Position numbers and translations under genes: made by a program | From: a virus | IMG/VR virus record: IMGVR_UViG_3300029286_002355 | Span: 96,001-160,000 of that record | Length of the DNA: 64,000 nt | Strand: one strand, 5' to 3' | The notes under the pieces: generated by a model | What the model was told of the DNA's origin: nothing | What the model saw: only the letters and a program-made list of their open reading frames with translations | Databases searched by the model: none | In this document: piece after piece, positions 1 through 64,000 of the stretch | Layout of the letters: every line of letters starts with the position of its first letter | Numbering within the stretch: the stretch's first letter is position 1

Positions 1-1014
1 GCTAATCTCTATTAACACTGATTTTTCTTGGAATTCTTTTAGATTATTTGCGCCAGAATAAGAGAATGAAGATTGGAGATTTTCTTTAATCTTTTTCAAC
101 AAATATCTCACATGCCCCCTAAACGGAACCATCTTAACAACTCCCTCTACGAAAGCATGTTTTCCTCCGTTTTCCACTTTTCTTTCCCCGCTAGCCGATC
201 CGCCAAAAACCTTATAAAACTGACCATCGGGACTTTCATAAACGTTTCCGGGGGTTTCTGAAGCTCCTGCTATGAAACTTCCGATCATAACCGCATTAGC
301 ATACTTCATGGCTTTAGCAATATCACCTGTAGTTTTAATACCGCCATCAGAAATCATAACGATATCTGGAATGGCTTGCCGTATATCTCGAATAGCAGAA
401 AGTTGCGGAACTCCAACTCCTGTATTTTTTCTTGTTTGACATGCTTCGCCGGGGCCAATTCCAACCTTGATGATATCCGCCCCCCACTCTCTCAAATCTT
501 TTGCTCCTTGAATAGTGGCAACATTCCCCGCTATGATTGTAACGTTTAGATGATTCCTAATCCTAATCCATTTTATCATATTCTTAACTAAAATGTGGTG
601 ACCCTGAGCAACATCAATACAGAATATTCTTGCTCCTGCCTCGAAAAGTTCATAGAATCTGTGTTTATCATCCTCTTTTACCCCTATAGAAACGCCCACA
701 TGTTTTGCTATTTCGTCATAAGTCATAGCAGGTTCTTCTTCTGAAAATTGATCAAACGTATTACGAAGCAGGTTTACTCCATATGGGTCGTTTGAATCTT
801 GCGGATTTCGAAAACGATGAAGAATTCCCACTCCTCCAGCTCTATACATAGCATGACACATTTTTGGGCCTGTAACATCTTTCATGTTGGCAGATATTAC
901 CGGGAGACTCAACTTAAATTTACCCATATCAGAGCTTAGATCAACACTAGATCGAGACATAACCTCGGAATATTGAGGCTCGAAAAGAACATCGCTAAAC
1001 GTTATTGCAGACAT
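1..1014 (-). CDS. IMP dehydrogenase / GMP reductase (GuaB/GuaC) family protein, no CBS domain; 3' end runs off the window
   Basis: Not in the ORF track. Hand translation from ATG at 1014 (SD AAAGGAG upstream) gives [16 protein letters not shown]...PVISANM...IDVAQGH...IIAGNVAT...[14 protein letters not shown]...SDGGIK, with the catalytic-Cys loop GIGPGxxC. No stop before position 1. guaB versus guaC cannot be decided by eye. Confidence 0.9.
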
Positions 1015-1043
1015 AGTTTCTCCTTTGATTTACTTACAGAGAT

Positions 1044-1051
1044 ATTATACA
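1044..1051 (-). promoter_or_regulatory. Extended -10 promoter (TGTATAAT, followed by ATCTCT)
   Basis: CTGTATAATATCTCT on the minus strand in the gap between ORF 1059-2090 and the guaB/C start. Confidence 0.65.
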
Positions 1052-1058
1052 GACAAAA

Positions 1059-2090
1059 TTAAAGTTCCAAGCTACCAATCGTTCCTTTTGCAGGCGATTG
1101 GAAAGCATCTTCTGGCAACTCATTAAGATGTTCTTCTACTGAACGAAGACATTCAACCTCTTTTATTTCATCAATTTCTTTACGTATTCCATTCATCATC
1201 TCGTCGGTAAAAGAACAGTCTTTTTCAATTTTATAGATGAATCCACTCTGGTTGCGCACCGTATTGCCGTTGATTTCTTTGATTAGAAGTCTTGGATCAA
1301 TAAGTTTTTGCTTAAGAACATGGGAAACCCAATCTTTAGGCATAAAATATTCTTCGGAAGAAATAGAAGTAATATATTTAGTTGCAAACTTACTTCCTTT
1401 CCTTTCGATAACTATATCATGCGCTAACATTCCGCTTATTTTTTTACGGTTAGCCTCTTGCTCGCTCTTAGAAGATTCTGCAACGGCACGGAAAATATCC
1501 CTGCATAGACTTAACGGGAAACAAACAATAAATATACGGTTGGGAGAATTACTAGTTCTACTTCCGAACTGCTCTATAAGAAAAACATTAGAAAATAAAC
1601 AAGGTTGCCATCCTTCAGCAGTTACCAACCTGAATAGTTCCATCAATGTTTCTCTGCTTTTAATGCCTTGTTTATCTACAGAGCTTATCCCATCTAAGAT
1701 ATTTATGAAAGTATTTTTGCTATCATTCAGTGAATAGGATAATTCTTTATGTTGTTTTGGTTTATTCAATGGCTTTTCGGCAGGAACTTGACTGGCTAGC
1801 CCCCTTGCTATATTCAGAAACAACGACATATCTCCACGCAGACACTTCATTAGGTCGTTACTGGACATTATTTCGGCTAGATGTAACTCAGGAGAAATGT
1901 AGACTCTTTTACCCCTATATAATCCCCCCATGAGTCTAAATTTACTCGTGGTATCGGGATAAAAAACCAGCATTTTTGATATGGCAGAGCAAGAACCATA
2001 AAGGTCATTCCATAAATCAGAGCAGGTCTTTGGAATGGAAATTTCTTCAATAGTGTTTAAAACAGCTAAGTTGTTTATGTCTTTACTCAT
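1059..2090 (-). CDS. Hypothetical protein, C-terminus ...TIGSLEL
   Basis: 343-aa ORF on the coding strand; no family motif recognised. Confidence 0.7.
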   Translation of the reverse strand: MSKDINNLAVLNTIEEISIPKTCSDLWNDLYGSCSAISKMLVFYPDTTSKFRLMGGLYRGKRVYISPELHLAEIMSSNDLMKCLRGDMSLFLNIARGLASQVPAEKPLNKPKQHKELSYSLNDSKNTFINILDGISSVDKQGIKSRETLMELFRLVTAEGWQPCLFSNVFLIEQFGSRTSNSPNRIFIVCFPLSLCRDIFRAVAESSKSEQEANRKKISGMLAHDIVIERKGSKFATKYITSISSEEYFMPKDWVSHVLKQKLIDPRLLIKEINGNTVRNQSGFIYKIEKDCSFTDEMMNGIRKEIDEIKEVECLRSVEEHLNELPEDAFQSPAKGTIGSLEL

Positions 2091-2106
2091 GATTTCTAAC
2101 GTTGGG

Positions 2107-2907
2107 CTATTGCGATTTTATACTAAGTGCTTCTAGACGGTACATAATATTCTTTACAATCTCTCTTTCTTTGTCTGTTTTGACTTCACTAAATGCATCT
2201 GTAAAGACTTTGGCAAATTCATCCGTTGGTATATTAACGATCTCTCCATTGTTTTTCATTTCTCCAAGAATAGAAGCTTGAAGTTTTAACAAGTTGGTGA
2301 GGACTCCCATTTGTCTAGCGGTTTCCACACTCTTTATCTTTTCAACTTCTGTTATGCTTTCTTCTGTAGTTGGAACGATACTGTTAACCCCCATTAATCT
2401 TTCTGTAATAATAGCATAGCTGGTTGCAATGCGATCCATCGTGGTCAAATTATTGCTAGAAAGCCTCTTAATCCTATTAGCATATTCAACCTTTTGAATT
2501 TCTTTTATAGCCTCATCATAATGAAAAGACATATGGTTTTCAATAACACTTTTAGCTATATTTAATCCCGATTTGTCTTTAAATAGCTTTTGAGCTTCTG
2601 CAAAGTTTTTGTTTTTTAAGAAGTTTTGTTCTATTTCCTCTCTAAATTGGCTGGAGCATAGAATACAAGTTGGCTCATAAAGAACGGAATTGTCGCCAAG
2701 GTTTATTGCCTGAGCAAAAATCTTTTCAACCTTATCCTTTGCCCCACTTGGATTATGTAGGGTTTCTAGGGCTGTTGGAACCGATTCTTGTTTAAGAGGC
2801 TCAATAGATTCGGTTGACTCAATTGATTCATCTAACGGATCATCTTTTTTGCTCATATCAATCCCAATTGCATTATTTTCAGTAACCCGCAAATAGCCAC
2901 TTGACAA
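2107..2907 (-). CDS. Hypothetical protein with CxxC...HxxxH putative Zn site (possibly terminase-small-subunit-like)
   Basis: CILCSS...IENHMSFH followed by a helical region. True start is probably ATG at 2856 (MSKKDD). The function is a guess. Confidence 0.45.
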   Translation of the reverse strand: MSSGYLRVTENNAIGIDMSKKDDPLDESIESTESIEPLKQESVPTALETLHNPSGAKDKVEKIFAQAINLGDNSVLYEPTCILCSSQFREEIEQNFLKNKNFAEAQKLFKDKSGLNIAKSVIENHMSFHYDEAIKEIQKVEYANRIKRLSSNNLTTMDRIATSYAIITERLMGVNSIVPTTEESITEVEKIKSVETARQMGVLTNLLKLQASILGEMKNNGEIVNIPTDEFAKVFTDAFSEVKTDKEREIVKNIMYRLEALSIKSQ

Positions 2908-2992
2908 AATAAGTCATAACAAGGAGCCCAATAGTAAAAATAGTATTTTATGCTTTTCATGTTGGTATTATACATGATTTTGGCATTTGATT

Positions 2993-3250
2993 TTAGATAT
3001 TTTGGACTATATCTTGAGCTATATCCAGAATCAAGTAATGAAGAGTTAGGGGGCGGCTATCAATTAATACACTATAAAAATTTTCTATCTTTTGTTCTGG
3101 TAAATGAAAATTCTTATTCCGTGCATAGATTTGCAAGGCTGTCATAACGTCTTTGGCAACTTCTTTTCTTTGAGAAACCACAATAAGGTCATTAATGTTA
3201 TTAAGAAGGGTCAATACGGAGCGAACTGTTGGAGTAATTGTTTTAGGCAT
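2993..3250 (-). CDS. Hypothetical protein
   Basis: 85-aa ORF in the minus-strand run. Confidence 0.6.
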   Translation of the reverse strand: MPKTITPTVRSVLTLLNNINDLIVVSQRKEVAKDVMTALQIYARNKNFHLPEQKIENFYSVLIDSRPLTLHYLILDIAQDIVQNI

Positions 3251-3273
3251 TTTTATATACCTGTATTGTTTAC

Positions 3274-3705
3274 CTAATCTACTTTTTCTACGCTAATTAA
3301 TCTAAGTTCGCTATTGCTGTCTAAGTTCCCCACAACCTCTTCAGATTTTTCCCATGCTTCGTTTTCGTTGGAAGCAAATATTTTTTTGCCTACATCGTAA
3401 GAACCTAGTACCGTTCCATAGGCGTCTTCAAACTGGAAACTATATTCGTTTAAACCACCACCTTTTTCAACATCTGATTGAACCATCTCGACATAATTCT
3501 TAGCAGCAGCACGTGACAATCCCTCAATAACCAATAACTCTTCGCATTCTTCGGAATCTAGGCCATCTTGTATAAAAATAGCTGTCTTTGCCATCCACTT
3601 TTTATGGTCGGAAATGGCATTTTTGGTTTGTTGACGCAAAGATCTGTATAGACTTTGGACAAACTGACTCTTGCTTAGATCTTCATTTGTAGAACTTATC
3701 TTCAT
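3274..3705 (-). CDS. Hypothetical protein
   Basis: 143-aa ORF in the minus-strand run. Confidence 0.65.
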   Translation of the reverse strand: MKISSTNEDLSKSQFVQSLYRSLRQQTKNAISDHKKWMAKTAIFIQDGLDSEECEELLVIEGLSRAAAKNYVEMVQSDVEKGGGLNEYSFQFEDAYGTVLGSYDVGKKIFASNENEAWEKSEEVVGNLDSNSELRLISVEKVD

Positions 3706-3743
3706 ATTAACATATTCTGCAAACCATATCTTAAATCCTTCTA

Positions 3744-4613
3744 CTATTTGGATTCAGATAGTGGAAAACCAATATCATCATCATCATTATTCTTTGTGAT
3801 ATTGTCATTCTCCTTGTTTGCAGAATCGTTTTTTGAAGATTCTGTGGAAACGGCATCTGTTTTTATCTTACTCTCTTCTAGCTGGTAGTGAATACCATAG
3901 CGTCCGGAAGATGTTTTATCTACCCATTTATTGTCTTCGAAAGTTTTAATTGACATTTTCCCACCACGAGGCGTATAAATATAATCAATAGCTTCATTCC
4001 CACTCCAATATTCTGATTGAATATAGCCCGTAACCTTGTATTGGGTTTCGTTACTTTTACCTTCAAAAACAATATGAATTTCTTTGCCTTTGCTCCCGCT
4101 CTTGATCTTTGCTTCTTTAACTTCTCCTAAGCGATAACATTGAACAGTACGAGAAATAACTTGTTCTAGGTTTTTATTGAGATCGGGCATTTCCAAACCA
4201 GAAACATGATTAAGTGGTTCGAAATCTTCTACTTCTCCACCTGCGATTCGGATACAACTTCCAACCCTACTAATTTGATCGGTTAATACGTTGCCCACTC
4301 CCGAATTTATTCCGCATCCCTCAAACGCCTTGATAAGTTCTTCTCTAACATCATAAAGAGCCAGAAGTATTTTCTCTGCTCCCGCCATGGCAACAGGCTT
4401 ACCATCTTGAGCAACCTGTCTACTGCCCACTCTCGCTACGGTAGCAATATCTCCATGTCCCTCTATTTCTTTGGTTACTTCTTGTACCTTTTGTTCGGAA
4501 GGATTTCCCATATAAGTACGCAATCCCTCTTCCAGTAAATCATCGGTTTTAAGTGGCTCCATTTTTCTACCAACCAATTGCGCCAATATTTCTTGTTCTG
4601 TCATTTCGGGCAT
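3744..4613 (-). CDS. Hypothetical protein
   Basis: 289-aa ORF; AGGAG SD upstream of ATG. Confidence 0.7.
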   Translation of the reverse strand: MPEMTEQEILAQLVGRKMEPLKTDDLLEEGLRTYMGNPSEQKVQEVTKEIEGHGDIATVARVGSRQVAQDGKPVAMAGAEKILLALYDVREELIKAFEGCGINSGVGNVLTDQISRVGSCIRIAGGEVEDFEPLNHVSGLEMPDLNKNLEQVISRTVQCYRLGEVKEAKIKSGSKGKEIHIVFEGKSNETQYKVTGYIQSEYWSGNEAIDYIYTPRGGKMSIKTFEDNKWVDKTSSGRYGIHYQLEESKIKTDAVSTESSKNDSANKENDNITKNNDDDDIGFPLSESK

Positions 4614-4623
4614 ATATTACTCC

Positions 4624-4866
4624 TTATGCATTAATTTCAGTAGTCAAATCATCTACCCCGCAATTAGGGCAACCATTTATCGTTAAAAGTTCAGAAGCTA
4701 CAAAACCACATCCTGCACATTGAACCACATTCGCCCCATAATTTTTTTGATCGGAAATAGCAGCCTCAATAGCTTTTACTCCTGATTCATGGAGGACTCT
4801 TTTAGATGATGTTTTCCCTATGGCCCTCTGTCTTTGAAAAATTGGTATGGCTTCTTGAATATTCAT
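4624..4866 (-). CDS. Small zinc-ribbon protein
   Basis: CAGCG...CPNCG; extended -10 at 4888-4895 upstream. Confidence 0.65.
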   Translation of the reverse strand: MNIQEAIPIFQRQRAIGKTSSKRVLHESGVKAIEAAISDQKNYGANVVQCAGCGFVASELLTINGCPNCGVDDLTTEINA

Positions 4867-4887
4867 TTACCCTTATGTTTCTTTCTT

Positions 4888-4953
4888 ATTATACAATTTC
4901 CTTGAACTTTTAGCACAAAAATATCATTCAGTGGATGGAAATTATTGTATAAT
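4888..4953. promoter_or_regulatory. Divergent promoter pair
   Basis: TGTATAAT on minus (4888-4895) and on plus (4946-4953) between the divergent genes at 4866 and 4974. Confidence 0.6.
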
Positions 4954-4973
4954 GGTGATAATGGATTTGTTAT

Positions 4974-5534
4974 ATGAGCAAACGTAAAAACAGTAAAAAA
5001 AAGCTAGAATCAATTCCGAAGATAAACCGGAGACTATTTAAGCTATGGAGCGAAGCCGTTAGAGATAAAGCCGGAAACAAATGCGAGTTTTGCGGAAAAT
5101 CTAAAAACGAAGACAATGGGCATGGGATAATAAATAAGCTTGATAGCCATCACGTTTTATCTAGAAAAATCAAAGATTGCCCTTTAAAATTCGACATTAG
5201 AAACGGGGTGCTTGTAGACCCATTTCATCATAAATGGGGTATTCCTAGCTTCCACAGAGATCCTGTTACTACAATAACATGGCTTCAAAAAAATAAACCA
5301 GCTAGCTATGAATTTATTCTAAAAAACTCAACAGTTACAGTGGATTTAGACAATAGGTGTGTCTTAGAAGAAATTGAAAAAAGATTAATGGAAAAAGAAG
5401 CTTTAGATATTGATAAGTTGAAAGAAATAGAAGAGAAATTCCCTAGACAGCCAAAGAAAGAACCCACTACCAATATTGCAGATGTCCTAAGAAGAGAAGA
5501 ACCTAAACCTCAAGAGAACCCACAGGAGATGTAG
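4974..5534 (+). CDS. HNH / NinG-like endonuclease
   Basis: LWSEAVRDKAGNKCEFCG...LDSHHVLSRK...DIRNGVLVDPFHH: CxxC plus HNH-type H...N...H pattern. Confidence 0.7.
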   Translation: MSKRKNSKKKLESIPKINRRLFKLWSEAVRDKAGNKCEFCGKSKNEDNGHGIINKLDSHHVLSRKIKDCPLKFDIRNGVLVDPFHHKWGIPSFHRDPVTTITWLQKNKPASYEFILKNSTVTVDLDNRCVLEEIEKRLMEKEALDIDKLKEIEEKFPRQPKKEPTTNIADVLRREEPKPQENPQEM

Positions 5535-5856
5535 GTTCCTGAGTAGAAGAATTACTTATTTCATCATTCGTCCAACCATTCAGTGCATGACCATTGGGAT
5601 CTTTTTCGCTAAAATCTCCGTGTAAAATTACCTTGAGAACTCCGCATCCGCCACTTATAGATTCTATACGAAACACTCCACCATTGTAACAAACTGGCAT
5701 GTTTTTACATATGGATTGGCACTTGTTATGGTTTTCATTTTTACATATGTCATTTATATTGCAGGACAACTTTATGGATGCCGAAAGCACCTTCTGGTTC
5801 TTGGAATATTTCTCATCGTCCAAAACCATACAAGTAAGATCGGCGTAATCATTCAT
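5503..5856 (-). CDS. Hypothetical Cys-rich protein, C-terminus ...PVGSLEV
   Basis: 117-aa ORF with an ATGA overlap with the upstream ORF. Confidence 0.55.
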   Translation of the reverse strand: MNDYADLTCMVLDDEKYSKNQKVLSASIKLSCNINDICKNENHNKCQSICKNMPVCYNGGVFRIESISGGCGVLKVILHGDFSEKDPNGHALNGWTNDEISNSSTQEPTSPVGSLEV

Positions 5857-6308
5857 AGCTCTAACGACCCTATGGTAGATTGATGTTTTAATGCGACTTC
5901 TTCAACCAGTTTTTGCTCTTGTTCTTTTAGTTTTTGCTCTTGTTCTTTCTTGAGTTTTCGTCTTTCTTTTGCTTTTTCTTTAAGAGCGGATATCTTTAAT
6001 GCCTTGGCTGCTTTTTCTTCCTCTATTATTTTTTTAATTGCGCTAGAGTTCAATGGGGCGGAATTGTTTTTAACAATAGCGGTTATTTCAACATCGCAAA
6101 TAGGATGCCCACCAAAAATAACTTTTGCTCCAATATAGCTAACAACAAAAGCATGTCCGTCCCAATCCACTGTATCGCCTACCTGAAAATTATCATAACT
6201 ATAAGCTTGATGGTTTCTTCCCTTTACCGTTATCTTCTTTTCGGTTTCAGAGTATTTTTCTACTTGTTCTGAAGGGGCATGATCAAAAAATATACGTGCC
6301 ATAGCCAT
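5853..6308 (-). CDS. Hypothetical protein, C-terminus ...TIGSLEL
   Basis: 151-aa ORF coupled to holA (TAATG overlap); charged C-terminal helix. Confidence 0.6.
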   Translation of the reverse strand: MAMARIFFDHAPSEQVEKYSETEKKITVKGRNHQAYSYDNFQVGDTVDWDGHAFVVSYIGAKVIFGGHPICDVEITAIVKNNSAPLNSSAIKKIIEEEKAAKALKISALKEKAKERRKLKKEQEQKLKEQEQKLVEEVALKHQSTIGSLEL

Positions 6309-7528
6309 TAAATCATCCTACTAGTTAATGCCGCAACCATTTCCTGCAAATCTTGATTGGGCGTTTCTCCGTATCTTATCTCTTTTAATTTTTTGACAAC
6401 AAATAAATATACTTTCAAGGCCCTATTAAGTACTTTCTGATGTGTTTCACTCTTATTGTATTTGTTTATGTTTGGTTTTACTATCCCCTCTTTAACAAAG
6501 TTGACATATTGTTGTGCTATGAAATCCCAAGGTATTGCTTCTGCTTTACCTTCCTTTTTCTTGCTATCAAAAAATATATCCGGTAAACCCCCACTTTTGA
6601 CCATAACATCTATGCGGTCTTGAAGTAATTTGTTATTCTCAGTCATTTTTCTTTTTTGGGTTGGAGTGAGTTGATAATCATGCCATATATAAGATGGAAA
6701 TTTACCCATAGTAATTATTTTCTTAGCAATGTCATCCCAAGACATTCCCTCGCTCCATAAATGACTTACGACTAGTTGCCATCTAGCTTTTTTCGCCATT
6801 ATTTCCGCCAAGACATTAGGGTTAATTCCAAGATCCAGAAATTCCTGCATCATAATAACCGATTTAGAATAAGTTGTATCCAATACATTACCAAATTTAA
6901 ACAAGACAGCTTCATCGGACGAAGGATAGGTGTTTTCTATCACAAAATTGGATTTTACTTCTTGCGGAGCCGTAATACAGAGTTTCTCCACTTCTGTTTC
7001 TATGACCCCTCTGCTTTTTCCAACTATGGCAATAAACAATTTGGCAGCTTCCGTATCAATGTTTTTACCACGATGTAAAAATTTAGCCTTAACAAAATCT
7101 ATTCCCAATACTTCTTCTTTGTCCGTGAATTCAAATCCATTATTGATAATTTTATGATTGGCGTTCTTTTTCAGTTCATTAATGAATTCACTCCACGTTT
7201 TGTTAAACGCTTTAGTCTTAGGGTCAGGCTTAATAACGTTTTCAGAATCCCATAAGATAAACTTGAGAGAATCGGAAGACGATTTTACAAGATCCAAAAG
7301 AAATTCACGTGCATCCTTATGGTTAGGGATTTCCTTGATTAAAAGAAGTTTCTTTCTGGCAAAGATATCTCTTGTACCTGATTCCAGTCGGATTTTATCA
7401 AAGCTAGATTCTGTGGCCGACAAAACTATCCATTTGAAATCAATATATTTCTTCTTTGCAGAATTAACGTTTTTCTGGCAGAGGTATTTATCCCCTATCA
7501 TTAAAACCGGAGATGGAACGTCACTCAT
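6308..7528 (-). CDS. holA: DNA polymerase III delta subunit-like clamp-loader component
   Basis: DIFARKKLLLIKE and IVGKSRGVIETEVEKL motifs typical of delta; lies directly behind dnaN. Start set at ATG 7528, one base after the dnaN stop. Confidence 0.7.
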   Translation of the reverse strand: MSDVPSPVLMIGDKYLCQKNVNSAKKKYIDFKWIVLSATESSFDKIRLESGTRDIFARKKLLLIKEIPNHKDAREFLLDLVKSSSDSLKFILWDSENVIKPDPKTKAFNKTWSEFINELKKNANHKIINNGFEFTDKEEVLGIDFVKAKFLHRGKNIDTEAAKLFIAIVGKSRGVIETEVEKLCITAPQEVKSNFVIENTYPSSDEAVLFKFGNVLDTTYSKSVIMMQEFLDLGINPNVLAEIMAKKARWQLVVSHLWSEGMSWDDIAKKIITMGKFPSYIWHDYQLTPTQKRKMTENNKLLQDRIDVMVKSGGLPDIFFDSKKKEGKAEAIPWDFIAQQYVNFVKEGIVKPNINKYNKSETHQKVLNRALKVYLFVVKKLKEIRYGETPNQDLQEMVAALTSRMI

Positions 7529-7529
7529 A

Positions 7530-8834
7530 TTATTCGGCTTTTGAGGAATCGTACTTGTGTTTCTCAACAGACATGGTTACATAGATTAATTTTTCATCTA
7601 TTTTTCCGCATATCTTAACGCTATCGGGAACGCCCAACGGAACCATAAACCGTGTTTCGCTGTCTTCTATACTACCCAAAATATCTATGATATGTTGAAT
7701 ATTCCATACGATCTTGCAATCCTTCTTGCAATCATTGACTGGGATAGCTGTTACCATGGGAGACTTTCCGCATTCAGAAACAGCATAAATAGAAGCTTGA
7801 TCAACTCCCTTTTTGAAGGAAAACAAAACCGCTTCTTTGTTAACCATGAGTAAAGATTCTAATCGAACCTTGAGAAGTTTTGTATCCGTTCCGCAAAGAG
7901 GTTCATATTTTTTGTTGAGAACCAAAGTAACAGGAGGTATCTTGTTGAATTTATCCCTGTCTGAAGCCGTTATTCTAGCAATTGTATTGGTTTGCTCGAC
8001 AAAGACTTTGTTCGATTTGGAATCATAAAAGACAGAAACCTTACCTAAGGGATCACAAACTTTAATGAAATCTTGGAACAAGTCGGCATTAATTACCACA
8101 TTAAAATTGTCCTTGGGTTTTTCTTCGCCAACAGGAGCCTCGTCCAAAGTAATATCTTCTGCTTCGGTTACGGCATACGTTGCTATCCGTGCCATATCTG
8201 TGGTTATCATATAAAGCTTACCCGACTTTTGCTGAAAAGATACCCCATCATAAACATGCTCATAATCTTTCTTTAGGGTTGCAGAAATGATGTTTTGTAT
8301 TCCCTTTTCCAGTTGTGCGGTTGGGGCGGTAAACAAGGCTTTGCTCTCTGGTTTGAAAACAGAAACAGGTAATGGTTCAGTAGAATAACTGTCCAAAGCC
8401 CACTTGATTCCTGTCTTGGTAAAATCTCTAGAAACTATTTTGACATCTCCTAGCTTTTTAATAGTATTCTTGTCAGATTTACCTTCTTCTACAGGCGTAA
8501 CAATTTCAGGTTTAGCTAAAGGCGTATAAGATAGACCAATACGAGATTCGCCTTGCTTTTTAATCCAGTCGTAGAGATCTTTTGCGGCAACTGTAATTTC
8601 TCCTGTCTCTTTAACCTCAATTCCACTATCTTTGGTAATAGGGAGGGTATGACGCACAGCCATAAGTTTTGTAGCCGATTCAAAAACAACAGATTTCTCA
8701 TTAGCCTTGATAGTTACCGCTTTTAAAAGGACAGAGATATTGCTAGTATCGGCCTGAGCTTCTTCTGACAAAGCGGCCAATGCTCCACGATCCAATGCTT
8801 CCAACAGTGTTTTTTGATTTATGCCTAGTTTCAT
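7530..8834 (-). CDS. dnaN: DNA polymerase III beta sliding clamp (divergent, with insertions)
   Basis: MKLGINQKTLLEAL..., YDGVSF...MITTDMARIA pattern of beta clamps; sits between holA and dnaX. Confidence 0.8.
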   Translation of the reverse strand: MKLGINQKTLLEALDRGALAALSEEAQADTSNISVLLKAVTIKANEKSVVFESATKLMAVRHTLPITKDSGIEVKETGEITVAAKDLYDWIKKQGESRIGLSYTPLAKPEIVTPVEEGKSDKNTIKKLGDVKIVSRDFTKTGIKWALDSYSTEPLPVSVFKPESKALFTAPTAQLEKGIQNIISATLKKDYEHVYDGVSFQQKSGKLYMITTDMARIATYAVTEAEDITLDEAPVGEEKPKDNFNVVINADLFQDFIKVCDPLGKVSVFYDSKSNKVFVEQTNTIARITASDRDKFNKIPPVTLVLNKKYEPLCGTDTKLLKVRLESLLMVNKEAVLFSFKKGVDQASIYAVSECGKSPMVTAIPVNDCKKDCKIVWNIQHIIDILGSIEDSETRFMVPLGVPDSVKICGKIDEKLIYVTMSVEKHKYDSSKAE

Positions 8835-8874
8835 TTTTGCTCCTTTGTTATTTCTACTTTGTTTTTTCAGAGAT

Positions 8875-8882
8875 ATTATACA
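8875..8882 (-). promoter_or_regulatory. Extended -10 promoter upstream of dnaN
   Basis: CTGTATAATATCTCTG, matching the motif at 1044. Confidence 0.65.
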
Positions 8883-8888
8883 GCGAAA

Positions 8889-9860
8889 TCAATAAATAAA
8901 AATAGGAATTTCTTCTACTTTACCTATTCTTTTTAGTTGTTTCGCTTTTCTTCTTATTCTAACCAATGCATTATCTACGGCTTTAGTTGGATATCTATGT
9001 CTATATTTCTTAGACAAATTACCCGCAATTTCGTTGTATGATGAACTGGTTAAAAACTCATTAAGAACCTTCTTTTCAAACTCGGACAGTTGTTTTGCCA
9101 ATGTATCGAGTGTTACCTCATAAGCTTCTTTGCCCTCTGTTATTTTGACTACTGTTGCTTTCTCGTCAGGAAGTATATTGGCAAACGTATTATTATTAGA
9201 ATCGTTCCCCCTATTAACAGGGCAACTATCAATCGAAACCGCTTTGTTAATCGATTGATCTTTTTGTCTATTTTTCGAAGCATTCAAAATGGTAATTAGA
9301 TGTCTGCGTATACACATCTTTGCAAAGTTAAGAAAACTCATACCTTTACCTTTTTTGAATCCCGGTATTGATTTAAACCGTAAAGCTATCAACGACTCTT
9401 GGTATACGTCAACCGTTTGCAATCCTTTTATATATGGAAATTGTTTAAGTGCTATATTAATTAGATACCCATGAATATAAAGATGAATTCTATCGAACTG
9501 TTTTTTACTTTCTATGGTGTCTGGATTTTTTTTGATTCCAATAGCAATATTGTCTAATTTTTTTTGAACTTGCTTTGGAGTTCCTATCAATGGATCATGA
9601 ACTATTGGTAGTTTGAAAAGAATATCCTCTACAACAGAAGACTTCCTTCCAAACGATTCAATCTCAATTTCTGAATCTTCTATTTCTTCAATTTCTACTA
9701 ACGCTGTATCAATGCCCTTAATCTCTCCGATACTGGGAGAATCGACATCCATATTTTTACATAAGGCAAGTTCAGCCTCTTTGACTTTCTCTTTTTGACT
9801 CTTAACTCTTTTGACTGCTTTAACTACTTTTGACCTAAATTGATTTTTCTCTACTATCAT
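8889..9860 (-). CDS. RNA polymerase sigma factor, SigH-like, with long N-terminal extension
   Basis: Region 2 DVYQESLIAL...SFLNFAKMCIRRHLITIL; region 4 LSEFEKKVL...SYNEIA...KAVDNALVRIRRK, typical of the sigma-H group. Start placed at MIVEK (9860). Confidence 0.8.
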   Translation of the reverse strand: MIVEKNQFRSKVVKAVKRVKSQKEKVKEAELALCKNMDVDSPSIGEIKGIDTALVEIEEIEDSEIEIESFGRKSSVVEDILFKLPIVHDPLIGTPKQVQKKLDNIAIGIKKNPDTIESKKQFDRIHLYIHGYLINIALKQFPYIKGLQTVDVYQESLIALRFKSIPGFKKGKGMSFLNFAKMCIRRHLITILNASKNRQKDQSINKAVSIDSCPVNRGNDSNNNTFANILPDEKATVVKITEGKEAYEVTLDTLAKQLSEFEKKVLNEFLTSSSYNEIAGNLSKKYRHRYPTKAVDNALVRIRRKAKQLKRIGKVEEIPIFIY

Positions 9861-9911
9861 TCCCTTTAATCTCCCTTTATTGGGGGATCGGGGAATCCTC
9901 AAAGTTTCATA

Positions 9912-11015
9912 TTATGTCTGCTGTTTTAACAAAGCTGTGCAATGGATAAGTGTTGATTCCAAAACCCACCTCTCGTTTATACTATACTCTAATTCCTTTC
10001 TCAGAGTAGAAAATTGTTTTGACAACTTATCTAGTTGACCCAATTTTACCGCCTCTCCAACTTTCTTTAACTGTTCAATTTCTTGATCCGGCAAATCGAT
10101 CCATTTGGTTTGTCCATTTTGAGCTTTCAATAGCATGATCGTTCTAAAGGCTTCTGAAATTTCAAAAGCAATTGCCTCCGTGTCAACATTAGCCATAATC
10201 AAATCATTAACTTGGTCTAATAGAAGCGATATGTTACCACCTGTTATAGAATTAACAATTTGGAAAACAATCTGTCTGTCGGGTAGCCCAAAAAATTTCT
10301 GAATATGATTATCATCTATCATATTCTTTCCTGCTTGAGTGCTAATCTGTTCCAAGGTAACAATAGCATCCCTCATACAACCTCTACTAATCTTAGCTAT
10401 GGCAAATAATGCTTCGTTCGTAATATTGACACCCTCCTTATCAGATATAAAACGAATCCTACCTACTATTTCCTTAGATAAAAGACGCCTAAAGTTAAAA
10501 CGTTGAGAACGAGAAGGTATTGTACCAATAACTTTTTTAGGTTCAGTAGTGCAAAATATAAAACTTAAGTATTCTGGGGGCTCTTCTACGATTTTTAGCA
10601 ATGCCGATATCGCTTTCGAGCTTAATTGATGAGCTTCGTCAATTAAATAAACTTTCCTTTTAAGTTCATTGGGAGACCATCTGGCTCCATCTATAAGCGA
10701 TTGAATGTTTTCCACATTACCATTTGCAGCACCATCCAACTCAATCACATCCATTGCCACATCCGATGGTATGGTTTGACAGGCTCTACATTTTCCGCAA
10801 AGTTTACCATCTTTAGGATTTTCACAATTCATAAGATTTGCCAAAATTCTTGCCACAGATGTTTTACCGCATCCCTTTGTTCCTACAAAAAAATATGAAT
10901 TTGCAAACTTCCCCGCTATGGTTGCTTGTTTCAGTGTCGATGTCACGCTATTCTGTCCTACCACTTCATCTAGTTGGAAGGGTCTATATTTAAGGTGCCA
11001 TTCATTTTTAGACAT
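9912..11015 (-). CDS. dnaX: DNA polymerase III gamma/tau subunit
   Basis: KYRPFQLDEVVGQ, GTKGCGKT, CGKCRAC, IDEAH, TIPSRSQRF. Confidence 0.95.
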   Translation of the reverse strand: MSKNEWHLKYRPFQLDEVVGQNSVTSTLKQATIAGKFANSYFFVGTKGCGKTSVARILANLMNCENPKDGKLCGKCRACQTIPSDVAMDVIELDGAANGNVENIQSLIDGARWSPNELKRKVYLIDEAHQLSSKAISALLKIVEEPPEYLSFIFCTTEPKKVIGTIPSRSQRFNFRRLLSKEIVGRIRFISDKEGVNITNEALFAIAKISRGCMRDAIVTLEQISTQAGKNMIDDNHIQKFFGLPDRQIVFQIVNSITGGNISLLLDQVNDLIMANVDTEAIAFEISEAFRTIMLLKAQNGQTKWIDLPDQEIEQLKKVGEAVKLGQLDKLSKQFSTLRKELEYSINERWVLESTLIHCTALLKQQT

Positions 11016-11089
11016 AATTACTCCATTGTTTTGTGTTTATTATACATCAATGTCTGGTTTTTTTACATTCAGGGATATTATACAGTATT

Positions 11090-11542
11090 TCAGGCGGATT
11101 TGCGAAACTTATCCTGAATGGATTTGCGAAGAGAATTAAGATCGGAATTGTTAGCAAGAATTTCAATTTTTGAAGTATTTTCTTTAGAGACCCCATCCCT
11201 AAAGACGCATATAGGTCTTATAACGCTAGAAATAACGTCATTTTCTTTTAAATCATCAATAACTATCAAGTCCTTATCTTCGGGAGCAGAACCCAAGGTG
11301 AGGTTTATCCAATAAGTTTTGTTTACTTTATAGCCTCTTTCCCTTATTTGATCTAAAGTCTCTTCGGGCCAATCGTCTCCGGGCAATAAATATTTGGCTA
11401 TTTCTCTGACTTTAGATAATATACTTATCCTGTGAAATCCCATTTCGGAAAGCATAGCAGAAACAGTTGTCTTCCCGCTTCCCTTGTCCCCCAGTAAACC
11501 TATAATTATCTTTTTTATAACTCTCCTAATGCATAACCGCAT
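11090..11542 (-). CDS. P-loop nucleoside-monophosphate kinase-like protein
   Basis: IIIGLLGDKGSGKTTVS Walker A, and DLIVIDD. The start is uncertain: it overlaps the upstream gene, and an AGGAG SD precedes an ATA codon. Confidence 0.7.
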   Translation of the reverse strand: MRLCIRRVIKKIIIGLLGDKGSGKTTVSAMLSEMGFHRISILSKVREIAKYLLPGDDWPEETLDQIRERGYKVNKTYWINLTLGSAPEDKDLIVIDDLKENDVISSVIRPICVFRDGVSKENTSKIEILANNSDLNSLRKSIQDKFRKSA

Positions 11543-12393
11543 CCCACAAATGGCAAAGCTGACATAATAGGGCCTAACGATGAATTTCTCTCAATAGGCT
11601 TAACCAAAATATTAAGAACCTTTGACCATGATGTTCCAACATGTATTTCTAATGTTTGTGGTGTATCACTTTCTACAAATGCTAGGTCACCACCTTTATT
11701 ATAATAGTTAATACTGCCAGAAACTTCTTGCATCCCAACTCTTATAACGTAAGGAGATAGTTTTTGCATACCTCCTGCTCCATTGTTGGCCCCTGCTGTA
11801 TAAATTGGCATACAGTTATTGTTAACAGAAAAATCTACGCTGGATATTCCCTTATTGGAATTATCAGAAGTAATAGCGGAACATTTAACCGTTATAGTAT
11901 CCCATGTCATTAGTTTTTCTTCATTAGTAATTAAATCAACCATGGAGGAATCTTCGCCTTGGATAGCCATTATATCTGCACTTATATTAAGAATATCTCC
12001 AGAAGCAACAGAAAATGAATAGGTGTTTACTCTGCATCCGTAGAAATGTCTTGAAATGCCGCAAGTATGCTTAAATTCCATTTCAAACTCGTCTCCTGTT
12101 CTAGCCAAGTCGAACATGGCAACCATAGAGGTTTCTGTGGCAGGGAAAGAAATAGCTCCTTGGTAAATCTTTACTCCGGGTCTAAATAGTATTTTCTGTT
12201 TGTTTAAATTACCTACATCATCTTTGCCATCAAATATGTTTATTCCACTAGGTATAGAGTCTCTAAGACCTATTACATGGTCATAAAATAGAACTTCTTG
12301 CCTTGGGTTTACGCTAAAGTCAGTACATCTTATAGTAGTTCCATTTATTATGGCGTAACCAAGAAAACCAGCATTTACATCACCTACTGCCAT
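11515..12393 (-). CDS. Putative phage tail tube protein
   Basis: Beta-rich, Gly-rich 292-aa protein with patterns (GCRVNTYSFSV, VDFSVNNN...IYT, GMQEVSGSI) resembling tail-tube families. Family assignment by recognition only. Confidence 0.5.
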   Translation of the reverse strand: MAVGDVNAGFLGYAIINGTTIRCTDFSVNPRQEVLFYDHVIGLRDSIPSGINIFDGKDDVGNLNKQKILFRPGVKIYQGAISFPATETSMVAMFDLARTGDEFEMEFKHTCGISRHFYGCRVNTYSFSVASGDILNISADIMAIQGEDSSMVDLITNEEKLMTWDTITVKCSAITSDNSNKGISSVDFSVNNNCMPIYTAGANNGAGGMQKLSPYVIRVGMQEVSGSINYYNKGGDLAFVESDTPQTLEIHVGTSWSKVLNILVKPIERNSSLGPIMSALPFVGCGYALGEL

Positions 12394-12394
12394 A

Positions 12395-14503
12395 TTAATC
12401 TATTCCCAGAACATCAGTCTCACTATCATTAGAAGGTTCGGCGTCCTCTTCGATCTTATCGGACTTACCAGATTTAGAGTATTTTTTGAATGTTTTTTTA
12501 ACCGATCCATCAAGAGACTCGGAATATTTACATTTTGGATAACAAATACATCCAAGAAACACGCTTCCATCTGCCTTATTCTTTCTTTCTACTAGCTTGC
12601 CATCCCTACCTTCTTTTTGACATTCTGGACATAACCGATCTGTAATATTAAGAACCTTCTTCTCTTTGATAGTAAATTTACCATCCTCCCCCTTAGCGTA
12701 AATCATGCGGCATAAAGGATATCGGTCACAGCCGTAGAAATCTCCGAACTTCCCATGTCTCTGAACAATAGATCCATTTTTGCACTCTTTAGACATGCAT
12801 TTTTCTCCTGTTGTTACGCCAATACTTTTAGAATCATTACCTTTAGCTTCTTTTATGTATTTTTGTAATGTTTCATAAACAGCACTAACCACTCCCAAAT
12901 AATCCTTTTTCCCATCCGCTATTTCATCTAAATTCTCTTCGAGTTTGGAAGTGTATTTTATGTCCATAAAGAAGTCTTTGAAATTAGGTTGCAAATAGTC
13001 ACATATTCTTGTTCCCAATATGGTTGCAATAAGACCCTTGCCTTTCTTTTCTTTTTCTACATAGCCTTTCTTTTGAATTGAAGTAATAATACTAGCTCTT
13101 GTAGATGGCCTTCCAACACCCTCCTTCTCCATCGCTTTCGCCAAACTGCCCTCGTTATATCTTGCGGGGGGTTGAGTAGTATGTTTTGTTTTTTTGATAT
13201 CCTTTAAATTTAAGGCTTCCTTTTCCTTAGCGTCCGGCAATACCTCTTCTTTTGTTTTTGAATATTTGTAAACTTTAGACCATCCATCAAATTTAACAGT
13301 TTGTCCTCTTGCAATTAAATGATGATTGGTACTAGCCTTGACATCGTAAACAACCGTATCCACAATTTGAGGTGTCATCTGGCAAGCTATGAATCTATCA
13401 CGAATTAGCTTATACATCTTTTTTTCTGAATCCTCATCTAAATCGTCTCCAACATCCTTAACATGGGTTGGCCTGATACATTCGTGGGCTTCTTGTGCTG
13501 CTGCTCCAGATTTTTTCGTATAAACATTTGCACTTTGAGGTAAATAGGGGCTCGATTCTGTTTCTTTGATAAAATCTCTAACCTCTTTAATAGCATCAGC
13601 AGATATGGCAAAAGAATCAGAGCGTATATAGGTAACTTTACCCTGTTCATATAGTTTTTGAGCTATGACCTGAGATTTACTAAGACTCCATCCGAAAAGA
13701 GCGGAACATGTAACTTGAAGAGAATTGGTATCGAAGGGAGCTGGCGGACTGTTCTTTTTTTCTGCCTTTTCTACTTTATCTAAAATGAAAGATGCCTTTT
13801 GAAGTTTCGCTAAATCATCTTGTGCTACTTTTTCACTAAGATATTTGTTTTCTTTTTCTTTGGTTACTACTCTGGCCCAAAATTCCCCCTTTTTACATTC
13901 TAAAAGGGCTTCTACAAACCAATAATCTTCTGGTTTGAAAGCATCAATCTCTTTCTGCCTGTCGCAAACAATTTTTAAGGCTATAGACTGAACCCGCCCG
14001 GCACTAGAACCGGGTATATGAGCCGAATACCAAAGTACCGGAGAAACGCCATACCCAATTAATCTATCCAAAACTTGCCTAGCCTTTGCCGCTTGTATGG
14101 TTGGCATATGAGTTTCTATTTTGGTTTCTTCTTTAATGGCGTTAAGAATTGCGGTTTTGTTAATTTCATTAAACATTACTCTAACACATTTCTTTTTGCA
14201 TTTTTCATTTAAAATATCATAAATGTGGTAAGATATACTAGACCCTTCTCTATCAGGATCGGTTGCCAAATATATTTTTTCTGCTTTTTCAGCTTCTTCT
14301 TTTATTTTCTTAACCACATCTTTTTTATCATTGCTAATTTGATAAACTGGCTCGAATCCATTTTTTATATCGATATTCATCCCTTTTTTGGGTATCTCTC
14401 TAATGTGTCCAACAGAAGCGGTAACAACATAGTCAGATCCCAAAAACGACTTAATCTTTGCGCATTTATTGGGAGACTCTACTATAAACAAATATTTACT
14501 CAT
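12395..14503 (-). CDS. topA: Type IA DNA topoisomerase with C-terminal zinc ribbons
   Basis: IVESPNK, LATDPDREG, SAGRVQS, VTYIRSDS (catalytic Tyr), GVGRPST, and two Cys4 ribbons. Confidence 0.97.
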   Translation of the reverse strand: MSKYLFIVESPNKCAKIKSFLGSDYVVTASVGHIREIPKKGMNIDIKNGFEPVYQISNDKKDVVKKIKEEAEKAEKIYLATDPDREGSSISYHIYDILNEKCKKKCVRVMFNEINKTAILNAIKEETKIETHMPTIQAAKARQVLDRLIGYGVSPVLWYSAHIPGSSAGRVQSIALKIVCDRQKEIDAFKPEDYWFVEALLECKKGEFWARVVTKEKENKYLSEKVAQDDLAKLQKASFILDKVEKAEKKNSPPAPFDTNSLQVTCSALFGWSLSKSQVIAQKLYEQGKVTYIRSDSFAISADAIKEVRDFIKETESSPYLPQSANVYTKKSGAAAQEAHECIRPTHVKDVGDDLDEDSEKKMYKLIRDRFIACQMTPQIVDTVVYDVKASTNHHLIARGQTVKFDGWSKVYKYSKTKEEVLPDAKEKEALNLKDIKKTKHTTQPPARYNEGSLAKAMEKEGVGRPSTRASIITSIQKKGYVEKEKKGKGLIATILGTRICDYLQPNFKDFFMDIKYTSKLEENLDEIADGKKDYLGVVSAVYETLQKYIKEAKGNDSKSIGVTTGEKCMSKECKNGSIVQRHGKFGDFYGCDRYPLCRMIYAKGEDGKFTIKEKKVLNITDRLCPECQKEGRDGKLVERKNKADGSVFLGCICYPKCKYSESLDGSVKKTFKKYSKSGKSDKIEEDAEPSNDSETDVLGID

Positions 14504-14768
14504 TTTTGTCCTTATGAAATTTTATCTTTCTCTCAAGTTAACCTAGATATATTATACATATTCTACATTAAAAATTAATCACAAAACATGAGTGTATCGT
14601 TTGATTATTGAAAAATACAGATGGCATTGCACGGGAAGATACAAAAATGTCAAATGCTAAGAGAATAAAAAATATTATACAGGTTTTTAAATTAACTTAA
14701 AGGAAGTATATTGTTTATTTTGAATTATATAGTGTATTAAAAACCGAAAAGGAAAGGTGAAGGTAATT

Positions 14769-15470
14769 ATGACAATAAAACATATAAATGATGTAAACAG
14801 CGGGTGGGAGCCCAGAGTAGCAAAACTAGAAACAAGTATGGAGATGCTAACTAACAATGTCAATACTTTAACCAATAACGTTAGAGATCAAGGTGTTGAT
14901 ATTGAAAAACAACTTCGTGAGTTAACGGCATCAATCAACCTAGTAGCCAGCCCGAAACAAACAAACTGGAGTACTATTATTGCTGCTATAGCATTAATTT
15001 TGGCATTAGGAGCCGCTGTGTTTGCTCCGTTGAATATGCGAATTAATGAGAATAAAATATCAATTGAAAAATTATCCGGTTTTCATTTTGATCATGAAAA
15101 ATTACCTTTACATCCTGTGGGAGAAACAAAAATAGCCGGCCTTGAAGGATCTATTGCAGATAAACATCACTTATTTGAGCAATCTATTGGAGAACTTAAT
15201 GATAAACTCCAAGAAGAGTTCAAATTAACAACTGATGCCACAAAAGAACAAATCGAACAATTGGATGTTAGACTGCAACGTGAGTTTATGTTGTCAATGG
15301 CTAATACGGAAAAACAGGTAGAAGCAGCACGTTTAGATATTAAAGAAGGGAATTCTTTAGCTTTAAATAGAATTGAATCGCTAGAGCAATGGGTTAATAA
15401 TCGTACACAAGACGAGTTTAAAGAATTACAAAGCAGAAGAATGGGCGTAGAATGTGCAAAGAAAAAATAG
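14769..15470 (+). CDS. Coiled-coil protein with one transmembrane helix
   Basis: Heptad-rich N-terminus, hydrophobic TIIAAIALILALGAAVFAPL, long helical C-terminus. One of few plus-strand genes. Start placed at 14769. Confidence 0.6.
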   Translation: MTIKHINDVNSGWEPRVAKLETSMEMLTNNVNTLTNNVRDQGVDIEKQLRELTASINLVASPKQTNWSTIIAAIALILALGAAVFAPLNMRINENKISIEKLSGFHFDHEKLPLHPVGETKIAGLEGSIADKHHLFEQSIGELNDKLQEEFKLTTDATKEQIEQLDVRLQREFMLSMANTEKQVEAARLDIKEGNSLALNRIESLEQWVNNRTQDEFKELQSRRMGVECAKKK

Positions 15471-15475
15471 TTGAT

Positions 15476-16075
15476 TCAATTATTTTTTAGACAACATTTT
15501 TTATATTTTAACACCTTACCTGTTCTAGCATCTATTTTCCCACATGGACAAGGATCGTTTCGTCCTGTTTTTTTACCACCCTTTATAGTAAACAATCCTT
15601 TCTTACCATAATCAATAAGGATTTTTCCAGAAAGATGATCCATTTCATGTTGGGCAGCTACAGCCAATAAACCATCATTGTTTTCGCTCTTGATATTTGA
15701 ATAATAGAAGGCAACTGTTTGTTCCCTTAATTTATCATCCTCAAGTAGTTGATATTTTATGATATAGTTGCAAAAACGCTTCGTATCTAAATATATACTA
15801 GGAAAAGACAAACATCCTTCACCATAAAAAACAATTTCATCTTCTGCGCTTACTATCTCTGGGTTAATGAAATGCAGAAATTGACCTTCGCTCCTAAGAA
15901 TAAAAATGCGTTTTGGAATACCAATTTGGATTGCCGATAATCCTATCCCATCGTTGTGCTTAGATAGGGTTTCTTCTAGTTTCTTGATTATATCCTTGGC
16001 TTCTTCTATAGAAGTAACGATTTCAGAAACCGTTCCTTTAAACCTACAAAAATCTGTGTCGTTGTTTTTCATCAT
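15476..16075 (-). CDS. def: Peptide deformylase with C-terminal SEC-C motif; 3' part of a gene split by the IS607 element (first 15 codons come from the IS end)
   Basis: GIGLSAIQIG, EGCLS, QHEMDHL, and GRNDPCPCG...YKKCC. Native sequence resumes at codon GTT 16030-16028. Confidence 0.93.
   Translation of the reverse strand: MMKNNDTDFCRFKGTVSEIVTSIEEAKDIIKKLEETLSKHNDGIGLSAIQIGIPKRIFILRSEGQFLHFINPEIVSAEDEIVFYGEGCLSFPSIYLDTKRFCNYIIKYQLLEDDKLREQTVAFYYSNIKSENNDGLLAVAAQHEMDHLSGKILIDYGKKGLFTIKGGKKTGRNDPCPCGKIDARTGKVLKYKKCCLKNN
16040..16055 (+). repeat. Right-end subterminal repeat of the IS607 element
   Basis: AAACCTACAAAAATCT, the exact reverse complement of 23493-23508. Confidence 0.85.
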
Positions 16076-16080
16076 TTATC

Positions 16081-17169
16081 TTATATGTTTATTGGTTTGT
16101 AACTGGCACCGTAGGGACCAGTAAGAAACCGTGACAAAATATTCCTACTTGCATTTATATCTGCGTTGTCAGCATGATCACAACTCTGACAGCGGAATAC
16201 TTCTCCGTCACGATTCTTCTTATCGGCAAGACCACATTTCGGACAGGTAATACTAGTATTGTAAGGAGAGACAGTACGAAAGCTAACACGGTTATCTTCG
16301 CACCTTTGTTCTAGTCTTCCTAACCAGTATTTCCAATTCCAACTGCCGATAGAACGACGAATATTTTTACTCAATCGTCGTTTGAGTTTTGAGTTCTTAC
16401 CCAAATTCTTTAATCCTTCAACCACAATCAAGTCAGGATTCGTTCTAATAACTTCCTTGGCTACTTCATCAATTCTTTGTTTTAAAGCCCTTCTAGCCCT
16501 GTCCTTGCCCTTAGAACCTTGCTTGCATCTCTTGACTCGCTCTATGTTCTGTTTAATATCCTTGCCTAATTGTTGTCCTGTTGAAAGAGAAGCTAAAGCA
16601 TTTATTCCTGTATCAATTCCAATACACTTTTTACCATCTTTCTTTGCTCCTGTTTCCGTTTCAAAAACAAATTGGACATAGTTTTCTGTTATTATGTAGG
16701 AATTGAGTCTTTTTCCTTTAATACAAAGTCTATTATAATGCTTGTGGAATTTGATTGGAATATCCATTGTTATTTTATTACCTACAGAAGCGATATGTAG
16801 CCAAGCATCAAATTGTTTTGCTTCTTTACTATCTTTGAGTTCTGCTATAGTGCAAGAGACATACATTCTTTTGCCTTTATGAACAGGCTTGACTAGTTTA
16901 TTTGGTTGATTCTTCCAACGTTCTTTTGAGGCGGAAATCATATCAAGTGATTCTCTTGCGGCTACTTTTCTTAACCTAGCAGAAAGCCATGTCTGAGGTA
17001 TATCAACAATTGGTTTTAAGAGTTGTGTTTTATCAGTTGGATTAGTCCATAAATAGCCAACAAAGCAATTTACTACCTTTCCATACTCTTGAAGAATGGT
17101 GAGTAGTTCTTGCTTTTTCTTTTGAGTAGCGAATTTAGTGCTACATTTTGTTGACCTTATTATTTTCAT
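16081..17169 (-). CDS. tnpB: TnpB RNA-guided endonuclease (IS607-associated)
   Basis: RuvC-I GIDTG, RuvC-II VVEGL, Zn finger CPKCG...CQSC, RuvC-III NADINASRNI. Confidence 0.95.
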   Translation of the reverse strand: MKIIRSTKCSTKFATQKKKQELLTILQEYGKVVNCFVGYLWTNPTDKTQLLKPIVDIPQTWLSARLRKVAARESLDMISASKERWKNQPNKLVKPVHKGKRMYVSCTIAELKDSKEAKQFDAWLHIASVGNKITMDIPIKFHKHYNRLCIKGKRLNSYIITENYVQFVFETETGAKKDGKKCIGIDTGINALASLSTGQQLGKDIKQNIERVKRCKQGSKGKDRARRALKQRIDEVAKEVIRTNPDLIVVEGLKNLGKNSKLKRRLSKNIRRSIGSWNWKYWLGRLEQRCEDNRVSFRTVSPYNTSITCPKCGLADKKNRDGEVFRCQSCDHADNADINASRNILSRFLTGPYGASYKPINI

Positions 17170-17705
17170 TCTATTTTAAGCCCGTCAAGTAATTTCCCAT
17201 CTTTTATCTTTTTTATGGTTTCCAAACATCTTGATTCTGACAAGTAATTGTTAAATGTCTCTCCTTTGGGCAATTTAAGATAATCAAGTGACCCATTTGG
17301 AAATTGTGTTAAAGGAACATGAACTATATTTTTCGCCAACTGCTTAATAATTTCTATGTAATCTTGTTGTGATAGTTTTACGGTCTTATATTTAGTAATA
17401 ACTTTTAGGAGTCTCAATCTGCATTCATTTACGTTATCTCTAAATATATCGCATCCATATATTGTTGATATGGCTTGAACGGGGTGGGCGTGTTTTAGTT
17501 TTCTTTTGAGCACAGGAATTAAGAGTTGACCATTTCCACAGGCGGGGTCTATAATTGTTTTCTCTGGATTGGAGAACAAATCAGGAGAGTATTCTTCCAT
17601 TTTTGAGCACATTTCTTCTGCAAGAAGAAGTGGCGTAAAGCATTCTGCGGATTGCTTACGCCTTTTATCTCTTTTTTCTTCTATTGATTGGTTCTCATTA
17701 TTCAT
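17166..17705 (-). CDS. Small DNA methyltransferase-like protein (SAM-binding motif only)
   Basis: ECFTP...EM, IIDPACGNGQLL (motif I), IYGCDI. No NPPY/DPPY catalytic motif in 179 aa. Confidence 0.75.
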   Translation of the reverse strand: MNNENQSIEEKRDKRRKQSAECFTPLLLAEEMCSKMEEYSPDLFSNPEKTIIDPACGNGQLLIPVLKRKLKHAHPVQAISTIYGCDIFRDNVNECRLRLLKVITKYKTVKLSQQDYIEIIKQLAKNIVHVPLTQFPNGSLDYLKLPKGETFNNYLSESRCLETIKKIKDGKLLDGLKIE

Positions 17706-17709
17706 GGAT

Positions 17710-18450
17710 TTATATTCCGTTATAAATTAAATTGCACTTTTTATTGCAATCAAAAAAGTATGTTTGTAATTTCGATGAACGTAATTTTTCATCGTCTAAT
17801 CTTTTTTGAATTATATTTTGAAAATCCTCTCCTTGATTTACGCCTATTCCCTCAAATCCATTATTTGAATAATACATGTGATATGTGTCAGGAGATAAAT
17901 CCTCTAATTCTAGCGAAGACGTAAAAGAAGCATATGGGATTATTATAAGCCGATATCCATTTATATTTTGATATTTCTTTATCTTAGAGCATATTCCATC
18001 TATCATCTTCTGAACAAGGAATGAGGAATTGGGGCAATAACAGCAAATACTTTCATCTATATTGCCAGTCGCCACTGAATTTTTATCTACAGGCTTCGTA
18101 TTGTGAATTTTCTTGTCGGTTTCATTGTCTAAATTTACAGTAAAACATTCTATAATGACTTTTGCATTATCGTCAACAAAATCAGGAGTCAACCCGCTTA
18201 TATCTTTCTCGTATTCAAGATGTAATTTTTCTTGGTTGATGAAATGTTCTGATATTGACAACTCATTTATAAATTCTAGTCCCTGAATGTTTTTTCTATG
18301 AGATTCTTTTTCTTTACTATTTATTAGCGAAATTAACTTTTTTAGTATCTTTTGTTGAGATGATTGACCAAAATTAGGCAATATCCTTTTTAAGTTTTCT
18401 TTAATGGACGAATTCATTTTTAGTGTATCTATTTCTTCCGTTATATTCAT
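17710..18450 (-). CDS. Hypothetical protein, possible PD-(D/E)xK nuclease
   Basis: GLTPDFVDDNAKVIIEC resembles a PD...ExK-type motif; coupled within the cargo operon. Confidence 0.45.
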   Translation of the reverse strand: MNITEEIDTLKMNSSIKENLKRILPNFGQSSQQKILKKLISLINSKEKESHRKNIQGLEFINELSISEHFINQEKLHLEYEKDISGLTPDFVDDNAKVIIECFTVNLDNETDKKIHNTKPVDKNSVATGNIDESICCYCPNSSFLVQKMIDGICSKIKKYQNINGYRLIIIPYASFTSSLELEDLSPDTYHMYYSNNGFEGIGVNQGEDFQNIIQKRLDDEKLRSSKLQTYFFDCNKKCNLIYNGI

Positions 18451-19613
18451 TTTACAAACTCCTTCCAGAAATCTTTCTTTAAGAATTCAAAAACCTCTGG
18501 TTCAATTGAAAACCCAGACCACTTACAAATATTCATCATCTCTATGAATTTTTCCGACCTTATTGCCGCAATTATGTTTTCGGCTTCTTTTGTGTTATCA
18601 ACTTCTATGGCTATACAGTTGTTTGTCACTCCATATTCGCCTTTTTCATCATAAAAACAGTTTTCTGGACTTGCCTTTCCTAAGATAACTTTCTTCACTC
18701 CGAAATGCCCATCTTTTTTAGAAGAATATAACAAAACAGGTGTCTTACCACATGGCGTAGAGTAAATGCATGGATATAAAAACTTATCATCTTTCTCTTT
18801 AGACATCCAAGGCTTATCGTTTCCATACATTGACCTTGAGTGAATAACCTTTATTCGTTTTTCGCCCTTGATCCCTATACATTTTTCTAGTATTTCAGAA
18901 TGCTTATGGGAAATAAATGGCTTAGAAGACATATCAATTTTTTTAGAAACCCCATCTTCGTCTAAAATTATTGTGCCATTCTTTCTGGCTTTATTTATTA
19001 ATACATACCAGTCATATCTTGTTCCGCATCCAAACGTTTTCTGCCCATCAGACTGATTATGAATTTCCAAATATTCCAATTGCTTATCTTGGAATACGGA
19101 ATATAGAGGGTGATTGGGTTTTCTCCAAGCACTAGGATGAATGAGGGAAATAATTCCTCCATCATTAACAATATTAAATCCCATTTCAACAAATCTTTGC
19201 CAAAGAGATTTGTGCTTATTTTTTGGGTCTTGATAAGGAGGATTTCCTATAACACAATCCCAAGTCCTTATCTCTTTCTTTTCTTGCACCTTCTCAAAGA
19301 AATCAAAAAAGTCATCACTCATAATTTCTACTCCTATTTTTTGTCCAAATTTAGCCTTTTGTTCACAATCTGTGAAGAAACAAATATCTTTAGGATCAAT
19401 CCCTATTTCAACAAGAACTATAGCAATTTCCAAATTCGTAACCAATATCTTTTTGCCCTTTAGTTCACAATACTTGCAAACCTTATCAATCATTTTCTCG
19501 CAAAGATCATAGGGTGTAAAAACATTCTGCAAGTTATTATCAAGAGTTGCCCACTCCTTGAATACTTCTTGATAATACTCTCTAAGAGCCAATTGTTTTG
19601 CTGACAGAATCAT
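18447..19613 (-). CDS. Eco57I-like N6-adenine DNA methyltransferase
   Basis: VFTPYDL, DCVIGNPPYQ (motif IV), LWQRFVE...GGIISLIHPSAW, and a C-terminal TRD-like region. Motif I is degenerate. Confidence 0.85.
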   Translation of the reverse strand: MILSAKQLALREYYQEVFKEWATLDNNLQNVFTPYDLCEKMIDKVCKYCELKGKKILVTNLEIAIVLVEIGIDPKDICFFTDCEQKAKFGQKIGVEIMSDDFFDFFEKVQEKKEIRTWDCVIGNPPYQDPKNKHKSLWQRFVEMGFNIVNDGGIISLIHPSAWRKPNHPLYSVFQDKQLEYLEIHNQSDGQKTFGCGTRYDWYVLINKARKNGTIILDEDGVSKKIDMSSKPFISHKHSEILEKCIGIKGEKRIKVIHSRSMYGNDKPWMSKEKDDKFLYPCIYSTPCGKTPVLLYSSKKDGHFGVKKVILGKASPENCFYDEKGEYGVTNNCIAIEVDNTKEAENIIAAIRSEKFIEMMNICKWSGFSIEPEVFEFLKKDFWKEFVK

Positions 19614-21823
19614 AACGCAAATTCCTTTCGCAACGCCTCTTTCTCGCTATCCACTTGTTTCCTAAACTCTTCTTGCTTTTTTCTTTCCTCAATTGAAAGA
19701 ATAATACTAAATTCATGCTCAATCTCTTCAGGAACAGTATAGGTCTTTTCAATTCTAGGCGGTGGGACAGTAATCATCTTGCCATCATAGGTTTCCTCAT
19801 TGAATATCTCATAAGGGCAATACCCAATATCGGACTGAATCTGATCCACCATTCTCTCAATATTGTTTCTGTTAATATCGCTAAATCCACAATACTTTGG
19901 CATAATAACATAACAGAATGGCTTATAGAACTTCCCTTTATAGCAATCCGAAGGAACGATCAATCCTTTGGACAATCTTTCTCTATCAAAAGGATGAAGT
20001 CTCATTCCCCTACCCAAAGCCTGACTTGAAGTAATATCACTCATGTCTCCAAAGGGAAGAATAGCATTAATCCCCGGCACATCCCATCCTTCACCTACCA
20101 TTGCAATATGAAGAATAATAGCCTTTTCATCTGGTGCCTTATTCGCCAAATCTTCCATAAATTGATTTATGTTATGGGCATTAGAAGGATATGGCACTCC
20201 GTTTCTGTAAACATTCCAATCACTTGAAACGGCATAAATAGCTACATCGGGCAATTCTTTCTGATAGTTCTTGAAAGTCTTGGATTTAATCGCTTCAGAA
20301 TAAGATTTTCCACCCGGACATCTCACAAGAAGTTTTACTCCATTTGCCTTACTGTTGACAGAATGCTTGTCGTTAATCCTTGCCACTTCTTTCCAAGATT
20401 CCCATATAATGTACGCATTGAGTTCTGCATTTTTTGTAATCTCTTCCTGTGTTGCAGTAGAAATATCAACATGCTTTCTTAAAACCGCTTTGGTAATTGA
20501 CAAATGACACAAGAGAGGTCTTACAATCTTACCCAATTCAATCATTTCTTTTGGACTCTTCCTAGAAATAACTTCTCCAAACAACTCTGTATTATCCATG
20601 CCTTTGCCGTCTACAATAGGTGCATCGGGAGTTCCGCTTAACGCTTGTGTTGCAGTATAAAAGACCGTTAATGGGGAAAGCATCTTGGCTTCTTTAGAAA
20701 TAACCGATTCCCTACTCTTTTGAGGAATACTTCTTCCTTTCACTATATTATGGGCTTCATCGCAGTTAATCAAGTCAAACTTCATTCCTGACTCAATAAT
20801 CTTATAAACTGAATGATATGTTGTGAAAATAAGGGCTAGTCCATTTGAATCATTCACAGCCTTATTTAGTTGTTCTATATTAGTGGTATTTACCACTTCT
20901 TCTATGCCAGTATTCATTCTGGCTAGATTATCATTGTCATAGTCGCCAGAAGTAAAATTAACTACTGTCACGTTATCAATCCCATACTGCTTAAGGCGAT
21001 TGATTATCTTCTTTATTCCTTGCTTTCCAAGAGTAATTCTAGGCGAAACAAAAAGGATTTTAGAATGAGGCTTGTATTTTAATACATCACCAGACAACTC
21101 AATTGAATACTCCATCATAATTTCATTTTTGCCAGTTCCAGTAGGCCAAATAACTTGATATCTACCCTGCTTTTTACTTAGCAATGCCTTAATTGCTTCC
21201 ACTTGGTATGCGTCTGGAACAAAATCCATTGAACATGATAAAACTTCATTGACGGCATTTTCCAAAGATTCCCTATATGCCTTCCAAAAACCAATATTAC
21301 CATCAACCAAAGACTTAATCTCGTTAATTCCGTAAAATTGAGTTTTCTCTGGCAAAACAAAGTTCTTTATAGTGTTTTCATGAATCGCAACAGAATCAGA
21401 AAATATATTGAAAACTTTTTCATCGGCAGACAAATCAAATCCGTCAAGATAGCATGATTGAGAAAAGTATTCAGTAAGTTGACTGTTGCCATCCGTCATA
21501 AACTCTTTGCCATTAAAGGCGAAGAAAGCAGTTACAACCTTGCCATTTCTCTTGCCAAGACCATGAGCCTTATATTTATGATTAATCGAATTAATATTTT
21601 CGTAATCACTTATGCCAATTTTATCTCCAAAATAAAGTATCAATGCTTCCACAAAAGACTGAAAGCCACTCTCAATAAAGTCTTTAGCCGTTTTACTTTC
21701 TAGTGAAAGTTTCCTAAGATTTTGTCCAAATCCGTCAAAGGACAAATCAGAAGGCATCAAATTACCAGCATTAGAGACGCTTCCATTAAGGATTTTGAAT
21801 TTGAATATATGATTTGTTTTCAT
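19610..21823 (-). CDS. SF2 (DEAH) helicase/ATPase resembling restriction-modification Res/R subunits
   Basis: WPTGTGKNE (I), NCDEAH (II), YTAT (III), MVGEGWDVP (V), QALGRGMR (VI). Start set at ATG 21823 (ATGA overlap). Confidence 0.88.
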   Translation of the reverse strand: MKTNHIFKFKILNGSVSNAGNLMPSDLSFDGFGQNLRKLSLESKTAKDFIESGFQSFVEALILYFGDKIGISDYENINSINHKYKAHGLGKRNGKVVTAFFAFNGKEFMTDGNSQLTEYFSQSCYLDGFDLSADEKVFNIFSDSVAIHENTIKNFVLPEKTQFYGINEIKSLVDGNIGFWKAYRESLENAVNEVLSCSMDFVPDAYQVEAIKALLSKKQGRYQVIWPTGTGKNEIMMEYSIELSGDVLKYKPHSKILFVSPRITLGKQGIKKIINRLKQYGIDNVTVVNFTSGDYDNDNLARMNTGIEEVVNTTNIEQLNKAVNDSNGLALIFTTYHSVYKIIESGMKFDLINCDEAHNIVKGRSIPQKSRESVISKEAKMLSPLTVFYTATQALSGTPDAPIVDGKGMDNTELFGEVISRKSPKEMIELGKIVRPLLCHLSITKAVLRKHVDISTATQEEITKNAELNAYIIWESWKEVARINDKHSVNSKANGVKLLVRCPGGKSYSEAIKSKTFKNYQKELPDVAIYAVSSDWNVYRNGVPYPSNAHNINQFMEDLANKAPDEKAIILHIAMVGEGWDVPGINAILPFGDMSDITSSQALGRGMRLHPFDRERLSKGLIVPSDCYKGKFYKPFCYVIMPKYCGFSDINRNNIERMVDQIQSDIGYCPYEIFNEETYDGKMITVPPPRIEKTYTVPEEIEHEFSIILSIEERKKQEEFRKQVDSEKEALRKEFAL

Positions 21824-22512
21824 GCTTTCACCATTTCGCAAAATGTTTTCCAAAACGTAGGATTGTTGCCACAGACAGACTTCAAAGAACAAACTTCGGT
21901 TGGATCGTTATTTGGAAGATAAATTCCACCAGACTCTTCTTGGGCTATGAATTTCAATCTCCCATGAAAATGTCCACCTAAAGTCATCCAATTTATATCG
22001 TGAGCCAAGGTAAAGACAAACATTTGATCTCTACTTGTGGTTCCAACTCCATATTTTGAAATTGAAGTCCAATGAAAGGTTCTTAACTTTCTTTTAATAT
22101 GATCAAGGGCAGTAGACCAATTGCCATATTTGACCTGAACTGTAATAACTCTTCCGTCTTTTGTCTTGCCTGTTCCGTCCACTCCTACATCTTGATCTTC
22201 CCCGCAAACAGAAAAGAATGGAACATAATTATAAATTCCCCATGTTCTCCCATATCCTTTAAGGACATATTCTGCAAAAACTTCTGTTACGTCACCTTTG
22301 AAAGAATTCGCTCCATCCTCGCCATATTTATCAAAGAAATCAACTTTTTCTGATTTTTCTATAATTCCAACCTGTTTTTCTATTCTGGAAGCAAAACAAG
22401 ACAATGAACTACACTTCTCTAAAAGCACATCCCAACATTTAACCGCAACCTTTCTTGGATGGGTTATCGAAGTTGCCAACATATCATCGTCTAATTGGTT
22501 ATCGTTATTCAT
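21820..22512 (-). CDS. Putative restriction-endonuclease-like (Mrr-type) nuclease
   Basis: KGDVTEVFAE...DVGVDG...TVQVKY matches the E...D-x-G-x-D...Q-x-K motif of Mrr-like nucleases. Confidence 0.65.
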   Translation of the reverse strand: MNNDNQLDDDMLATSITHPRKVAVKCWDVLLEKCSSLSCFASRIEKQVGIIEKSEKVDFFDKYGEDGANSFKGDVTEVFAEYVLKGYGRTWGIYNYVPFFSVCGEDQDVGVDGTGKTKDGRVITVQVKYGNWSTALDHIKRKLRTFHWTSISKYGVGTTSRDQMFVFTLAHDINWMTLGGHFHGRLKFIAQEESGGIYLPNNDPTEVCSLKSVCGNNPTFWKTFCEMVKA

Positions 22513-23195
22513 TCTATTCCTTTCTCAATTGTTGGCGTCATCATACCAGAACCATTGAGTAAGTCAAGCTCTTTCTGCAATTTTTTCTCTTTTCTTCGTT
22601 TTGCTGACCTTTTCCCGTAAAGTCGCCCTGAGAAAACAGCCATAAGCATCATAATATCTTGAACTAATTCCTCTTCATCATTAGAAGACGTAGATTCAAC
22701 CTTCTCTATTTCAACACCATAACTATCAAAAAATCTCACTAATACATTAAATTGGAAACGTGTCAATCTATCTTTATGCTCTACAATTACTTTAGATACT
22801 TTCTTCTGAATTACAAGATCAAATAATTTGTTAAATCCACTTCTTGTATCCGACAATCCCGAACCAACATCTTTGATAATGTGTTCAACTCTATACTTCT
22901 TTTTGGCACAGTATTCAGACAATCTTTGACTCTGCCTATCTAAATCTCCTTTTTGTTTCTGTTCATGGCTACTCACTCTAGCATAGGTAGCAACAGGAAG
23001 AAGATTTCTATTTACTTCTTCCTCTTTAATTCCCATGTAAGAATTAATATCGCTCTGCTTATACCTACGATGACCACCTTTTGTTCTAACTGGCTTTAGA
23101 GTTCCATCGGCGTCCCAATTCCTTAAGGTTTCTTGGGATACATTGAGTCTAAGGCAAGTTTCCGCCATACTAAGGAGTTTATCTTTTTCTAGCAT
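22509..23195 (-). CDS. tnpA: IS607-family transposase (MerR-type HTH plus serine recombinase)
   Basis: LSMAETCLRLNVSQETLRNWD...RTKGGHRRY HTH, then YARVSS (catalytic Ser), DVGSGL, VEHKDRLTRF, ELVQDIM...FSGRLYGKRS. Confidence 0.96.
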   Translation of the reverse strand: MLEKDKLLSMAETCLRLNVSQETLRNWDADGTLKPVRTKGGHRRYKQSDINSYMGIKEEEVNRNLLPVATYARVSSHEQKQKGDLDRQSQRLSEYCAKKKYRVEHIIKDVGSGLSDTRSGFNKLFDLVIQKKVSKVIVEHKDRLTRFQFNVLVRFFDSYGVEIEKVESTSSNDEEELVQDIMMLMAVFSGRLYGKRSAKRRKEKKLQKELDLLNGSGMMTPTIEKGIE

Positions 23196-23418
23196 TTCGC
23201 TTCTCCTTTTCTGACTTTTTAATGAATTCAGATATAAGCGACTTGGAATCGTTTATAAATTTTTGGAATTCTTCTAGTGTTGGCTCATATCCCAAATCAA
23301 ACGGAATTGGGTAAATGTCTCCCGTATCTAGTTCAAATTCTGTTTTAGAGACTCTAACGACCTTATGATTTTTATTTTCCATATCTTTAATTATCCTTGC
23401 AAATTTTGATGATTTCAT
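23179..23418 (-). CDS. Small hypothetical protein at the left end of the IS607 element
   Basis: 79-aa ORF overlapping the tnpA start, with an AAAGGAG SD; lies inside the mapped element ends. Confidence 0.7.
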   Translation of the reverse strand: MKSSKFARIIKDMENKNHKVVRVSKTEFELDTGDIYPIPFDLGYEPTLEEFQKFINDSKSLISEFIKKSEKEKRNARKR

Positions 23419-23492
23419 TTTTCATACTCCTTTATTCTATATTATACTGCGAAATTCCTGCAAGAAAATGAAAATATTTTTTAGGTGTTTGT

Positions 23493-23508
23493 AGATTTTT
23501 GTAGGTTT
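23493..23508 (-). repeat. Left-end subterminal repeat of the IS607 element
   Basis: On the minus strand AAACCTACAAAAATCT continues into ACAAACACCTAAAAA, giving short CTACAAA-like direct repeats as expected for IS607 TnpA binding arrays. Confidence 0.8.
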
Positions 23509-23524
23509 TCATTCAACGGTTGCC

Positions 23525-23563
23525 AACCCTCTTCAAAAGAGATATGTTTTCGATAATTTCCAT
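23525..23563 (-). pseudogene. def: Orphaned 5' fragment of def (MEIIENISLLKRV)
   Basis: ATG at 23563, one base after the radical-SAM stop, with a GAGGTG SD. Joins in frame to VSEIVTSIEEA at 16030 through the shared GGTT. Confidence 0.85.
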
Positions 23564-23564
23564 A

Positions 23565-24308
23565 TTACACCTCTCTTACTTTTACTTCGTTTGTATATTC
23601 CATAGCTACACTGGCAAGATATTTTATTTCTATATCGTCATATAAAGGAATATTTTTCGCTTTTTTTGACAACATGGTTTTCGTTTTTCTAAAAGGTTGT
23701 AAAATCCACTTTTCTTCCTTCTGCAAAGCCATTCCAATGTACCTAATGGCTTTCTCGTCTACTAGCGAAGGATAAAGTGTGGTTCTAATTTCATAGTTAA
23801 AAGAGTCATGAAAATGTTTTTTAGCCCTTAGTTTCCCTAGGCTTGTAAAAACGCTATCAAAAAGACCCAATTTAGTCTTATTGCCCGTCTTTCCCGCCAA
23901 TAAGTTATCATATCTATCTTTATCCGTTTTGATATCCAACGTAACATAATCCACAAAAGATAAAATCATAGATAGTTTGTTAAATTCTAATCCATTGGTT
24001 GACAGAGCTATTTTGCAACCCCATTTTTTTATTTCATAAACCATAGACATAATTTCAAAGATAGATCTATATAAGGGTTCCCCACCACTTATACCTACCC
24101 ATTTGCAATCGTTTTCTTTTACAAACAGTTTTACTTCATCCAAACTAATATCGGGCTTAATATTTTCCCCCGTAACCAGTCTTGAATTCATGCAATAAGG
24201 GCAGCGTAATTGGCAGTTTCTAAGAAAAACAGAAGGCGCAAAGGCATCTGGCCCTGCTTCACTACTTTTGTTAAAGCCATATATTTTCGGTAACAATTGG
24301 CAAATCAT
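23565..24308 (-). CDS. Radical SAM protein, anaerobic ribonucleotide reductase activase (NrdG/PflA-like)
   Basis: FLRNCQLRCPYCMN (CxxxCxxC), ISGGEP, LSTNG, YEIRTT. Confidence 0.88.
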   Translation of the reverse strand: MICQLLPKIYGFNKSSEAGPDAFAPSVFLRNCQLRCPYCMNSRLVTGENIKPDISLDEVKLFVKENDCKWVGISGGEPLYRSIFEIMSMVYEIKKWGCKIALSTNGLEFNKLSMILSFVDYVTLDIKTDKDRYDNLLAGKTGNKTKLGLFDSVFTSLGKLRAKKHFHDSFNYEIRTTLYPSLVDEKAIRYIGMALQKEEKWILQPFRKTKTMLSKKAKNIPLYDDIEIKYLASVAMEYTNEVKVREV

Positions 24309-25189
24309 GGGATATCTCCTTCGTCATCACCCAAACAAAAATCATCTAAATCATTTTCTTCGTTATCCACGCCTAAAAACGTACTTGTCCCCATGGTTGC
24401 ATTTGTTGGACTAACCCCCAAAAGTTCTTCTAGCACTTGAGCCGCCTCAGAATTTTGTATATGGATAGTAGAATTTCCAGAAATGAAACTAGTAATTGCT
24501 CCTATAGGATCTCCATTGTGTAAACCCATTGCTTCTGCTATTTCTGCTGACCCAATAGTAACTGGAATTCCAGCGTTTACACTAATCGTAAATGGATTTT
24601 GTATATCTGCTTGTGAAAGACTATGGGTATTTACAGAAGCTCCTACGGGAATTTCGTACAGATTAAAGATGTTACGGTTTTCTTTCTCTTCGTCTTTATC
24701 TCCGTGACGATAAACGAAAAACGCCTTATCTCTTATAGAAGCCGATTTCTTAATTGCATCATAAAGTAGCTGTCTGTGGCATTTAGATTTTCCACTTGTA
24801 TTTTCCCAACAACATAAAAAATACAATGTGTCTTGATTTAACGTTTCTATCCAATCCTTTACTGAATCTTTTCTCAGTCTAAGTAATTTTAGATATTCTT
24901 TGGTATAAGAGTCCCAGTCTTTGTCGCTTTTATATTTGCTCAAAATTTCATAGGTTGGACATAGACAGTTTATCCTTACCAAATCCCCGCAGCATTTTTT
25001 GATTTCGGGTAAATTTTTACAATCAGGATGGGATAGTGCTATAGAATAAACCTTATAGTTTAAGGGCTTATCTTTTTCTGAAATCAATCTGCAGCGATAG
25101 AGTTTGGCTCCTTCGGAAAAAATAAAATATCCATTTTTGATGATGGAATTAACGTCCCAAAAATTACTAAATACGCATACTGGTTTCAT
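24305..25189 (-). CDS. DUF488-like protein with C-terminal extension
   Basis: LCPTYEIL...WDSYTKEY...LCCWE...CHRQLL pattern. Confidence 0.6.
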   Translation of the reverse strand: MKPVCVFSNFWDVNSIIKNGYFIFSEGAKLYRCRLISEKDKPLNYKVYSIALSHPDCKNLPEIKKCCGDLVRINCLCPTYEILSKYKSDKDWDSYTKEYLKLLRLRKDSVKDWIETLNQDTLYFLCCWENTSGKSKCHRQLLYDAIKKSASIRDKAFFVYRHGDKDEEKENRNIFNLYEIPVGASVNTHSLSQADIQNPFTISVNAGIPVTIGSAEIAEAMGLHNGDPIGAITSFISGNSTIHIQNSEAAQVLEELLGVSPTNATMGTSTFLGVDNEENDLDDFCLGDDEGDIP

Positions 25190-25431
25190 AAATTCCTTAT
25201 GGCTTTTTCTATTTCATCATATTCAAAATGTTTACCCTGAAAAATTTTATCTCCTATTACGCAAGAAGGTAAATCGTCTATTCCGTGTTTTATAGCGATA
25301 TCAATAGCTGCCCTTGTTGTGCTCTTAACCTCTTTGATTTCAATTTTTCTATCCGATATAGCCGTTTTGAGAAAGCCCTTCATTCTTTCGCAATCTGGGC
25401 ATCCATCAGCATATATAAATAGAATTTCCAT
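25186..25431 (-). CDS. Small thioredoxin/glutaredoxin-fold protein
   Basis: YADGCPDCERM (CxxC), ...LPSCVI. Confidence 0.8.
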   Translation of the reverse strand: MEILFIYADGCPDCERMKGFLKTAISDRKIEIKEVKSTTRAAIDIAIKHGIDDLPSCVIGDKIFQGKHFEYDEIEKAIRNL

Positions 25432-25455
25432 ATTGTAGTAGGGTTTGATATTTTT

Positions 25456-25668
25456 TCAAGGCTTTTCGTCCAATAATTCTTCAAATATTTCAAGTGGTCT
25501 TCTACCCCTTACTTTGAATTTATCAGCTATCATAAGCATTTGTTTGGCAGTAGGACACCAACAGGGATTAAAAACAAGGTGAAATTTCATCCACCTCTTC
25601 ATTTCGCCTACACCATCATAGGTTGGAATATCAAACAGAAGAAGTTGATCTGGCGTACTGAGTTTCAT
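25456..25668 (-). CDS. Hypothetical protein
   Basis: 70-aa ORF with an ATGA overlap. Confidence 0.5.
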   Translation of the reverse strand: MKLSTPDQLLLFDIPTYDGVGEMKRWMKFHLVFNPCWCPTAKQMLMIADKFKVRGRRPLEIFEELLDEKP

Positions 25669-25940
25669 TTGTATTCTAGCTTCTGTTCGGAACTAGAACG
25701 GATCAAATCTAAATTTAGAACCTTACCCATTCTAGTTTCTTTTATTATATCAACGTATTTTTCCATTTCTTTATCTATCTCTTCTGCGGTTCTCTTCCCA
25801 AAAGAAGCAATTTCATTTCGGTGCTCTTGCATTCTTATTTTTCTACCATCATCTAATTCGTACACATATAAAACCGATTCTGCTTCTTTAACGTATTTAA
25901 CGCTAATGAGTCTGGCTTTTACTTTTTTAATCTCTGGCAT
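25665..25940 (-). CDS. Hypothetical protein
   Basis: 91-aa ORF in the operon. Confidence 0.6.
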   Translation of the reverse strand: MPEIKKVKARLISVKYVKEAESVLYVYELDDGRKIRMQEHRNEIASFGKRTAEEIDKEMEKYVDIIKETRMGKVLNLDLIRSSSEQKLEYK

Positions 25941-25942
25941 TA

Positions 25943-26764
25943 CTACACCTTTGCTTTTTCTATTAAACCCCTTACCAACTTGTCCACCCTGTCCTTAAAC
26001 GAGTTTTTAAGAACCTCCTTAAACACTTTGATCTGATCTTCCATGATTTCCTTATTGGCCTTTAAAATGAAAGTGGTTAAATTAGATAGTCCATCTTCGC
26101 CATAGACGCTTAAAAGAAGCCAATCGTGGAATGTACGATAATTTTCCCTTTGCTTTATTTGTAGCTCTGAAAATGTTCCTATTTTTTTATCTAGATCATT
26201 TAACTGTTGATATAGCTTTTCTATAAGTTCTTCGGTAAGCGGAACACTTTCATCAACACGTTTTACACAGTTACATTGGGTGCTTAGTGGCAATTCTCCT
26301 CTCTGAATGTTGTATTTTGCGTAAGCTTTTTCGAATTTGTCTACACGACGATTGTAAATGTCATCGGGCCACAATCCATACATTCTGCATGACAATGGAC
26401 GATCTTTATAAACTGTGCATCTTCCTTCTTTGCTCAACAACATACAGGGTTTAACCATGGTTTCCATACCCCACTTAGCATATTCGTATCTGAAGAAATA
26501 TTCAACGCTAGTGCATACAATATCTAATATTTCTTCTATGTTCTTGGTTTCATATATAGTAGAAAGTATTTGAAGAAATTCAGAATAGTTAATTTGCGGC
26601 ATGGCAACCTTGCAACAAATATTTTGCTGCTTGCACGTGCTTTCCAAATTTATACTATCGTGGTATATGCTCTGTAAAACACTTTGTAAGTTGGTTCTTT
26701 TTCTAGCAATTTCAGACAACCTCTTCTGCCCTAGTTTCTTATGCTTTTTTGATTTATTTCCCAT
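25943..26764 (-). CDS. YkgJ-family Cys-cluster (Fe-S/Zn) protein
   Basis: CKQQNICC...CMLL...CTVYKDRPLSCRMY. Confidence 0.8.
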   Translation of the reverse strand: MGNKSKKHKKLGQKRLSEIARKRTNLQSVLQSIYHDSINLESTCKQQNICCKVAMPQINYSEFLQILSTIYETKNIEEILDIVCTSVEYFFRYEYAKWGMETMVKPCMLLSKEGRCTVYKDRPLSCRMYGLWPDDIYNRRVDKFEKAYAKYNIQRGELPLSTQCNCVKRVDESVPLTEELIEKLYQQLNDLDKKIGTFSELQIKQRENYRTFHDWLLLSVYGEDGLSNLTTFILKANKEIMEDQIKVFKEVLKNSFKDRVDKLVRGLIEKAKV

Positions 26765-26794
26765 GGTTCTCCTTTATAATATTATACAATAACT

Positions 26795-28111
26795 CTACTT
26801 TTTAATATATGGCAACAGTCCTAATACTTCTACTTTTTTTAATTTTTTTACAATAAACTCAAATTTTGCTCCCAACACTTTTTCAACATAGTGTTTTTTA
26901 ATAACAATTCTCCGAAGGTACGACTTCCAAAACTTAAATGTGGAATCAAACCCAGTTACCTCAACATATTTATTTTCTTTTGGAAAATAAAAATCATATC
27001 TACAAGAACCTAACCCTCCATACTTCTTATTGTACGAAAAGTTAATTTTCTGAATTCGATATTGGATATAAAAATAAGCATCAATCATAGACGAGCAAAC
27101 AGTTCCATCGTCTAACATAACCCCATTACAAGACGGACAACCGTTGCCGTCAACTCTTCCCATTATTCTAGCTTTCCATTCAAAGCCACACCTACTGCAT
27201 TTCCACCATACGGATAAATTGCTCCCCCAACTAACATCAAACGGAGTTAATTTTCCATTTTTGGTTGGATGCCATTCTCTTGATAACTCTAGATTTTTAG
27301 ATCCTAATGAGTCACACTTAAAGCAAGACTTTAATCCTTTATTCCTCGCAAGGATTGATGCCAACCATTCGTTTTTACACTTTCCACATTTCCACCATAC
27401 TTTTCTTTTACTGCCATAAGTTACATGATACGGAGTAACACTTCCATTCTTACTGGCATTCCATTCCGAAGCCAGTCTAGGATTTTGAGAGGCTAAACAA
27501 TTACATATGGGGCAAGATTTTTCCAGAACACTCCTCGCTCTAATTTCCGCATCCCATTCGTGTCCGCATTTATTGCATTTCCACCATACTTTTTTACCGG
27601 ATCTATAATCAACATCAAACGGAGTTAATTTTCCATTTTTGGTTGGATGCCATTCTCTTGATAATCCAATTTCTTTTTCCCCCAGAGAATTACACTTAGA
27701 ACATTTTGTTATTCTATTATCTTGTGTTCTTAATAGAGGCGAAGACGCCCATTCATAACCACATTTATTACATTTCCACCATACTTTTTTACCGGATCTA
27801 AGGCTTATTTTATTAGGGGTCAAATCTCCGTTTTTGGTTGGATGCCATTCTTCTGCTAATTCTGGACATTTTTTAGACAAAGAATTATTTTCCGTAATGG
27901 CTCTCCCTATACACGATGGACAATTATAATTTCTAATTCTATTGTTTATTATTGCTTCCCATTCATAACTACACTTATTACATTTCCACCATACTTTTTT
28001 ATTACTTCTATAACAAAAATCCTTTGGAGTCAAATTTCCGTTTTTGGTTGGATGCCACTGCTCTAACAAAGTAGGACAGGAATCGCTTAAGTTTCTATGC
28101 GAATGTTTCAT
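26795..28111 (-). CDS. Zinc-ribbon repeat protein (5 repeats) with C-terminal PD-(D/E)xK-like nuclease; homing-endonuclease-like
   Basis: Five EWHPTKNGxLTP...VWWKCxxCxxEW repeats, then RYDFYFPKENKYVEV. Confidence 0.8.
   Translation of the reverse strand: MKHSHRNLSDSCPTLLEQWHPTKNGNLTPKDFCYRSNKKVWWKCNKCSYEWEAIINNRIRNYNCPSCIGRAITENNSLSKKCPELAEEWHPTKNGDLTPNKISLRSGKKVWWKCNKCGYEWASSPLLRTQDNRITKCSKCNSLGEKEIGLSREWHPTKNGKLTPFDVDYRSGKKVWWKCNKCGHEWDAEIRARSVLEKSCPICNCLASQNPRLASEWNASKNGSVTPYHVTYGSKRKVWWKCGKCKNEWLASILARNKGLKSCFKCDSLGSKNLELSREWHPTKNGKLTPFDVSWGSNLSVWWKCSRCGFEWKARIMGRVDGNGCPSCNGVMLDDGTVCSSMIDAYFYIQYRIQKINFSYNKKYGGLGSCRYDFYFPKENKYVEVTGFDSTFKFWKSYLRRIVIKKHYVEKVLGAKFEFIVKKLKKVEVLGLLPYIKK
27237..27663 (+). 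repeat. ~50-bp near-exact intragenic direct repeat (27237-27286 and 27614-27663)
   Basis: TCAAACGGAGTTAATTTTCCATTTTTGGTTGGATGCCATTCTCTTGATAA occurs twice and encodes parts of zinc-ribbon repeats 3 and 5. Confidence 0.8.
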
Positions 28112-28178
28112 GTTATAGTATTCGATAAAATCTGAATAATTCCTTTGTTTATTTTATTAGAGAAACAGATATTCGCAG

Positions 28179-30716
28179 CTATTCAATTCTTTTTATCTCA
28201 CTTAAACCGCATAACCCAGCATGTTTTTCTATAATGATGTTGTTTTTTAGCCGCTGTTGTATTTCTGGACTATGCGTAATTATCATGACCCTATCAAATC
28301 TGTTTTCCAGTCTTTCTAGCATTTTAAAAACAGATTCAACATGCGAATTATCTAGACAGTTAAATATTTCGTCAAGGCAAACCAATCCGGGCTTTTGGGA
28401 GGATCTTGAAAACGATAACAAAGCCAAACCTACATCAACCGCCAATCGAACAATCATTTGCTCTCCACCGCTCAACATTTCGTAGGTATCTGCCGACCCT
28501 CCCGTTATAGTCATATCAACCTTGGAACTATCATTAATAAACATTTTAACCACTACTTCTCCATGGCTTAAAATATCCAAGAATTCTCTGATATAGACAT
28601 TGAGTAGCGGAAGGTATTTTTTTACAATACGTGTTTGTATTCCTTCTAGCCCATAAATTTCTTCAAGAATTAACATCCTCTTTAGAGTCTTGCCTTCTTT
28701 TTCAAACTCTTTTCTTTTGTTTTCTAGGTTTGTTTTTAACTGTTCGAAATTTTCTATTTCTTTACCCAAGAATCCAACTTTTTCTGAGTATTTTTGTTTG
28801 CGCTGCGAATACTCATCTTTCTTCTTTTTGTTCTCTTCTAGCTTGGCTTTTACAATGGCCGCTTCTGCCTCTGCCTGTTTGTATTTTTGAGTTAATTCCG
28901 ACAATTTGTTTTGAATAGATTCGATTTCAACCTTAAAGCGGGTTTCAATTTCAATACACTTCTGTTTGTATTCTTTGGATTTGAGTTCAAGCCCCTTTAT
29001 AGATTTACTGGATTCCTCTATTTCGGTTTTTTCAACTTTAAGAGTGGCTTCAACCTCTTTGAGTCTTTCATGGTATTCCGTGAATGATTTAAACTCGGCA
29101 AGAATATCGTTATGTTCTATCTGACTCTGTAGGCTTCCTCTTGCTCGATTCTCTAAATTAGACAAAAACGCTTTATCAACGGATAACTTCTCAGAAATCT
29201 CTTTCATAATTCTTGTTTTTTCTTCGCAAGCAAGAAGAGCTTCTTTTAGTTTGGATTCTATATGGTCTTTTGTCACCTTCATTTTGCATTCGCTACAAAT
29301 GAAAGAATCACCCTTTTTAAGTTGGTTCTGAAATTTAAGTATAATTTCCTGATATTCCTGCACTTTCGACTTGAGTTTGGATATCTCGCCAACTTTTTCC
29401 TCAACATTTACTTTAGCATTTGGAATCAGTTTTTCTACTTCGGTTTTGGCATCAATAATTTTTTTGAGTTGGGCTAACTTGTTTTCTTTTTCTCCTTTGT
29501 TGAAAGCCTTTATCTTGTTCTCTAGGATTGTCTTTCGTTCTATGCCCTTACAAACCCTATCTTCTTTGGTCTGTAAGGAAGCACTCTGTTTAAGGAGTTC
29601 CGCTTCTGATTCTTTTTGAAGTTTATCCCAATCCGCTAATTGTTTTGCGCATTCTTCTTCTCTTTCTTTCTTTTGTTTTTTGTAATTTCTCCCTTCTTCC
29701 ATAATCAGTCCTAATTTGGAAATAGGCTCTGACTTTGAAAGAAGATCGATTTCGTTCTGTAAATCCGTAATGTTCTTGTCGCATAAAATAACCTTTTCGT
29801 TACATTCCTTTTGGATAACGGATAAAGCGTTTACGAGCCCCTGAGGAGAATCTATTTTTGATTTATCTTCCATTATCCCCATCATGTCTTCGTAATTAAT
29901 GTAAGCTTTAAGGAACATATCTTCAAGAAAAGAAACATTGGATTGGATCGCTTGAACAACCTTATCTTGAGCATTTTTTTTCTTACGCAAATTTTCCAAG
30001 CATCCAACTACTACATTTTCCAAACGCAAAAGACTAATTAACATTTCTTTCCTAGTTTTGTCGCCGCCAGTTAGATATTTCCCAGCATCGTTTTGTCCAA
30101 ACATCTGACTGTTAACAAAAACATCGTAATCCTGAGTAATAACATCGGAAATAGATTCTTTAGTATCGGTTGTTCTATGGCCCGACAAGCTATCAGAACC
30201 GTCTTTGCTAATGCATTCAAATTCCAACAAAGGAGTGCTACTTTTCTGAGTTGAAACAAAAGTCCTGCCTCTCTTAATACGATATATCCTATCCGCATCT
30301 TCCAAAAATTCTTCTACATAGGATTCTCTTAGATTGGGTGGATATTTCCCATTTATCTTTGTTACAACAGATAAACCCGCTTTTTCTACCTTATCTGAAT
30401 TCCTAGTCTTACGAACAATTTTTTCATAATGGGCATAACAAATTCCCTCCATGATACTGCTTTTACCCACTCCATTAGACATATCGACATTACCATCTAC
30501 TAATCCTATGATGCCTAATTGTTTTTCTATGCCCCTTTGTTTAGCTTTCTTAATATGGGTAACAGGATCTTTTTTAACCCCCTCATATATGTCATCCATG
30601 GTTATTTTTTCTTCTTTCAAGTCCATCTTTTGTTGAGAAGTAAGATCGAATACAATAGTGTTATTACTTTCCCCGAAGCGAAGAAAGTTATGGAACTTCA
30701 TGGCGTAAACTTGCAT
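28179..30716 (-). CDS. sbcC: SbcC/Rad50-like SMC ATPase
   Basis: NGVGKSS Walker A, long coiled coil with CSEC hook, LSGGEQM signature, CLDEIF Walker B, ITHS. Confidence 0.92.
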   Translation of the reverse strand: MQVYAMKFHNFLRFGESNNTIVFDLTSQQKMDLKEEKITMDDIYEGVKKDPVTHIKKAKQRGIEKQLGIIGLVDGNVDMSNGVGKSSIMEGICYAHYEKIVRKTRNSDKVEKAGLSVVTKINGKYPPNLRESYVEEFLEDADRIYRIKRGRTFVSTQKSSTPLLEFECISKDGSDSLSGHRTTDTKESISDVITQDYDVFVNSQMFGQNDAGKYLTGGDKTRKEMLISLLRLENVVVGCLENLRKKKNAQDKVVQAIQSNVSFLEDMFLKAYINYEDMMGIMEDKSKIDSPQGLVNALSVIQKECNEKVILCDKNITDLQNEIDLLSKSEPISKLGLIMEEGRNYKKQKKEREEECAKQLADWDKLQKESEAELLKQSASLQTKEDRVCKGIERKTILENKIKAFNKGEKENKLAQLKKIIDAKTEVEKLIPNAKVNVEEKVGEISKLKSKVQEYQEIILKFQNQLKKGDSFICSECKMKVTKDHIESKLKEALLACEEKTRIMKEISEKLSVDKAFLSNLENRARGSLQSQIEHNDILAEFKSFTEYHERLKEVEATLKVEKTEIEESSKSIKGLELKSKEYKQKCIEIETRFKVEIESIQNKLSELTQKYKQAEAEAAIVKAKLEENKKKKDEYSQRKQKYSEKVGFLGKEIENFEQLKTNLENKRKEFEKEGKTLKRMLILEEIYGLEGIQTRIVKKYLPLLNVYIREFLDILSHGEVVVKMFINDSSKVDMTITGGSADTYEMLSGGEQMIVRLAVDVGLALLSFSRSSQKPGLVCLDEIFNCLDNSHVESVFKMLERLENRFDRVMIITHSPEIQQRLKNNIIIEKHAGLCGLSEIKRIE

Positions 30717-32002
30717 TATTTAGCCTCCGTTGCTTCTTTATAGATATCCGTAGACATTTGAATCAAAATGTCCTGTTCCTCTTTGATTACTTCACGTTCT
30801 TTGATCATGTCGTTGATAGTTCCCAACACAACCACTTCATTAATGCGCCCTTCCCCCAAAATAGTTTCTTCAATTTCCATAGCTTCTTTGTCTTCTTCTT
30901 CGTCAATTACTTTTTGTTCATGGAATACATGTATGGGATTTATTTTCTGACGAATCTTTCTTTTAATCTCTTCCAATCCCAAAGAGAAATCCATCAACTC
31001 ATTATTATTTCCAACAAAAGATATCTTAACGATAGCTCCCTTGAACCCCTTAGGAACGGCATCCAAAGTGTTTTCTATCTGTTTAATATTACCTTTTAGT
31101 TCAAGCATCGGACGGCAGTTGGGATATTCAATAAATTTACATTTACCCATTGGAGAATTTTCAACTATTTTATCATCATAAACTACAAAACCCTTTTTGT
31201 GGTCTATTTCTGTCATATCTGTTTTTTCTATACTGCCACAATACATAGAGATACTGTTTTTAACTGGAAGAATTTGAAACTGATGATAGTCTCCAAGGAA
31301 TATATATTTTGCACCTATTAACTCCAAATCTTCAAGACCAATATCGTTTAAGTTGGTGTTGTAGAAATTTTTCTTGCCTGTTGTTGTTGTATTCGTAATC
31401 GTGCGCTCGGTTTGTAACTCAACATATTGGCTTTTAATAGCACCCTTAACCCCAAAATGACCGAAAAAAAGTTTTTCTTTCAAAGCTAACTCAGGTTGCT
31501 CTTTAATTTTCGCCTCTACTTGCCTAATAAAAGTGTGTAGCTGATCCTTGATAAGTATTTTCCCTTGTTCAACCTCCATCGAATAAGGAAATAGCAAAAG
31601 AAGTTTGTCTTTGAATTCTAGAATCTGAGGGGTTTCAACAACCTTGATATTCTTAAACTGGGATCTGGCAATGGGGCGAAGGGCGTGGTGCTTCTTACAA
31701 ACATCATGATTCCCTACCAAAATAATAATGGGTATCTTGGCTTCGGTTAGTTCTCTTAGTTTGGCATTAAAGAAAGCTCTAACATCATTAGAAGGATCAA
31801 AGGTTTCAAAAGAATCGCCTGCTATAACAATCAGATCAGGTTTAATTTGATCTTTGTTTAGAGAAATCATATATTCGAATGACTTCATGAAATCAACGGA
31901 TCTAAAAGGCATATCGGAATACCCTTTATCCATAACACCTTTATAAACCGATTTATTAAGGTGTAAATCTGCCATGATGCTTATTTTCAAAGTAGTTCCC
32001 AC
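30716..32002 (-). CDS. sbcD: SbcD/Mre11-like metallophosphoesterase nuclease
   Basis: ADLHL, IAGDSF, LVGNHD, FGH, LGDYH, YCGSI. Confidence 0.92.
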   Translation of the reverse strand: MGTTLKISIMADLHLNKSVYKGVMDKGYSDMPFRSVDFMKSFEYMISLNKDQIKPDLIVIAGDSFETFDPSNDVRAFFNAKLRELTEAKIPIIILVGNHDVCKKHHALRPIARSQFKNIKVVETPQILEFKDKLLLLFPYSMEVEQGKILIKDQLHTFIRQVEAKIKEQPELALKEKLFFGHFGVKGAIKSQYVELQTERTITNTTTTGKKNFYNTNLNDIGLEDLELIGAKYIFLGDYHQFQILPVKNSISMYCGSIEKTDMTEIDHKKGFVVYDDKIVENSPMGKCKFIEYPNCRPMLELKGNIKQIENTLDAVPKGFKGAIVKISFVGNNNELMDFSLGLEEIKRKIRQKINPIHVFHEQKVIDEEEDKEAMEIEETILGEGRINEVVVLGTINDMIKEREVIKEEQDILIQMSTDIYKEATEAK

Positions 32003-32238
32003 CCTTCTAATTCTAGTTCATATGCGAATCTTTCAATCCCACTAACCAAGTGATTGTGTTTTTTGTAAAACTCGCAATGACATGCTCCGTCACGCCAAGG
32101 GTTTCGACATTGGTTACATGTTGTTTTTGATTGAACAAATTCTCTATACGCTCTTATCAACGGATGATTCCTTGCTTGCTTCTTGAATAGGTTCTTGAAT
32201 AGGCTCATCGTCTTTCTCCTTTTTTCGTCTAACTCCAA
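31987..32238 (-). CDS. Small Cys-rich hypothetical protein
   Basis: CNQC...CHC; overlaps its neighbours, so the start is uncertain. Confidence 0.4.
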   Translation of the reverse strand: MELDEKRRKTMSLFKNLFKKQARNHPLIRAYREFVQSKTTCNQCRNPWRDGACHCEFYKKHNHLVSGIERFAYELELEGWELL

Positions 32239-32371
32239 GTATTTCTTTCATTTTATCTGGACTTTCATTAGATAGTTTTTCCCAATGTTTATCGCATAAA
32301 GGTTTCCCGAAATATGTTATCTCTACTTTGTCTTTACACTTCTTAAACCAACATGTGCAAACTTCACTCAT
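32144..32371 (-). CDS. Small hypothetical zinc-finger-like protein
   Basis: CTCWFKKC...LCDKHW; promoter at 32401-32408 upstream. Confidence 0.55.
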   Translation of the reverse strand: MSEVCTCWFKKCKDKVEITYFGKPLCDKHWEKLSNESPDKMKEILGVRRKKEKDDEPIQEPIQEASKESSVDKSV

Positions 32372-32408
32372 GACAACCTGTTATTGTTTTTCATAGAGAT
32401 ATTATACA

Positions 32409-32444
32409 AAAAAGGGAGTAAAGAAAAATCTTTACTCCCTTTTT
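32409..32444. terminator. Bidirectional intrinsic terminator
   Basis: AAAAAGGGAGTAAAGA-AAAA-TCTTTACTCCCTTTTT perfect inverted repeat with T-tracts, downstream of the SpoVS gene. Confidence 0.85.
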
Positions 32445-32464
32445 GTTTTGTAATCAGTTCTATA

Positions 32465-33199
32465 CTAGGCTTCGTTACTAAAACAATAGAAGGCTATGCC
32501 GGTACGTTCGTTGTCTCCCATTTCGGTTACTATAAAATCATCAAAGGCATATAGATCTGCGCCTCTAGTGGCCGTAAATCCTCTTGCAATAGCCAACGCT
32601 TTACAGGCCTTACCGATACAGGCATTCCCGAAACATCTAACCAAACATTCCTTGTTTTCTTCAACAGCATGTGTAATAGCTCCAGCAAGTTTCCTTACTC
32701 GAATTCGTCTTTCTGCGGGATCGATATCTTTAGGGTCTGCCTTAACCATAAGAACGCTTTTTACTTTCTCTAAATCAATTTTTTTAGTTTTTTCTGAAGC
32801 AAAGACGCAAAAGACAATGCCAGTTAATGTGCTATCACCAATTTGTGCCGTTAAAAACGCTGGTGCATAAGCTAGTTGCAGATTGTTCGTGTCCTCAACA
32901 TAAGACTTAGCAATAGCAAGTGCTTTGACCGACTTCCCAATAGCTGCGTTTCCAAATGCCCTAACGTTAATTTCTCCATTGGTTCTTAAAGAATGGCTGA
33001 TGGCTCCTGCTAATTTTTTTACATTTCTTTTTCTATCTTCTGGCGTAATATCGGCAGGATCGGCAGCAACTTTAAGTGCAGGTTTTGAATCATCGGTTAA
33101 TGGTTTTGGGACAGATGCTTGTGGTATTGCTTCAACTAACTCCTTGTCTTCGTGCATTTCCTCAAGATCGTTTTTATCTATTACTATATTTTCAGTCAT
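32465..33199 (-). CDS. Tandem two-domain SpoVS-family protein
   Basis: Two copies of LxVxAD...V(K/R)KLAGAI.H...VRxFGNAxIGKxxKALAIA, the SpoVS signature. Confidence 0.85.
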   Translation of the reverse strand: MTENIVIDKNDLEEMHEDKELVEAIPQASVPKPLTDDSKPALKVAADPADITPEDRKRNVKKLAGAISHSLRTNGEINVRAFGNAAIGKSVKALAIAKSYVEDTNNLQLAYAPAFLTAQIGDSTLTGIVFCVFASEKTKKIDLEKVKSVLMVKADPKDIDPAERRIRVRKLAGAITHAVEENKECLVRCFGNACIGKACKALAIARGFTATRGADLYAFDDFIVTEMGDNERTGIAFYCFSNEA

Positions 33200-33291
33200 C
33201 TCATCCTCCTATTTGTATAATTCAATTTTTGTGAGCAACATTCATTTGGTGCTCTTATACATTATACAAGAAGCGGAGTGATTTTAACCAC

Positions 33292-33325
33292 AAAAAAAGG
33301 AGACCAAGAGTGGTCTCCTTTTTTT
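33292..33325. terminator. Bidirectional intrinsic terminator
   Basis: AAAAAAAGGAGACCA-AGAG-TGGTCTCCTTTTTTT. Confidence 0.88.
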
Positions 33326-33347
33326 AGGTCATGAACAACTAATTGAT

Positions 33348-34241
33348 TTAGTTACTGCCTAATTTTGATATATAATGCTCTTTATTTTTTCGTAGCTCCC
33401 TTATGGTTCGCATAATGAAATCTGTTTCTTCAGTTTTCTTTAATTCAACGGCGTACTTTAAGCGGCTAGACCCTTCGACAACATAGCTAATGAGTTTGAA
33501 GTCACCATTGATTGCGCCTTTACCCTTTAGGAGTTCCTTTACTACCTTTGAACATTTATTTTTACAAAATTTCTTGGCTTGATTTCTAGTAATATGCACA
33601 AAACCATGTTTAGTTCGATATTCTTTAATCAGGGCTGTTAAGCTATTCCCTTCGCTTACTTTTTCTAGAAATTTCTTGAGACGAGAGTTATTATTGGCTA
33701 AGATTTCTAGGGTTTCGTCAAAATGAGTTTTATTCAAATTGAATTCTTTTTCATGTGGGTTTCCGCTAGGGATAACATCTTTTAATGTAACTTCTGATCC
33801 ATCTTTATCGTTATACGGGAAGTCAAGAGATAGAATCATTCCACATAGAGGCCCATTATAGAATTCCGAAATTCTCTTTTTTGCATGTTTACTATTTTTT
33901 ATGTTTTTTACTCTGTTTAGTAAAAACGTAAACAGGCAAGTATTAAATGATCCACGCCGCCTGTCATATTTCTGAGCCGCTCTGACAAAAACTACAGATA
34001 ATTCGGAAAACAAATCTTCTACGCTAATGGCTAGGCCGGGGTAAAAGTGTTTGGTTGCCCAGCTTCTTAATGTTGGAATCCTATTCCTATATACCTTTTC
34101 AAGAACTTTCATATCTCCGGTTTTTTGAAAATCTACTACATCTTTATTTTCTTGATTTCTATCAATACAAACCATACTTTCGTCTATATCATATGCCATG
34201 TTGTTATCTTTCATCCACTCTGTACTGTTATTACTCTGCAT
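33348..34241 (-). CDS. Second sigma-70-family (region 2) sigma-factor-like protein
   Basis: FQKTGDMKVLEKV...EDLFSEL...RAAQKYDRRRGSFNTCLF...NRVKN. The C-terminal half is not a recognisable region 4. Confidence 0.7.
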   Translation of the reverse strand: MQSNNSTEWMKDNNMAYDIDESMVCIDRNQENKDVVDFQKTGDMKVLEKVYRNRIPTLRSWATKHFYPGLAISVEDLFSELSVVFVRAAQKYDRRRGSFNTCLFTFLLNRVKNIKNSKHAKKRISEFYNGPLCGMILSLDFPYNDKDGSEVTLKDVIPSGNPHEKEFNLNKTHFDETLEILANNNSRLKKFLEKVSEGNSLTALIKEYRTKHGFVHITRNQAKKFCKNKCSKVVKELLKGKGAINGDFKLISYVVEGSSRLKYAVELKKTEETDFIMRTIRELRKNKEHYISKLGSN

Positions 34242-34262
34242 AGCCCTCCCTTGTTGTTTGTT

Positions 34263-34976
34263 TTACTTTTCCCAGCAAATAGTTTGATATTCGCAAACAA
34301 TACATTCTCTATTATTTTTCTCTTTATAAGGTCTCAAAGGTATAGTGCCTTTTATTTGATTCCCGAACAGTTGAAGACATTTGTTTTTGGCTGACGTAAT
34401 GATAGATTTATAAGGCAATATATGGAAGATGTTGTAGTCTTGAGTATTCTTGTTTTCATAAAGTAAAAGGCCGTTTTTAACTTCTGATAACCACATAAGA
34501 AGCATAAGTTCAATAACATGCCTTTTGATTGATCCCTCTTCATTTACTTTGGAGTACTCGTCTTCGGATAAAACTTTCACAAGGAGAACAAAAATACAAT
34601 CCTTTATTTTAAGAATGGCATCGATTTTACCATTAAGATTATAATTGCAATCGGCGGTAACGACATCCCTAGCTACAACTTTAATTCCGCTAAAACTATC
34701 AAGAAAATCAACCCATTTGTTTTTAGTATATTCTCTAATAACGTCCTGTTGATAAGAATAATTTTGATCTACTTTAGTTCCTCTAGCACGATAAATAATT
34801 CGTCTTGGGCATTCTGTAATTTGTGTAGGGTTATATACTTCGTTATTTTTTACGAAATTCCTTCTTTTTATTTCATCTTTTATCAGGCCGTGTATATCTT
34901 TTGTCCATTCGTCTTTTTTGACAAATATATCTTTACTGTGCATAGAGAATCTCTTTGGATGTTTCTTCTCGAACAA
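34263..34976 (-). CDS. Cas4-like / PD-(D/E)xK exonuclease-family protein
   Basis: YNPTQITECPRRI...GKIDAIL...C-x2-CEYQTIC: the four-Cys Fe-S staple arrangement. Confidence 0.75.
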   Translation of the reverse strand: MFEKKHPKRFSMHSKDIFVKKDEWTKDIHGLIKDEIKRRNFVKNNEVYNPTQITECPRRIIYRARGTKVDQNYSYQQDVIREYTKNKWVDFLDSFSGIKVVARDVVTADCNYNLNGKIDAILKIKDCIFVLLVKVLSEDEYSKVNEEGSIKRHVIELMLLMWLSEVKNGLLLYENKNTQDYNIFHILPYKSIITSAKNKCLQLFGNQIKGTIPLRPYKEKNNRECIVCEYQTICWEK

Positions 34977-35736
34977 CCTTTTGGCAAAGCTTGTAGATTT
35001 CGGATTGAGTTAAGGTCTTCTCAAGTTTAAGGAAAGCATCCAATCCTTCTTTGCTGACAAATACATCGGGATCTATCTTAAGAGGCAAATGGATGACGGA
35101 TATATTTTCACAAAAGTCATATTTTTTTAAAATGGTAATGGCTATTTGTTTACCTTTGTCTCCAGATTCGTTGTCATCGGTATCAAAACATAAACAAATG
35201 TTATTGCAGTATCTAGCAATCAAACTAATTTTACGTAAGGCAAAAGCGGTTCCCATAATCCCAACAACATTTTTTAGACCATATTGAAACAAAACTAAAG
35301 CGTCCATATACCCTTCTACGACATAGACCTTATTTTTTTCAAAGATGGTCTTGCGAGCTTTATCTAAAAGAAAAAGATGATTTCCTTTTTTGAAAGGCGA
35401 TGGTAAATTCCACCAAGAATTTCCCGGCTTTGACGTAGGACTTCTAGTAGCAAAAGCAACAACCTCCCCAAATTCAGAAAAGATAGGGACTATAATTTTT
35501 CCATGAATATAAGGAGAGATATCCCATCTTTTTTCTGTATCCCCCGAACCATAAAAACGGACAGGATCGGGAATGTTAAAACCTGTCTTACAATAACCTA
35601 TTATATGAGAATTCCAAGATTTTTCAAGTAGTTTTCTCTCATTAATAAGATATTCTCTGGCAGTTTTAATTTCCCGATCTGCACCCGATAAGAGCGAAAC
35701 ATTACACTCTTTTATAAACTCTGACAGATCAGACAT
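34933..35736 (-). CDS. dnaG: DNA primase (TOPRIM core, no N-terminal zinc-binding domain)
   Basis: IIVPI...VVAFATR, VYVVEGYMDAL, VGIMGT, CFDTDDNESG, DPD. Confidence 0.88.
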   Translation of the reverse strand: MSDLSEFIKECNVSLLSGADREIKTAREYLINERKLLEKSWNSHIIGYCKTGFNIPDPVRFYGSGDTEKRWDISPYIHGKIIVPIFSEFGEVVAFATRSPTSKPGNSWWNLPSPFKKGNHLFLLDKARKTIFEKNKVYVVEGYMDALVLFQYGLKNVVGIMGTAFALRKISLIARYCNNICLCFDTDDNESGDKGKQIAITILKKYDFCENISVIHLPLKIDPDVFVSKEGLDAFLKLEKTLTQSEIYKLCQKVVREETSKEILYAQ

Positions 35737-35742
35737 TTATGC

Positions 35743-36963
35743 TTATTTTTCCTCTTCTTCCATCTTCATATCATCGGAATTATCTTCTTCCATGGCAGGA
35801 GCTTCATTAACTTGTACCGCACTTACATCTCCCTTCAAAGGAGATACCGCTATGGATGGATTGTCGATAATTTCCTTAATAATAGGATTTATCTTAACTA
35901 CATCTCCATTCTTATCCTCTTCTGGATCATCTTCATACGCTCCAACACAAGCGTTAGCAACAGTAAGAACCATATCATTCTTAACTAAATAATCCGCTAG
36001 TTCTACCATTGATTTACAGCCCGTATCAACATTTTTCTTGGCTTTCATCATATCCTTGCCAAGTTTGAACTCCCCTTCTCTTAACGATACCACCTTGTAA
36101 TCTTTTGCTGCATTACAAAGTTTGACAACAGGATTCATGGCTGTTTCATCAAAAACGATCTCAAGAGTACATTGCCCATAGGGAGAAGCTACCTTGTTTT
36201 TCACAAACTGAACCCAACTAGAACGAGCAATGACCCTTTCGCTATTGCCTTCTTTAACTTTTATTTTCCTTCCGGGAGTAACTTTTATTCTAATATGAGA
36301 ATAGAATTTTAAAGCTCTTCCGCCGGGGGTAGTTTCGGCATCACCAAACATGACATTCATCTTCTCTCTAATTTGGTTTAACAATACGCATATGGTTCCT
36401 GTACTACCGCAATGAGCTATGATTTGCCTACAAGCCTTTGACATTGCTCTAGCCAAGAGCGCATAGTCCTGATCTCCAACCTTCCCTTCTAACTCTTTTG
36501 ATGGAATTAGAGCGGCGGTTGAATCTACCACAACAACCCCAAATGCTCCACTCTTGCAAAGAAGAATAACGTAATCCAAAATCTTTTCGGCAGACATGGG
36601 TTCGTTAATTATATAGAGACTCTTAACATCTACACCATGTTTTTTAGCCCATTTAGGATCAAATGATTGTTCCGCATCGACCAAACAACAAGGCAATCCC
36701 TTCTTTTGAGCAGAAGCAATTAATTTAAGAGATAGGAATGACTTGCCGCCCGATTCCGATCCAAATATTTCAACAAGCTTCCCTTTTGGAACCCCGCCAC
36801 AATTACTAGCTTTATCAACATCGGGATAATCAAACGATATAACGTCTATTACTTCATTTTCATTAACCTTATAGATAATCGGATCGCCTTTGTTGCCCAT
36901 CAACTTTTCAATATTTGAAATAACTGCATCAATATCTTTACATATTTTTTTAGGTCTAGCCAT
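35743..36963 (-). CDS. recA: RecA recombinase
   Basis: GVPKGKLVEIFGSESGGKS, VDAEQSFDP, VVDSTAAL, LNQIREKM, ETTPGGRALKFYS, KNKVASP. Confidence 0.97.
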   Translation of the reverse strand: MARPKKICKDIDAVISNIEKLMGNKGDPIIYKVNENEVIDVISFDYPDVDKASNCGGVPKGKLVEIFGSESGGKSFLSLKLIASAQKKGLPCCLVDAEQSFDPKWAKKHGVDVKSLYIINEPMSAEKILDYVILLCKSGAFGVVVVDSTAALIPSKELEGKVGDQDYALLARAMSKACRQIIAHCGSTGTICVLLNQIREKMNVMFGDAETTPGGRALKFYSHIRIKVTPGRKIKVKEGNSERVIARSSWVQFVKNKVASPYGQCTLEIVFDETAMNPVVKLCNAAKDYKVVSLREGEFKLGKDMMKAKKNVDTGCKSMVELADYLVKNDMVLTVANACVGAYEDDPEEDKNGDVVKINPIIKEIIDNPSIAVSPLKGDVSAVQVNEAPAMEEDNSDDMKMEEEEK

Positions 36964-36991
36964 TTTTCTCCTTAATTTTCTTTAGTAGAAA

Positions 36992-37015
36992 GCGGGGAAA
37001 AATGTTTTTCCCCGC
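36992..37015. terminator. Intergenic hairpin between ssb and recA
   Basis: GCGGGGAAAAA-TG-TTTTTCCCCGC with only a short T-tract; terminator or RNA-stability hairpin. Confidence 0.5.
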
Positions 37016-37026
37016 CTTCATAGGAA

Positions 37027-37782
37027 TTAGAATTTGATATCTTCATCGTCACCGAATAAATCCTTATCTTCGGATTTTTCGGCAGGAGCTTCTGGCATAG
37101 ACTCTTCTATTTTTGCCGCAGGAACTTCTTCTGTTTTCTCGTCTTTATCAGCCTTACTTTCTTTCTTCGGTGCAATTTTTTCAGAATCAGGAAGAGCATC
37201 CCATAGCTGCTTAATCTTTTCCAGAGACGTAGAAGCATACATGTCCTTTAGAGGAGCTTTCTTCGCCTTGAAGTTAGCAATCTCTTCATCTGTGAAAGGA
37301 GATGCCTTCTTCTTTGCATTAGCCGCATAAGTAGCTTGCAACTTATTCCCATTGGGCCAAGCCACTGTAATAACAAAGTCAGATCCCTCTCTACCAGCAG
37401 GATCAATTTCGTTAACAGCCTTCTCTCTAGCAAAACATTTAAATAGACTACGGCCCTTTTCTAGAATTTTTAATTGACCATCAGCCCTGTCAATTACATG
37501 AATAGCAAATGTTACCCTAGGATAAAATTTTGCTAACCAAGCAGGATCTTCGTTCTTATATGCTTCGTCCGTAATCACCCTTTCTGTAAAAGGTTTCCAA
37601 TGTCTTAAAAACTTGACATGTTTTCCAATGAGCCGTACTGTATACTCACCGGGTTTGTCAAATTTCATGTATGGCAAGCGAGCCTTACCATTACTACCCT
37701 TGGATTTATCTCCGTCCTGACCTTCAGTTTCTGGAGGAAAATCCGTATCCCAACTACCTTCATTTGCCTGTTTATCGCTCAT
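37027..37782 (-). CDS. Phage single-stranded DNA-binding protein (gp32-like)
   Basis: YMKF...TVRLIG...RHW...AIHVIDRADGQLKILE; acidic tail ending DLFGDDEDIKF; sits next to recA. Confidence 0.7.
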   Translation of the reverse strand: MSDKQANEGSWDTDFPPETEGQDGDKSKGSNGKARLPYMKFDKPGEYTVRLIGKHVKFLRHWKPFTERVITDEAYKNEDPAWLAKFYPRVTFAIHVIDRADGQLKILEKGRSLFKCFAREKAVNEIDPAGREGSDFVITVAWPNGNKLQATYAANAKKKASPFTDEEIANFKAKKAPLKDMYASTSLEKIKQLWDALPDSEKIAPKKESKADKDEKTEEVPAAKIEESMPEAPAEKSEDKDLFGDDEDIKF

Positions 37783-37932
37783 ACTACTATCTCCTTTTGT
37801 TGTTACTGGTTATTGTTACTGTTTTCTGTTCTTTACTCATTAGAGTAATTATACAGTAAATTTTTAAAATCTTAACAAAAATCTTAACTTTTTTTGGTGG
37901 GAATATAAGATAAGAATCCGGGCAAAATGTTC

Positions 37933-38787
37933 CTAGCTTTCAAACGATAATTCTTTTGCCTGACGTTTTCCATCAATAATTGTTTCTTTATCTTCATTGT
38001 CTAGTTCGCTTGGTTTTTCCCCAAGTGCTGCATACGTTTCTTTTTCAAAATCAAAATCTGGTAACGCTCCCCTTCCAATATCATGTAGTTTTAGTTGTAA
38101 TTGGATAACGGTAACTCTTCTAGAAAGGGTATCACTTAAACTATCAAGGTTCCTTAAAATATGTAAGCAAGATTTCAAGCAAGCATCTGTTTGTGCAAAA
38201 TCACGCTCAAAATCGCTTAATCTATACGCCGCATCGCCTTTTCGTTTATCCGCACTAGATTCTTTTGAGAACCTTGACCAAGAATCTCTAAGAATATCCA
38301 CGGCTCTCTTTTTAAAACTATGGCATCTTAACAAGCCAATAAATATTTCTGATAATCGATCCTTGGCCGCTTGAACTTTTTCGAATTCCAAATTAATGAC
38401 TTGAAGTGTAGGGGTGGGGCATGATTTTATGGATAACACCTTTAGTTCGGTATAGATAGCATCATAATCTAGTTCAGGAAGATACTTATATTGGAATAAC
38501 ATCCTGTCAACGACTTCTTGATAGGATTCGGGATAGTCATTCCCCATTAAAATAGGAATCACAAAATCTTGGTCTTTTAATTGCGCATGAGGCTTAAACG
38601 GTTCTACCAATTGAACAGGGCTTGATGGAACCGAACTACTTGTTGGATCTATTGTAGGATTAGCCGAAGAAGTAGGAAGCATAGGACTAGACGAACTTCC
38701 TTCATCTGTCAATTTAGTTGTTGTAGGCTTCTTGTCTAACAATCCTAGAAGCTCATCGTCTTCGTCGTATAATTCTTTAGAAGCCAT
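37933..38787 (-). CDS. Hypothetical helical protein
   Basis: 284-aa ORF with a GAGG SD, in the recombination cluster. Confidence 0.65.
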   Translation of the reverse strand: MASKELYDEDDELLGLLDKKPTTTKLTDEGSSSSPMLPTSSANPTIDPTSSSVPSSPVQLVEPFKPHAQLKDQDFVIPILMGNDYPESYQEVVDRMLFQYKYLPELDYDAIYTELKVLSIKSCPTPTLQVINLEFEKVQAAKDRLSEIFIGLLRCHSFKKRAVDILRDSWSRFSKESSADKRKGDAAYRLSDFERDFAQTDACLKSCLHILRNLDSLSDTLSRRVTVIQLQLKLHDIGRGALPDFDFEKETYAALGEKPSELDNEDKETIIDGKRQAKELSFES

Positions 38788-38794
38788 TTTACCT

Positions 38795-38818
38795 CAATGT
38801 CAATGCCAATGCCAATGC
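38795..38818 (+). repeat. Hexamer tandem repeat (CAATGY)x4
   Basis: CAATGT CAATGC CAATGC CAATGC, intergenic, abutting the SD of ORF 37933-38787. Confidence 0.8.
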
Positions 38819-38838
38819 CACAAAATTACTAGAAATTA

Positions 38839-39174
38839 TTAGATAGATTCGTAAACAACCACGTAATCGTTCCCGCTCAAAAAGGCTGTTTGTTTAGGAA
38901 TTAATTTGAAAGTTAATGATCCGATATCGTCTCTAGATATCGTAACTTTATCGCATCCTGCTACTTTACCTTTCCTAAATGCATCAATTGTTGGAGCCCC
39001 AGCTAAACCCGTAATATCAACTTCCACTTTAACTGCCTCTCCAATTTTTCTATCCGAACATCGAACGGTAAACGAATCAATATTGTTTAACGAAGCTATT
39101 TTCCCAAAAGCCACTTCAAACATATCAACAATTTCTTCACTACTTAATTTTTCAACCCTTATTTTCTTATTCAT
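38839..39174 (-). CDS. Hypothetical protein
   Basis: 111-aa ORF with a GGAG SD. Confidence 0.65.
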   Translation of the reverse strand: MNKKIRVEKLSSEEIVDMFEVAFGKIASLNNIDSFTVRCSDRKIGEAVKVEVDITGLAGAPTIDAFRKGKVAGCDKVTISRDDIGSLTFKLIPKQTAFLSGNDYVVVYESI

Positions 39175-39200
39175 GCCTATTCTCCTTTCTCTTATTATAC

Positions 39201-39749
39201 CTATTCGAACAAATCTTTATCGTCATCATCAAAGAATTGTCCTAAATCTTCTTTATCTGTTTTTTCGGATATTTCTGATTTTTCAGCTTCTTTGGTCTTT
39301 TCGTTTTCGTTCCCAGCAGGACTATCATCTTCAAAAAGATTCTTGACATCTTCTTCTACAATCTTTTGAACAGGTGTTTCTTCGGGAATAGGTATTTGAC
39401 TATCTTTGTTATTTTTTTGTTCGGCAGCGGCTTGAATTACTTTTTCTTTGGCTCCATTAGCTATATTGGGAATAGGGCCATTTTCCAACCAAGCAGGAAT
39501 GGCTTTTTGAATAGCCTCTTGAACTTCAACCGCCTGATCAACGCCTTTACCTAATCGTTCGGGGATGGCTTTCATACTACGAATCATATTAGTTACAAGC
39601 TCGTCCCTTAAAGCATCTTCCTTGGCAATTCTCACTGAATCTGAATCAAACTCTATTTCCTCTTCGGCATTTTTAGTTAGTTCGATATGTTGGTAGTTGC
39701 CTACGTTAATACGAATATTAATGCACTCTGCTATTTTTCTTTTCGCCAT
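39201..39749 (-). CDS. Hypothetical protein with acidic tail
   Basis: 182-aa ORF; GGAG SD; promoter at 39779-39786. Confidence 0.7.
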   Translation of the reverse strand: MAKRKIAECINIRINVGNYQHIELTKNAEEEIEFDSDSVRIAKEDALRDELVTNMIRSMKAIPERLGKGVDQAVEVQEAIQKAIPAWLENGPIPNIANGAKEKVIQAAAEQKNNKDSQIPIPEETPVQKIVEEDVKNLFEDDSPAGNENEKTKEAEKSEISEKTDKEDLGQFFDDDDKDLFE

Positions 39750-39801
39750 ACTTCTCCTTGTAATGTTTATTTGAAGATATTATACAACAAAAAATATAAA
39801 A

Positions 39802-42738
39802 CTATAATTTTATGGTAGATGATCCCAATCTATCAAAGACAGAACCACCACCCATCTTTTTCGTGTATTCATCTCGTTTTTTCTTCTGCGCTTTTCCTTT
39901 GTCTACTTCATCTCTAATCTTTTCATATTGTTCTAGTAATGTCGCCTTTGGAACATGCCAGCATTCATCCATACATCCCGCCTTAACCAAAAAAGAGAAA
40001 ACCCTGCTAGTCACTCTTCTTCTGTCAATTCGGTATAGAAAATCTTTAATATCAGTAAAAGGTTGATTTTCGATAATGCTTTCTACTGCTTTTTCACCAA
40101 CATTTTCAACAGTCGTCAATGGGCATCTAATGAAGTCGCATTCCTGACCATCTGAATTTTTACCCCTTGAAATCTTGAATTTAGCTTTACTCTTATTCAA
40201 ATCTGCAGGTTTAATAACCAATCCCATTCGTTTAGCTTCATCTTTATAGCGATTTAATTTCTTGTCTTTGTCATTGTTCTTTATTTCAGATGACAAAAGG
40301 TTGCACATAAATTCTATGGGGTAATATATTTTTAGCCATGCCGTTTGATAAGCTATAAAAGCATAAGCCGTACTATGAGATGCATTAAACCCATAACCTC
40401 CGAAATATTCTATTTGCTCAAATATTTTTTTGGCAATGGCTTCACTAATCCCATTTTTCTTACATCCCTCAATAAACTTTTCATCCAGCTTTTCTTTCTT
40501 GATAAGTTCTGGTTTCTTTTTTCCAACAATCTTTCTTAGGGTATCAGATTGCCCCTTGGTAAACCCCGCTAATTCCTGAGAAACTTTCATCAAAGACTCT
40601 TGGAACACCATAATTCCATAAGTATCTTTTAGTATTTCGCCCATTTTTGGATGAAGATATTCTACCTTCTTCCGTCCATTTTTATAATCCGCATATAAAT
40701 CTGGCACCCCTGCACCCAATGGCCCCGGACGATAAAGAGCATTACAAACAACCAAATCATTGAACGAATCCACATGAATATTTTTCAGGAGTTTAGAGAT
40801 GCCCCAAGCTTCAAACTGAAAAATACCCCAATTATCCATATTCTTCTGCCCACCATGGAACAGAGATAAAACCTTATTATCTGTAGGCTCTAATTTGTCT
40901 ATATCGAAATCATCCTTAATCTTGTCGGGATGCCTTTCTCTAATCATTTTAACAGTATCTTCTATAACCGTAAGCGTTTTTATGGCTAAGAAATCAAATT
41001 TTAACAAACCCAGCTCTTCCACTTCATCTTTATCAAACTGGGAACAAATTTGATCATTAGATTCTCTCACAGCAATATGATCAGTAATTGGATCTTTACA
41101 AATAACAATACCGGCAGCGTGAACACCAGAAGATGATATGGTATTTTCTATATGCATAGCGGCATCAAGCAATTCAGGGTAATTTTCAATAGCCCTTCTA
41201 AAATCATTACTGTCTTTTAATGCACTTTCAAGCGTCACGTTGGGGCCAAAAGGAATAGACTTGGAAATTTGATCTGCTAAACTTAAACTATTCTTGGTTA
41301 ATTCAACTTTAACTTCGGGATTCTTCTGCTTTCTTGCCTGATAAATATCCCAGTCCTTACCAATATCTAGTGCTTTAGCGGCATATCGAATTACTGCCCT
41401 AGCCTTAAAGCTATTGTAGGTTGCTATTTTGCAGCAATGATCTTGTCCATATTTTTGATAAGCATAATGATAAATTTCATTTCTTCTAAAATAGTCGAAA
41501 TCTATGTCTGCATCAGGGGGGCTTACTCTATCGGGATTAATAAAACGTTCAAACAATAATCCATATTTTATTGGATCTAATTTTGTAATTCCTAAAACGT
41601 ATAAACAAAGACATCCTACACCGCTTCCTCTTCCAGCCCCCCATCTTATTCCACTCTGTTTTGCGAAGTTAATAATGTCCCAAAGAATAAGAAAATATCT
41701 TACAAATCCACACTTTATAATTGAATCCATTTCAAATTTAATACGAGTTCGATATTCCGCTTTATCCATCAGCCCTTTTGACTTCATGCCATCTGTAACT
41801 AAGGTTTTTAGATAAGCTATATCATCTGCGAAACCATCGGGAACAGCAAAGTAAGGAAGTAAATCAGGTTCTTGCTCCATTAATCCTGTTTCTACTTTTT
41901 CTGCTATCTCAACCGTGTTAGAAAGCATTTCTGGGGCCGATTTATAAAGACTAAACATTTCATCATAAGACTTAAGATAAAATTCGTTGCTGTTAAAAGT
42001 GAAACGATCAGGATTTTTGATGTGATCTCCTGTTTGCATGGAAAGCAAAATATCCTGATACTTGGCATCTGATTTTTTAGCATAATGAGCATCGTTCGTA
42101 CAAACAGGCTTAACCCCCATTTTTTTTGCAAGCTTAAACAGTTTTTTAGCTATTTCCTTTTCCTTGTTCGCCTGCGCAAGACTTTCTGGATAATATTTAT
42201 GCATCATGATTTCGATATAAAAATCATCACCAAAAAGATCTTTATAATTCTTGACAAAGGTTTCGGCACCCACATCATCTCCTGATAAAACTTTGCTAGG
42301 TAGTTCTCCTGCGGGACATGCCGTTAAACAAATGATTCCTTCGTGATACTTTTGAAGTAATGGGAAATCAATACGTGGCTTCCGATATTTCCCTTCTATC
42401 TCCGCAACACTAGCTAACCGCATGATATTTTGTAAGCCTTTCCTATTCTTTGCCAACAATATGAGATGGTTGATCTTTGTTTCTTTTTCCTTGATTAAAT
42501 GATCTTCGGTAATGTAAACTTCATCTCCCAGAATAGGCTTGATACCCTTATCTTTGCAGGATTTTTGAAAGGAAAATAATCCACCCACAGTCCCATGATC
42601 TGTTATAGCAAGAGATTTATAACCATGTTCTACTGCCGCTTTAGTCATGGCTTCTGTAGAGCATAAGCCATCTAAAAGTGAATATTCGGAATGATTATGC
42701 AAATGAACAAATTTTTCTCCAGTGGTTCCGTCAGACAT
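39802..42738 (-). CDS. dnaE: DNA polymerase III alpha subunit
   Basis: PHP domain HLHNHSEYSLLDG, AITDHG, CTNDAHY; GAGRGSG; RVSPPDADIDF; GLLKFDFLA; GIMVFQE; GYGFNASHS. Confidence 0.97.
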   Translation of the reverse strand: MSDGTTGEKFVHLHNHSEYSLLDGLCSTEAMTKAAVEHGYKSLAITDHGTVGGLFSFQKSCKDKGIKPILGDEVYITEDHLIKEKETKINHLILLAKNRKGLQNIMRLASVAEIEGKYRKPRIDFPLLQKYHEGIICLTACPAGELPSKVLSGDDVGAETFVKNYKDLFGDDFYIEIMMHKYYPESLAQANKEKEIAKKLFKLAKKMGVKPVCTNDAHYAKKSDAKYQDILLSMQTGDHIKNPDRFTFNSNEFYLKSYDEMFSLYKSAPEMLSNTVEIAEKVETGLMEQEPDLLPYFAVPDGFADDIAYLKTLVTDGMKSKGLMDKAEYRTRIKFEMDSIIKCGFVRYFLILWDIINFAKQSGIRWGAGRGSGVGCLCLYVLGITKLDPIKYGLLFERFINPDRVSPPDADIDFDYFRRNEIYHYAYQKYGQDHCCKIATYNSFKARAVIRYAAKALDIGKDWDIYQARKQKNPEVKVELTKNSLSLADQISKSIPFGPNVTLESALKDSNDFRRAIENYPELLDAAMHIENTISSSGVHAAGIVICKDPITDHIAVRESNDQICSQFDKDEVEELGLLKFDFLAIKTLTVIEDTVKMIRERHPDKIKDDFDIDKLEPTDNKVLSLFHGGQKNMDNWGIFQFEAWGISKLLKNIHVDSFNDLVVCNALYRPGPLGAGVPDLYADYKNGRKKVEYLHPKMGEILKDTYGIMVFQESLMKVSQELAGFTKGQSDTLRKIVGKKKPELIKKEKLDEKFIEGCKKNGISEAIAKKIFEQIEYFGGYGFNASHSTAYAFIAYQTAWLKIYYPIEFMCNLLSSEIKNNDKDKKLNRYKDEAKRMGLVIKPADLNKSKAKFKISRGKNSDGQECDFIRCPLTTVENVGEKAVESIIENQPFTDIKDFLYRIDRRRVTSRVFSFLVKAGCMDECWHVPKATLLEQYEKIRDEVDKGKAQKKKRDEYTKKMGGGSVFDRLGSSTIKL

Positions 42739-42739
42739 A

Positions 42740-42943
42740 TTAATCCCACCTTATTAAAGCAACATCTTTTGTTTTGTATTCTGAAATAAAAGGCACCTGA
42801 ACTTTAGATAATTCTACTCTACTCATGGGACCATTGTTCCCTTCTATCTCATCACAAACATATACTTCTAAATTTTTGTCATAAGATTTTAAAGCCTCAA
42901 TTAACTCTTTGATATTCATGTTTATTTTCCTATCTAGATCCAA
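42740..42943 (-). CDS. Small hypothetical phage protein
   Basis: MNIKELIEALKSYDKNLEV-type small ORF. Confidence 0.55.
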   Translation of the reverse strand: MDLDRKINMNIKELIEALKSYDKNLEVYVCDEIEGNNGPMSRVELSKVQVPFISEYKTKDVALIRWD

Positions 42944-43421
42944 AAATCTTGACCGTATAAGATTCCTGTCTTTGATAAATTACTCCGTGGATGAAATAAA
43001 GAAGACGATCTACAAATTCAACCCAATTGTAATTTTCAATATTTATATTCCTAATGCATTCATAAGGCTCTTCACCAAAATTCAAACCAGAATGTAATGG
43101 ATAAACCGGAGTCTTAATAGCAATATTCTTCCCATCCATCCATACATAAATACGTTTACTAAATCCCTTCTTCCCTATAATAAATCCTGTGCAAAACAAA
43201 TCGCTTTCAATAGAACTATCAGAAGGAGCACTTGTGATATTATCGATTACTCCCTCTGACACAAAACAATCCAATATTGCCTTAACTCTTGTTACCATTT
43301 TACCCAGCAACAACTTGTGATCATCGTCTATCTTAGTAGGCAAAAGACCTACCGCTTCCCTAAATGAATTATGAGCGGTTTTTATTCTTTCTCGTATTAA
43401 TGGTGTATTTAACGGTTCCAT
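42930..43421 (-). CDS. Hypothetical protein
   Basis: 163-aa ORF with a GGAG SD. Confidence 0.65.
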   Translation of the reverse strand: MEPLNTPLIRERIKTAHNSFREAVGLLPTKIDDDHKLLLGKMVTRVKAILDCFVSEGVIDNITSAPSDSSIESDLFCTGFIIGKKGFSKRIYVWMDGKNIAIKTPVYPLHSGLNFGEEPYECIRNINIENYNWVEFVDRLLYFIHGVIYQRQESYTVKIFGSR

Positions 43422-43430
43422 TATATCTCC

Positions 43431-44006
43431 TTATTCGTATTCAAATATGCGGGTAGTCAAATATACAGGTATTATGTGATCTACCTTACTATATAAATCC
43501 TGAAATGTTCCATTGTTCTCTAAAATATATTCTGCTTCTAAGTCATAGGCTTCGCTTGCATGCCCTTGAAGACCAACCACCCCGTTACACCCTTCTCTTA
43601 CGGTTTTCATGGAAACAAACGGCATATGATTCTTCAACGCATTATCTTTGAAATATTGAAGCTCATTGGGGAATCGGACATCGGTAACAACATAATTATT
43701 ATCTTTATCGTCGCAAATTCTATACCAAAGAGATTTGACCCATATAGCATCATCTATGTTTTCTCTAAAAAGCTCCGTGCCTATAAACTGCAATAACTTT
43801 CTAACTGTCCAACCCGGCCAGCTCTCCAAAGGTTGTTCTCTTGCCATCCTATCATAAACCATATGCTTATCTAAAACAAAAACATCTTCAACCAGTCTTT
43901 TGATAGGATCAGCCAAGGCTATTCGCTTGAAGCCATATTGCTTAACCAAGTAATCTCCAACGGTGTCCTTCCCGCTTCCTGCTTTTCCGCAAATCCCAAC
44001 CAGCAT
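43431..44006 (-). CDS. Deoxynucleoside monophosphate kinase
   Basis: LVGICGKAGSGKDT, ALADPIK, RKLLQFIGTE, VTDVRFPNE, HASE. Confidence 0.9.
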   Translation of the reverse strand: MLVGICGKAGSGKDTVGDYLVKQYGFKRIALADPIKRLVEDVFVLDKHMVYDRMAREQPLESWPGWTVRKLLQFIGTELFRENIDDAIWVKSLWYRICDDKDNNYVVTDVRFPNELQYFKDNALKNHMPFVSMKTVREGCNGVVGLQGHASEAYDLEAEYILENNGTFQDLYSKVDHIIPVYLTTRIFEYE

Positions 44007-44066
44007 AATCTTCTCCTTTGTATTTTGCTATATTATACAGGAGAAAAATAAGACGTTGGTAAATAA

Positions 44067-44951
44067 TTACTTTTGTGAATCTTGAGGGTCTTTCCCGTTA
44101 AACACAACATCGACCTTATTTGTTATCTTATTAAACGGAGGCATTTCAATCTCTTTAATTTCGGTTCTTTCTACCATAAGATCGGGATTCTTCCTTGCCT
44201 CATGTTTGGGCGGAAGTTTATCAAGTTCTTCCATGGTAAATTTTTTAGTCACGATTCTTCGTTGGACATAAGTTCCACGTTTGAAGAAGGCAGGGTAATC
44301 ATTAAAGTTTACCCCTTTCTTAAATAACATCTCTTGTTTTTCAGATCCATTCTTGCAATACAGTTCCTTGTCAGAATAAAATTCGCTTGCCGCCATTGAA
44401 ATGCTGTTCTTGGTAGCATCCTGTTCTCTCCATAAAAGAGTATTACAGGCTTCTATTTGATTGGGAACCATCCATACCCTGCAATCAAAAACAGGCAACA
44501 TCATGGCTTTTTGAATCCAAAGATTGTGATTATCTAGTTCCCCTTTACTATTATGTTTAAACTCCATCCTAGATTTCGATTCAAACAATCCACTTCTGAT
44601 AAGGGTATTGAAGTATACTGAACACATGGATGCAAGTACCGATGTCATCTTTTGAATTCTTCCATCAAAAAATACTTGACTTTCAGAACTATCGCTATAA
44701 AAGATAAGAGATATTTCGTCAGACTGAGTATATCCAATTTTAGCATTGGTTTCTTCAACCATATACTTAGTTGTTTCTATCATCAGTCGAGAGAAAATTT
44801 CATCATAGGGTCTCCGCATTCCTTCGGTAAAATGATGGAAACTTTTACCATCTAATCTTGCGCAAATGGGTAATAGGGGAATAAACCGCCTATCGGATTC
44901 CTGCCCTTCATATGACTTTATTCTATCGCCTAGTGAATCTTTAGTCTTCAT
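44067..44951 (-). CDS. tRNA(His) guanylyltransferase Thg1 / Thg1-like protein
   Basis: ARLDGKSFHHFT, GYTQSDEISL, FDGRIQK, FDCRV, WREQDATKNSI. Confidence 0.92.
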   Translation of the reverse strand: MKTKDSLGDRIKSYEGQESDRRFIPLLPICARLDGKSFHHFTEGMRRPYDEIFSRLMIETTKYMVEETNAKIGYTQSDEISLIFYSDSSESQVFFDGRIQKMTSVLASMCSVYFNTLIRSGLFESKSRMEFKHNSKGELDNHNLWIQKAMMLPVFDCRVWMVPNQIEACNTLLWREQDATKNSISMAASEFYSDKELYCKNGSEKQEMLFKKGVNFNDYPAFFKRGTYVQRRIVTKKFTMEELDKLPPKHEARKNPDLMVERTEIKEIEMPPFNKITNKVDVVFNGKDPQDSQK

Positions 44952-45153
44952 AATTTCTTTTCCTAATATCGAAATCCATCCTTACGCCACAAATAGTACA
45001 ACGCCCCCTATGATAACGATGAATACATGGCTCAAAAAAATGAAATTTACAATGGGGACAATAATAATGCATTCTGTCTTCTGAATTGGGGAATGAATCC
45101 ATTTCGGACTTGCTACCTTTCCATTTACATTTAGAGCATTCGAATATCTTCAT
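44941..45153 (-). CDS. Small zinc-finger protein
   Basis: CSKC...CPHC...C..H..CTIC. Confidence 0.6.
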   Translation of the reverse strand: MKIFECSKCKWKGSKSEMDSFPNSEDRMHYYCPHCKFHFFEPCIHRYHRGRCTICGVRMDFDIRKRNYED

Positions 45154-45614
45154 ACCTCCAAGTCCTTTATGGGGTTTATAGATTCTGTATCAATATTTTG
45201 TGTTTTTTCGCTAATTTTTTTAATATCGAATCCATTGTCTAAAATAACTTTTCTCAGGTATTTACAACCATTATCTGCTATAGCACTAAAAGATGGATAC
45301 ATAAAAGCCGAAGGCATATCTTTACCCATTGTTTTTTCAAATGCCTTCCAAGCTTTTCTTTCTTTTTTGCTCATGAGAACACTTTGCGGTTTCATTTTAG
45401 ACTCTTCATGCATGGCGTCACATAGTCCCTCATGTAAGAAGTGCAAGGCGGCTTCCAATTCCATACATTTAGGCTTAATAAGGGTTCTACAACTTACTCC
45501 ACCCTCTTTAACTACTACCAGCCAAGTGCCTCTGGAAAGCCCCTCATAAGCATAAGGATCATTGTAGACGATATATTTCTTCCCACGTTTGATATAAAAT
45601 TTTTCACCAGACAT
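45150..45614 (-). CDS. Hypothetical protein
   Basis: 154-aa ORF with an ATGA overlap. Confidence 0.65.
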   Translation of the reverse strand: MSGEKFYIKRGKKYIVYNDPYAYEGLSRGTWLVVVKEGGVSCRTLIKPKCMELEAALHFLHEGLCDAMHEESKMKPQSVLMSKKERKAWKAFEKTMGKDMPSAFMYPSFSAIADNGCKYLRKVILDNGFDIKKISEKTQNIDTESINPIKDLEV

Positions 45615-45616
45615 GA

Positions 45617-46171
45617 TTATCCTTGGGGCTTATTGGGATCTACATCTATAGGAGATTTTACTATAGGATGCTGCTCTGTCAAGTCTCCTGCCACTGTAGT
45701 CCAATGTTCCTCCTCTTTTTCCAGCGGCTTAGCGTTTTTTAAAATATCCCCTGCTTGAGCAATACCGCTACCCTGATTGTTTGGGTTCTTCATTTTCTTA
45801 AAATTGCGCCATCTCCCATGTCTACGCATTCTCTTGTCCTGTCGATTGGTATTAGGACATGACTTTTCGGACACTTTTTCTGTTGGCACCACATCTGTTT
45901 TAATTTCTTTGTCAGATGGTTCCTTAACAGCCATGAAAGCTAATATCTTGAAAACAGGAATAGCATAATCTCCATCTAAAAAAACAAATCCGCATTCAAA
46001 GGAGTCCCTAATGAATTTTACAAAGTTATCCCGATAGGACATCCCAGTATCATATTTAGTATTCAAGTCAGAAAAAGAAACAAAACCTTGAGCTTTTTCT
46101 GTCTTCCAAATTCCAATTCCAATGGATAAGTCTTCAACTTCCTTCTCAAAAATAATTTTAATTTGCTTCAT
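45617..46171 (-). CDS. Hypothetical protein
   Basis: 184-aa ORF with a GGA SD. Confidence 0.6.
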   Translation of the reverse strand: MKQIKIIFEKEVEDLSIGIGIWKTEKAQGFVSFSDLNTKYDTGMSYRDNFVKFIRDSFECGFVFLDGDYAIPVFKILAFMAVKEPSDKEIKTDVVPTEKVSEKSCPNTNRQDKRMRRHGRWRNFKKMKNPNNQGSGIAQAGDILKNAKPLEKEEEHWTTVAGDLTEQHPIVKSPIDVDPNKPQG

Positions 46172-46237
46172 ATTAATCCTTTCTGTATAATGCCTTTGTT
46201 CAATTATACTTGAATTTTGTTTTTTTACAAGGAGTTT

Positions 46238-46846
46238 ATGCTAAAATATCGACAATACAAAAACTATAAGGAGTTCAACGAAGCCAAACAAGCTTGCCGG
46301 GAATGCCAAATTGGTAAAGCATATGATAAGGTAGTTGCGTCTGATGGGAATACTATTAATCCAAAAGTTCTATTCTGCGGTGAAGCTCCGGGGAACGATG
46401 AAGTTATCAAGGGTATTCCGTTTGTAGGCAAAGCAGGGAAATTGCTACGATCAACACTTAAAGAATTTAGATTTACTTCTGAAAACTCCCTCATAACAAA
46501 TACCATCCCTTGCCGCCCCCAAGATAATCAATTCCCCAAAGATGAAGGTATTGTCAAAGCCTGTAAAAATACATGGCTTAGAGAAGAATTGAGGTTAACG
46601 AATCCCGATATCATTGTTCTAGTTGGAGCTAAACCCTTGAAATTTTTATTGGGACTTGAAGGCATAACAAAAACTAGAGGCCAATGGTTTGAAAGAAAAT
46701 TCAATGGCAAAACCATAAAACTCATGGCAATTTTTCATCCTTCTTATGTCCTTCGCAAAGAATATATGGACGAAGGCAAACAAATTAAAGAAGATTTCAG
46801 GAACGATCTAAAATTAATTTCAAAAACATGTGGATTGTCTGTATAA
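46238..46846 (+). CDS. Uracil-DNA glycosylase family 4
   Basis: CRECQI, GEAPG, PFVGKAG, CRP...N, HPSY; AAGGAG SD before ATG 46238. Confidence 0.92.
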   Translation: MLKYRQYKNYKEFNEAKQACRECQIGKAYDKVVASDGNTINPKVLFCGEAPGNDEVIKGIPFVGKAGKLLRSTLKEFRFTSENSLITNTIPCRPQDNQFPKDEGIVKACKNTWLREELRLTNPDIIVLVGAKPLKFLLGLEGITKTRGQWFERKFNGKTIKLMAIFHPSYVLRKEYMDEGKQIKEDFRNDLKLISKTCGLSV

Positions 46847-46902
46847 TGTGATTGGTCGCATTATTAACATCCATCCCGTAAGATGGTAAAGGAGTTGTTC
46901 CT

Positions 46903-47457
46903 ATGTCAAAAAAGTCATCAGAATTCCCTTCCGAAATATTCAACAACACAAAAGACATCATCGATAAGTCTATTCAGAATTGTTATCTTATACAAACCTA
47001 TTCAATGGCAAGCGAAACAACGACAGGATTTTGCCCCAACGATCTATCCTATTGGAAAGAGTTTTGTACTGTAGGAATAAATCTACCAAGAAGAACCGGA
47101 AAAACATACGCTATAACTAATTTAGCTATTGAACGCTTTAACAATGTCATATTCATGTCTCATACGCTAAAGGCAGTAGAATATATGAAAAAGCCTATTG
47201 GTTATCTGCTATCATCTAAAAAATACAACATAGAAAAAGAAACCGCTTCACAAATAAAATTCAGAGATGAAAATGGAATTCTTTCTGAGTTTAACTTTGG
47301 CAGTATAGGTTCTATTGATTCCATGAAAGGTTATTACAATATAGATGCTGTAATCGTTGACAATAGCTTTATGTTATCCGAAAAGAAGAAAGATGACATT
47401 TATCGTTGTTTTGGGCCTAGCATGACGAACCCAAAGTTCTTCATCTTTATAGGATAA
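46903..47457 (+). CDS. Small P-loop-containing hypothetical protein
   Basis: INLPRRTGKT (helicase/terminase-like Walker A) and AVIVDNS; promoter TGTATAAT at 46840-46847. Confidence 0.55.
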   Translation: MSKKSSEFPSEIFNNTKDIIDKSIQNCYLIQTYSMASETTTGFCPNDLSYWKEFCTVGINLPRRTGKTYAITNLAIERFNNVIFMSHTLKAVEYMKKPIGYLLSSKKYNIEKETASQIKFRDENGILSEFNFGSIGSIDSMKGYYNIDAVIVDNSFMLSEKKKDDIYRCFGPSMTNPKFFIFIG

Positions 47458-47979
47458 TTAACCCTGCTTATTTCTCATGCCCATCTCAGTATTTCTAAGT
47501 GTTTCCAAAATATATGGGTTGGGAAGAATATTTTCATCCAATAAAGGCTCTCTTATATATTCCGATGCAAAAGTAGCAACAGCACCACTTCTCGAAACAC
47601 CCGCATTACAATGAATTAAAAGAAGCATCGGTTCAAGCTTGCGTTCAGCCAAATTTAAGAACTCGATTATTTTTCTGGCATGATCTTCGTTAAAAAGAAT
47701 AATCTTGGGATAAACCGGTTTTATCTTTTCATAATCTTCACCCAAAATATCATCAAAACGGATCGACATAACCATTGTCAATCCATCTTTCTCCAAACTT
47801 TCCATATTTTTCCCTTCAATCAAAAATGGCTCATCAAATCCATTAATTGAAAGCAACGCCCACTTCGGCATCATGGTGGGGACAGGCGACAATCCCATTA
47901 CAATCAGTTCTGCCCCAAATCTATTCATTACCTTTATCTGTTTTATCATACGGTTAATCCTATTGGATGTACATAACAC
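47458..47979 (-). CDS. Protein-tyrosine / dual-specificity phosphatase-fold protein
   Basis: LIHCNAGVSRSGAVA (CX5R), ...PNPYI. Confidence 0.85.
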   Translation of the reverse strand: MLCTSNRINRMIKQIKVMNRFGAELIVMGLSPVPTMMPKWALLSINGFDEPFLIEGKNMESLEKDGLTMVMSIRFDDILGEDYEKIKPVYPKIILFNEDHARKIIEFLNLAERKLEPMLLLIHCNAGVSRSGAVATFASEYIREPLLDENILPNPYILETLRNTEMGMRNKQG

Positions 47980-48455
47980 TGTTTATCGACCACATATAGG
48001 GCATCCGTTCCCCATAACCACAACTTGCAATATTGATAGTTCCCGATTATTTGTTCTGGTCCCATACCGCCACTATCCAACCAAAAATACTTAATCTTAT
48101 TCCACTTATCTCCCATTGCAGAATAAATAGCGTAGTAAACTTCATTAAGAGATGGTTTAAAAAATCCGTAATATCCCCAACGATGAAAAGATATAATTGG
48201 AACAGCGTCCACTTGACCTAAAAAGCCATTCAATTTTACTCTAGGAAACTGCTTATCGTTACCCTCTATCCATGTATAAGCAATTTCTTTAATCGGAATA
48301 TTCTCTCTGTTCTTAAAAGTATATCCTTTGTGATCTTTTTGATCGTAACCAACAACAGGTACTAGTTTCCTTCTCATTTCTTCTGCTAATTCATTGGGTA
48401 CATCTTTAACCAGAATTACATCGTCACTCAGTATACGCATGTCACCTGTGTCCAT
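47946..48455 (-). CDS. Hypothetical protein
   Basis: 169-aa ORF; GGAG SD just after the tmRNA. Confidence 0.65.
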   Translation of the reverse strand: MDTGDMRILSDDVILVKDVPNELAEEMRRKLVPVVGYDQKDHKGYTFKNRENIPIKEIAYTWIEGNDKQFPRVKLNGFLGQVDAVPIISFHRWGYYGFFKPSLNEVYYAIYSAMGDKWNKIKYFWLDSGGMGPEQIIGNYQYCKLWLWGTDALYVVDKQCYVHPIGLTV

Positions 48456-48476
48456 AATTTGCTCCTATGTTTAAAT

Positions 48477-48847
48477 TGGTGGAAGCGAGGAGAGTTGAAC
48501 TCCTGTCACGTATAATTTCAACCAAGTTTCTTTCACATGTTTAGTCTACTGTTTCTGAGACTGATTGCTCGGAGCCAAAATAGACTCACTCCGGACGGTT
48601 CCTTATACCTCAAGCATTTCGTCTTCCCGAAATTCCACAGAGCTAAGCTACTCTGTCCGCACTCTTGTGTCTTATGCTACTCAGGTTTACCAGAATTATC
48701 TTAACCCTTTCACAGGCCACTATTAAGCAGCCATTGCCATTCTAGGAACAGCATTTAATTTTTTGTAATGGATATTTTAAGAGGCCAACCATCATCCTCT
48801 ACATGCAACTGGATTTACGTTACCACGCTCGATACCGTAACGCTCCC
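48477..48847 (-). ncRNA. ssrA: tmRNA, 371 nt, tag (A)AVPRMAMAA*
   Basis: Acceptor stem GGGAGCG/CGCTTCC with G3:U, encoded ACCA 3' end, and T-arm GGAG-TTCAACT-CTCC. Resume context AAATTAAAT|GCT; tag ORF 48752-48723 ends GCT GCT TAA TAG. Confidence 0.95.
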
Positions 48848-48874
48848 AATCTACAATACATTATTTTTAAAACA

Positions 48875-49061
48875 TGAGCATGATGGTTGCTAATCCATCT
48901 GTGGCGTCAACATGCGAGCTTTAAGTCGAGTTAACTAATTGCCCACCACCAGTCGTTGCCTATTGCGAAGCGTGTCGTCAAAACTCTCCAGTTTCCCGTA
49001 GTACGCTCCTGCCACACTTAACTGACTTCGTTGCGTGTCTGCATTTCCACGCCGATGCTCA
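48875..49061 (-). ncRNA. Unassigned 187-nt tRNA-framed structured RNA
   Basis: Terminal stem TGAGCAT/ATGCTCA; D-arm-like GCGTG-GAAATGCAGA-CACGC; T-arm-like GATGG-ATTAGCAA-CCATC; large central domain closed by AGTC-AGTTAA/TTAACT-C-GACT. TATAAT lies at 49070-49075, directly upstream. Confidence 0.6.
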
Positions 49062-49069
49062 TTACATAC

Positions 49070-49098
49070 ATTATACTACAATATACTTAGAAATCAAG
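49070..49098 (-). promoter_or_regulatory. Sigma70-type promoter for the tRNA-like RNA/tmRNA unit
   Basis: TTGATT-N16-TATAAT, predicting a start about 2 nt before the RNA's terminal stem. Confidence 0.65.
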
Positions 49099-49104
49099 TA
49101 TTAT

Positions 49105-49413
49105 TTATGCAAACAATTTAGCCAAAAGCTCTTTAAATTTTATTCCTTCCTTGTAAATTTCTCCAAATTTAACCGCATAACCTTCATCAATCCACGAACG
49201 AAATGCTCCTTCCCACCCTATATCCTTCTCTTTCTCTTTGCTTTTTTCATATTTATATCGATCTATCGCCCGAAGTTGCATTAAAATTCTAGGATCAGGA
49301 TGCGAAGAAATCAAAAACTCCTTAAGAATACAATAATGATCATTTTCACAATATCCCGAACAAACATCTTCTAGAAGTTCTTTATACTCTGCTTTATTTA
49401 ACCGATAACTCAA
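49105..49413 (-). CDS. Hypothetical protein
   Basis: 102-aa ORF with a GAGG SD; TTG start. Confidence 0.65.
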   Translation of the reverse strand: MSYRLNKAEYKELLEDVCSGYCENDHYCILKEFLISSHPDPRILMQLRAIDRYKYEKSKEKEKDIGWEGAFRSWIDEGYAVKFGEIYKEGIKFKELLAKLFA

Positions 49414-49425
49414 TATTACCCTCCT

Positions 49426-49899
49426 TTATTGTTTTTCCATCCAATAAGAAGTTTCACCTCCATAAGTCTTTTCTGAAATCATGCGAAATCCATTTTTTTC
49501 CCAAAACCTTACCGTATCCTGAACTGAAATTAAACAGATTTTTAACCCACTTTTACTGGCTTTGTGAAGAACAGTATTAATTAATCTTTTAGCTATTCCT
49601 CTATCCCGGTATTCTTTTTTTACCCCAAGATCGTGAATGTAGATACAATCTTCTTCAATGTTTTCTTTTATTTTTCCTTTAAGTGGGACTTCTAATCCGC
49701 TGTTATAAGGAAATGCAATAATATATCCGATTAGTTTCCCATCTTCTTCGGCATACATTGAAAGAGTTTTTCTAGCTAAAACCTTGGAAGCCCAATTGTC
49801 AAAACCTTCGTGAAAATTTGACGAATAGCAATCTGCACTTAATTGAGATAATTCTTCCATCTTTTCTAACGGAATATCAACCACAGATTTAATATCCAT
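49426..49899 (-). CDS. GNAT-family acetyltransferase
   Basis: YIHDLGVKKEYRDRGIA (motif A), ...FWEKNGF. Confidence 0.88.
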   Translation of the reverse strand: MDIKSVVDIPLEKMEELSQLSADCYSSNFHEGFDNWASKVLARKTLSMYAEEDGKLIGYIIAFPYNSGLEVPLKGKIKENIEEDCIYIHDLGVKKEYRDRGIAKRLINTVLHKASKSGLKICLISVQDTVRFWEKNGFRMISEKTYGGETSYWMEKQ

Positions 49900-49902
49900 A
49901 TT

Positions 49903-50199
49903 TTATCCCACCATGAATTCAAAACCATCGAGTGGGATATCCTCTGTATCGTTTTTAATGGCATTGAATCGATGTTCCGCTTCTTGCAAAATAGGCCAAA
50001 CACATTTATCCATCATTTCTTTTTCGGGAGTCTTTTTGTTTTCCATTTCTACTAACGCCGATGTCATAGCCCGAAGCGCATTAACGGCTATTTGTTTATA
50101 CAACTCGTCCTTCTCCCTTTCTGCTGTAGGATCAATGATGGGGATTCCTTGTTTGTTAACTAACATTCTCTTTTTTACTCTTTTCTCTCTTTTGTTCAA
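49903..50199 (-). CDS. Hypothetical protein
   Basis: 98-aa ORF. Confidence 0.55.
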   Translation of the reverse strand: MNKREKRVKKRMLVNKQGIPIIDPTAEREKDELYKQIAVNALRAMTSALVEMENKKTPEKEMMDKCVWPILQEAEHRFNAIKNDTEDIPLDGFEFMVG

Positions 50200-50500
50200 A
50201 TTTGAAATCTCTCTCTGCCTGTCTCCACTTCATTACTAAAATGTTGCAAAGAAACCTTTTTATCTCTTCAGTTATTGATTGGCTACGGTTAACGCTTTCG
50301 ATGCATTTTTCTTTCCAAATATGGCATAAAAGAATTTTGTGTCCGTTGGAAAGGTTGGAAAAGTATAAATCATTAACTACATTCGTAAATTCGTTGTAGT
50401 AATTACCCACTTTACGAATATATTTTGGGCTGGCTTCTTTTTCCAGTATTTTTACTAGAATATGAGCCGCTTTCGAATCGCCGTATGTTCCCGCATCCAT
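50156..50500 (-). CDS. Hypothetical protein
   Basis: 114-aa ORF coupled to the upstream gene. Confidence 0.5.
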   Translation of the reverse strand: MDAGTYGDSKAAHILVKILEKEASPKYIRKVGNYYNEFTNVVNDLYFSNLSNGHKILLCHIWKEKCIESVNRSQSITEEIKRFLCNILVMKWRQAERDFKFEQKREKSKKENVS

Positions 50501-50781
50501 TATTTAACTATAGCCTTTATTGGTAATTCACGAAGTTTTGTCCAAACAGCTTCAATAATGACCTCAGCAGCATCGTCTGGATGTTCTTTTCCTGTATCTT
50601 TTTTAAGAACTTCGTTGTGAGCCCAAAGACCAAACGAATTTTGTATTGCTCTGTTCCAACCGTGATGGAAACCTATTACGTCATCTTTTTCTCTACTCCT
50701 AACGTATGCTTTATCTTGATCGCTCATTCTGCTAATAAGTTCATCAACGGCTTCTTTTACGGATGGTGGTTTTTCTTTCAT
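50500..50781 (-). CDS. Small conserved hypothetical protein (DUF6794-like)
   Basis: FHHGWNRAIQNSFGLW...HPDDAAEVII pattern. Confidence 0.55.
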   Translation of the reverse strand: MKEKPPSVKEAVDELISRMSDQDKAYVRSREKDDVIGFHHGWNRAIQNSFGLWAHNEVLKKDTGKEHPDDAAEVIIEAVWTKLRELPIKAIVK

Positions 50782-51035
50782 TTTTTATTCAAACTTTCAT
50801 CCACATCCTTAATAAAAACCTGACCGCAAGGAGATCCCATCCATTGCACAATCATGTTAGCAGTTTTAATCTGTTCTGGAGTTGGCGTCGATCTAACATT
50901 AATTTCCCCTGAGATAAGGTACTCAAGGGTATGACTCCACTTATTAAGCTTTAGCCACGCATCCGCAAAAGCCTTTTCTTTAGGATTGTTTTCAAACCGA
51001 TATTCAGAAAATCCATCTTCATTTTGATTTTTCAT
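50778..51035 (-). CDS. Hypothetical protein
   Basis: 85-aa ORF with an ATGA overlap. Confidence 0.6.
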   Translation of the reverse strand: MKNQNEDGFSEYRFENNPKEKAFADAWLKLNKWSHTLEYLISGEINVRSTPTPEQIKTANMIVQWMGSPCGQVFIKDVDESLNKK

Positions 51036-51036
51036 A

Positions 51037-51261
51037 TTATGTCCATTTTAACTGTTTTAATACCTTACCCTTACGATCTAATACGGCCATAACTTTGTTC
51101 GCTTGGTCTTCGTGCATTTCTTTATGAAAATAACTATATAATCCAAGTGCTCTTCTTAGAATTTCACACTTAGAACGGCCTTCTTTTTTCGCCATTTCGC
51201 TAAGCAACCCATGAACTTGATCGTTAAAATCTACACTATATTTCATTTTTCTCCTTGGCAA
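51037..51261 (-). CDS. Ribbon-helix-helix (CopG-like) DNA-binding protein
   Basis: YSVDFNDQVHGLLSEMAKKEGRSKCEILRRAL. Confidence 0.75.
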   Translation of the reverse strand: MPRRKMKYSVDFNDQVHGLLSEMAKKEGRSKCEILRRALGLYSYFHKEMHEDQANKVMAVLDRKGKVLKQLKWT

Positions 51262-51443
51262 TCTACTTTTGTAGAAGCAACTAAATCGCTTTTAAGAACG
51301 TCTAAACTCTCTCTAATTTTATTTTCCAAGACGCAACCCTTGCAACTATCGGCACAAATCCCTGACGGCCATCTCTCATGGTGCACAGAAGAGATCATTC
51401 CGTCTATTGCGGAGATTAACACCAATCTCTCTTTCTGTCGCAT
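51243..51443 (-). CDS. Small hypothetical protein
   Basis: 66-aa ORF with a GGAGG SD and a CxxxCxxC-like cluster. Confidence 0.5.
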   Translation of the reverse strand: MRQKERLVLISAIDGMISSVHHERWPSGICADSCKGCVLENKIRESLDVLKSDLVASTKVDCQGEK

Positions 51444-51510
51444 TATCTTCCTCCGTCAACTTCCTTTACGATTTACCAGTATCCGCCCGTAAATGTAGGA
51501 CGTTTCCCCT

Positions 51511-51558
51511 TTAATTTACTTCACTCTCAACCGGAGTAAACCATAATTCACAATCGTA
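51511..51558 (-). pseudogene. Orphaned 3' fragment of the SET-domain gene (YDCELWFTPVESEVN*)
   Basis: In frame with GEELRFH at 52969 once the IS is removed; supplies the conserved Tyr of the SET ELxFxY motif. Confidence 0.82.
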
Positions 51559-51563
51559 ATCAA

Positions 51564-52796
51564 CTACCCAGCGACTAAAGATCGCTGGGTTTGCATCTTC
51601 TGAAGACACAATTGGCTAGTTGATGGTAGCCTGCCCATAAAGTTCAGTCCACCATCAATAGGTATACCAAACGATACAGGGCGTTTTACTCCTTTGGCCT
51701 CTTTTATTTTGGAGTATTTGTTGGCAATATTTATTGATGCATTCCAATCTGCATCAAAAACCTTGCCATCTGAGGCATAATACCTGCATCCCCTTCTTTC
51801 TCCTTTCTCAATTCCTCTGTAGTCTAATTGAGACGTTAAATAGGGGTTAACCGTTACTACTCTTTTTCCATTGAGTAGTGCCTTGTAGGTCAATATTCTT
51901 TGTAGTTCAAAGAATGACATTTGACTTAATCTATTTTTACTCGATTTGCCTTTCTTGTAGTTTTTCTTTCCTAGGTTATTTTTCTTTAAAGAGGATAAGT
52001 CTTCAAGAACTATAGTATTCATTTTAGTCTTTAGTATCTCGTTGACTAACTGGTAACTAGTGTTTTTGTTCTTGTTTTTCTCTTTTCGTTTTAGTTTCTT
52101 GAGCTTAGTTTTTGCAGAGTGAGATCTATTTATTTTAAGATTTGAGTTTAATTGTCTTTTTAGATATCTTAATTGTCTTTTTTGTTTTAGAAATTGCTTG
52201 TCAGAAATAGCAATACCTTCAGAAGTAGTTATGAGTCTTCTTTCTCCAAGATCTACTCCAAGATAACCGTTTTCAATATGTACTGGTTCTGGAACTGAAA
52301 AGGATACTGCCAGCCAGAACACGCTATCCTTAAAGAAAATCAGTGGATCGCAAAGAGAATAGGTTTTTAAGAGTTTAGAGAATTTAGGATATGGTTTAAA
52401 ATCGCATACAATTCTCTTTCCGGTGGTTGTTAATTTAATTTGATTGTTATCAAGAAAGGTATAGATTCGCTTGTCTAACCTAAGAGATAGGTTAATTTGC
52501 TTGGCAGATTCCGTTAATTTAGATCTTTGTTTATTAGATTGTATAGTTTTGTAGGTGGCATAAACAGAGTCTTTGGCTCGTATTATAACCTGAGAAGGAC
52601 AATCGGGGAACAACTTTCTGCACTGATGATAGTTCTTGTCGTGAAGCAGTTTCTTATCTAATTTCTTGGCTTTAAAGGCATATTCTGACATATAATTCCA
52701 TATTTTCTGATGCTCAAGAAGAGTATTATAGAGCAGATCAAACTCTTCTTTACTCTTTGGAACAAGCTTAATATTATATGTTATAACTGAGTTCAT
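51564..52796 (-). CDS. tnpB: TnpB RNA-guided endonuclease (IS200/IS605), zinc finger degenerate
   Basis: YLGVDLG (RuvC-I), IVLEDL (RuvC-II), FDADWNASINI (RuvC-III); no CxxC pairs between II and III. Confidence 0.93.
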   Translation of the reverse strand: MNSVITYNIKLVPKSKEEFDLLYNTLLEHQKIWNYMSEYAFKAKKLDKKLLHDKNYHQCRKLFPDCPSQVIIRAKDSVYATYKTIQSNKQRSKLTESAKQINLSLRLDKRIYTFLDNNQIKLTTTGKRIVCDFKPYPKFSKLLKTYSLCDPLIFFKDSVFWLAVSFSVPEPVHIENGYLGVDLGERRLITTSEGIAISDKQFLKQKRQLRYLKRQLNSNLKINRSHSAKTKLKKLKRKEKNKNKNTSYQLVNEILKTKMNTIVLEDLSSLKKNNLGKKNYKKGKSSKNRLSQMSFFELQRILTYKALLNGKRVVTVNPYLTSQLDYRGIEKGERRGCRYYASDGKVFDADWNASINIANKYSKIKEAKGVKRPVSFGIPIDGGLNFMGRLPSTSQLCLQKMQTQRSLVAG

Positions 52797-52851
52797 AATT
52801 ATTACTTCTATAATTATTTACTCTTTCCTTCTTATTTCTTTGATTATTTTC

Positions 52852-52879
52852 TTGCATTCAGGAATTAAAGATGTATAAT
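52852..52879 (+). promoter_or_regulatory. Outward-facing promoter inside the IS left end
   Basis: TTGCAT-N16-TATAAT with extended TG, followed by an AAGGAG SD and an 11-codon ORF ending in the left-end hairpin. Confidence 0.6.
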
Positions 52880-52968
52880 AGTAGAAAGTTAAAGAAAGGA
52901 GATGAGTGGATATAGTAACTCGCTTACCTCCCCCACACTAAAGATGTCGGGGTTTCTGCTCGCATTAA

Positions 52969-53274
52969 ATGAAAACGAAGTTCTTCTCCATATTGTATAT
53001 TCCGTTTAGCATACGCCCTAATTGTTCCATATTTTTTAAATCTCTTTAAATATATATTTGGTTTTTCGGAATGATTCATAAAATTAATCAGCCCCATAGC
53101 AAGACAATCATGTTTATTTGACCAAGCCATACTATAATCTTTTAACTCTGATTTTTCTATTTTAGAATACGTATATGGAATCACTGGATTTTCTACAATT
53201 AGGCTTCCCCGACTTATAAATTTATCTGTAAATACACCTTTCCCACAACCTTTAACGTCTTTTAAGTATATCAT
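52969..53274 (-). pseudogene. SET-domain methyltransferase, 5' part, interrupted by the IS200/IS605 element
   Basis: KGCGKGVFT, INFMNHSEKPN (NHS motif), AKRNIQYGEELRFH. Start at ATG 53274 (AGGAG SD). As inserted, the ORF reads 14 IS-derived codons to a stop at 52924. Confidence 0.85.
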
Positions 53275-53282
53275 TTTTCTCC

Positions 53283-53660
53283 TTAACAGTTCTTTTCTTC
53301 CCACATAGGATTCTTCTCAAAATCCAACTCTTTTCTAGATTTACCCGCATTGCCCGTAAATGGAGGATGTTTTTCCTCAAATTTACATACTTCGCCCAAT
53401 GACATATCTTTAAATTCTTTTTCCTTGCCTTCCATTTCCCTCAACGCTTCTTCTGCCCATTCCCATCCGTCTTTCACTAAGCCATCTCTTCCTCTAACTT
53501 CTAAACTGGTATATTTAGGATCTAGTTTTGACCTATTAACAATCTTTTTAAATTTGTTGCAAAACCCCCTATATTGCCAAAAATCCATATTGCCATATAT
53601 CTTAAGAGCATGGATGGCAATTTCAAGTTTTTGTTTATCGGTGAGTTTCTTTACTTTCAT
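53283..53660 (-). CDS. Hypothetical protein
   Basis: 125-aa ORF with a GAGG SD. Confidence 0.65.
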   Translation of the reverse strand: MKVKKLTDKQKLEIAIHALKIYGNMDFWQYRGFCNKFKKIVNRSKLDPKYTSLEVRGRDGLVKDGWEWAEEALREMEGKEKEFKDMSLGEVCKFEEKHPPFTGNAGKSRKELDFEKNPMWEEKNC

Positions 53661-53668
53661 TTTTCCTC

Positions 53669-54190
53669 CTATGGTTTTGGCAAAATTCTAGCCTTAATAT
53701 CTTGAATGATCTTATTTTTGTCAAGATCAACTAAATTCTTGTTATTTTCAATAAAGTCGCCATAATCTTCTCCCTCAACGTATTCTCTAGCAAATATGTT
53801 ACACAAGAACTTCGCATCGGACTCGCTATCATTACCTATAGCCGAATGATTTAACGTATTCCAAGTATTTCCATCTTTGGGAATATATGCCCTTAACTCT
53901 TTTCCACTAAAGTAGATACAAAAGTAAATCGGAATTTCCAAGTCACCGCCTGCGTTACAACCTAACAAAATCATCCCGTTATCTAGTTCCTGATATCCCA
54001 GTAAATGTTTTTTGTCTTTCCATCCATATTCTTCGCTTATAGATACGTTCTCCATATCAAATTCTACTTTTTCAAGATCTGTAGCTATTCGAGGAGTTAG
54101 ATGTTTAAGTTGATACTTGTCCCCATCCCAAATTGCATCAACTTTATCTCTAAATTCTCTTAACGAAATAGGTGCAAAATATCTAGCCAT
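53669..54190 (-). CDS. Hypothetical protein
   Basis: 173-aa ORF with a GGAG SD. Confidence 0.7.
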   Translation of the reverse strand: MARYFAPISLREFRDKVDAIWDGDKYQLKHLTPRIATDLEKVEFDMENVSISEEYGWKDKKHLLGYQELDNGMILLGCNAGGDLEIPIYFCIYFSGKELRAYIPKDGNTWNTLNHSAIGNDSESDAKFLCNIFAREYVEGEDYGDFIENNKNLVDLDKNKIIQDIKARILPKP

Positions 54191-54199
54191 AACATCTCC

Positions 54200-54544
54200 T
54201 TACTTATCTATCTCTGACCAATTGGGATTATCTTTTTTAGCTTTTTCTATAAGATATTTATAGTTTCTCCATGCATACCTTATCGCTTCATGTTTGCAAT
54301 CACAACTTCTGTAACGATAGAATTCTGCCGCTAAATTTTTATTGTCAATATTATCTCCGGGAGCTTTAAACGTAAAAAGTCTACCGTTAGAAACTATGAC
54401 ATATCCGGGAGGGGGCTTGGTATGTCCATATACGACATTAATCAAACTAGATTCGTCATAACTTACCCACATAAAAAAAGAAATAAGCAAAGTAGCCCCC
54501 GCAACAAGCACAACACTGACTGGATCTATATATTTTAAAAACAT
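54200..54544 (-). CDS. Membrane-anchored hypothetical protein
   Basis: N-terminal hydrophobic helix VSVVLVAGATLLISFFMWV. Confidence 0.6.
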   Translation of the reverse strand: MFLKYIDPVSVVLVAGATLLISFFMWVSYDESSLINVVYGHTKPPPGYVIVSNGRLFTFKAPGDNIDNKNLAAEFYRYRSCDCKHEAIRYAWRNYKYLIEKAKKDNPNWSEIDK

Positions 54545-54552
54545 AATTCTCC

Positions 54553-55167
54553 TTATAATTTTGTTGGTTTAAGTGGATAAAATGCCTTGGGAAGAGAATC
54601 ATTATATAGAAAGTCAATGTACTTAGCAGGAACATCATCAACCAGCCATACACCATTATTTGAAAGAAAGAAATCATATCCTTCTTTTATCATAGCTTCT
54701 GTATCAATACGAAGAACATGGGGACTTCCATGCCTAGAACCAACCTTTACCGCCGTATCATGATCCTTAGAGAGATGAACATGATTACGTTGCCTCTTAT
54801 CTAAGCCATTAATTCTAATAGATGGAATGAATTGCTTCGCCGTACCATGAAAGAGAAACTTGGGCGGTATATTAGAATCTAACTCTAAATCTACATCTAC
54901 CGAATGACCTTGACAAGCCCTAATCTGCCACCCATCTTCGCTATACTCAAAACGTTTCTTATCGTTATCAGCAACAACTTCATCAAGAATAGCCTTGGTA
55001 ATCGGTTCAAACCCTTCCGCTTTTTGAAAAGTATTACTTCGGTCAATTAGTTCTTTCACATCAACCCAACCATTCTTGTCCAAGGCAATCCCAATCGTTT
55101 CGGGTTTATGCCTTAGAACCATGGCTAGAAACTTACTAACCCCAACCAATTCTTTTTTCAACGCCAT
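54553..55167 (-). CDS. kptA: RNA 2'-phosphotransferase (Tpt1/KptA)
   Basis: SKFLAMVLRHKP, DKKRF, IRACQGHS, LFHGT, RNHVHLS, NNGVWL. Confidence 0.95.
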   Translation of the reverse strand: MALKKELVGVSKFLAMVLRHKPETIGIALDKNGWVDVKELIDRSNTFQKAEGFEPITKAILDEVVADNDKKRFEYSEDGWQIRACQGHSVDVDLELDSNIPPKFLFHGTAKQFIPSIRINGLDKRQRNHVHLSKDHDTAVKVGSRHGSPHVLRIDTEAMIKEGYDFFLSNNGVWLVDDVPAKYIDFLYNDSLPKAFYPLKPTKL

Positions 55168-55230
55168 ATTAACTCCTTTTCAACATTGTAAGACAACTTA
55201 ATTATATTTCAACCATTTTCTTTGGAAATT

Positions 55231-56205
55231 TTATCGTTCGAAAAACTCGTTAGCATTTTGATAAATGAATCCGCATCGATTACTAAAGGTTTTATCGCTT
55301 GTAGAATCACCAACATAAAAGCATTTATTAGGATTTAATTTATATTTTTCAACTAAATAGACACCTAATCCGCTTAGTGGCTTACGGCAATAACATCTAA
55401 TGGGAAAAGAATGATGTGGACAATATACATAAGCAATATCAAATCCGATAAGCATATTAGTTTGATTGAAGCAAGCCTTAGCCTGAGTCTCGCTAAGATC
55501 CCCCTTCTCAATACCACTCTGATTGGATACGCCTAAAAGAAAATAACCCTCATAAACATACTTTTGGAGAATTTTCTTTGTATTGGGTAATATTTCAATA
55601 TCTTCTGGTTTTAAGGGATACTTGCCACCACTCTTTGTTTTTCTAAGGGTTCCATCATAGTCTAAAATAACAGCACGATTATCATAACCCGAAGGAAGAG
55701 GCTTCCTAACAAAATCAATTTCTATTATGTCAGAAAATCCTTCATCCATGGTAGGCTCTTGGAAGGCTTTCTTGTAGGCGTAAAGGGCTATAGAAGGAAT
55801 ATTACAGGGATCTTTATCTAACTTGCTACCATTAGGCCCTAAAATATCATTTAATGGGAATAGAGGCTTTGCGGGATCTAAGACATAGCGTTTCAAAATT
55901 CGATAAGCGGCATTATATTGTGCATCTTCTATTTTAGTTGTTACCCAAATGCATAATACTTTAAATCCATACTTTTTTGCTATATCAATTACACACTTCC
56001 TAGATTCTTTGGTTCCATAGGTATTATCAAGAACAAATTTTTCCTTGCCGCTATTTATTTGACTTATTAGTTTTTCGTTGAGCTTTTCAAGATTGCAGCC
56101 CATCTCGTCCCGATTCAGCCTGACATAGCCTTTATCGGTGTATGATTTTACGTGGGATGATTTACCTGCACCCTGTATCCCACATATGATTACAATTTCT
56201 TTCAT
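55231..56205 (-). CDS. Bifunctional polynucleotide kinase / HAD 3'-phosphatase (PNKP-like)
   Basis: N-terminal GIQGAGKS P-loop with LDNT; C-terminal LDYDGTL, VSNQSG, CRKP, YVGDSTSD. Confidence 0.9.
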   Translation of the reverse strand: MKEIVIICGIQGAGKSSHVKSYTDKGYVRLNRDEMGCNLEKLNEKLISQINSGKEKFVLDNTYGTKESRKCVIDIAKKYGFKVLCIWVTTKIEDAQYNAAYRILKRYVLDPAKPLFPLNDILGPNGSKLDKDPCNIPSIALYAYKKAFQEPTMDEGFSDIIEIDFVRKPLPSGYDNRAVILDYDGTLRKTKSGGKYPLKPEDIEILPNTKKILQKYVYEGYFLLGVSNQSGIEKGDLSETQAKACFNQTNMLIGFDIAYVYCPHHSFPIRCYCRKPLSGLGVYLVEKYKLNPNKCFYVGDSTSDKTFSNRCGFIYQNANEFFER

Positions 56206-56762
56206 CGCCCCTCTCTTTCTCTTTCTTTTTCGGATGGTAGAATTTTAACATCCTCTATTTTGAAAACCGCCAACCCTTCATTATCCATTCCGCTTATCTT
56301 TGCCTTTTCCCAAAGAATATTGTCTAGTCCTGTTCCAACATTTACACGACCCCAATTCCTGTAAACTGACGCAATCGCATGGCCCTTAAACGGAGATATC
56401 GCAAGAAGCTCGTCCCAATTCTTATCACAATATAGACGGCGCAACCATATTTGAATTAACAATGTCCATTCTTTAATATCACCGCTACGCAATTTATTCA
56501 TACATTGAGTCAGTTTGTTTTTGCATGTTTTCTCATGTTCTTTACCTGTCCATCCAAAATGCCCTAGTAATTTTCTAGAAGTGCAACCCGCTTTCATCGC
56601 AATCTCAATAAGTTTCTTATCGGGATTCATCTTTTTAATAAGATACATGGCAAACGTATTAAGAAAAACTTCGGCTCTCTCGCTTTCTTCCTGTTCTCTA
56701 TACATATCTGTAATACCATCGCTCATAATTGGCTCCTTATTTCTTTGCCTTAAATAAATCAT
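56202..56762 (-). CDS. Hypothetical protein
   Basis: 186-aa ORF with an ATGA overlap; the start may be the later Met. Confidence 0.6.
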   Translation of the reverse strand: MIYLRQRNKEPIMSDGITDMYREQEESERAEVFLNTFAMYLIKKMNPDKKLIEIAMKAGCTSRKLLGHFGWTGKEHEKTCKNKLTQCMNKLRSGDIKEWTLLIQIWLRRLYCDKNWDELLAISPFKGHAIASVYRNWGRVNVGTGLDNILWEKAKISGMDNEGLAVFKIEDVKILPSEKEREREGR

Positions 56763-56955
56763 TTAGAAAATCTGGCACATCATACTTGCCCGAAGCTGCT
56801 GATTTACTATAATTAGCTAGATCTTCAAAAACCTTATATTTACCCATACATTCCGTGCACAGTAATACAGACCCCTTTTTAAGCTTACCTTTGGTCATCT
56901 CCCCAAGATAACACAAGCATTTTTTACATTTTAATTCCATTGGATTATTTTTCAA
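56737..56955 (-). CDS. Small zinc-ribbon hypothetical protein
   Basis: CKKC...CTEC. Confidence 0.6.
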   Translation of the reverse strand: MKNNPMELKCKKCLCYLGEMTKGKLKKGSVLLCTECMGKYKVFEDLANYSKSAASGKYDVPDFLNDLFKAKK

Positions 56956-57256
56956 ACAAGTTGTTATCTCGACAATAATTATCTGCTTGTTTTTCTGTCA
57001 TGATTCTTCCTCTTACGGCTACCATAACAGCAGAACTGATAATAAAAAATTGGCTTCTTGCCCATAATGGTTTACCCTTATCGCTAAGTTCTTTAACTAT
57101 TTTAGAATACGAAGCACTAAGCTTACGGTTTTTAATTAAATCCCTAAGAGACTCGTCATCAAGAGATTCTACCATTAAAACAGTGTAAATACCGTCATCC
57201 GATAAAAATGGATGTTTCACTCTATCGTTATCGCTAATAAGCATGTTTGCCTCCAT
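56945..57256 (-). CDS. Hypothetical protein
   Basis: 103-aa ORF. Confidence 0.55.
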   Translation of the reverse strand: MEANMLISDNDRVKHPFLSDDGIYTVLMVESLDDESLRDLIKNRKLSASYSKIVKELSDKGKPLWARSQFFIISSAVMVAVRGRIMTEKQADNYCRDNNLFEK

Positions 57257-57261
57257 AATAA

Positions 57262-57486
57262 TTATTCTGTTAGTCTCAAAAGATGGGGACGAATACCGTA
57301 GCAGCTTTGCATATCGGGTTCTCCTTCGGGATGGACAATAGCAAAAATTTCTTTGGTTTCGTAACGGACATTAACCCATTTCAAAACTACTCTTTTGTTA
57401 TTAGTAGAATCAATATAGATTTGTCCCGGATGCAACTGAACCAGATCATCAACTTCAACTTCTGTTTTTTGTATAGTTCTTTTCAT
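57262..57486 (-). CDS. Hypothetical protein
   Basis: Start re-set to ATG 57486 (GAGG SD); the upstream ATG falls inside the RNase P RNA. Confidence 0.6.
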   Translation of the reverse strand: MKRTIQKTEVEVDDLVQLHPGQIYIDSTNNKRVVLKWVNVRYETKEIFAIVHPEGEPDMQSCYGIRPHLLRLTE

Positions 57487-57501
57487 AGTTACCTCAATAA
57501 G

Positions 57502-57736
57502 TGAAAGCGAATACCTCATAACCCGAATTCTGTTTCTCTTCTATCATTTGACTCACTTTCGTGGCAGGTTCTTATCTCCTGCTGCACCAACCCGACCATC
57601 AACGTATAGCTAACCTACTACGGTCTATTTGGCTTGCTCCTTCATCGGTTATAACAGGTTTCCCCTCCCGGCTTAAGCTAAGGAGTTCGGAGTTTCCTCT
57701 GCTTTATGGCAGCGATAGATCGAATATCCGTTTTCA
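57502..57736 (-). ncRNA. rnpB: RNase P RNA (rnpB-like), minimal form lacking most of the specificity domain
   Basis: 5' GAGGAAACTCCGAA (57699-57686) and 3' ACAGAATTCGGGTTAT (57533-57518) form the P4 helix with its bulged U. P2 TCTATC/GATAGA, P3 CTGC/GCAG, P5 followed by GGAGCAAGCCAAATAG, and an L9-like GGGGAAACC are also present. Confidence 0.85.
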
Positions 57737-58027
57737 TCCTTTATTAACTATAACCCATTTCTCAATTATTTCAAGTTCTTTTTTTGCCCCAATGTATTTT
57801 TTAATAGCTTCTATTACTTCAGTTGGAACGGCTGTTTCCCATATTTTTACCGCTTTTGTTCTTTTATAACGATCTTTATCGGTTTCAAAACAGTGTATTA
57901 AATTACCATCAAGGTTAATAGCTACTTTAAGTTTTGGAATATAATATTCTTCAATTTGTCTTGTAAATCCATGAGCACGATCCAATATGCTATCACATAT
58001 TTTTATTTTATACATTTCTGCTTTCAT
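57734..58027 (-). CDS. Hypothetical protein
   Basis: 97-aa ORF whose stop abuts the RNase P RNA 5' end. Confidence 0.6.
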   Translation of the reverse strand: MKAEMYKIKICDSILDRAHGFTRQIEEYYIPKLKVAINLDGNLIHCFETDKDRYKRTKAVKIWETAVPTEVIEAIKKYIGAKKELEIIEKWVIVNKG

Positions 58028-58230
58028 GATACTTTGAAACCCCCTATCTCTTCATTCGTAATTTTTCTATCGGTTTTAAGTATTGAACAGTTGAAAACAA
58101 TTCCTTCAACGTCAGATTTACCAAGGTCTACGCTGACATTCTGATAACCCATTCCGCTTTCGGGTAATTCCTGAAGTGTTTTAATCCACTTTTCATTTAA
58201 CTGTAATGAATATGCTCTTCTTAGATTCAT
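58024..58230 (-). CDS. Small conserved hypothetical protein
   Basis: WIKTLQELPESGMGYQ motif; GGAG SD; promoter at 58249-58256. Confidence 0.65.
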   Translation of the reverse strand: MNLRRAYSLQLNEKWIKTLQELPESGMGYQNVSVDLGKSDVEGIVFNCSILKTDRKITNEEIGGFKVS

Positions 58231-58249
58231 GATCTCCTTTTATATAGTA

Positions 58250-58582
58250 TTATACAGAAATAAAAACGATAGACTTGGGATAATTATGGCCTACATAATC
58301 TTTTGCTGTAGATGAAAAATATTGGAACTCTTCTGGCGGTGAAATTCCCATTCCCCAATAATCTTTGTAATTCTTGCGAAAGTAGAATATTTCTGGATTG
58401 GACAGGATATAGCAACTATATCGACTGCTATCTTGAAGGATCACTTCCAAGATAGAGGGAAGGATACGGATAATTTTCTCGTTATCAAAAAAACTTTGAC
58501 CACCAACTGCTTTCCCGAATTTGAGACAGAAAAACCTACATAGCATTGCCTCTGCACTCATATGAGTAATTGCCAGACTCAT
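58250..58582 (-). CDS. Hypothetical protein
   Basis: 110-aa ORF. Confidence 0.45.
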   Translation of the reverse strand: MSLAITHMSAEAMLCRFFCLKFGKAVGGQSFFDNEKIIRILPSILEVILQDSSRYSCYILSNPEIFYFRKNYKDYWGMGISPPEEFQYFSSTAKDYVGHNYPKSIVFISV

Positions 58583-58616
58583 AGGGTTTAATTCTTAAAA
58601 AGATTTAAGTTTCCTT

Positions 58617-59021
58617 TTAAGCCATATAACCTGTCAACCTAAGAAAATTTCTTATAACAGGCCACTTTTGCCATGTTTTAAATCCATCAATATAAAGACA
58701 GGTTTCTGCTGCTTTACCATGCCACCCATAAACAAGAGCAAAAGCAGGGAACATATCCATGAATTTTTTACTCACGTGTTCGCTTAAGGGCTCGTCAACT
58801 ACAACATCTACAATATCTTTCATAGGAACATATCGAACTTTTTCGTGGCATTTACATTTAAGTGTTTCCGTATGAACCAAATACGAAATTCCATCCGGCC
58901 CACATTCTTGAAACATTCTCTTTTTAATATCTTTGTCTTCCGAATAGGTCAGCAAAAGCCAAGGATCATACACGTTTTCAAAATGAGTACGGATGGTTAT
59001 TTGTACAGGATATACAATCAT
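58617..59021 (-). CDS. Hypothetical protein
   Basis: 134-aa ORF following the upstream stop. Confidence 0.55.
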   Translation of the reverse strand: MIVYPVQITIRTHFENVYDPWLLLTYSEDKDIKKRMFQECGPDGISYLVHTETLKCKCHEKVRYVPMKDIVDVVVDEPLSEHVSKKFMDMFPAFALVYGWHGKAAETCLYIDGFKTWQKWPVIRNFLRLTGYMA

Positions 59022-59023
59022 TT

Positions 59024-59248
59024 CTATATTCCCATATTCTCAAAATAGGAGTAATCTAATATTGGCCGTTTAGTAGCTTTTGCCATATGTTTAAGAACCC
59101 ACTTTATTCCCTTGATTTCTTCGGAAGTAATATCAATAGGATCTACCGTACAAGAAACAGGCTTGTCTTTCTTATAAAACACTTCGTGAACGGCATACCA
59201 AGTATTTTTCCCCTTAGTATGCCTCAATATTCTATAATTCCAAGACAT
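59024..59248 (-). CDS. Small conserved phage protein (MSWNYRI... family)
   Basis: Start re-set to ATG 59248 (TAATG overlap with the endonuclease stop); WNYRI...YAVHEVFY pattern. Confidence 0.65.
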   Translation of the reverse strand: MSWNYRILRHTKGKNTWYAVHEVFYKKDKPVSCTVDPIDITSEEIKGIKWVLKHMAKATKRPILDYSYFENMGI

Positions 59249-60372
59249 TATTTTTCTTTTTCCTCCGTTTCTTGTTTTGCCAATTTTTTCATTGCCCATC
59301 CAACCCTAGATAGCGTATATCCTGTTGATTTAATAATTTCACTCTTGATTAATCCTTGGTTAAGCATCTTTTTAATAGTTTCCATAACGATAGGCGTTTT
59401 TTCTCTCTCTGAAACATATCCTAAATCAACTTTATTCCATTTCCTAGACATAATAGGCAAATTCATTCTAATAGCTTCTCTCTTCATTGATTTTAGCAAA
59501 TAGTTATCATATATGCCAAAATCAAGATAACGTCTATTAACCAAATCAACCACCCTGTCAAAACAACGCACATAGCATCTTGGGTCAACACCATTGTTTT
59601 TAAAATTGTTAATTAGAAACGCATTAAATTTTCTATATATGCCCAACCAACTATCGTGGCACATTAGTCTCATGTAAGCAGCATTACAGTCTTTTGTATG
59701 ATATATACACCCATCTCCGTCAATTAATCCAATCAACATTGACAACATTAAATCTTTATTTTTTTCTATAAGCGATATGTTTGGTGGGTTATATGTTTTA
59801 TTGCTCTGAATTGAAAACATGCTGCATAGCTTGGGAACACCATTCTTAGAATAAATACTAACTGTTACAGAATTATTGGTATTAGGTTTCATATCAGGAG
59901 AGGAAACAAAATTAGCAAATCTACGAACAACATCTTCATCTTTTTTCGCCAAAGTAAGGACGCATTTTTTTGCTTTTAAATTAAAATGACCATCCGATAA
60001 CAATAAACCTATCCAGTAGCAAGATATAGGGTTAAGATCTAATAGCGGCGATATATCTCCCTTTCCCCTAATAAATTTTATTTTAAGCCTGCTAGCAACG
60101 GAAATAATACTTGATTTTGGTCTAAGTGGCAAAAGTTGGCTAACTAACTTCCATCCTCCACGTGGATATTTATCATACAATATTCCAATTTCTTCGCTAC
60201 TCCAACTCCTAGTGTTTCTAGAAAGCTTAAAAACTCTATAGGCTCTAGACTGTATCCCTACCCACGTTCTTTTAGGGAATTTATTGATCAATTCTTGTTT
60301 ACTTAATTTAGAATAGTTATCTTTTAATACTTGATCTTCTTCTTTTGACCACCAATTTATTTTTTCTAACAT
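59248..60372 (-). CDS. Free-standing LAGLIDADG homing endonuclease with N-terminal Myb-like repeats
   Basis: YWIGLLLSDGHF and MLIGLIDGDGCI motifs; WSKEEDQVL and WSSEEIGIL repeats; C-terminal HTH-like end. Confidence 0.88.
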   Translation of the reverse strand: MLEKINWWSKEEDQVLKDNYSKLSKQELINKFPKRTWVGIQSRAYRVFKLSRNTRSWSSEEIGILYDKYPRGGWKLVSQLLPLRPKSSIISVASRLKIKFIRGKGDISPLLDLNPISCYWIGLLLSDGHFNLKAKKCVLTLAKKDEDVVRRFANFVSSPDMKPNTNNSVTVSIYSKNGVPKLCSMFSIQSNKTYNPPNISLIEKNKDLMLSMLIGLIDGDGCIYHTKDCNAAYMRLMCHDSWLGIYRKFNAFLINNFKNNGVDPRCYVRCFDRVVDLVNRRYLDFGIYDNYLLKSMKREAIRMNLPIMSRKWNKVDLGYVSEREKTPIVMETIKKMLNQGLIKSEIIKSTGYTLSRVGWAMKKLAKQETEEKEK

Positions 60373-60424
60373 ATTAATTTATTCTATAAAAAGGCACCAA
60401 TTCCTTCAAATAAAATAGTTTTTT

Positions 60425-60994
60425 TCATAGATCATGTTTTGACCCATCGGCATCTTCTTTCTCTTCTTTCTCTTCATTATCTTTTCCATCTGGTATTTCG
60501 TCGGATTCTTCATCGTTTAGGTCTAAACTAGGCATTAATTTTGTATTTAGCTTAGTGCCTTTATCCATCAAGTCTGGCAAACCATCTTTTTTATCAAACC
60601 AATTTACACCAACCGAGTCTAGTATAGCCTTCCAGTCCTCACAATCGTGCTTAATTAACCTCTCGTAGTCTGGATGAACATGGAGCAATTCATGAAAAAT
60701 AATCCACTGCTTTTGTCTCATGGTCCACGCATTCCAGTCACTCCAGAAGACTTCAATTAAATATCTTACCGGAATATTATGGACCTGAAATATAGCTTTT
60801 TCCGCTCCTTTAATTGGCTTAATTTTAGCAAGGGTCTTGTTCTTTTCGCTTCTTTCTACGTTTTCAATTCCCATTACTATAATATTGTCAGGTTGCTTTA
60901 TACACCACATAAATTCTGGCTGATTTTCGCAAAGACCCTTAATCATTTCATCTGCTTCTTCTACTTTTTTATATACTCTAGCTTTTCTTCCCAT
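60425..60994 (-). CDS. Putative phage metallopeptidase
   Basis: YLIEVFWSDW...IIFHELLHV (HExxH)...KHDCEDW. Confidence 0.75.
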   Translation of the reverse strand: MGRKARVYKKVEEADEMIKGLCENQPEFMWCIKQPDNIIVMGIENVERSEKNKTLAKIKPIKGAEKAIFQVHNIPVRYLIEVFWSDWNAWTMRQKQWIIFHELLHVHPDYERLIKHDCEDWKAILDSVGVNWFDKKDGLPDLMDKGTKLNTKLMPSLDLNDEESDEIPDGKDNEEKEEKEDADGSKHDL

Positions 60995-61181
60995 GTTTCT
61001 CCTTATTGTTATCTTCTTCGATCAATTCCATAATCTTTGCAGTTGCTTTTTTTGACGGATTGGGTTGCTTTTTGAGAACCAAACCAATAACCATTAGTGT
61101 TTCTCTATCTGACAAGTTCCCGTTTTTCCAATCGCTAAGAACTTCTTTAATTAGTTTTAGTTTTTTGATTGTTTTTTTCAT
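60978..61181 (-). CDS. Hypothetical protein
   Basis: 67-aa ORF with overlaps on both sides. Confidence 0.5.
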   Translation of the reverse strand: MKKTIKKLKLIKEVLSDWKNGNLSDRETLMVIGLVLKKQPNPSKKATAKIMELIEEDNNKEKHGKKS

Positions 61182-61435
61182 TCTCCTACATCTCCATTTT
61201 CTATTATGGCTCCATCTTCTCTTGAATCCAAATATCTTCTCCTGAATTCATCTGCACAATGATTGGCTGCATATACAGTATCATGTAATTGAGTGTATCT
61301 ATACTCCTTATCCTTCATGTATCGTTTCATCAGTTTAAAGATACAATATTCAAGCTCTCCTTTCTTATCGATTTTTTGAATCCCATTAAGATATAGGTCA
61401 AATTTCTCTCTATCTTTTACGGCAATGTATGGCAT
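61178..61435 (-). CDS. Conserved phage protein (DUF6899-like)
   Basis: MPYI...DR...GELEY...EFRRRY...ENGDV; AGGAG SD before ATG 61435. Confidence 0.7.
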   Translation of the reverse strand: MPYIAVKDREKFDLYLNGIQKIDKKGELEYCIFKLMKRYMKDKEYRYTQLHDTVYAANHCADEFRRRYLDSREDGAIIENGDVGE

Positions 61436-61460
61436 ATGATTTCTCCTTGTTTCTGATGTA

Positions 61461-62114
61461 TTATACAGAAGGTTCAGCGTCAAGGAGATCTTTTTCTAAA
61501 TCTCTTTTGCGTTGAAGAAAATTATCTTTCCAATAATTCCACTTGAATTGATCACATCCATCAATTTCTGCCCAGTAATCATTGGCCTCCGAAAAATCAA
61601 TAATTTCTCCATGCTCAACCATCTGAATTCCAAATATCAAAATCCTTAGCGAATGAAAAATACTCTTCAATCCTCTTTCTATATCCATTTCTAAAAGCTT
61701 AATCTTCCCTTTGTGCCAAGCATCATGAGACTGCGATAAAAAAGCTTTCTTTAGCTTACCCTTGTCAATCTTGAAAACTTCTTTAAACTTTTCAGACTCT
61801 TGAACAACCGCAAAAGATGGAGCATAAATACATTCCAAATTAACCGCTCGATAATTCCATAAATCGTCTCGAAATTTGTCGGGTGTAACAATATGGAGGT
61901 TATACTTACTGTCTCTAATTTCCTTCTCCCTGTCTAAACTGCAAGCTACTACCATAAAGTCATAGTCTGAGCCGGGATGATCGGTTCCATAAACCCTTGA
62001 ACCATAAAGATATATAGCACGTATTTTATGTTCGGGTAATTGGGAAAGAGAAATGATTTCGTCTTTAAAAAACGATAGTTCATTTAGTCGGAATTGGACA
62101 GTAGATAAGCTCAT
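61461..62114 (-). CDS. Pol-beta-type nucleotidyltransferase domain protein
   Basis: IYLYGSRVYGTDHPGSDYDF (GS...DxD); start set at ATG 62114. Confidence 0.82.
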   Translation of the reverse strand: MSLSTVQFRLNELSFFKDEIISLSQLPEHKIRAIYLYGSRVYGTDHPGSDYDFMVVACSLDREKEIRDSKYNLHIVTPDKFRDDLWNYRAVNLECIYAPSFAVVQESEKFKEVFKIDKGKLKKAFLSQSHDAWHKGKIKLLEMDIERGLKSIFHSLRILIFGIQMVEHGEIIDFSEANDYWAEIDGCDQFKWNYWKDNFLQRKRDLEKDLLDAEPSV

Positions 62115-62118
62115 GGTA

Positions 62119-62463
62119 TTACTTTCGTATAAATAAAATAGATGGATTTTTAAGAGCACAATAATCAACTATTTTGGTTTCTCCGGTGTTTATATCTCTT
62201 AAATGAGCGGCTTTTCTTCCAATTGTCGTTTCAACATTTTCTAACCTAAAGATACTTCTCCCGATGACCACCAGAGTACCTTTTTTTGGGATTTGCCAAT
62301 TGATAGGGATATGAGCTGGTGAATAAAATAAAATACGGGTATCAAGAGGTTCTTTGAATTTACCTCCATCATAACCCATAATGTTGCCATACATATCCAA
62401 AGGAGATTTCTTCTTAACAGATGATTGTATCCATCCGTCTCCATATGTCGGTACTAATGCCAT
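62119..62463 (-). CDS. Hypothetical protein
   Basis: 114-aa ORF right after trxA. Confidence 0.55.
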   Translation of the reverse strand: MALVPTYGDGWIQSSVKKKSPLDMYGNIMGYDGGKFKEPLDTRILFYSPAHIPINWQIPKKGTLVVIGRSIFRLENVETTIGRKAAHLRDINTGETKIVDYCALKNPSILFIRK

Positions 62464-62464
62464 T

Positions 62465-62773
62465 TTATAGCCCCAATTGTTTCTTCATCGCCTCTTTGTT
62501 TGTAGATCCAGTAATTCTAACCTTTTCATCTTTTTTGTCAAAGAGAATAATAGTGGGAACCGCACGAATCCCCAACTTTATAGGTAATTCGCTGTCATCA
62601 CCCGCATTGAATTTTACAAACTTAAACTTATCTCCGGATTCTTTTTCCATGGCTTCTAACATGGGGGAAATTTGTTTACAGGGGCCGCACCATGTAGCAT
62701 AAAAATCTACAACCACCGGCTTATCTGAGTTTTCCACTTCTGCTTCCCAATTTTTACTGTTTATTTCTTGCAT
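62465..62773 (-). CDS. trxA: Thioredoxin
   Basis: VVDFYATWCGPCK...IRAVPT. Confidence 0.95.
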   Translation of the reverse strand: MQEINSKNWEAEVENSDKPVVVDFYATWCGPCKQISPMLEAMEKESGDKFKFVKFNAGDDSELPIKLGIRAVPTIILFDKKDEKVRITGSTNKEAMKKQLGL

Positions 62774-62779
62774 ATTCTC

Positions 62780-62992
62780 CTATTTCATGATGATTTTAAC
62801 TTCTGGGTAATTGTCGTATCGCAAATATTTCTTAGGAACCGTTAATTCATCTAGACCATCTCTATATAACCTTGCTGAATCTCTATCAAAACCAAAAAAA
62901 TGTTCAAAAGTAGGATATTCTACCACTTTCCATTTTCCCGATAAGTCGTTTCTGCTTGGTAATTCTAAAATGACCCAATCTCCGGATCTCAT
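62780..62992 (-). CDS. Hypothetical protein
   Basis: 70-aa ORF. Confidence 0.5.
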   Translation of the reverse strand: MRSGDWVILELPSRNDLSGKWKVVEYPTFEHFFGFDRDSARLYRDGLDELTVPKKYLRYDNYPEVKIIMK

Positions 62993-63079
62993 GTATTCTA
63001 TCTCTCATGTTATTTCCTTCAATGATATTTTTCTACGCTTTACCTACGTATTTCTTTGTGCATTTCTTATATTATACAG

Positions 63080-63352
63080 CTATTTTCTTATTGTCCTCAT
63101 AAATTTATATTGTTTGGCCTTTTCTAGTAGAGTAATAAACAATAAAGGAACCCCATATTGTTGCTCGCTCCATGGCATCCAAAACACAGGCAAATTATTT
63201 TTCCCTCTAAAAAGAGTAGCACATATACTTTTATTCCCGCTGGATTCTATCATTGCGGTTACTCTTTTAATACCATCATATATGTAAAAACGCCTTTTAT
63301 CATTTATGCCACAACGGATAATATAGGAAAAAATAATATCAAAATCACTCAT
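63080..63352 (-). CDS. Hypothetical protein, paralog of 63349-63621
   Basis: MSDFDIIFSYIIRCG... similar to its neighbour. Confidence 0.65.
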   Translation of the reverse strand: MSDFDIIFSYIIRCGINDKRRFYIYDGIKRVTAMIESSGNKSICATLFRGKNNLPVFWMPWSEQQYGVPLLFITLLEKAKQYKFMRTIRK

Positions 63353-63621
63353 TGTATTATTACTCGCAGAAATTTAGCTCTTTTGGCTTTCTTTACTAGA
63401 CGGCTAAATGGCATAACCAATTTCTTATCTTCTTCTCTCCATACCATTGTTTTGCCATTTAGATAAACATGTATTCGTCTAATTCCTTTCCCATTACTAG
63501 TAGCCGATACCTCTCGAATCCAATCAAAAATACGAAAGTTAGTTGTTCTAGATCCAGAATTGCACATGGTATCTTTGCCACAACGAACTATAAAAGAATA
63601 AAGAATATCAAAATCACTCAT
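63349..63621 (-). CDS. Hypothetical protein, paralog of 63080-63352
   Basis: MSDFDILYSFIVRCG... similar to its neighbour. Confidence 0.65.
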   Translation of the reverse strand: MSDFDILYSFIVRCGKDTMCNSGSRTTNFRIFDWIREVSATSNGKGIRRIHVYLNGKTMVWREEDKKLVMPFSRLVKKAKRAKFLRVIIQ

Positions 63622-63946
63622 GCCTGATTACCTTAATGGTTTTTACTTCCTTTTTTTCTTTAACTTTAGGACTTTTACCAAAAACACTTAGGGCTTTTAT
63701 ATACATAAAATTAGGATGATTACCGTCCCAATATTCTTTTGCGTTTTTTGTATTGCTTCGGATATAGGCTTTCCCGCCCATCTTTTTTGTATCCCCATAA
63801 GCCCAAATAACTCCAAAATCTACATTCTTAGGAATATGTTTGTGGCAATAAACATCAATTTCATCTGAGCCTGTTTCGAAATCAACTAAATGCATATCTA
63901 TTTCGGCCTTACACTTTTTACATTTATGCATATAGATGTCGCACAT
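63614..63946 (-). CDS. Hypothetical zinc-binding protein
   Basis: CDIYMHKCKKC...DMH...YCHKH. Confidence 0.6.
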   Translation of the reverse strand: MCDIYMHKCKKCKAEIDMHLVDFETGSDEIDVYCHKHIPKNVDFGVIWAYGDTKKMGGKAYIRSNTKNAKEYWDGNHPNFMYIKALSVFGKSPKVKEKKEVKTIKVIRHE

Positions 63947-64000
63947 ATTATTTCCTTATTAATTTGATTGACGGATATTCTGGTATTGGATTCCTAAGGA

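What the first reader, a model, noticed from the sequence alone, without database searches (positions are those of the whole stretch)
16030..23528. IS607 transposon carrying a restriction-modification-like operon between tnpA and tnpB
Seen: IS607 tnpA (22509-23195) and tnpB (16081-17169) are 5.3 kb apart. Between them are five genes: a Mrr-like nuclease, an SF2 helicase, an Eco57I-like MTase, a possible PD-(D/E)xK protein and a small MTase. They are chained by ATGA overlaps at 22509, 21820, 19610, 18447 and 17166, plus one 4-nt gap, forming one operon from tnpA to tnpB. The ends can be mapped: GGTT at both junctions, a perfect 16-bp subterminal inverted repeat (16040-16055 / 23493-23508), and excision rebuilds def in frame. 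All catalytic motifs look intact (TnpA YARVSS; TnpB D/E/D). Established: IS607 elements are normally ~2 kb tnpA-tnpB units that recombine at a GG core without target duplication. Inference: this is a cargo-carrying IS607, a mobile R-M or defence/competition island inside a phage genome, with its own TnpB nuclease that would cut element-free alleles and help retain it.
Basis: partly seen in the sequence, partly recalled or inferred. Interest (0 to 1): 0.92.

Follow-up and report, generated by a model that had tools for sequence, protein, structure and literature searches.

The report
Phage IS607 transposon carrying restriction-modification-like cargo
A normally two-kilobase jumping gene (IS607 type) in a large lake phage has grown to 7.5 kb by taking in a five-gene DNA-cutting and DNA-marking cassette. 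The whole unit has landed at three or more different places in related phages, so it is a self-preserving vehicle for a weapon-like gene set.

Summary
Window 16030-23528 (minus strand) is one IS607-family transposon: LE, orf79, tnpA, a PD-(D/E)xK nuclease, an SF2 helicase, an NPPY methyltransferase-like protein, orf246, a small SAM-motif methyltransferase-like protein, tnpB with a right-end guide-RNA scaffold, RE.

- **Ends.** They match conserved termini of this IS607 clade: AGGG|TT...AACnGTTGA on the left and ...AGGAACGG|T on the right.
- **Mobility.** The same composite lies in two other metagenome contigs with unrelated flanks, and similarity breaks exactly at these ends.
- **Target gene.** Removing the element rebuilds a peptide deformylase N-terminus that aligns without gaps to intact homologues.
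- **Cargo history.** The cassette also occurs without any IS in related phages. Distant versions sit inside two other IS607 elements in different positions, so it was captured more than once.
- **Specificity.** Three otherwise ~95%-identical transposons carry three different methyltransferase C-terminal (target-recognition) alleles.

Cargo function (restriction/competition) and transposition activity are inferred, not shown. Rare IS607 cargo, including a helicase, was briefly noted by Altae-Tran et al. 2023, and this scan has noted IS607 cargo on other DNA. It is therefore a new variant of a known kind.

The parts
16030..23528 (-). Whole IS607-family transposon (~7.5 kb, both GG cores counted)
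   Evidence: Similarity to L011 and L013 breaks at 23521-23530 and 16029. G000 has only one LE and one RE of this family.
23493..23528 (-). Left end: GG core (23527-23528), spacer, AACCGTTGA (23513-23521), subterminal repeat AAACCTACAAAAATCT (23493-23508)
   Evidence: LE pattern (A)GGG|T(T/A)nnnAACnGTTGA seen at 18 insertions.
23179..23418 (-). orf79, clade-specific accessory gene upstream of tnpA; function unknown
   Evidence: Homologue directly upstream of tnpA in >30 IS607 loci. No Pfam, PHROG or NCBIfam hit. Protein atlas gives viral hypothetical clusters only.
22509..23195 (-). tnpA, IS607 serine transposase (MerR-type HTH plus resolvase domain, YARVSS)
   Evidence: NF033518 205 bits; Resolvase/HTH_17; PDB hits ISC1926 and IS1535 TnpA.
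21820..22512 (-). orf230, PD-(D/E)xK nuclease (E81, D108-GVDG, Q126-x-K128 invariant)
   Evidence: Alignment; AF2 pLDDT 78, pTM 0.82; Foldseek hits EcoO109I, Cdn1/Card1, NucS/EndoMS at prob 0.98-1.0.
19610..21823 (-). SF2 helicase (ResIII/DEAD; GTGK, DEAH) with an N-terminal degenerate orf230-like domain
   Evidence: Pfam; invariant motifs; N-domain cross-hits to orf230 regions.
18447..19613 (-). mt388, Eco57I-type N6-adenine MTase-like: FTP, degenerate motif I, NPPY, variable C-terminal target-recognition part
   Evidence: Pfam Eco57I; alignment; N-terminal 130 aa 90-92% versus C-terminal part 37-44% identical among IS-borne copies.
17710..18450 (-). orf246, variable accessory gene (possible PD-(D/E)xK nuclease; weak)
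   Evidence: Present only in the window and L010; 6 distant homologues in 1.8 billion representatives; motif E79/PD90/K156; low-confidence model with only weak nuclease-fold hits.
17166..17705 (-). mt179, small MTase-like protein with motifs X and I (FTP, DPACGNG) and motif II; no NPPY
   Evidence: N6_Mtase; alignment; matches N-terminal 50 aa of CamA and M.BseCI.
17603..19225 (-). Swapped (mosaic) segment: mt388 C-terminal part, orf246 and the start of mt179
   Evidence: Nucleotide similarity to L011 and L009 is lost between ~19221/19230 and 17603; three alleles.
16081..17169 (-). tnpB, RNA-guided nuclease (RuvC GIDTG / VVEGL / NADINA, CxxC...CxxC)
   Evidence: NF040570; Cas12f1-like_TNB; sequence; PDB TnpB/Cas12f hits.
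16030..16227 (-). Predicted guide-RNA (omega RNA) scaffold overlapping the tnpB 3' end and running to RE
   Evidence: Consensus of 10 elements: 45 pairs, 16 with compensatory changes, 91.6% paired against ~40% when slid, 0/500 shuffles. No Rfam family matched.
16030..16055 (-). Right end: AGATTTTTGTAGGTTT (16040-16055) plus AAAGGAACGG (16030-16039; GG core 16030-16031)
   Evidence: RE terminus conserved in >20 elements, with similarity ending after AACGG(T).
16010..16029 (-). Predicted guide / target: def sequence directly 3' of RE
   Evidence: Inference from IS607 TnpB biology (bioRxiv 10.1101/2023.11.20.567912) and the position of the scaffold.
23525..23563 (-). def 5' fragment (MEIIENISLLKRV), cut off by the insertion
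15476..16027 (-). def 3' part (Pep_deformylase positions 18-149). As an ORF it starts at an RE-encoded ATG at 16075.
   Evidence: Pfam 95 bits; only def in G000.

Best explanation
Window 16030-23528 is a single, unit-mobile IS607-family transposon of a clade whose ordinary members are ~2.4-kb orf79-tnpA-tnpB elements. A pre-existing phage cassette was inserted at the tnpA/tnpB junction. It comprises a PD-(D/E)xK nuclease, an SF2 helicase and two complementary N6-adenine-methyltransferase-like proteins, here with an extra gene, orf246. The gene chain stayed translationally coupled. The serine transposase TnpA recombines the two ends at a GG core (target AGGG|T). One such event placed the element in codon 13/14 of the phage's only peptide deformylase gene. 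TnpB, with a guide RNA made from the right end and the adjoining def sequence, is expected to cut element-free def alleles (TAM-like AGGG next to the target). Recombinational repair would then copy the 7.5-kb unit back in during mixed infections or after excision. The cargo most likely works as a restriction-modification-like system: it methylates the phage's own DNA and uses helicase-driven nuclease attack on unmarked DNA of the host or of competing phages. Its recognition part is exchanged by recombination with IS-free cassettes. Shown here: anatomy, ends, three insertion contexts, the def empty site, the conserved RNA structure, mosaic recognition alleles and repeated capture. Inferred: present activity, TnpB homing and cargo biochemistry.
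For: HMM identities. The same composite sits at different sites: L011 has both ends and L013 has the left end, with similarity breaks exactly at the ends and continuous 92-96% identity across both internal junctions. The RE terminus is conserved in >20 elements and the LE pattern plus AGGG target at 18 insertions. G000 has one LE and one RE only. The def reconstruction aligns gap-free to intact homologues. The RNA structure shows covariation. TnpB and TnpA catalytic motifs are intact. orf230 has a nuclease fold. IS-free cassettes occur in related phages. Distant versions of the cassette lie inside L040 (between tnpA and tnpB) and L034 (between LE and orf79). In the helicase tree the IS-borne copies fall in two distant clades. 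There are three recognition-domain alleles. The published mechanism gives a GG core, a TGGG target equal to the TAM, and TnpB homing for IS607.
Against: No direct sign of current activity: no circle-junction or empty-site reads could be examined, and only two copies show both ends. Neither MTase-like protein has both an intact motif I and motif IV, and their complementation is a guess (hhalign probability only 21%). PADLOC and NCBIfam place no cargo protein in a defined defence or R-M family above threshold. orf246 and orf79 have no assigned function. The guide RNA has no Rfam match, and its ends and the TAM are inferred.
Confidence: 0.8

Rival explanations
1. The cassette is not passive cargo but a working partner of the transposon. 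Nuclease, helicase and methylase help the element spread or persist in phage populations, for example by destroying unmethylated element-free genomes in co-infections, so that R-M-type exclusion and TnpB homing together form a gene-drive package.
For: The same cassette family lies inside IS607 elements in three architectures and in two distant helicase clades. The gene chain is translationally coupled from tnpA to tnpB. Recognition alleles are swapped while the transposon backbone stays ~95% identical.
Against: IS-free cassettes are common and branch between the IS-borne ones. Sister IS607 elements carry unrelated cargo (GHKL ATPase, NERD-type nuclease, DUF4238, another helicase) or none.
Confidence: 0.2
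2. The cargo is a phage DNA-modification and host-takeover module: self-methylation to evade host restriction, and helicase-nuclease to degrade host DNA. It would not be a restriction or competition system.
For: The cassette occurs as an ordinary gene block in several phage contigs without any IS. No R-M or defence HMM passes a curated threshold.
Against: Rapid allele swapping confined to the recognition part of the MTase and variable accessory nucleases (orf246; DUF4357 gene in L009) are the pattern of sequence-specific conflict systems.
Confidence: 0.25
3. The unit is a fossil. The cargo entered an IS607 once, and the composite is now immobile and inherited vertically at this locus, or it is an assembly chimera.
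For: Only one copy in G000. No activity data.
Against: There are three unrelated flanks in three independent assemblies with exact breaks at the canonical ends. All catalytic motifs are intact. The insertion splits a gene that is intact in relatives.
Confidence: 0.03

Closest known systems
IS607-family insertion sequences (IS607, IS1535, ISC1926; CboIStron work of Zedaveinyte et al., bioRxiv 10.1101/2023.11.20.567912)
   Same: Serine-recombinase TnpA with an N-terminal HTH, TnpB, GG core at both junctions, no target duplication, a GGG-type target equal to the TAM, and a right-end guide-RNA scaffold.
   Different: 7.5 kb instead of ~2 kb; eight genes; 5.3 kb of R-M-like cargo between tnpA and tnpB; an extra conserved orf79; sits in a phage; no group I intron.
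Rare cargo in serine-recombinase-associated TnpB branches (Altae-Tran et al. 2023, PNAS, PMC10691335; 'Ser-3': extra HTH protein, ATP-dependent RNA helicase, WhiA-like protein)
   Same: Cargo genes, including a helicase, and an additional small protein inside IS607-type elements.
   Different: That paper gives one sentence and a figure. It does not mention boundaries, multiple insertion sites, methyltransferase/nuclease partners, recognition-allele swapping or repeated capture in the passages I read.
Type I / Type III restriction-modification systems (HsdR/Res helicase-nuclease plus N6-adenine MTase)
   Same: PD-(D/E)xK nuclease, SF2 ResIII helicase, N6A MTase motifs and a fast-evolving recognition part.
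   Different: Nuclease and helicase are separate genes. MTase motifs I and IV are on two proteins. There is no S subunit. No HMM reaches a family threshold. Activity is untested.
Transposons in giant viruses that carry an endonuclease plus a methyltransferase (Mariner-2_PGv, Mariner-1_OLpv; Bao and Jurka 2013, PMC3627910)
   Same: A virus-resident transposon carrying an R-M-like gene pair, discussed together with TnpB/Fanzor.
   Different: Those are DDE Mariner elements of eukaryotic viruses with two cargo genes. This is a serine-recombinase IS607 of a bacteriophage with TnpB and a helicase.

Membership tests
IS607 family | Serine-recombinase TnpA with N-terminal MerR-like HTH | tested here: met
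   NF033518 205 bits (cut-off 110), Resolvase plus HTH_17/MerR; YARVSS; PDB ISC1926 and IS1535 TnpA.
IS607 family | TnpB with intact RuvC triad and zinc ribbon at the right side | tested here: met
   NF040570 102.8 (cut-off 100); GIDTG, VVEGL, NADINA, CxxC...CxxC.
IS607 family | GG core at both junctions, no target-site duplication | tested here: met
   AGAG|GG|TT... and ...GAAC|GG|TT in the window; GG at 18/18 LE junctions and conserved AACGG at RE.
IS607 family | Compact element of about 2 kb encoding only tnpA and tnpB | tested here: not met
   7.5 kb and eight genes. Ordinary clade members are ~2.4 kb.
IS607 family | Right-end guide RNA (omega RNA) used by TnpB | tested here: inconclusive
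   Conserved structure with covariation at the expected place. No Rfam hit. Expression and guiding not testable here.
IS607 family | Mobility (more than one insertion site) | tested here: met
   Window, L011 and L013 have unrelated flanks.
Restriction-modification system (Type I/III-like) | DNA MTase with SAM-binding motif I and catalytic motif IV | tested here: inconclusive
   NPPY only in mt388 and DPACGNG only in mt179. Complementation unproven.
Restriction-modification system (Type I/III-like) | Helicase-coupled PD-(D/E)xK endonuclease | tested here: met
   ResIII/DEAD helicase and an adjacent PD-(D/E)xK-fold protein with a conserved catalytic motif, as separate genes.
Restriction-modification system (Type I/III-like) | Membership in a curated R-M or defence HMM family | tested here: not met
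   Only sub-threshold partial hits in NCBIfam and PADLOC.
Restriction-modification system (Type I/III-like) | Sequence-specific methylation and restriction of unmodified DNA | not testable with these tools
   Needs expression, methylome sequencing and restriction assays.
IStron (IS607 with group I intron) | Group I intron at the element ends that splices the element out of mRNA | tested here: not met
   No intron family in 15400-24000 at E<=1.

The most novel reading that the evidence does not exclude
This orf79-bearing IS607 clade is a specialised vehicle for conflict systems in large phages (and some bacteria). TnpB-guided homing acts as a natural RNA-guided gene drive that carries a payload: an R-M-like cassette whose recognition module is swapped between elements. 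Exclusion of unmethylated rivals and homing into their empty sites would reinforce each other.
Probability: 0.3. Interest if true: 0.85.

Novelty: new variant of a known kind. Interest (0 to 1): 0.66.

Why it matters
IS607/IS605 elements are treated as minimal transposons whose only extra function is TnpB-mediated self-preservation. This case has mapped ends, several insertion sites and a reconstructed empty site. It shows that such an element can move 5 kb of functional-looking cargo through phage genomes. It also shows that the same cassette family was taken up repeatedly.

If TnpB homing works on this element, it is a natural example of an RNA-guided nuclease driving a payload. That bears on how defence and competition genes spread among phages, and on the evolutionary path from TnpB transposons to larger RNA-guided systems.

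The cassette itself may be an undescribed R-M-like system. Its features are a split nuclease/helicase, two complementary half-degenerate methyltransferase paralogues and swappable recognition parts.

Tried and rejected
Gene neighbourhoods of the Logan/ENA homologues (P0003, P0005, P0024 and others) could therefore not be read. Contexts come only from JGI metagenome, IMG/VR and GTDB loci.
- Megablast of the region against cultured phages gave nothing. tblastn of the helicase found only distant stand-alone helicases of cyanophages (22-27% identity). The MTase matched one uncultured 484-kb phage that lacks the cassette.
- Single-protein and profile scans of IMG/VR for the helicase gave nothing. 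The LE pattern had no IMG/VR match. The RE pattern found one further right end (L021).
- Rfam gave no omega-RNA or intron family.
- Promoter and terminator scans were not above chance.
- Profile searches of the helicase and orf230 alignments against PDB sequences gave nothing. Pfam on all orf230 homologues gave nothing.
- An LE-like motif upstream of the IS-free cassette in L014/L016 was examined and rejected. It lies in a coding region among small phage ORFs and has no subterminal repeat.
- An alternative crossover in the AAC(C/G)GTT motif was considered. It was rejected because it would leave def frameshifted and does not fit L011's left junction.
Full report
**Setting.** The window is bases 96001-160000 of a 186-kb IMG/VR virus record, 82% complete by CheckV. 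Earlier notes of this scan call it a lake phage. The record has six TnpB homologues but only one IS607 TnpA.

**Observation.** The minus strand between 23418 and 16081 carries an unbroken chain of eight ORFs:

| Gene | Coordinates |
|---|---|
| orf79 | 23179-23418 |
| tnpA | 22509-23195 |
| orf230 | 21820-22512 |
| helicase | 19610-21823 |
| mt388 | 18447-19613 |
| orf246 | 17710-18450 |
| mt179 | 17166-17705 |
| tnpB | 16081-17169 |

- TnpA is an IS607 transposase: NF033518 at 205 bits against a cut-off of 110, with Resolvase plus MerR-type HTH and the motif YARVSS. Its closest solved structures are the ISC1926 and IS1535 TnpA catalytic domains.
- TnpB passes NF040570 and has GIDTG, VVEGL, NADINA and two CxxC pairs.
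- The perfect 16-bp inverted repeat and GGTT at both junctions are in the sequence.

**Boundaries and mobility.** The helicase has close relatives only in metagenomes. A metagenome scan with a helicase alignment returned 12 loci.

- L011, from a 148-kb contig, holds the same unit orf79-tnpA-orf230-helicase-mt388-mt179-tnpB. L013 holds the same left part before its contig ends.
- Nucleotide similarity to the window starts at 23521 (L011) or 23530 (L013) and ends at 16029 (L011). It runs without a break across the tnpA/orf230 junction (95-96%) and the mt179/tnpB junction (92%).
- The flanks are unrelated in all three. On the left, window ...TTGAAGAG|GGTT|GGCAACCGTTGA, L013 ...TATGATAG|GGTT|GGCAACC, L011 ...TTTAAAAG|GGTA|TTTAACC. 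On the right, window ...AAAGGAAC|GGTT|TCTGAA, L011 ...AAAGGAAC|GGTA|ATGGGG.
- A further right end in IMG/VR (L021) ends the same way before a fourth flank.

I then collected 43 loci with related TnpA from IMG/VR and GTDB genomes.

- The right terminus (T)AGATTTyyGTArrTTTnnnnGAACGG|T is conserved in more than 20 of them, and similarity stops after it.
- The left end reads GG|T(T/A)-spacer-AACnGTTGA followed by the inverted partner of the right repeat.
- At 18 independent left junctions the flank ends A(13/18) G(17/18) G G. This is an AGGG target, analogous to the TGGG target/TAM with a strict GG core shown experimentally for an IS607-family IStron (bioRxiv 10.1101/2023.11.20.567912).
- G000 contains just one LE and one RE of this type, at the two ends of the unit, and none inside it.

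The 7.5-kb unit is therefore bounded by the canonical ends of its family and has inserted as a whole at three or more sites.

**Target gene.** The right flank is the only peptide deformylase gene of the record, and it matches only Pfam positions 18-149. Joining the flanks through the shared GGTT gives MEIIENISLLKRV|SEIVTS.... This aligns without gaps to the closest intact homologues, P0024 (76% identity, MNIVEDVSILRQVSTTVES) and P0025. The ORF that starts inside the right end needs a 3-residue insertion to align. No group I intron is present, so def is disrupted at the DNA level. An RE-encoded ATG five bases after the tnpB stop could still give an N-terminally altered Def.

**The ordinary form of this IS and its guide RNA.** A homologue of orf79 sits directly upstream of tnpA in more than 30 of the related loci. 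The clade is thus a three-gene IS of about 2.4 kb. It may correspond to the 'additional HTH domain protein' of Altae-Tran et al.'s Ser-3 branch, but I could not show an HTH. The last ~200 nt of ten elements fold into a shared structure of 45 pairs. Sixteen pairs show compensatory changes, 91.6% of cells are paired against about 40% when partners are slid, and no shuffle out of 500 reached the observed values. In the window this is 16030-16227, the place where a TnpB guide-RNA scaffold is expected. The adjoining def bases would be the guide. The occupied site has ACGG where the empty site has AGGG, which would spare the occupied site. This last step is inference.

**The cargo.**
- *orf230.* It has invariant E81, D108-GVDG and Q126-x-K128. 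Its model (pLDDT 78) matches restriction-endonuclease-fold proteins: EcoO109I, the Cdn1/Card1 nuclease domains and NucS.
- *Helicase.* It has GTGK and DEAH motifs and ResIII/DEAD domains. Its N-terminal domain resembles a degenerate copy of orf230.
- *mt388.* It has FTP, a degenerate motif I (KILVxNLE) and NPPY.
- *mt179.* It has FTP, DPACGNG and motif II but no NPPY. It matches the first ~50 residues of CamA and M.BseCI.
- *The MTase pair.* A weak profile alignment (probability 21%) lays mt179 on the N-terminal 130 residues of mt388. The two may be complementary half-degenerate paralogues, but this is a guess.
- *orf246.* It has only six distant relatives among 1.8 billion representatives, a poor model, and only weak nuclease-fold similarities.
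- No cargo protein reaches a curated R-M or defence threshold.

**Origin and dynamics of the cargo.**
- The four-gene cassette occurs with no transposase, TnpB or IS ends in L010, L012 and L014-L018. L010 also has orf246. L010 and L013 share other genes with G000, so these are related phages.
- In L040, from a 258-kb viral contig with TnpA 50% identical, a distant version lies between tnpA and tnpB of a 7.36-kb element with canonical ends. Its gene order is helicase-mt388-mt179-orf230, at 27-39% identity.
- In L034 the cassette lies between LE and orf79. A DUF4238 gene sits between tnpA and a frameshifted tnpB.
- In a helicase tree the IS-borne copies fall into two distant clades with IS-free copies between them. 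This indicates at least two captures.
- Among 36 related loci with both genes, six have more than 0.7 kb between tnpA and tnpB. Their contents are a ResIII helicase plus a 208-aa protein (L036), an MzaB-like GHKL ATPase (L053), a zinc-ribbon/NERD-type protein (L058), DUF4238 (L034), two small ORFs (L041) and the cassette (L040).
- Within the window's own lineage the backbone is 92-96% identical, but a 1.6-kb segment (about 17603-19225) is replaced. The N-terminal 130 residues of mt388 are 90-92% identical among the window, L009 and L011. The C-terminal 258 residues are only 37-44% identical. The window's allele is 79% identical to that of the IS-free L010, which also shares orf246.
- L009 has in addition a DUF4357 (weak GIY-YIG) gene after the helicase. 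L012 has DUF4357 fused to its helicase.
- Exchange confined to the presumed recognition part, with variable accessory nucleases, is the behaviour of sequence-specific conflict systems.

**Comparison with the literature.** The mechanism of IS607 and the role of TnpB in retaining it are published. Altae-Tran et al. [quoted passage not shown] Bao and Jurka 2013 described Mariner transposons of giant viruses with an endonuclease and a methyltransferase. I found no paper describing an IS607 with an R-M-like cassette, its boundaries, its multiple insertions or its allele swapping. The library is limited to open-access texts. This scan has noted other IS607 cargo cases on other DNA; I did not test those.

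**Verdict.** The reading of the cargo as a restriction/competition system and the TnpB-retention step are well-founded inferences that need experiments. I rate it a new variant of a known kind, of above-average interest.

Noticed in passing
window 16029-16083: The right end encodes ATGATG five bases after the tnpB stop, in frame with the def remainder (ORF 15476-16075). An N-terminally altered deformylase might still be made by reinitiation. L011's right end has the same outward-reading start.
   Followed up: partly
G000 (whole record); loci L003-L007: The phage record holds five further, divergent TnpB homologues (25-35% identity) but no second IS607 TnpA. L011's contig shares an IS200/IS605-type TnpA-TnpB pair (59-62% identity) with G000 11.9-13.3 kb.
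   Followed up: no
L057:8660-8720: An archaeal (Altiarchaeales MAG) member of the same IS607 clade is inserted right after a sequence that looks like a tRNA 3' end (...GGTTCGAGCCCTGCCGGGGG|TTCCAACTGTTGA).
   Followed up: no
L009:2912-3715: Extra 267-aa gene with DUF4357 (48 bits) and a weak GIY-YIG match between the helicase and mt388. In L012 DUF4357 is fused to the helicase C-terminus.
   Followed up: partly
L053:9724-11779; L058:1546-3492; L036:4383-8162; L041:1751-2472: Other members of the clade carry unrelated cargo between tnpA and tnpB: an MzaB-like GHKL ATPase plus a 203-aa protein (Bacteroidetes MAG), a zinc-ribbon/DUF723/NERD-type 548-aa protein (Neisseriaceae MAG), a 208-aa protein plus a 1051-aa ResIII helicase, and two small ORFs.
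   Followed up: partly
L034:10568-11811: tnpB of this cassette-bearing element is split into two overlapping frames (301 and 130 aa), probably a frameshift, while its ends are intact.
   Followed up: no
window 15476-15560 (Def C-terminus): The phage Def and many of its homologues end in a SEC-C-type zinc motif (PF02810 in the precomputed domains; ...RNDPCPCG...KKCC).
   Followed up: no

Follow-up and report, generated by a model that had tools for sequence, protein, structure and literature searches.

A half-size RNase P RNA related to bacterial type A in a virus-classed lake-water record

The record, the locus and the fold of the RNA

The window, by which we mean the whole 64,000-nt stretch of DNA analysed here, consists of bases 96001–160000 of an IMG/VR virus record (186 kb, 36% G+C, CheckV completeness 82%) whose source DNA is lake-water metagenomes. 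The record encodes a DnaE-like polymerase with at most 39% identity to any GenBank phage protein, together with an SbcC-like protein, an NAD ligase, RecJ, homing endonucleases and TnpB, and PHROG scans of its largest ORFs returned replication and repair functions only. All ORFs of at least 450 aa lie on the minus strand, those named by PHROG being mostly replication or repair genes. Neither a terminase (Terminase_6N, PF03237) nor an HK97-type capsid protein (PF05065) was matched in the 186-kb record. What supports the viral label is therefore the IMG/VR classification together with the gene content, and the record may be a fragment that covers the non-structural part of a larger phage genome.

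RNase P RNA is the ribozyme that trims new tRNAs, and in bacteria it usually measures 350–400 nt. On the minus strand of the window, a 238-nt stretch (57736 to 57499) holds a mini RNase P RNA of ∼233 nt (57503–57735), the outer P1 pair of which joins G57735 to C57503. The RNA exactly occupies the gap between the TGA stop of the upstream minus-strand ORF (57736–57734) and the ribosome-binding site (GAGG) and start codon (ATG) of the downstream ORF (57495–57484). The catalytic half of an RNase P RNA is complete at this locus, and the tRNA-reading half is represented by a 41-base stub only.

Searching the region with the Rfam model for bacterial type A RNase P RNA (RF00010) aligned model positions 1–367 with 57503–57731, that is, end to end, at 50.1 bits. 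The E-value was 1.9e-14 in a permissive local scan of 57300–57950 and 1.3e-15 across the whole 186-kb record, and the match is not a chance one. The covariance-model check proposed in a preliminary description of the locus, which had been made from the sequence without database searches, was thus positive from end to end, albeit below the curated gathering score of 100 bits. Because of this cut-off, a default Rfam scan of the window reported the tmRNA (Table 1) only and passed over the RNase P RNA. That the score reaches just half of the cut-off is explained by ∼140 model positions, those of the specificity domain, which have no counterpart in the RNA. The archaeal RNase P model scored the RNA region at 29.7 bits, compared with the 50.1 bits of bacterial type A, and neither the type B model nor the type T model (RF02357) gave a match at E ≤ 10. 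A blastn search of the window RNA against GenBank phages likewise returned no match.

Table 1. Positions of the mini RNase P RNA elements and of neighbouring features in the window
Feature	Position	Strand	Basis and remarks
Sigma-70-like promoter candidate, TTGAAA-16 nt-TATAGT	57747–57774	−	10/12 matches; predicted start ∼5–10 nt before P1
P1, 5′ strand	57723–57735	−	Read from sequence; pairs with 57503–57515; one A–C mismatch, three G–U pairs
P2, 5′ strand UCUAUC	57714–57719	−	CM alignment; pairs with 57540–57545 (GAUAGA)
P3, minimal 4-bp hairpin (CUGC/GCAG) with 6-nt loop	57699–57712	−	Sequence
J3/4 (GAGGAAA) and P4 5′ strand AAC(U)CCGAA	57686–57699	−	CM alignment; bulged U at 57691
P5	CUCC 57685–57682 with GGAG 57640–57637	−	Flanks the 41-nt remnant
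Specificity-domain remnant, 41 nt	57641–57681	−	Sequence; same plan of stem plus inner hairpin in relatives
P6 pseudoknot	57680–57676 with loop L17 57611–57607	−	Covarying
P7-like stem in remnant	57672–57668 with 57648–57644	−	Sequence
GAAA-capped hairpin in remnant	57665–57656	−	Sequence
J5/15 (GCAA), P15, P16, P17	57584–57637	−	CM alignment
GGU in internal loop L15 (P15/P16)	57592–57590	−	CM alignment
First hairpin between P15 and J18/2, 5 bp, 9-nt loop	57582–57564	−	Sequence
Second hairpin, P18-like, 3 bp, GAAA tetraloop	57563–57554	−	Sequence
J18/2 AGUCAAAU, followed by P2 3′ strand	57546–57553	−	CM alignment; columns near-invariant in family alignments A1 and A2
J2/4 (ACAGAA), P4 3′ strand UUCGGGUU and the conserved A after it	57519–57533	−	CM alignment
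Thg1-like tRNA 5′-end repair enzyme	44067–44951	−	PF04446, 1.6e-29
tmRNA of the phage, candidate substrate, encoded CCA end	48477–48847	−	RF00023, 88.5 bits, and ARAGORN
Tpt1/KptA RNA 2′-phosphotransferase	54553–55167	−	PF01885, 2.3e-50
Polynucleotide kinase-phosphatase (PNKP)	55231–56205	−	PF08645 and PF13671; ∼1.3 kb downstream of the RNA
Pol-beta-type nucleotidyltransferase	61461–62168	−	Pfam

The universal catalytic core is present, with J3/4, P4 and its bulged U, J5/15, J18/2 and the ACAGAA of J2/4, as are the helices of the type A catalytic domain (P1, P2, P3, P5, P15, P16, P17 and the P6 pseudoknot). Conserved motifs stand in register throughout (GAGGAAA, the bulged U of P4, GCAA in J5/15, AAAUAG in J15/16, GGU in L15, J18/2 and ACAGAA). 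All features that the preliminary description had listed were found at their positions on the minus strand. The 5′ strand of P4 (57694–57686) pairs 8/8 with UUCGGGUU (57527–57520), which ACAGAA immediately precedes, and U57691 is bulged, as had been claimed; P2, the tiny P3 and P5 are in place; and the figure of 41 nt between the two P5 strands (57681–57641) is an exact count. The covarying P6 pseudoknot and P16/P17 come in addition to that list. The region previously called P18-like does exist but proved to be two hairpins, the second of which alone is GAAA-capped. Similarly, the GAAA-capped hairpin of the remnant is there, but its earlier name, P9-like, implies an unproven homology.

With 41 nt between the strands of P5, the P7–P14 specificity domain and its regions for the T-loop/D-loop elbow were not found. 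The shrunken S-domain noted earlier is thus real, but its size is typical of the phage family described below rather than unusually small. The GAAA hairpin at the P18 position recurs in relatives and has an additional hairpin in front of it; P8, on which the GNRA loop of a P18 normally docks, is missing. The same two-hairpin insert was observed in contigs L056, L071, L081, L084, L089, L091–L094, L105, L111 and L113, and many other members are without it. The hairpin adjoining J18/2 reads as GAAA-capped in L071, L081, L084, L091, L093, L105, L111 and L113, but not in L089, L092 and L094. MFE folding, whether plain or guided by constraints, failed to reproduce the comparative structure, and the MFE was no more stable than that of shuffled sequences (z −0.79), as expected for a pseudoknotted and AT-rich RNA.

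Relatives and covariation

Pattern searches of viral and metagenome contigs brought up ∼40 mini RNase P RNAs related to the window RNA, which aligns with these family members throughout the core. A first pattern, which combined the 5′ strand of P4 (any base at the third pair) with ACAGAA..CGG at a spacing suited to the mini form, picked out six genuine family members (five distinct sequences) in viral contigs, and the third P4 pair was complementary in all six (G–C in five, C–G in one). Seven more were found in metagenome contigs using a pattern for the AAC/GUU variant. A P15–P17 pattern, in which P4, P2, P1, P5, P6 and P17 were left unconstrained, matched 69 viral loci, ∼37 of them mini RNase P RNAs. 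Carriers of the family include many IMG/VR records of 200–476 kb as well as a terminal-repeat record that is rated complete by CheckV. When 40 viral records were searched with RF00010, 13 had matches (43–83 bits), and no full-size RNase P RNA was found in any of the 40.

Other searches were less productive. Exact and degenerate P4 patterns returned nothing from viral contigs, or chance matches in coding sequence; two-gap patterns built on the spacing of the window RNA found nothing in viral or metagenome contigs; and among the matches listed for the P15–17 motif in genome contigs, all 80 were chance. A 23.5-kb viral contig with such a chance P4 match (L012) holds, within 2.9 kb, a GOLLD RNA (285 bits), a tmRNA and eight tRNA genes (coordinates listed: 1243–1652, 2455–2778 and 201–970, all on the minus strand). 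In contigs of four lake metagenomes, the RNA region recurred in identical form in a second lake sample, and no variants were seen.

In GenBank, an unannotated stretch of a 735-kb uncultured huge phage (LR756501.1 / LR756503.1, 181389–181530, minus strand) is 72% identical to the family member in L086 and is presumably another mini RNase P RNA. The closest relative contig that we found for the record itself, L032, shares the tmRNA and a PNKP that is 59% identical; Rfam, motif and blastn searches of its 59.7-kb fragment revealed no RNase P RNA, which makes the gene dispensable or mobile within the lineage. In the openly searchable literature we came across no RNase P RNA encoded by a phage, and none is mentioned in the huge-phage paper, in a comparative survey of 224 jumbo phages in which RNA repair is treated, or in a 2026 review of jumbo phages. 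The window copy is a further member of an apparently undescribed family of phage RNAs, and the family is widespread among phages. Particular to the window copy are the C–G third pair of P4, the two-hairpin P18 region and the very small P3, as well as a DnaE-type phage background and a position among RNA-repair rather than tRNA genes.

The relatives allowed covariation to be assessed helix by helix. Of 40 sequences, 34 form all eight P4 pairs and carry an ACAGAA-like hexamer directly 5′ of the 3′ P4 strand; this J2/4 hexamer serves as an independent check of the P4 register. The outer three pairs occur as AAG/CUU, AAC/GUU (window), AGG/CCU, ACU/GGU, AGC/GCU, AGU/GCU and AAU/AUU, and the inner five also vary freely. 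The compensatory change to AAC/GUU proposed in the preliminary description is therefore real, being one of at least seven compensatory P4 variants among ∼40 related RNAs, and the conserved, covarying P4 that it expected of homologues was observed.

For a more general view, we projected the helices of the window RNA onto a MAFFT alignment of 21 sequences that had not been fitted to structure (A2). Standard pairs were formed in 95.3% of 990 cells, compared with 32–40% when the 3′ partner was slid by 1–3 columns. Double changes were present at 42 of 49 pairs, and none of 500 shuffles matched the observed values. By helix, the figures were as follows: P1 (96% of cells paired, 8/8 pairs double-changed), P2 (95–98%, 6/6) and P4 (100%, 6/8); P3 was paired in 95% of cells, P5 in 98%, P6 in 94% and the P7-like stem in 80%, and P15, P16 and P17 reached 92–100%, again with double changes. 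Some of this evidence is partly circular, as it had entered retrieval or boundary choice: complementarity decided where P1 was taken to end in the relatives, the P15–P17 retrieval pattern had set the P16 core and L15 (leaving P15, P17, P6 and the fourth P16 pair free), and another pattern had set the AAC/GUU pair. Covariation is nevertheless seen in each of P2, P5, P6, P15 and P17, which played no part in retrieval. For P2, looking for the partner at any position gave no significant result with single sequences; the informative tests were the fixed register beside the conserved GC and the alignment-based count. Judged by these alignments, every helix is under selection.

Several members deviate from the common plan. 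The P3 hairpin differs greatly in length among relatives, and P18 is present in part of the family only. Two copies, L113:3690–4110 (−) and L041:1240–1640 (−), look circularly permuted: J3/4 and the 5′ strand of P4 come first, and the 3′ strand of P4 is followed by a 5–7-nt linker, the 5′ strand of P2, the conserved GC and a long P3 hairpin, with no P1. The permuted copy in L113 starts directly after a tRNA-Asp. To our knowledge, no permuted RNase P RNA gene has been described. In a sub-lineage made up of L066, L075 and L090, whose RNAs adjoin arrays of 25–38 tRNA genes, the P4 strands AAUUGG and CCAAUU pair without room for a bulged U. The member in L107 (near 2022–2064, read on the minus strand) seems to have ∼140 nt of AT-rich sequence after P15 before J18/2 resumes, an interruption that may be an insertion or a large extra domain. 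Finally, the mini RNA in L035:7800–8284 (+) lies between a tRNA-Ile and a tRNA-Val, and its P1 strands abut or overlap the tRNA ends, so that the maturation of the three RNAs must be coupled.

Genomic setting and proposed function

Taking these data together, we think it likely that the locus is a functional gene for a phage RNase P RNA of half size, derived from type A, with a complete catalytic domain and a 41-nt stub in place of the S-domain. Homology, architecture, selection on each helix and the family's linkage to phage tRNA genes are all read from sequence. The identity proposed in the preliminary description is borne out: the virus-classed record holds a minimal RNase P RNA, bacterial in type and centred on the catalytic domain, with a compensatory change in P4. 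In support of this stand the covariance-model match, ∼40 homologues that covary strongly in every helix and the link of the family to phage tRNA genes.

This link is the main indirect sign that the family serves tRNA maturation. A tRNA gene lies within 300 nt of the RNA in 21 of 39 distinct relatives and within 2 kb in 26 of 39, and several relatives sit inside arrays of 10–38 tRNAs. The window copy is not beside a tRNA; its nearest tRNA-like gene is the tmRNA, 8.7 kb off, and the five tRNAs of the record (three tRNA-Gly and two tRNA-Ala) start 13.7 kb away. All five tRNAs and the tmRNA encode their 3′ CCA. In bacterial RNase P, the GGU of L15 pairs with the 3′ CCA of the tRNA, and the encoded CCA ends thus match the retained GGU loop and its predicted binding.

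The window copy's distance from tRNA arrays, its place among RNA-repair genes and in a co-oriented gene block with no terminator after the RNA, and the reduction of the S-domain to 41 nt could also be read as signs of altered specificity. The core would then be active, but with T-loop reading lost it would act mainly on non-tRNA targets such as phage polycistronic transcripts, tRNA-like elements or host RNAs, rather than in general pre-tRNA maturation. We consider this unlikely, given that most family members lie in or beside tRNA arrays, that the CCA-binding loop was kept in a phage whose tRNAs and tmRNA all encode CCA, and that enzymes reduced to the C-domain still cleave pre-tRNA-like substrates (PMC5839562). 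A working catalytic subunit for tRNA-like substrates accounts better for these observations.

Within the window, the RNA belongs to an RNA end-processing cluster on the minus strand (44067–62168) that comprises the Thg1-like enzyme, the tmRNA, Tpt1/KptA, PNKP, the RNase P RNA and the Pol-beta nucleotidyltransferase, interspersed with a TnpB-like gene (51564–52796) and a LAGLIDADG endonuclease gene (59248–60372). The small proteins flanking the RNA belong to no Pfam family and do not travel with it at other loci. The earlier statement that no rnpA-like gene is recognisable holds for the whole 186-kb record, in which PF00825 finds nothing at E ≤ 10. This makes host RnpA the likely partner of the RNA.

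A phage without rnpA might instead use the catalytic domain as a decoy that titrates the host RNase P protein and stops host tRNA maturation, with no need for enzyme activity. In favour of this, the side of the C-domain that contacts the protein in the bacterial holoenzyme is kept in the mini RNA. The conservation, throughout a very divergent family, of nucleotides that serve catalysis rather than protein contact (the bulged U, the adenosines of J3/4, ACAGAA and the L15 GGU) argues against a role of this kind, and linkage to the phage's own tRNA genes favours the making of tRNAs, not their blocking; we therefore regard it as very unlikely. It is scarcely credible that the RNA is a decaying, functionless relic of a captured host rnpB, as its sub-threshold Rfam score, its large internal deletion and its absence from the relative L032 might suggest, since all remaining helices are intact, 42 of 49 pairs carry compensatory changes across ∼20 divergent homologues, the same stub architecture is found in many unrelated contigs and an identical sequence is present in a second lake sample. 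Each of these three readings is less likely than a working catalytic subunit, probably one that uses host RnpA.

For such a subunit we infer catalysis, substrates and a protein partner as follows. The RNA would be transcribed from the minus strand, either from its own upstream promoter or by excision from a surrounding operon transcript. Upstream of P1, a sigma-70-like promoter candidate is present (Table 1), but this is weak evidence because such sites are not more numerous in the region than in shuffled sequences; no terminator was found after the RNA, which lies inside a co-oriented gene block. The transcript would fold into a core of P1–P5 and P15–P18, locked by the long-range P4 and P6 pairings. 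The GGU loop of L15 would bind the acceptor end of CCA-bearing tRNA-like substrates, and 5′ leaders would be removed at an active site formed by P4, J3/4, J5/15, J18/2 and J2/4. Likely substrates would be the phage's three tRNA-Gly, its two tRNA-Ala and its tmRNA, and possibly host pre-tRNAs. As the T-loop-reading module is gone, the acceptor stem, the CCA end and the protein should determine which substrates are chosen, and this protein would likely be host RnpA. The use of host RnpA, the processing of phage tRNAs or tmRNA and an altered specificity, which the preliminary description had offered as possibilities, would be consistent with the missing rnpA, the encoded CCA and the retained GGU.

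It is also conceivable, though rather unlikely, that the mini RNase P forms the RNA part of a host-independent line for phage tRNA supply and repair. It would be active alone, or together with a phage protein that has escaped recognition, or with RnpA that it hijacks. Alongside the Thg1-like enzyme, PNKP and Tpt1, it would see to the maturation and repair of phage tRNAs and tmRNA while the host was shutting down or attacking the tRNA pool of its own cell. If so, the wide variation of P4 and the bulge-less and permuted members would mean that natural RNase P can accommodate alterations of its topology and active-site helix well beyond those seen in cellular enzymes.

One of two universal ribozymes, RNase P RNA counts as a housekeeping gene of cells, and the only natural forms lacking the specificity domain that are known to us come from one archaeal family. 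A large and strongly selected phage family of bacterial type without the S-domain would add a ribozyme to the translation-related functions of big phages and would give a natural test set for substrate recognition by the catalytic domain alone. It would also reveal which P4 positions are truly fixed, since the third pair flips freely in the family, and would offer small scaffolds of natural origin to RNase P engineering. In annotation, it means that default Rfam thresholds overlook mini RNase P genes in phage genomes, including the largest published ones.

Comparison with known RNase P RNAs

Bacterial type A (RF00010), to which E. coli M1 RNA (rnpB) and the Thermotoga maritima P RNA belong, is the best-scoring model for the phage RNA. 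Both share the order P1-P2-P3-P4-P5 followed by P15-P16-P17-P18, the long-range P4 and P6, the conserved single-stranded motifs and the CCA-binding GGU loop. In contrast to the 350–400 nt of type A, the phage RNA has ∼233 nt, with P8–P14 lost and 41 nt left in their place. It further differs in a P3 of 4 bp, in an extra hairpin before the P18-like one and in a third P4 pair that is C–G instead of G–C, and it is encoded by a virus-classed record without rnpA and scores 50 bits against a cut-off of 100 bits.

The preliminary description had drawn a parallel with the short type T RNAs of the Thermoproteaceae. According to two reports (Lai et al. 2010, PMC3012483; Chan et al. 2012, PMC3579882), type T RNA (Pyrobaculum; RF02357) is a natural form of ∼200 nt with nearly no S-domain that is still the enzyme. 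The parallel holds as an analogy, in that both RNAs have undergone a near-total natural loss of the specificity domain, but RF02357 gives no match to the phage RNA and type A scores best. Moreover, type T comes from archaea and has archaeal protein partners, whereas the phage RNA carries P6, P16/P17 and the L15 GGU, which are hallmarks of bacterial type A. On these features, the two are convergent reductions that belong to separate families.

A closer functional parallel is provided by the C-domain of the E. coli RNA alone ('Eco CP RPR'), which cleaves substrates both in the presence and in the absence of C5 protein (Mao et al. 2018, PMC5839562). Its activity needs a P6-like pairing, and P18 is dispensable (PMC5839562). 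The phage RNA is likewise a catalytic domain without an S-domain, and its family keeps a covarying P6 while many members are without P18. Unlike Eco CP RPR, which is a laboratory deletion of reduced efficiency, the phage RNA is a natural, selected gene with a conserved stub of stem plus hairpin. The activity of the C-domain alone (PMC5839562) makes a role as a working catalytic subunit plausible for the phage RNA.

The nearest published items are the diverged RNase P RNAs of CPR bacteria, which, like that of Mycoplasma fermentans, score below threshold in Rfam and are without the peripheral helices P12, P13, P14 and P18 (Lui et al. 2021, PMC8172020). These reduced cellular RNAs, unlike the phage RNA, keep most of the S-domain and are the sole enzyme of their cells. 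Conversely, the GGU motif, which is missing in about two-thirds of the CPR forms (PMC8172020), is present in the phage RNA.
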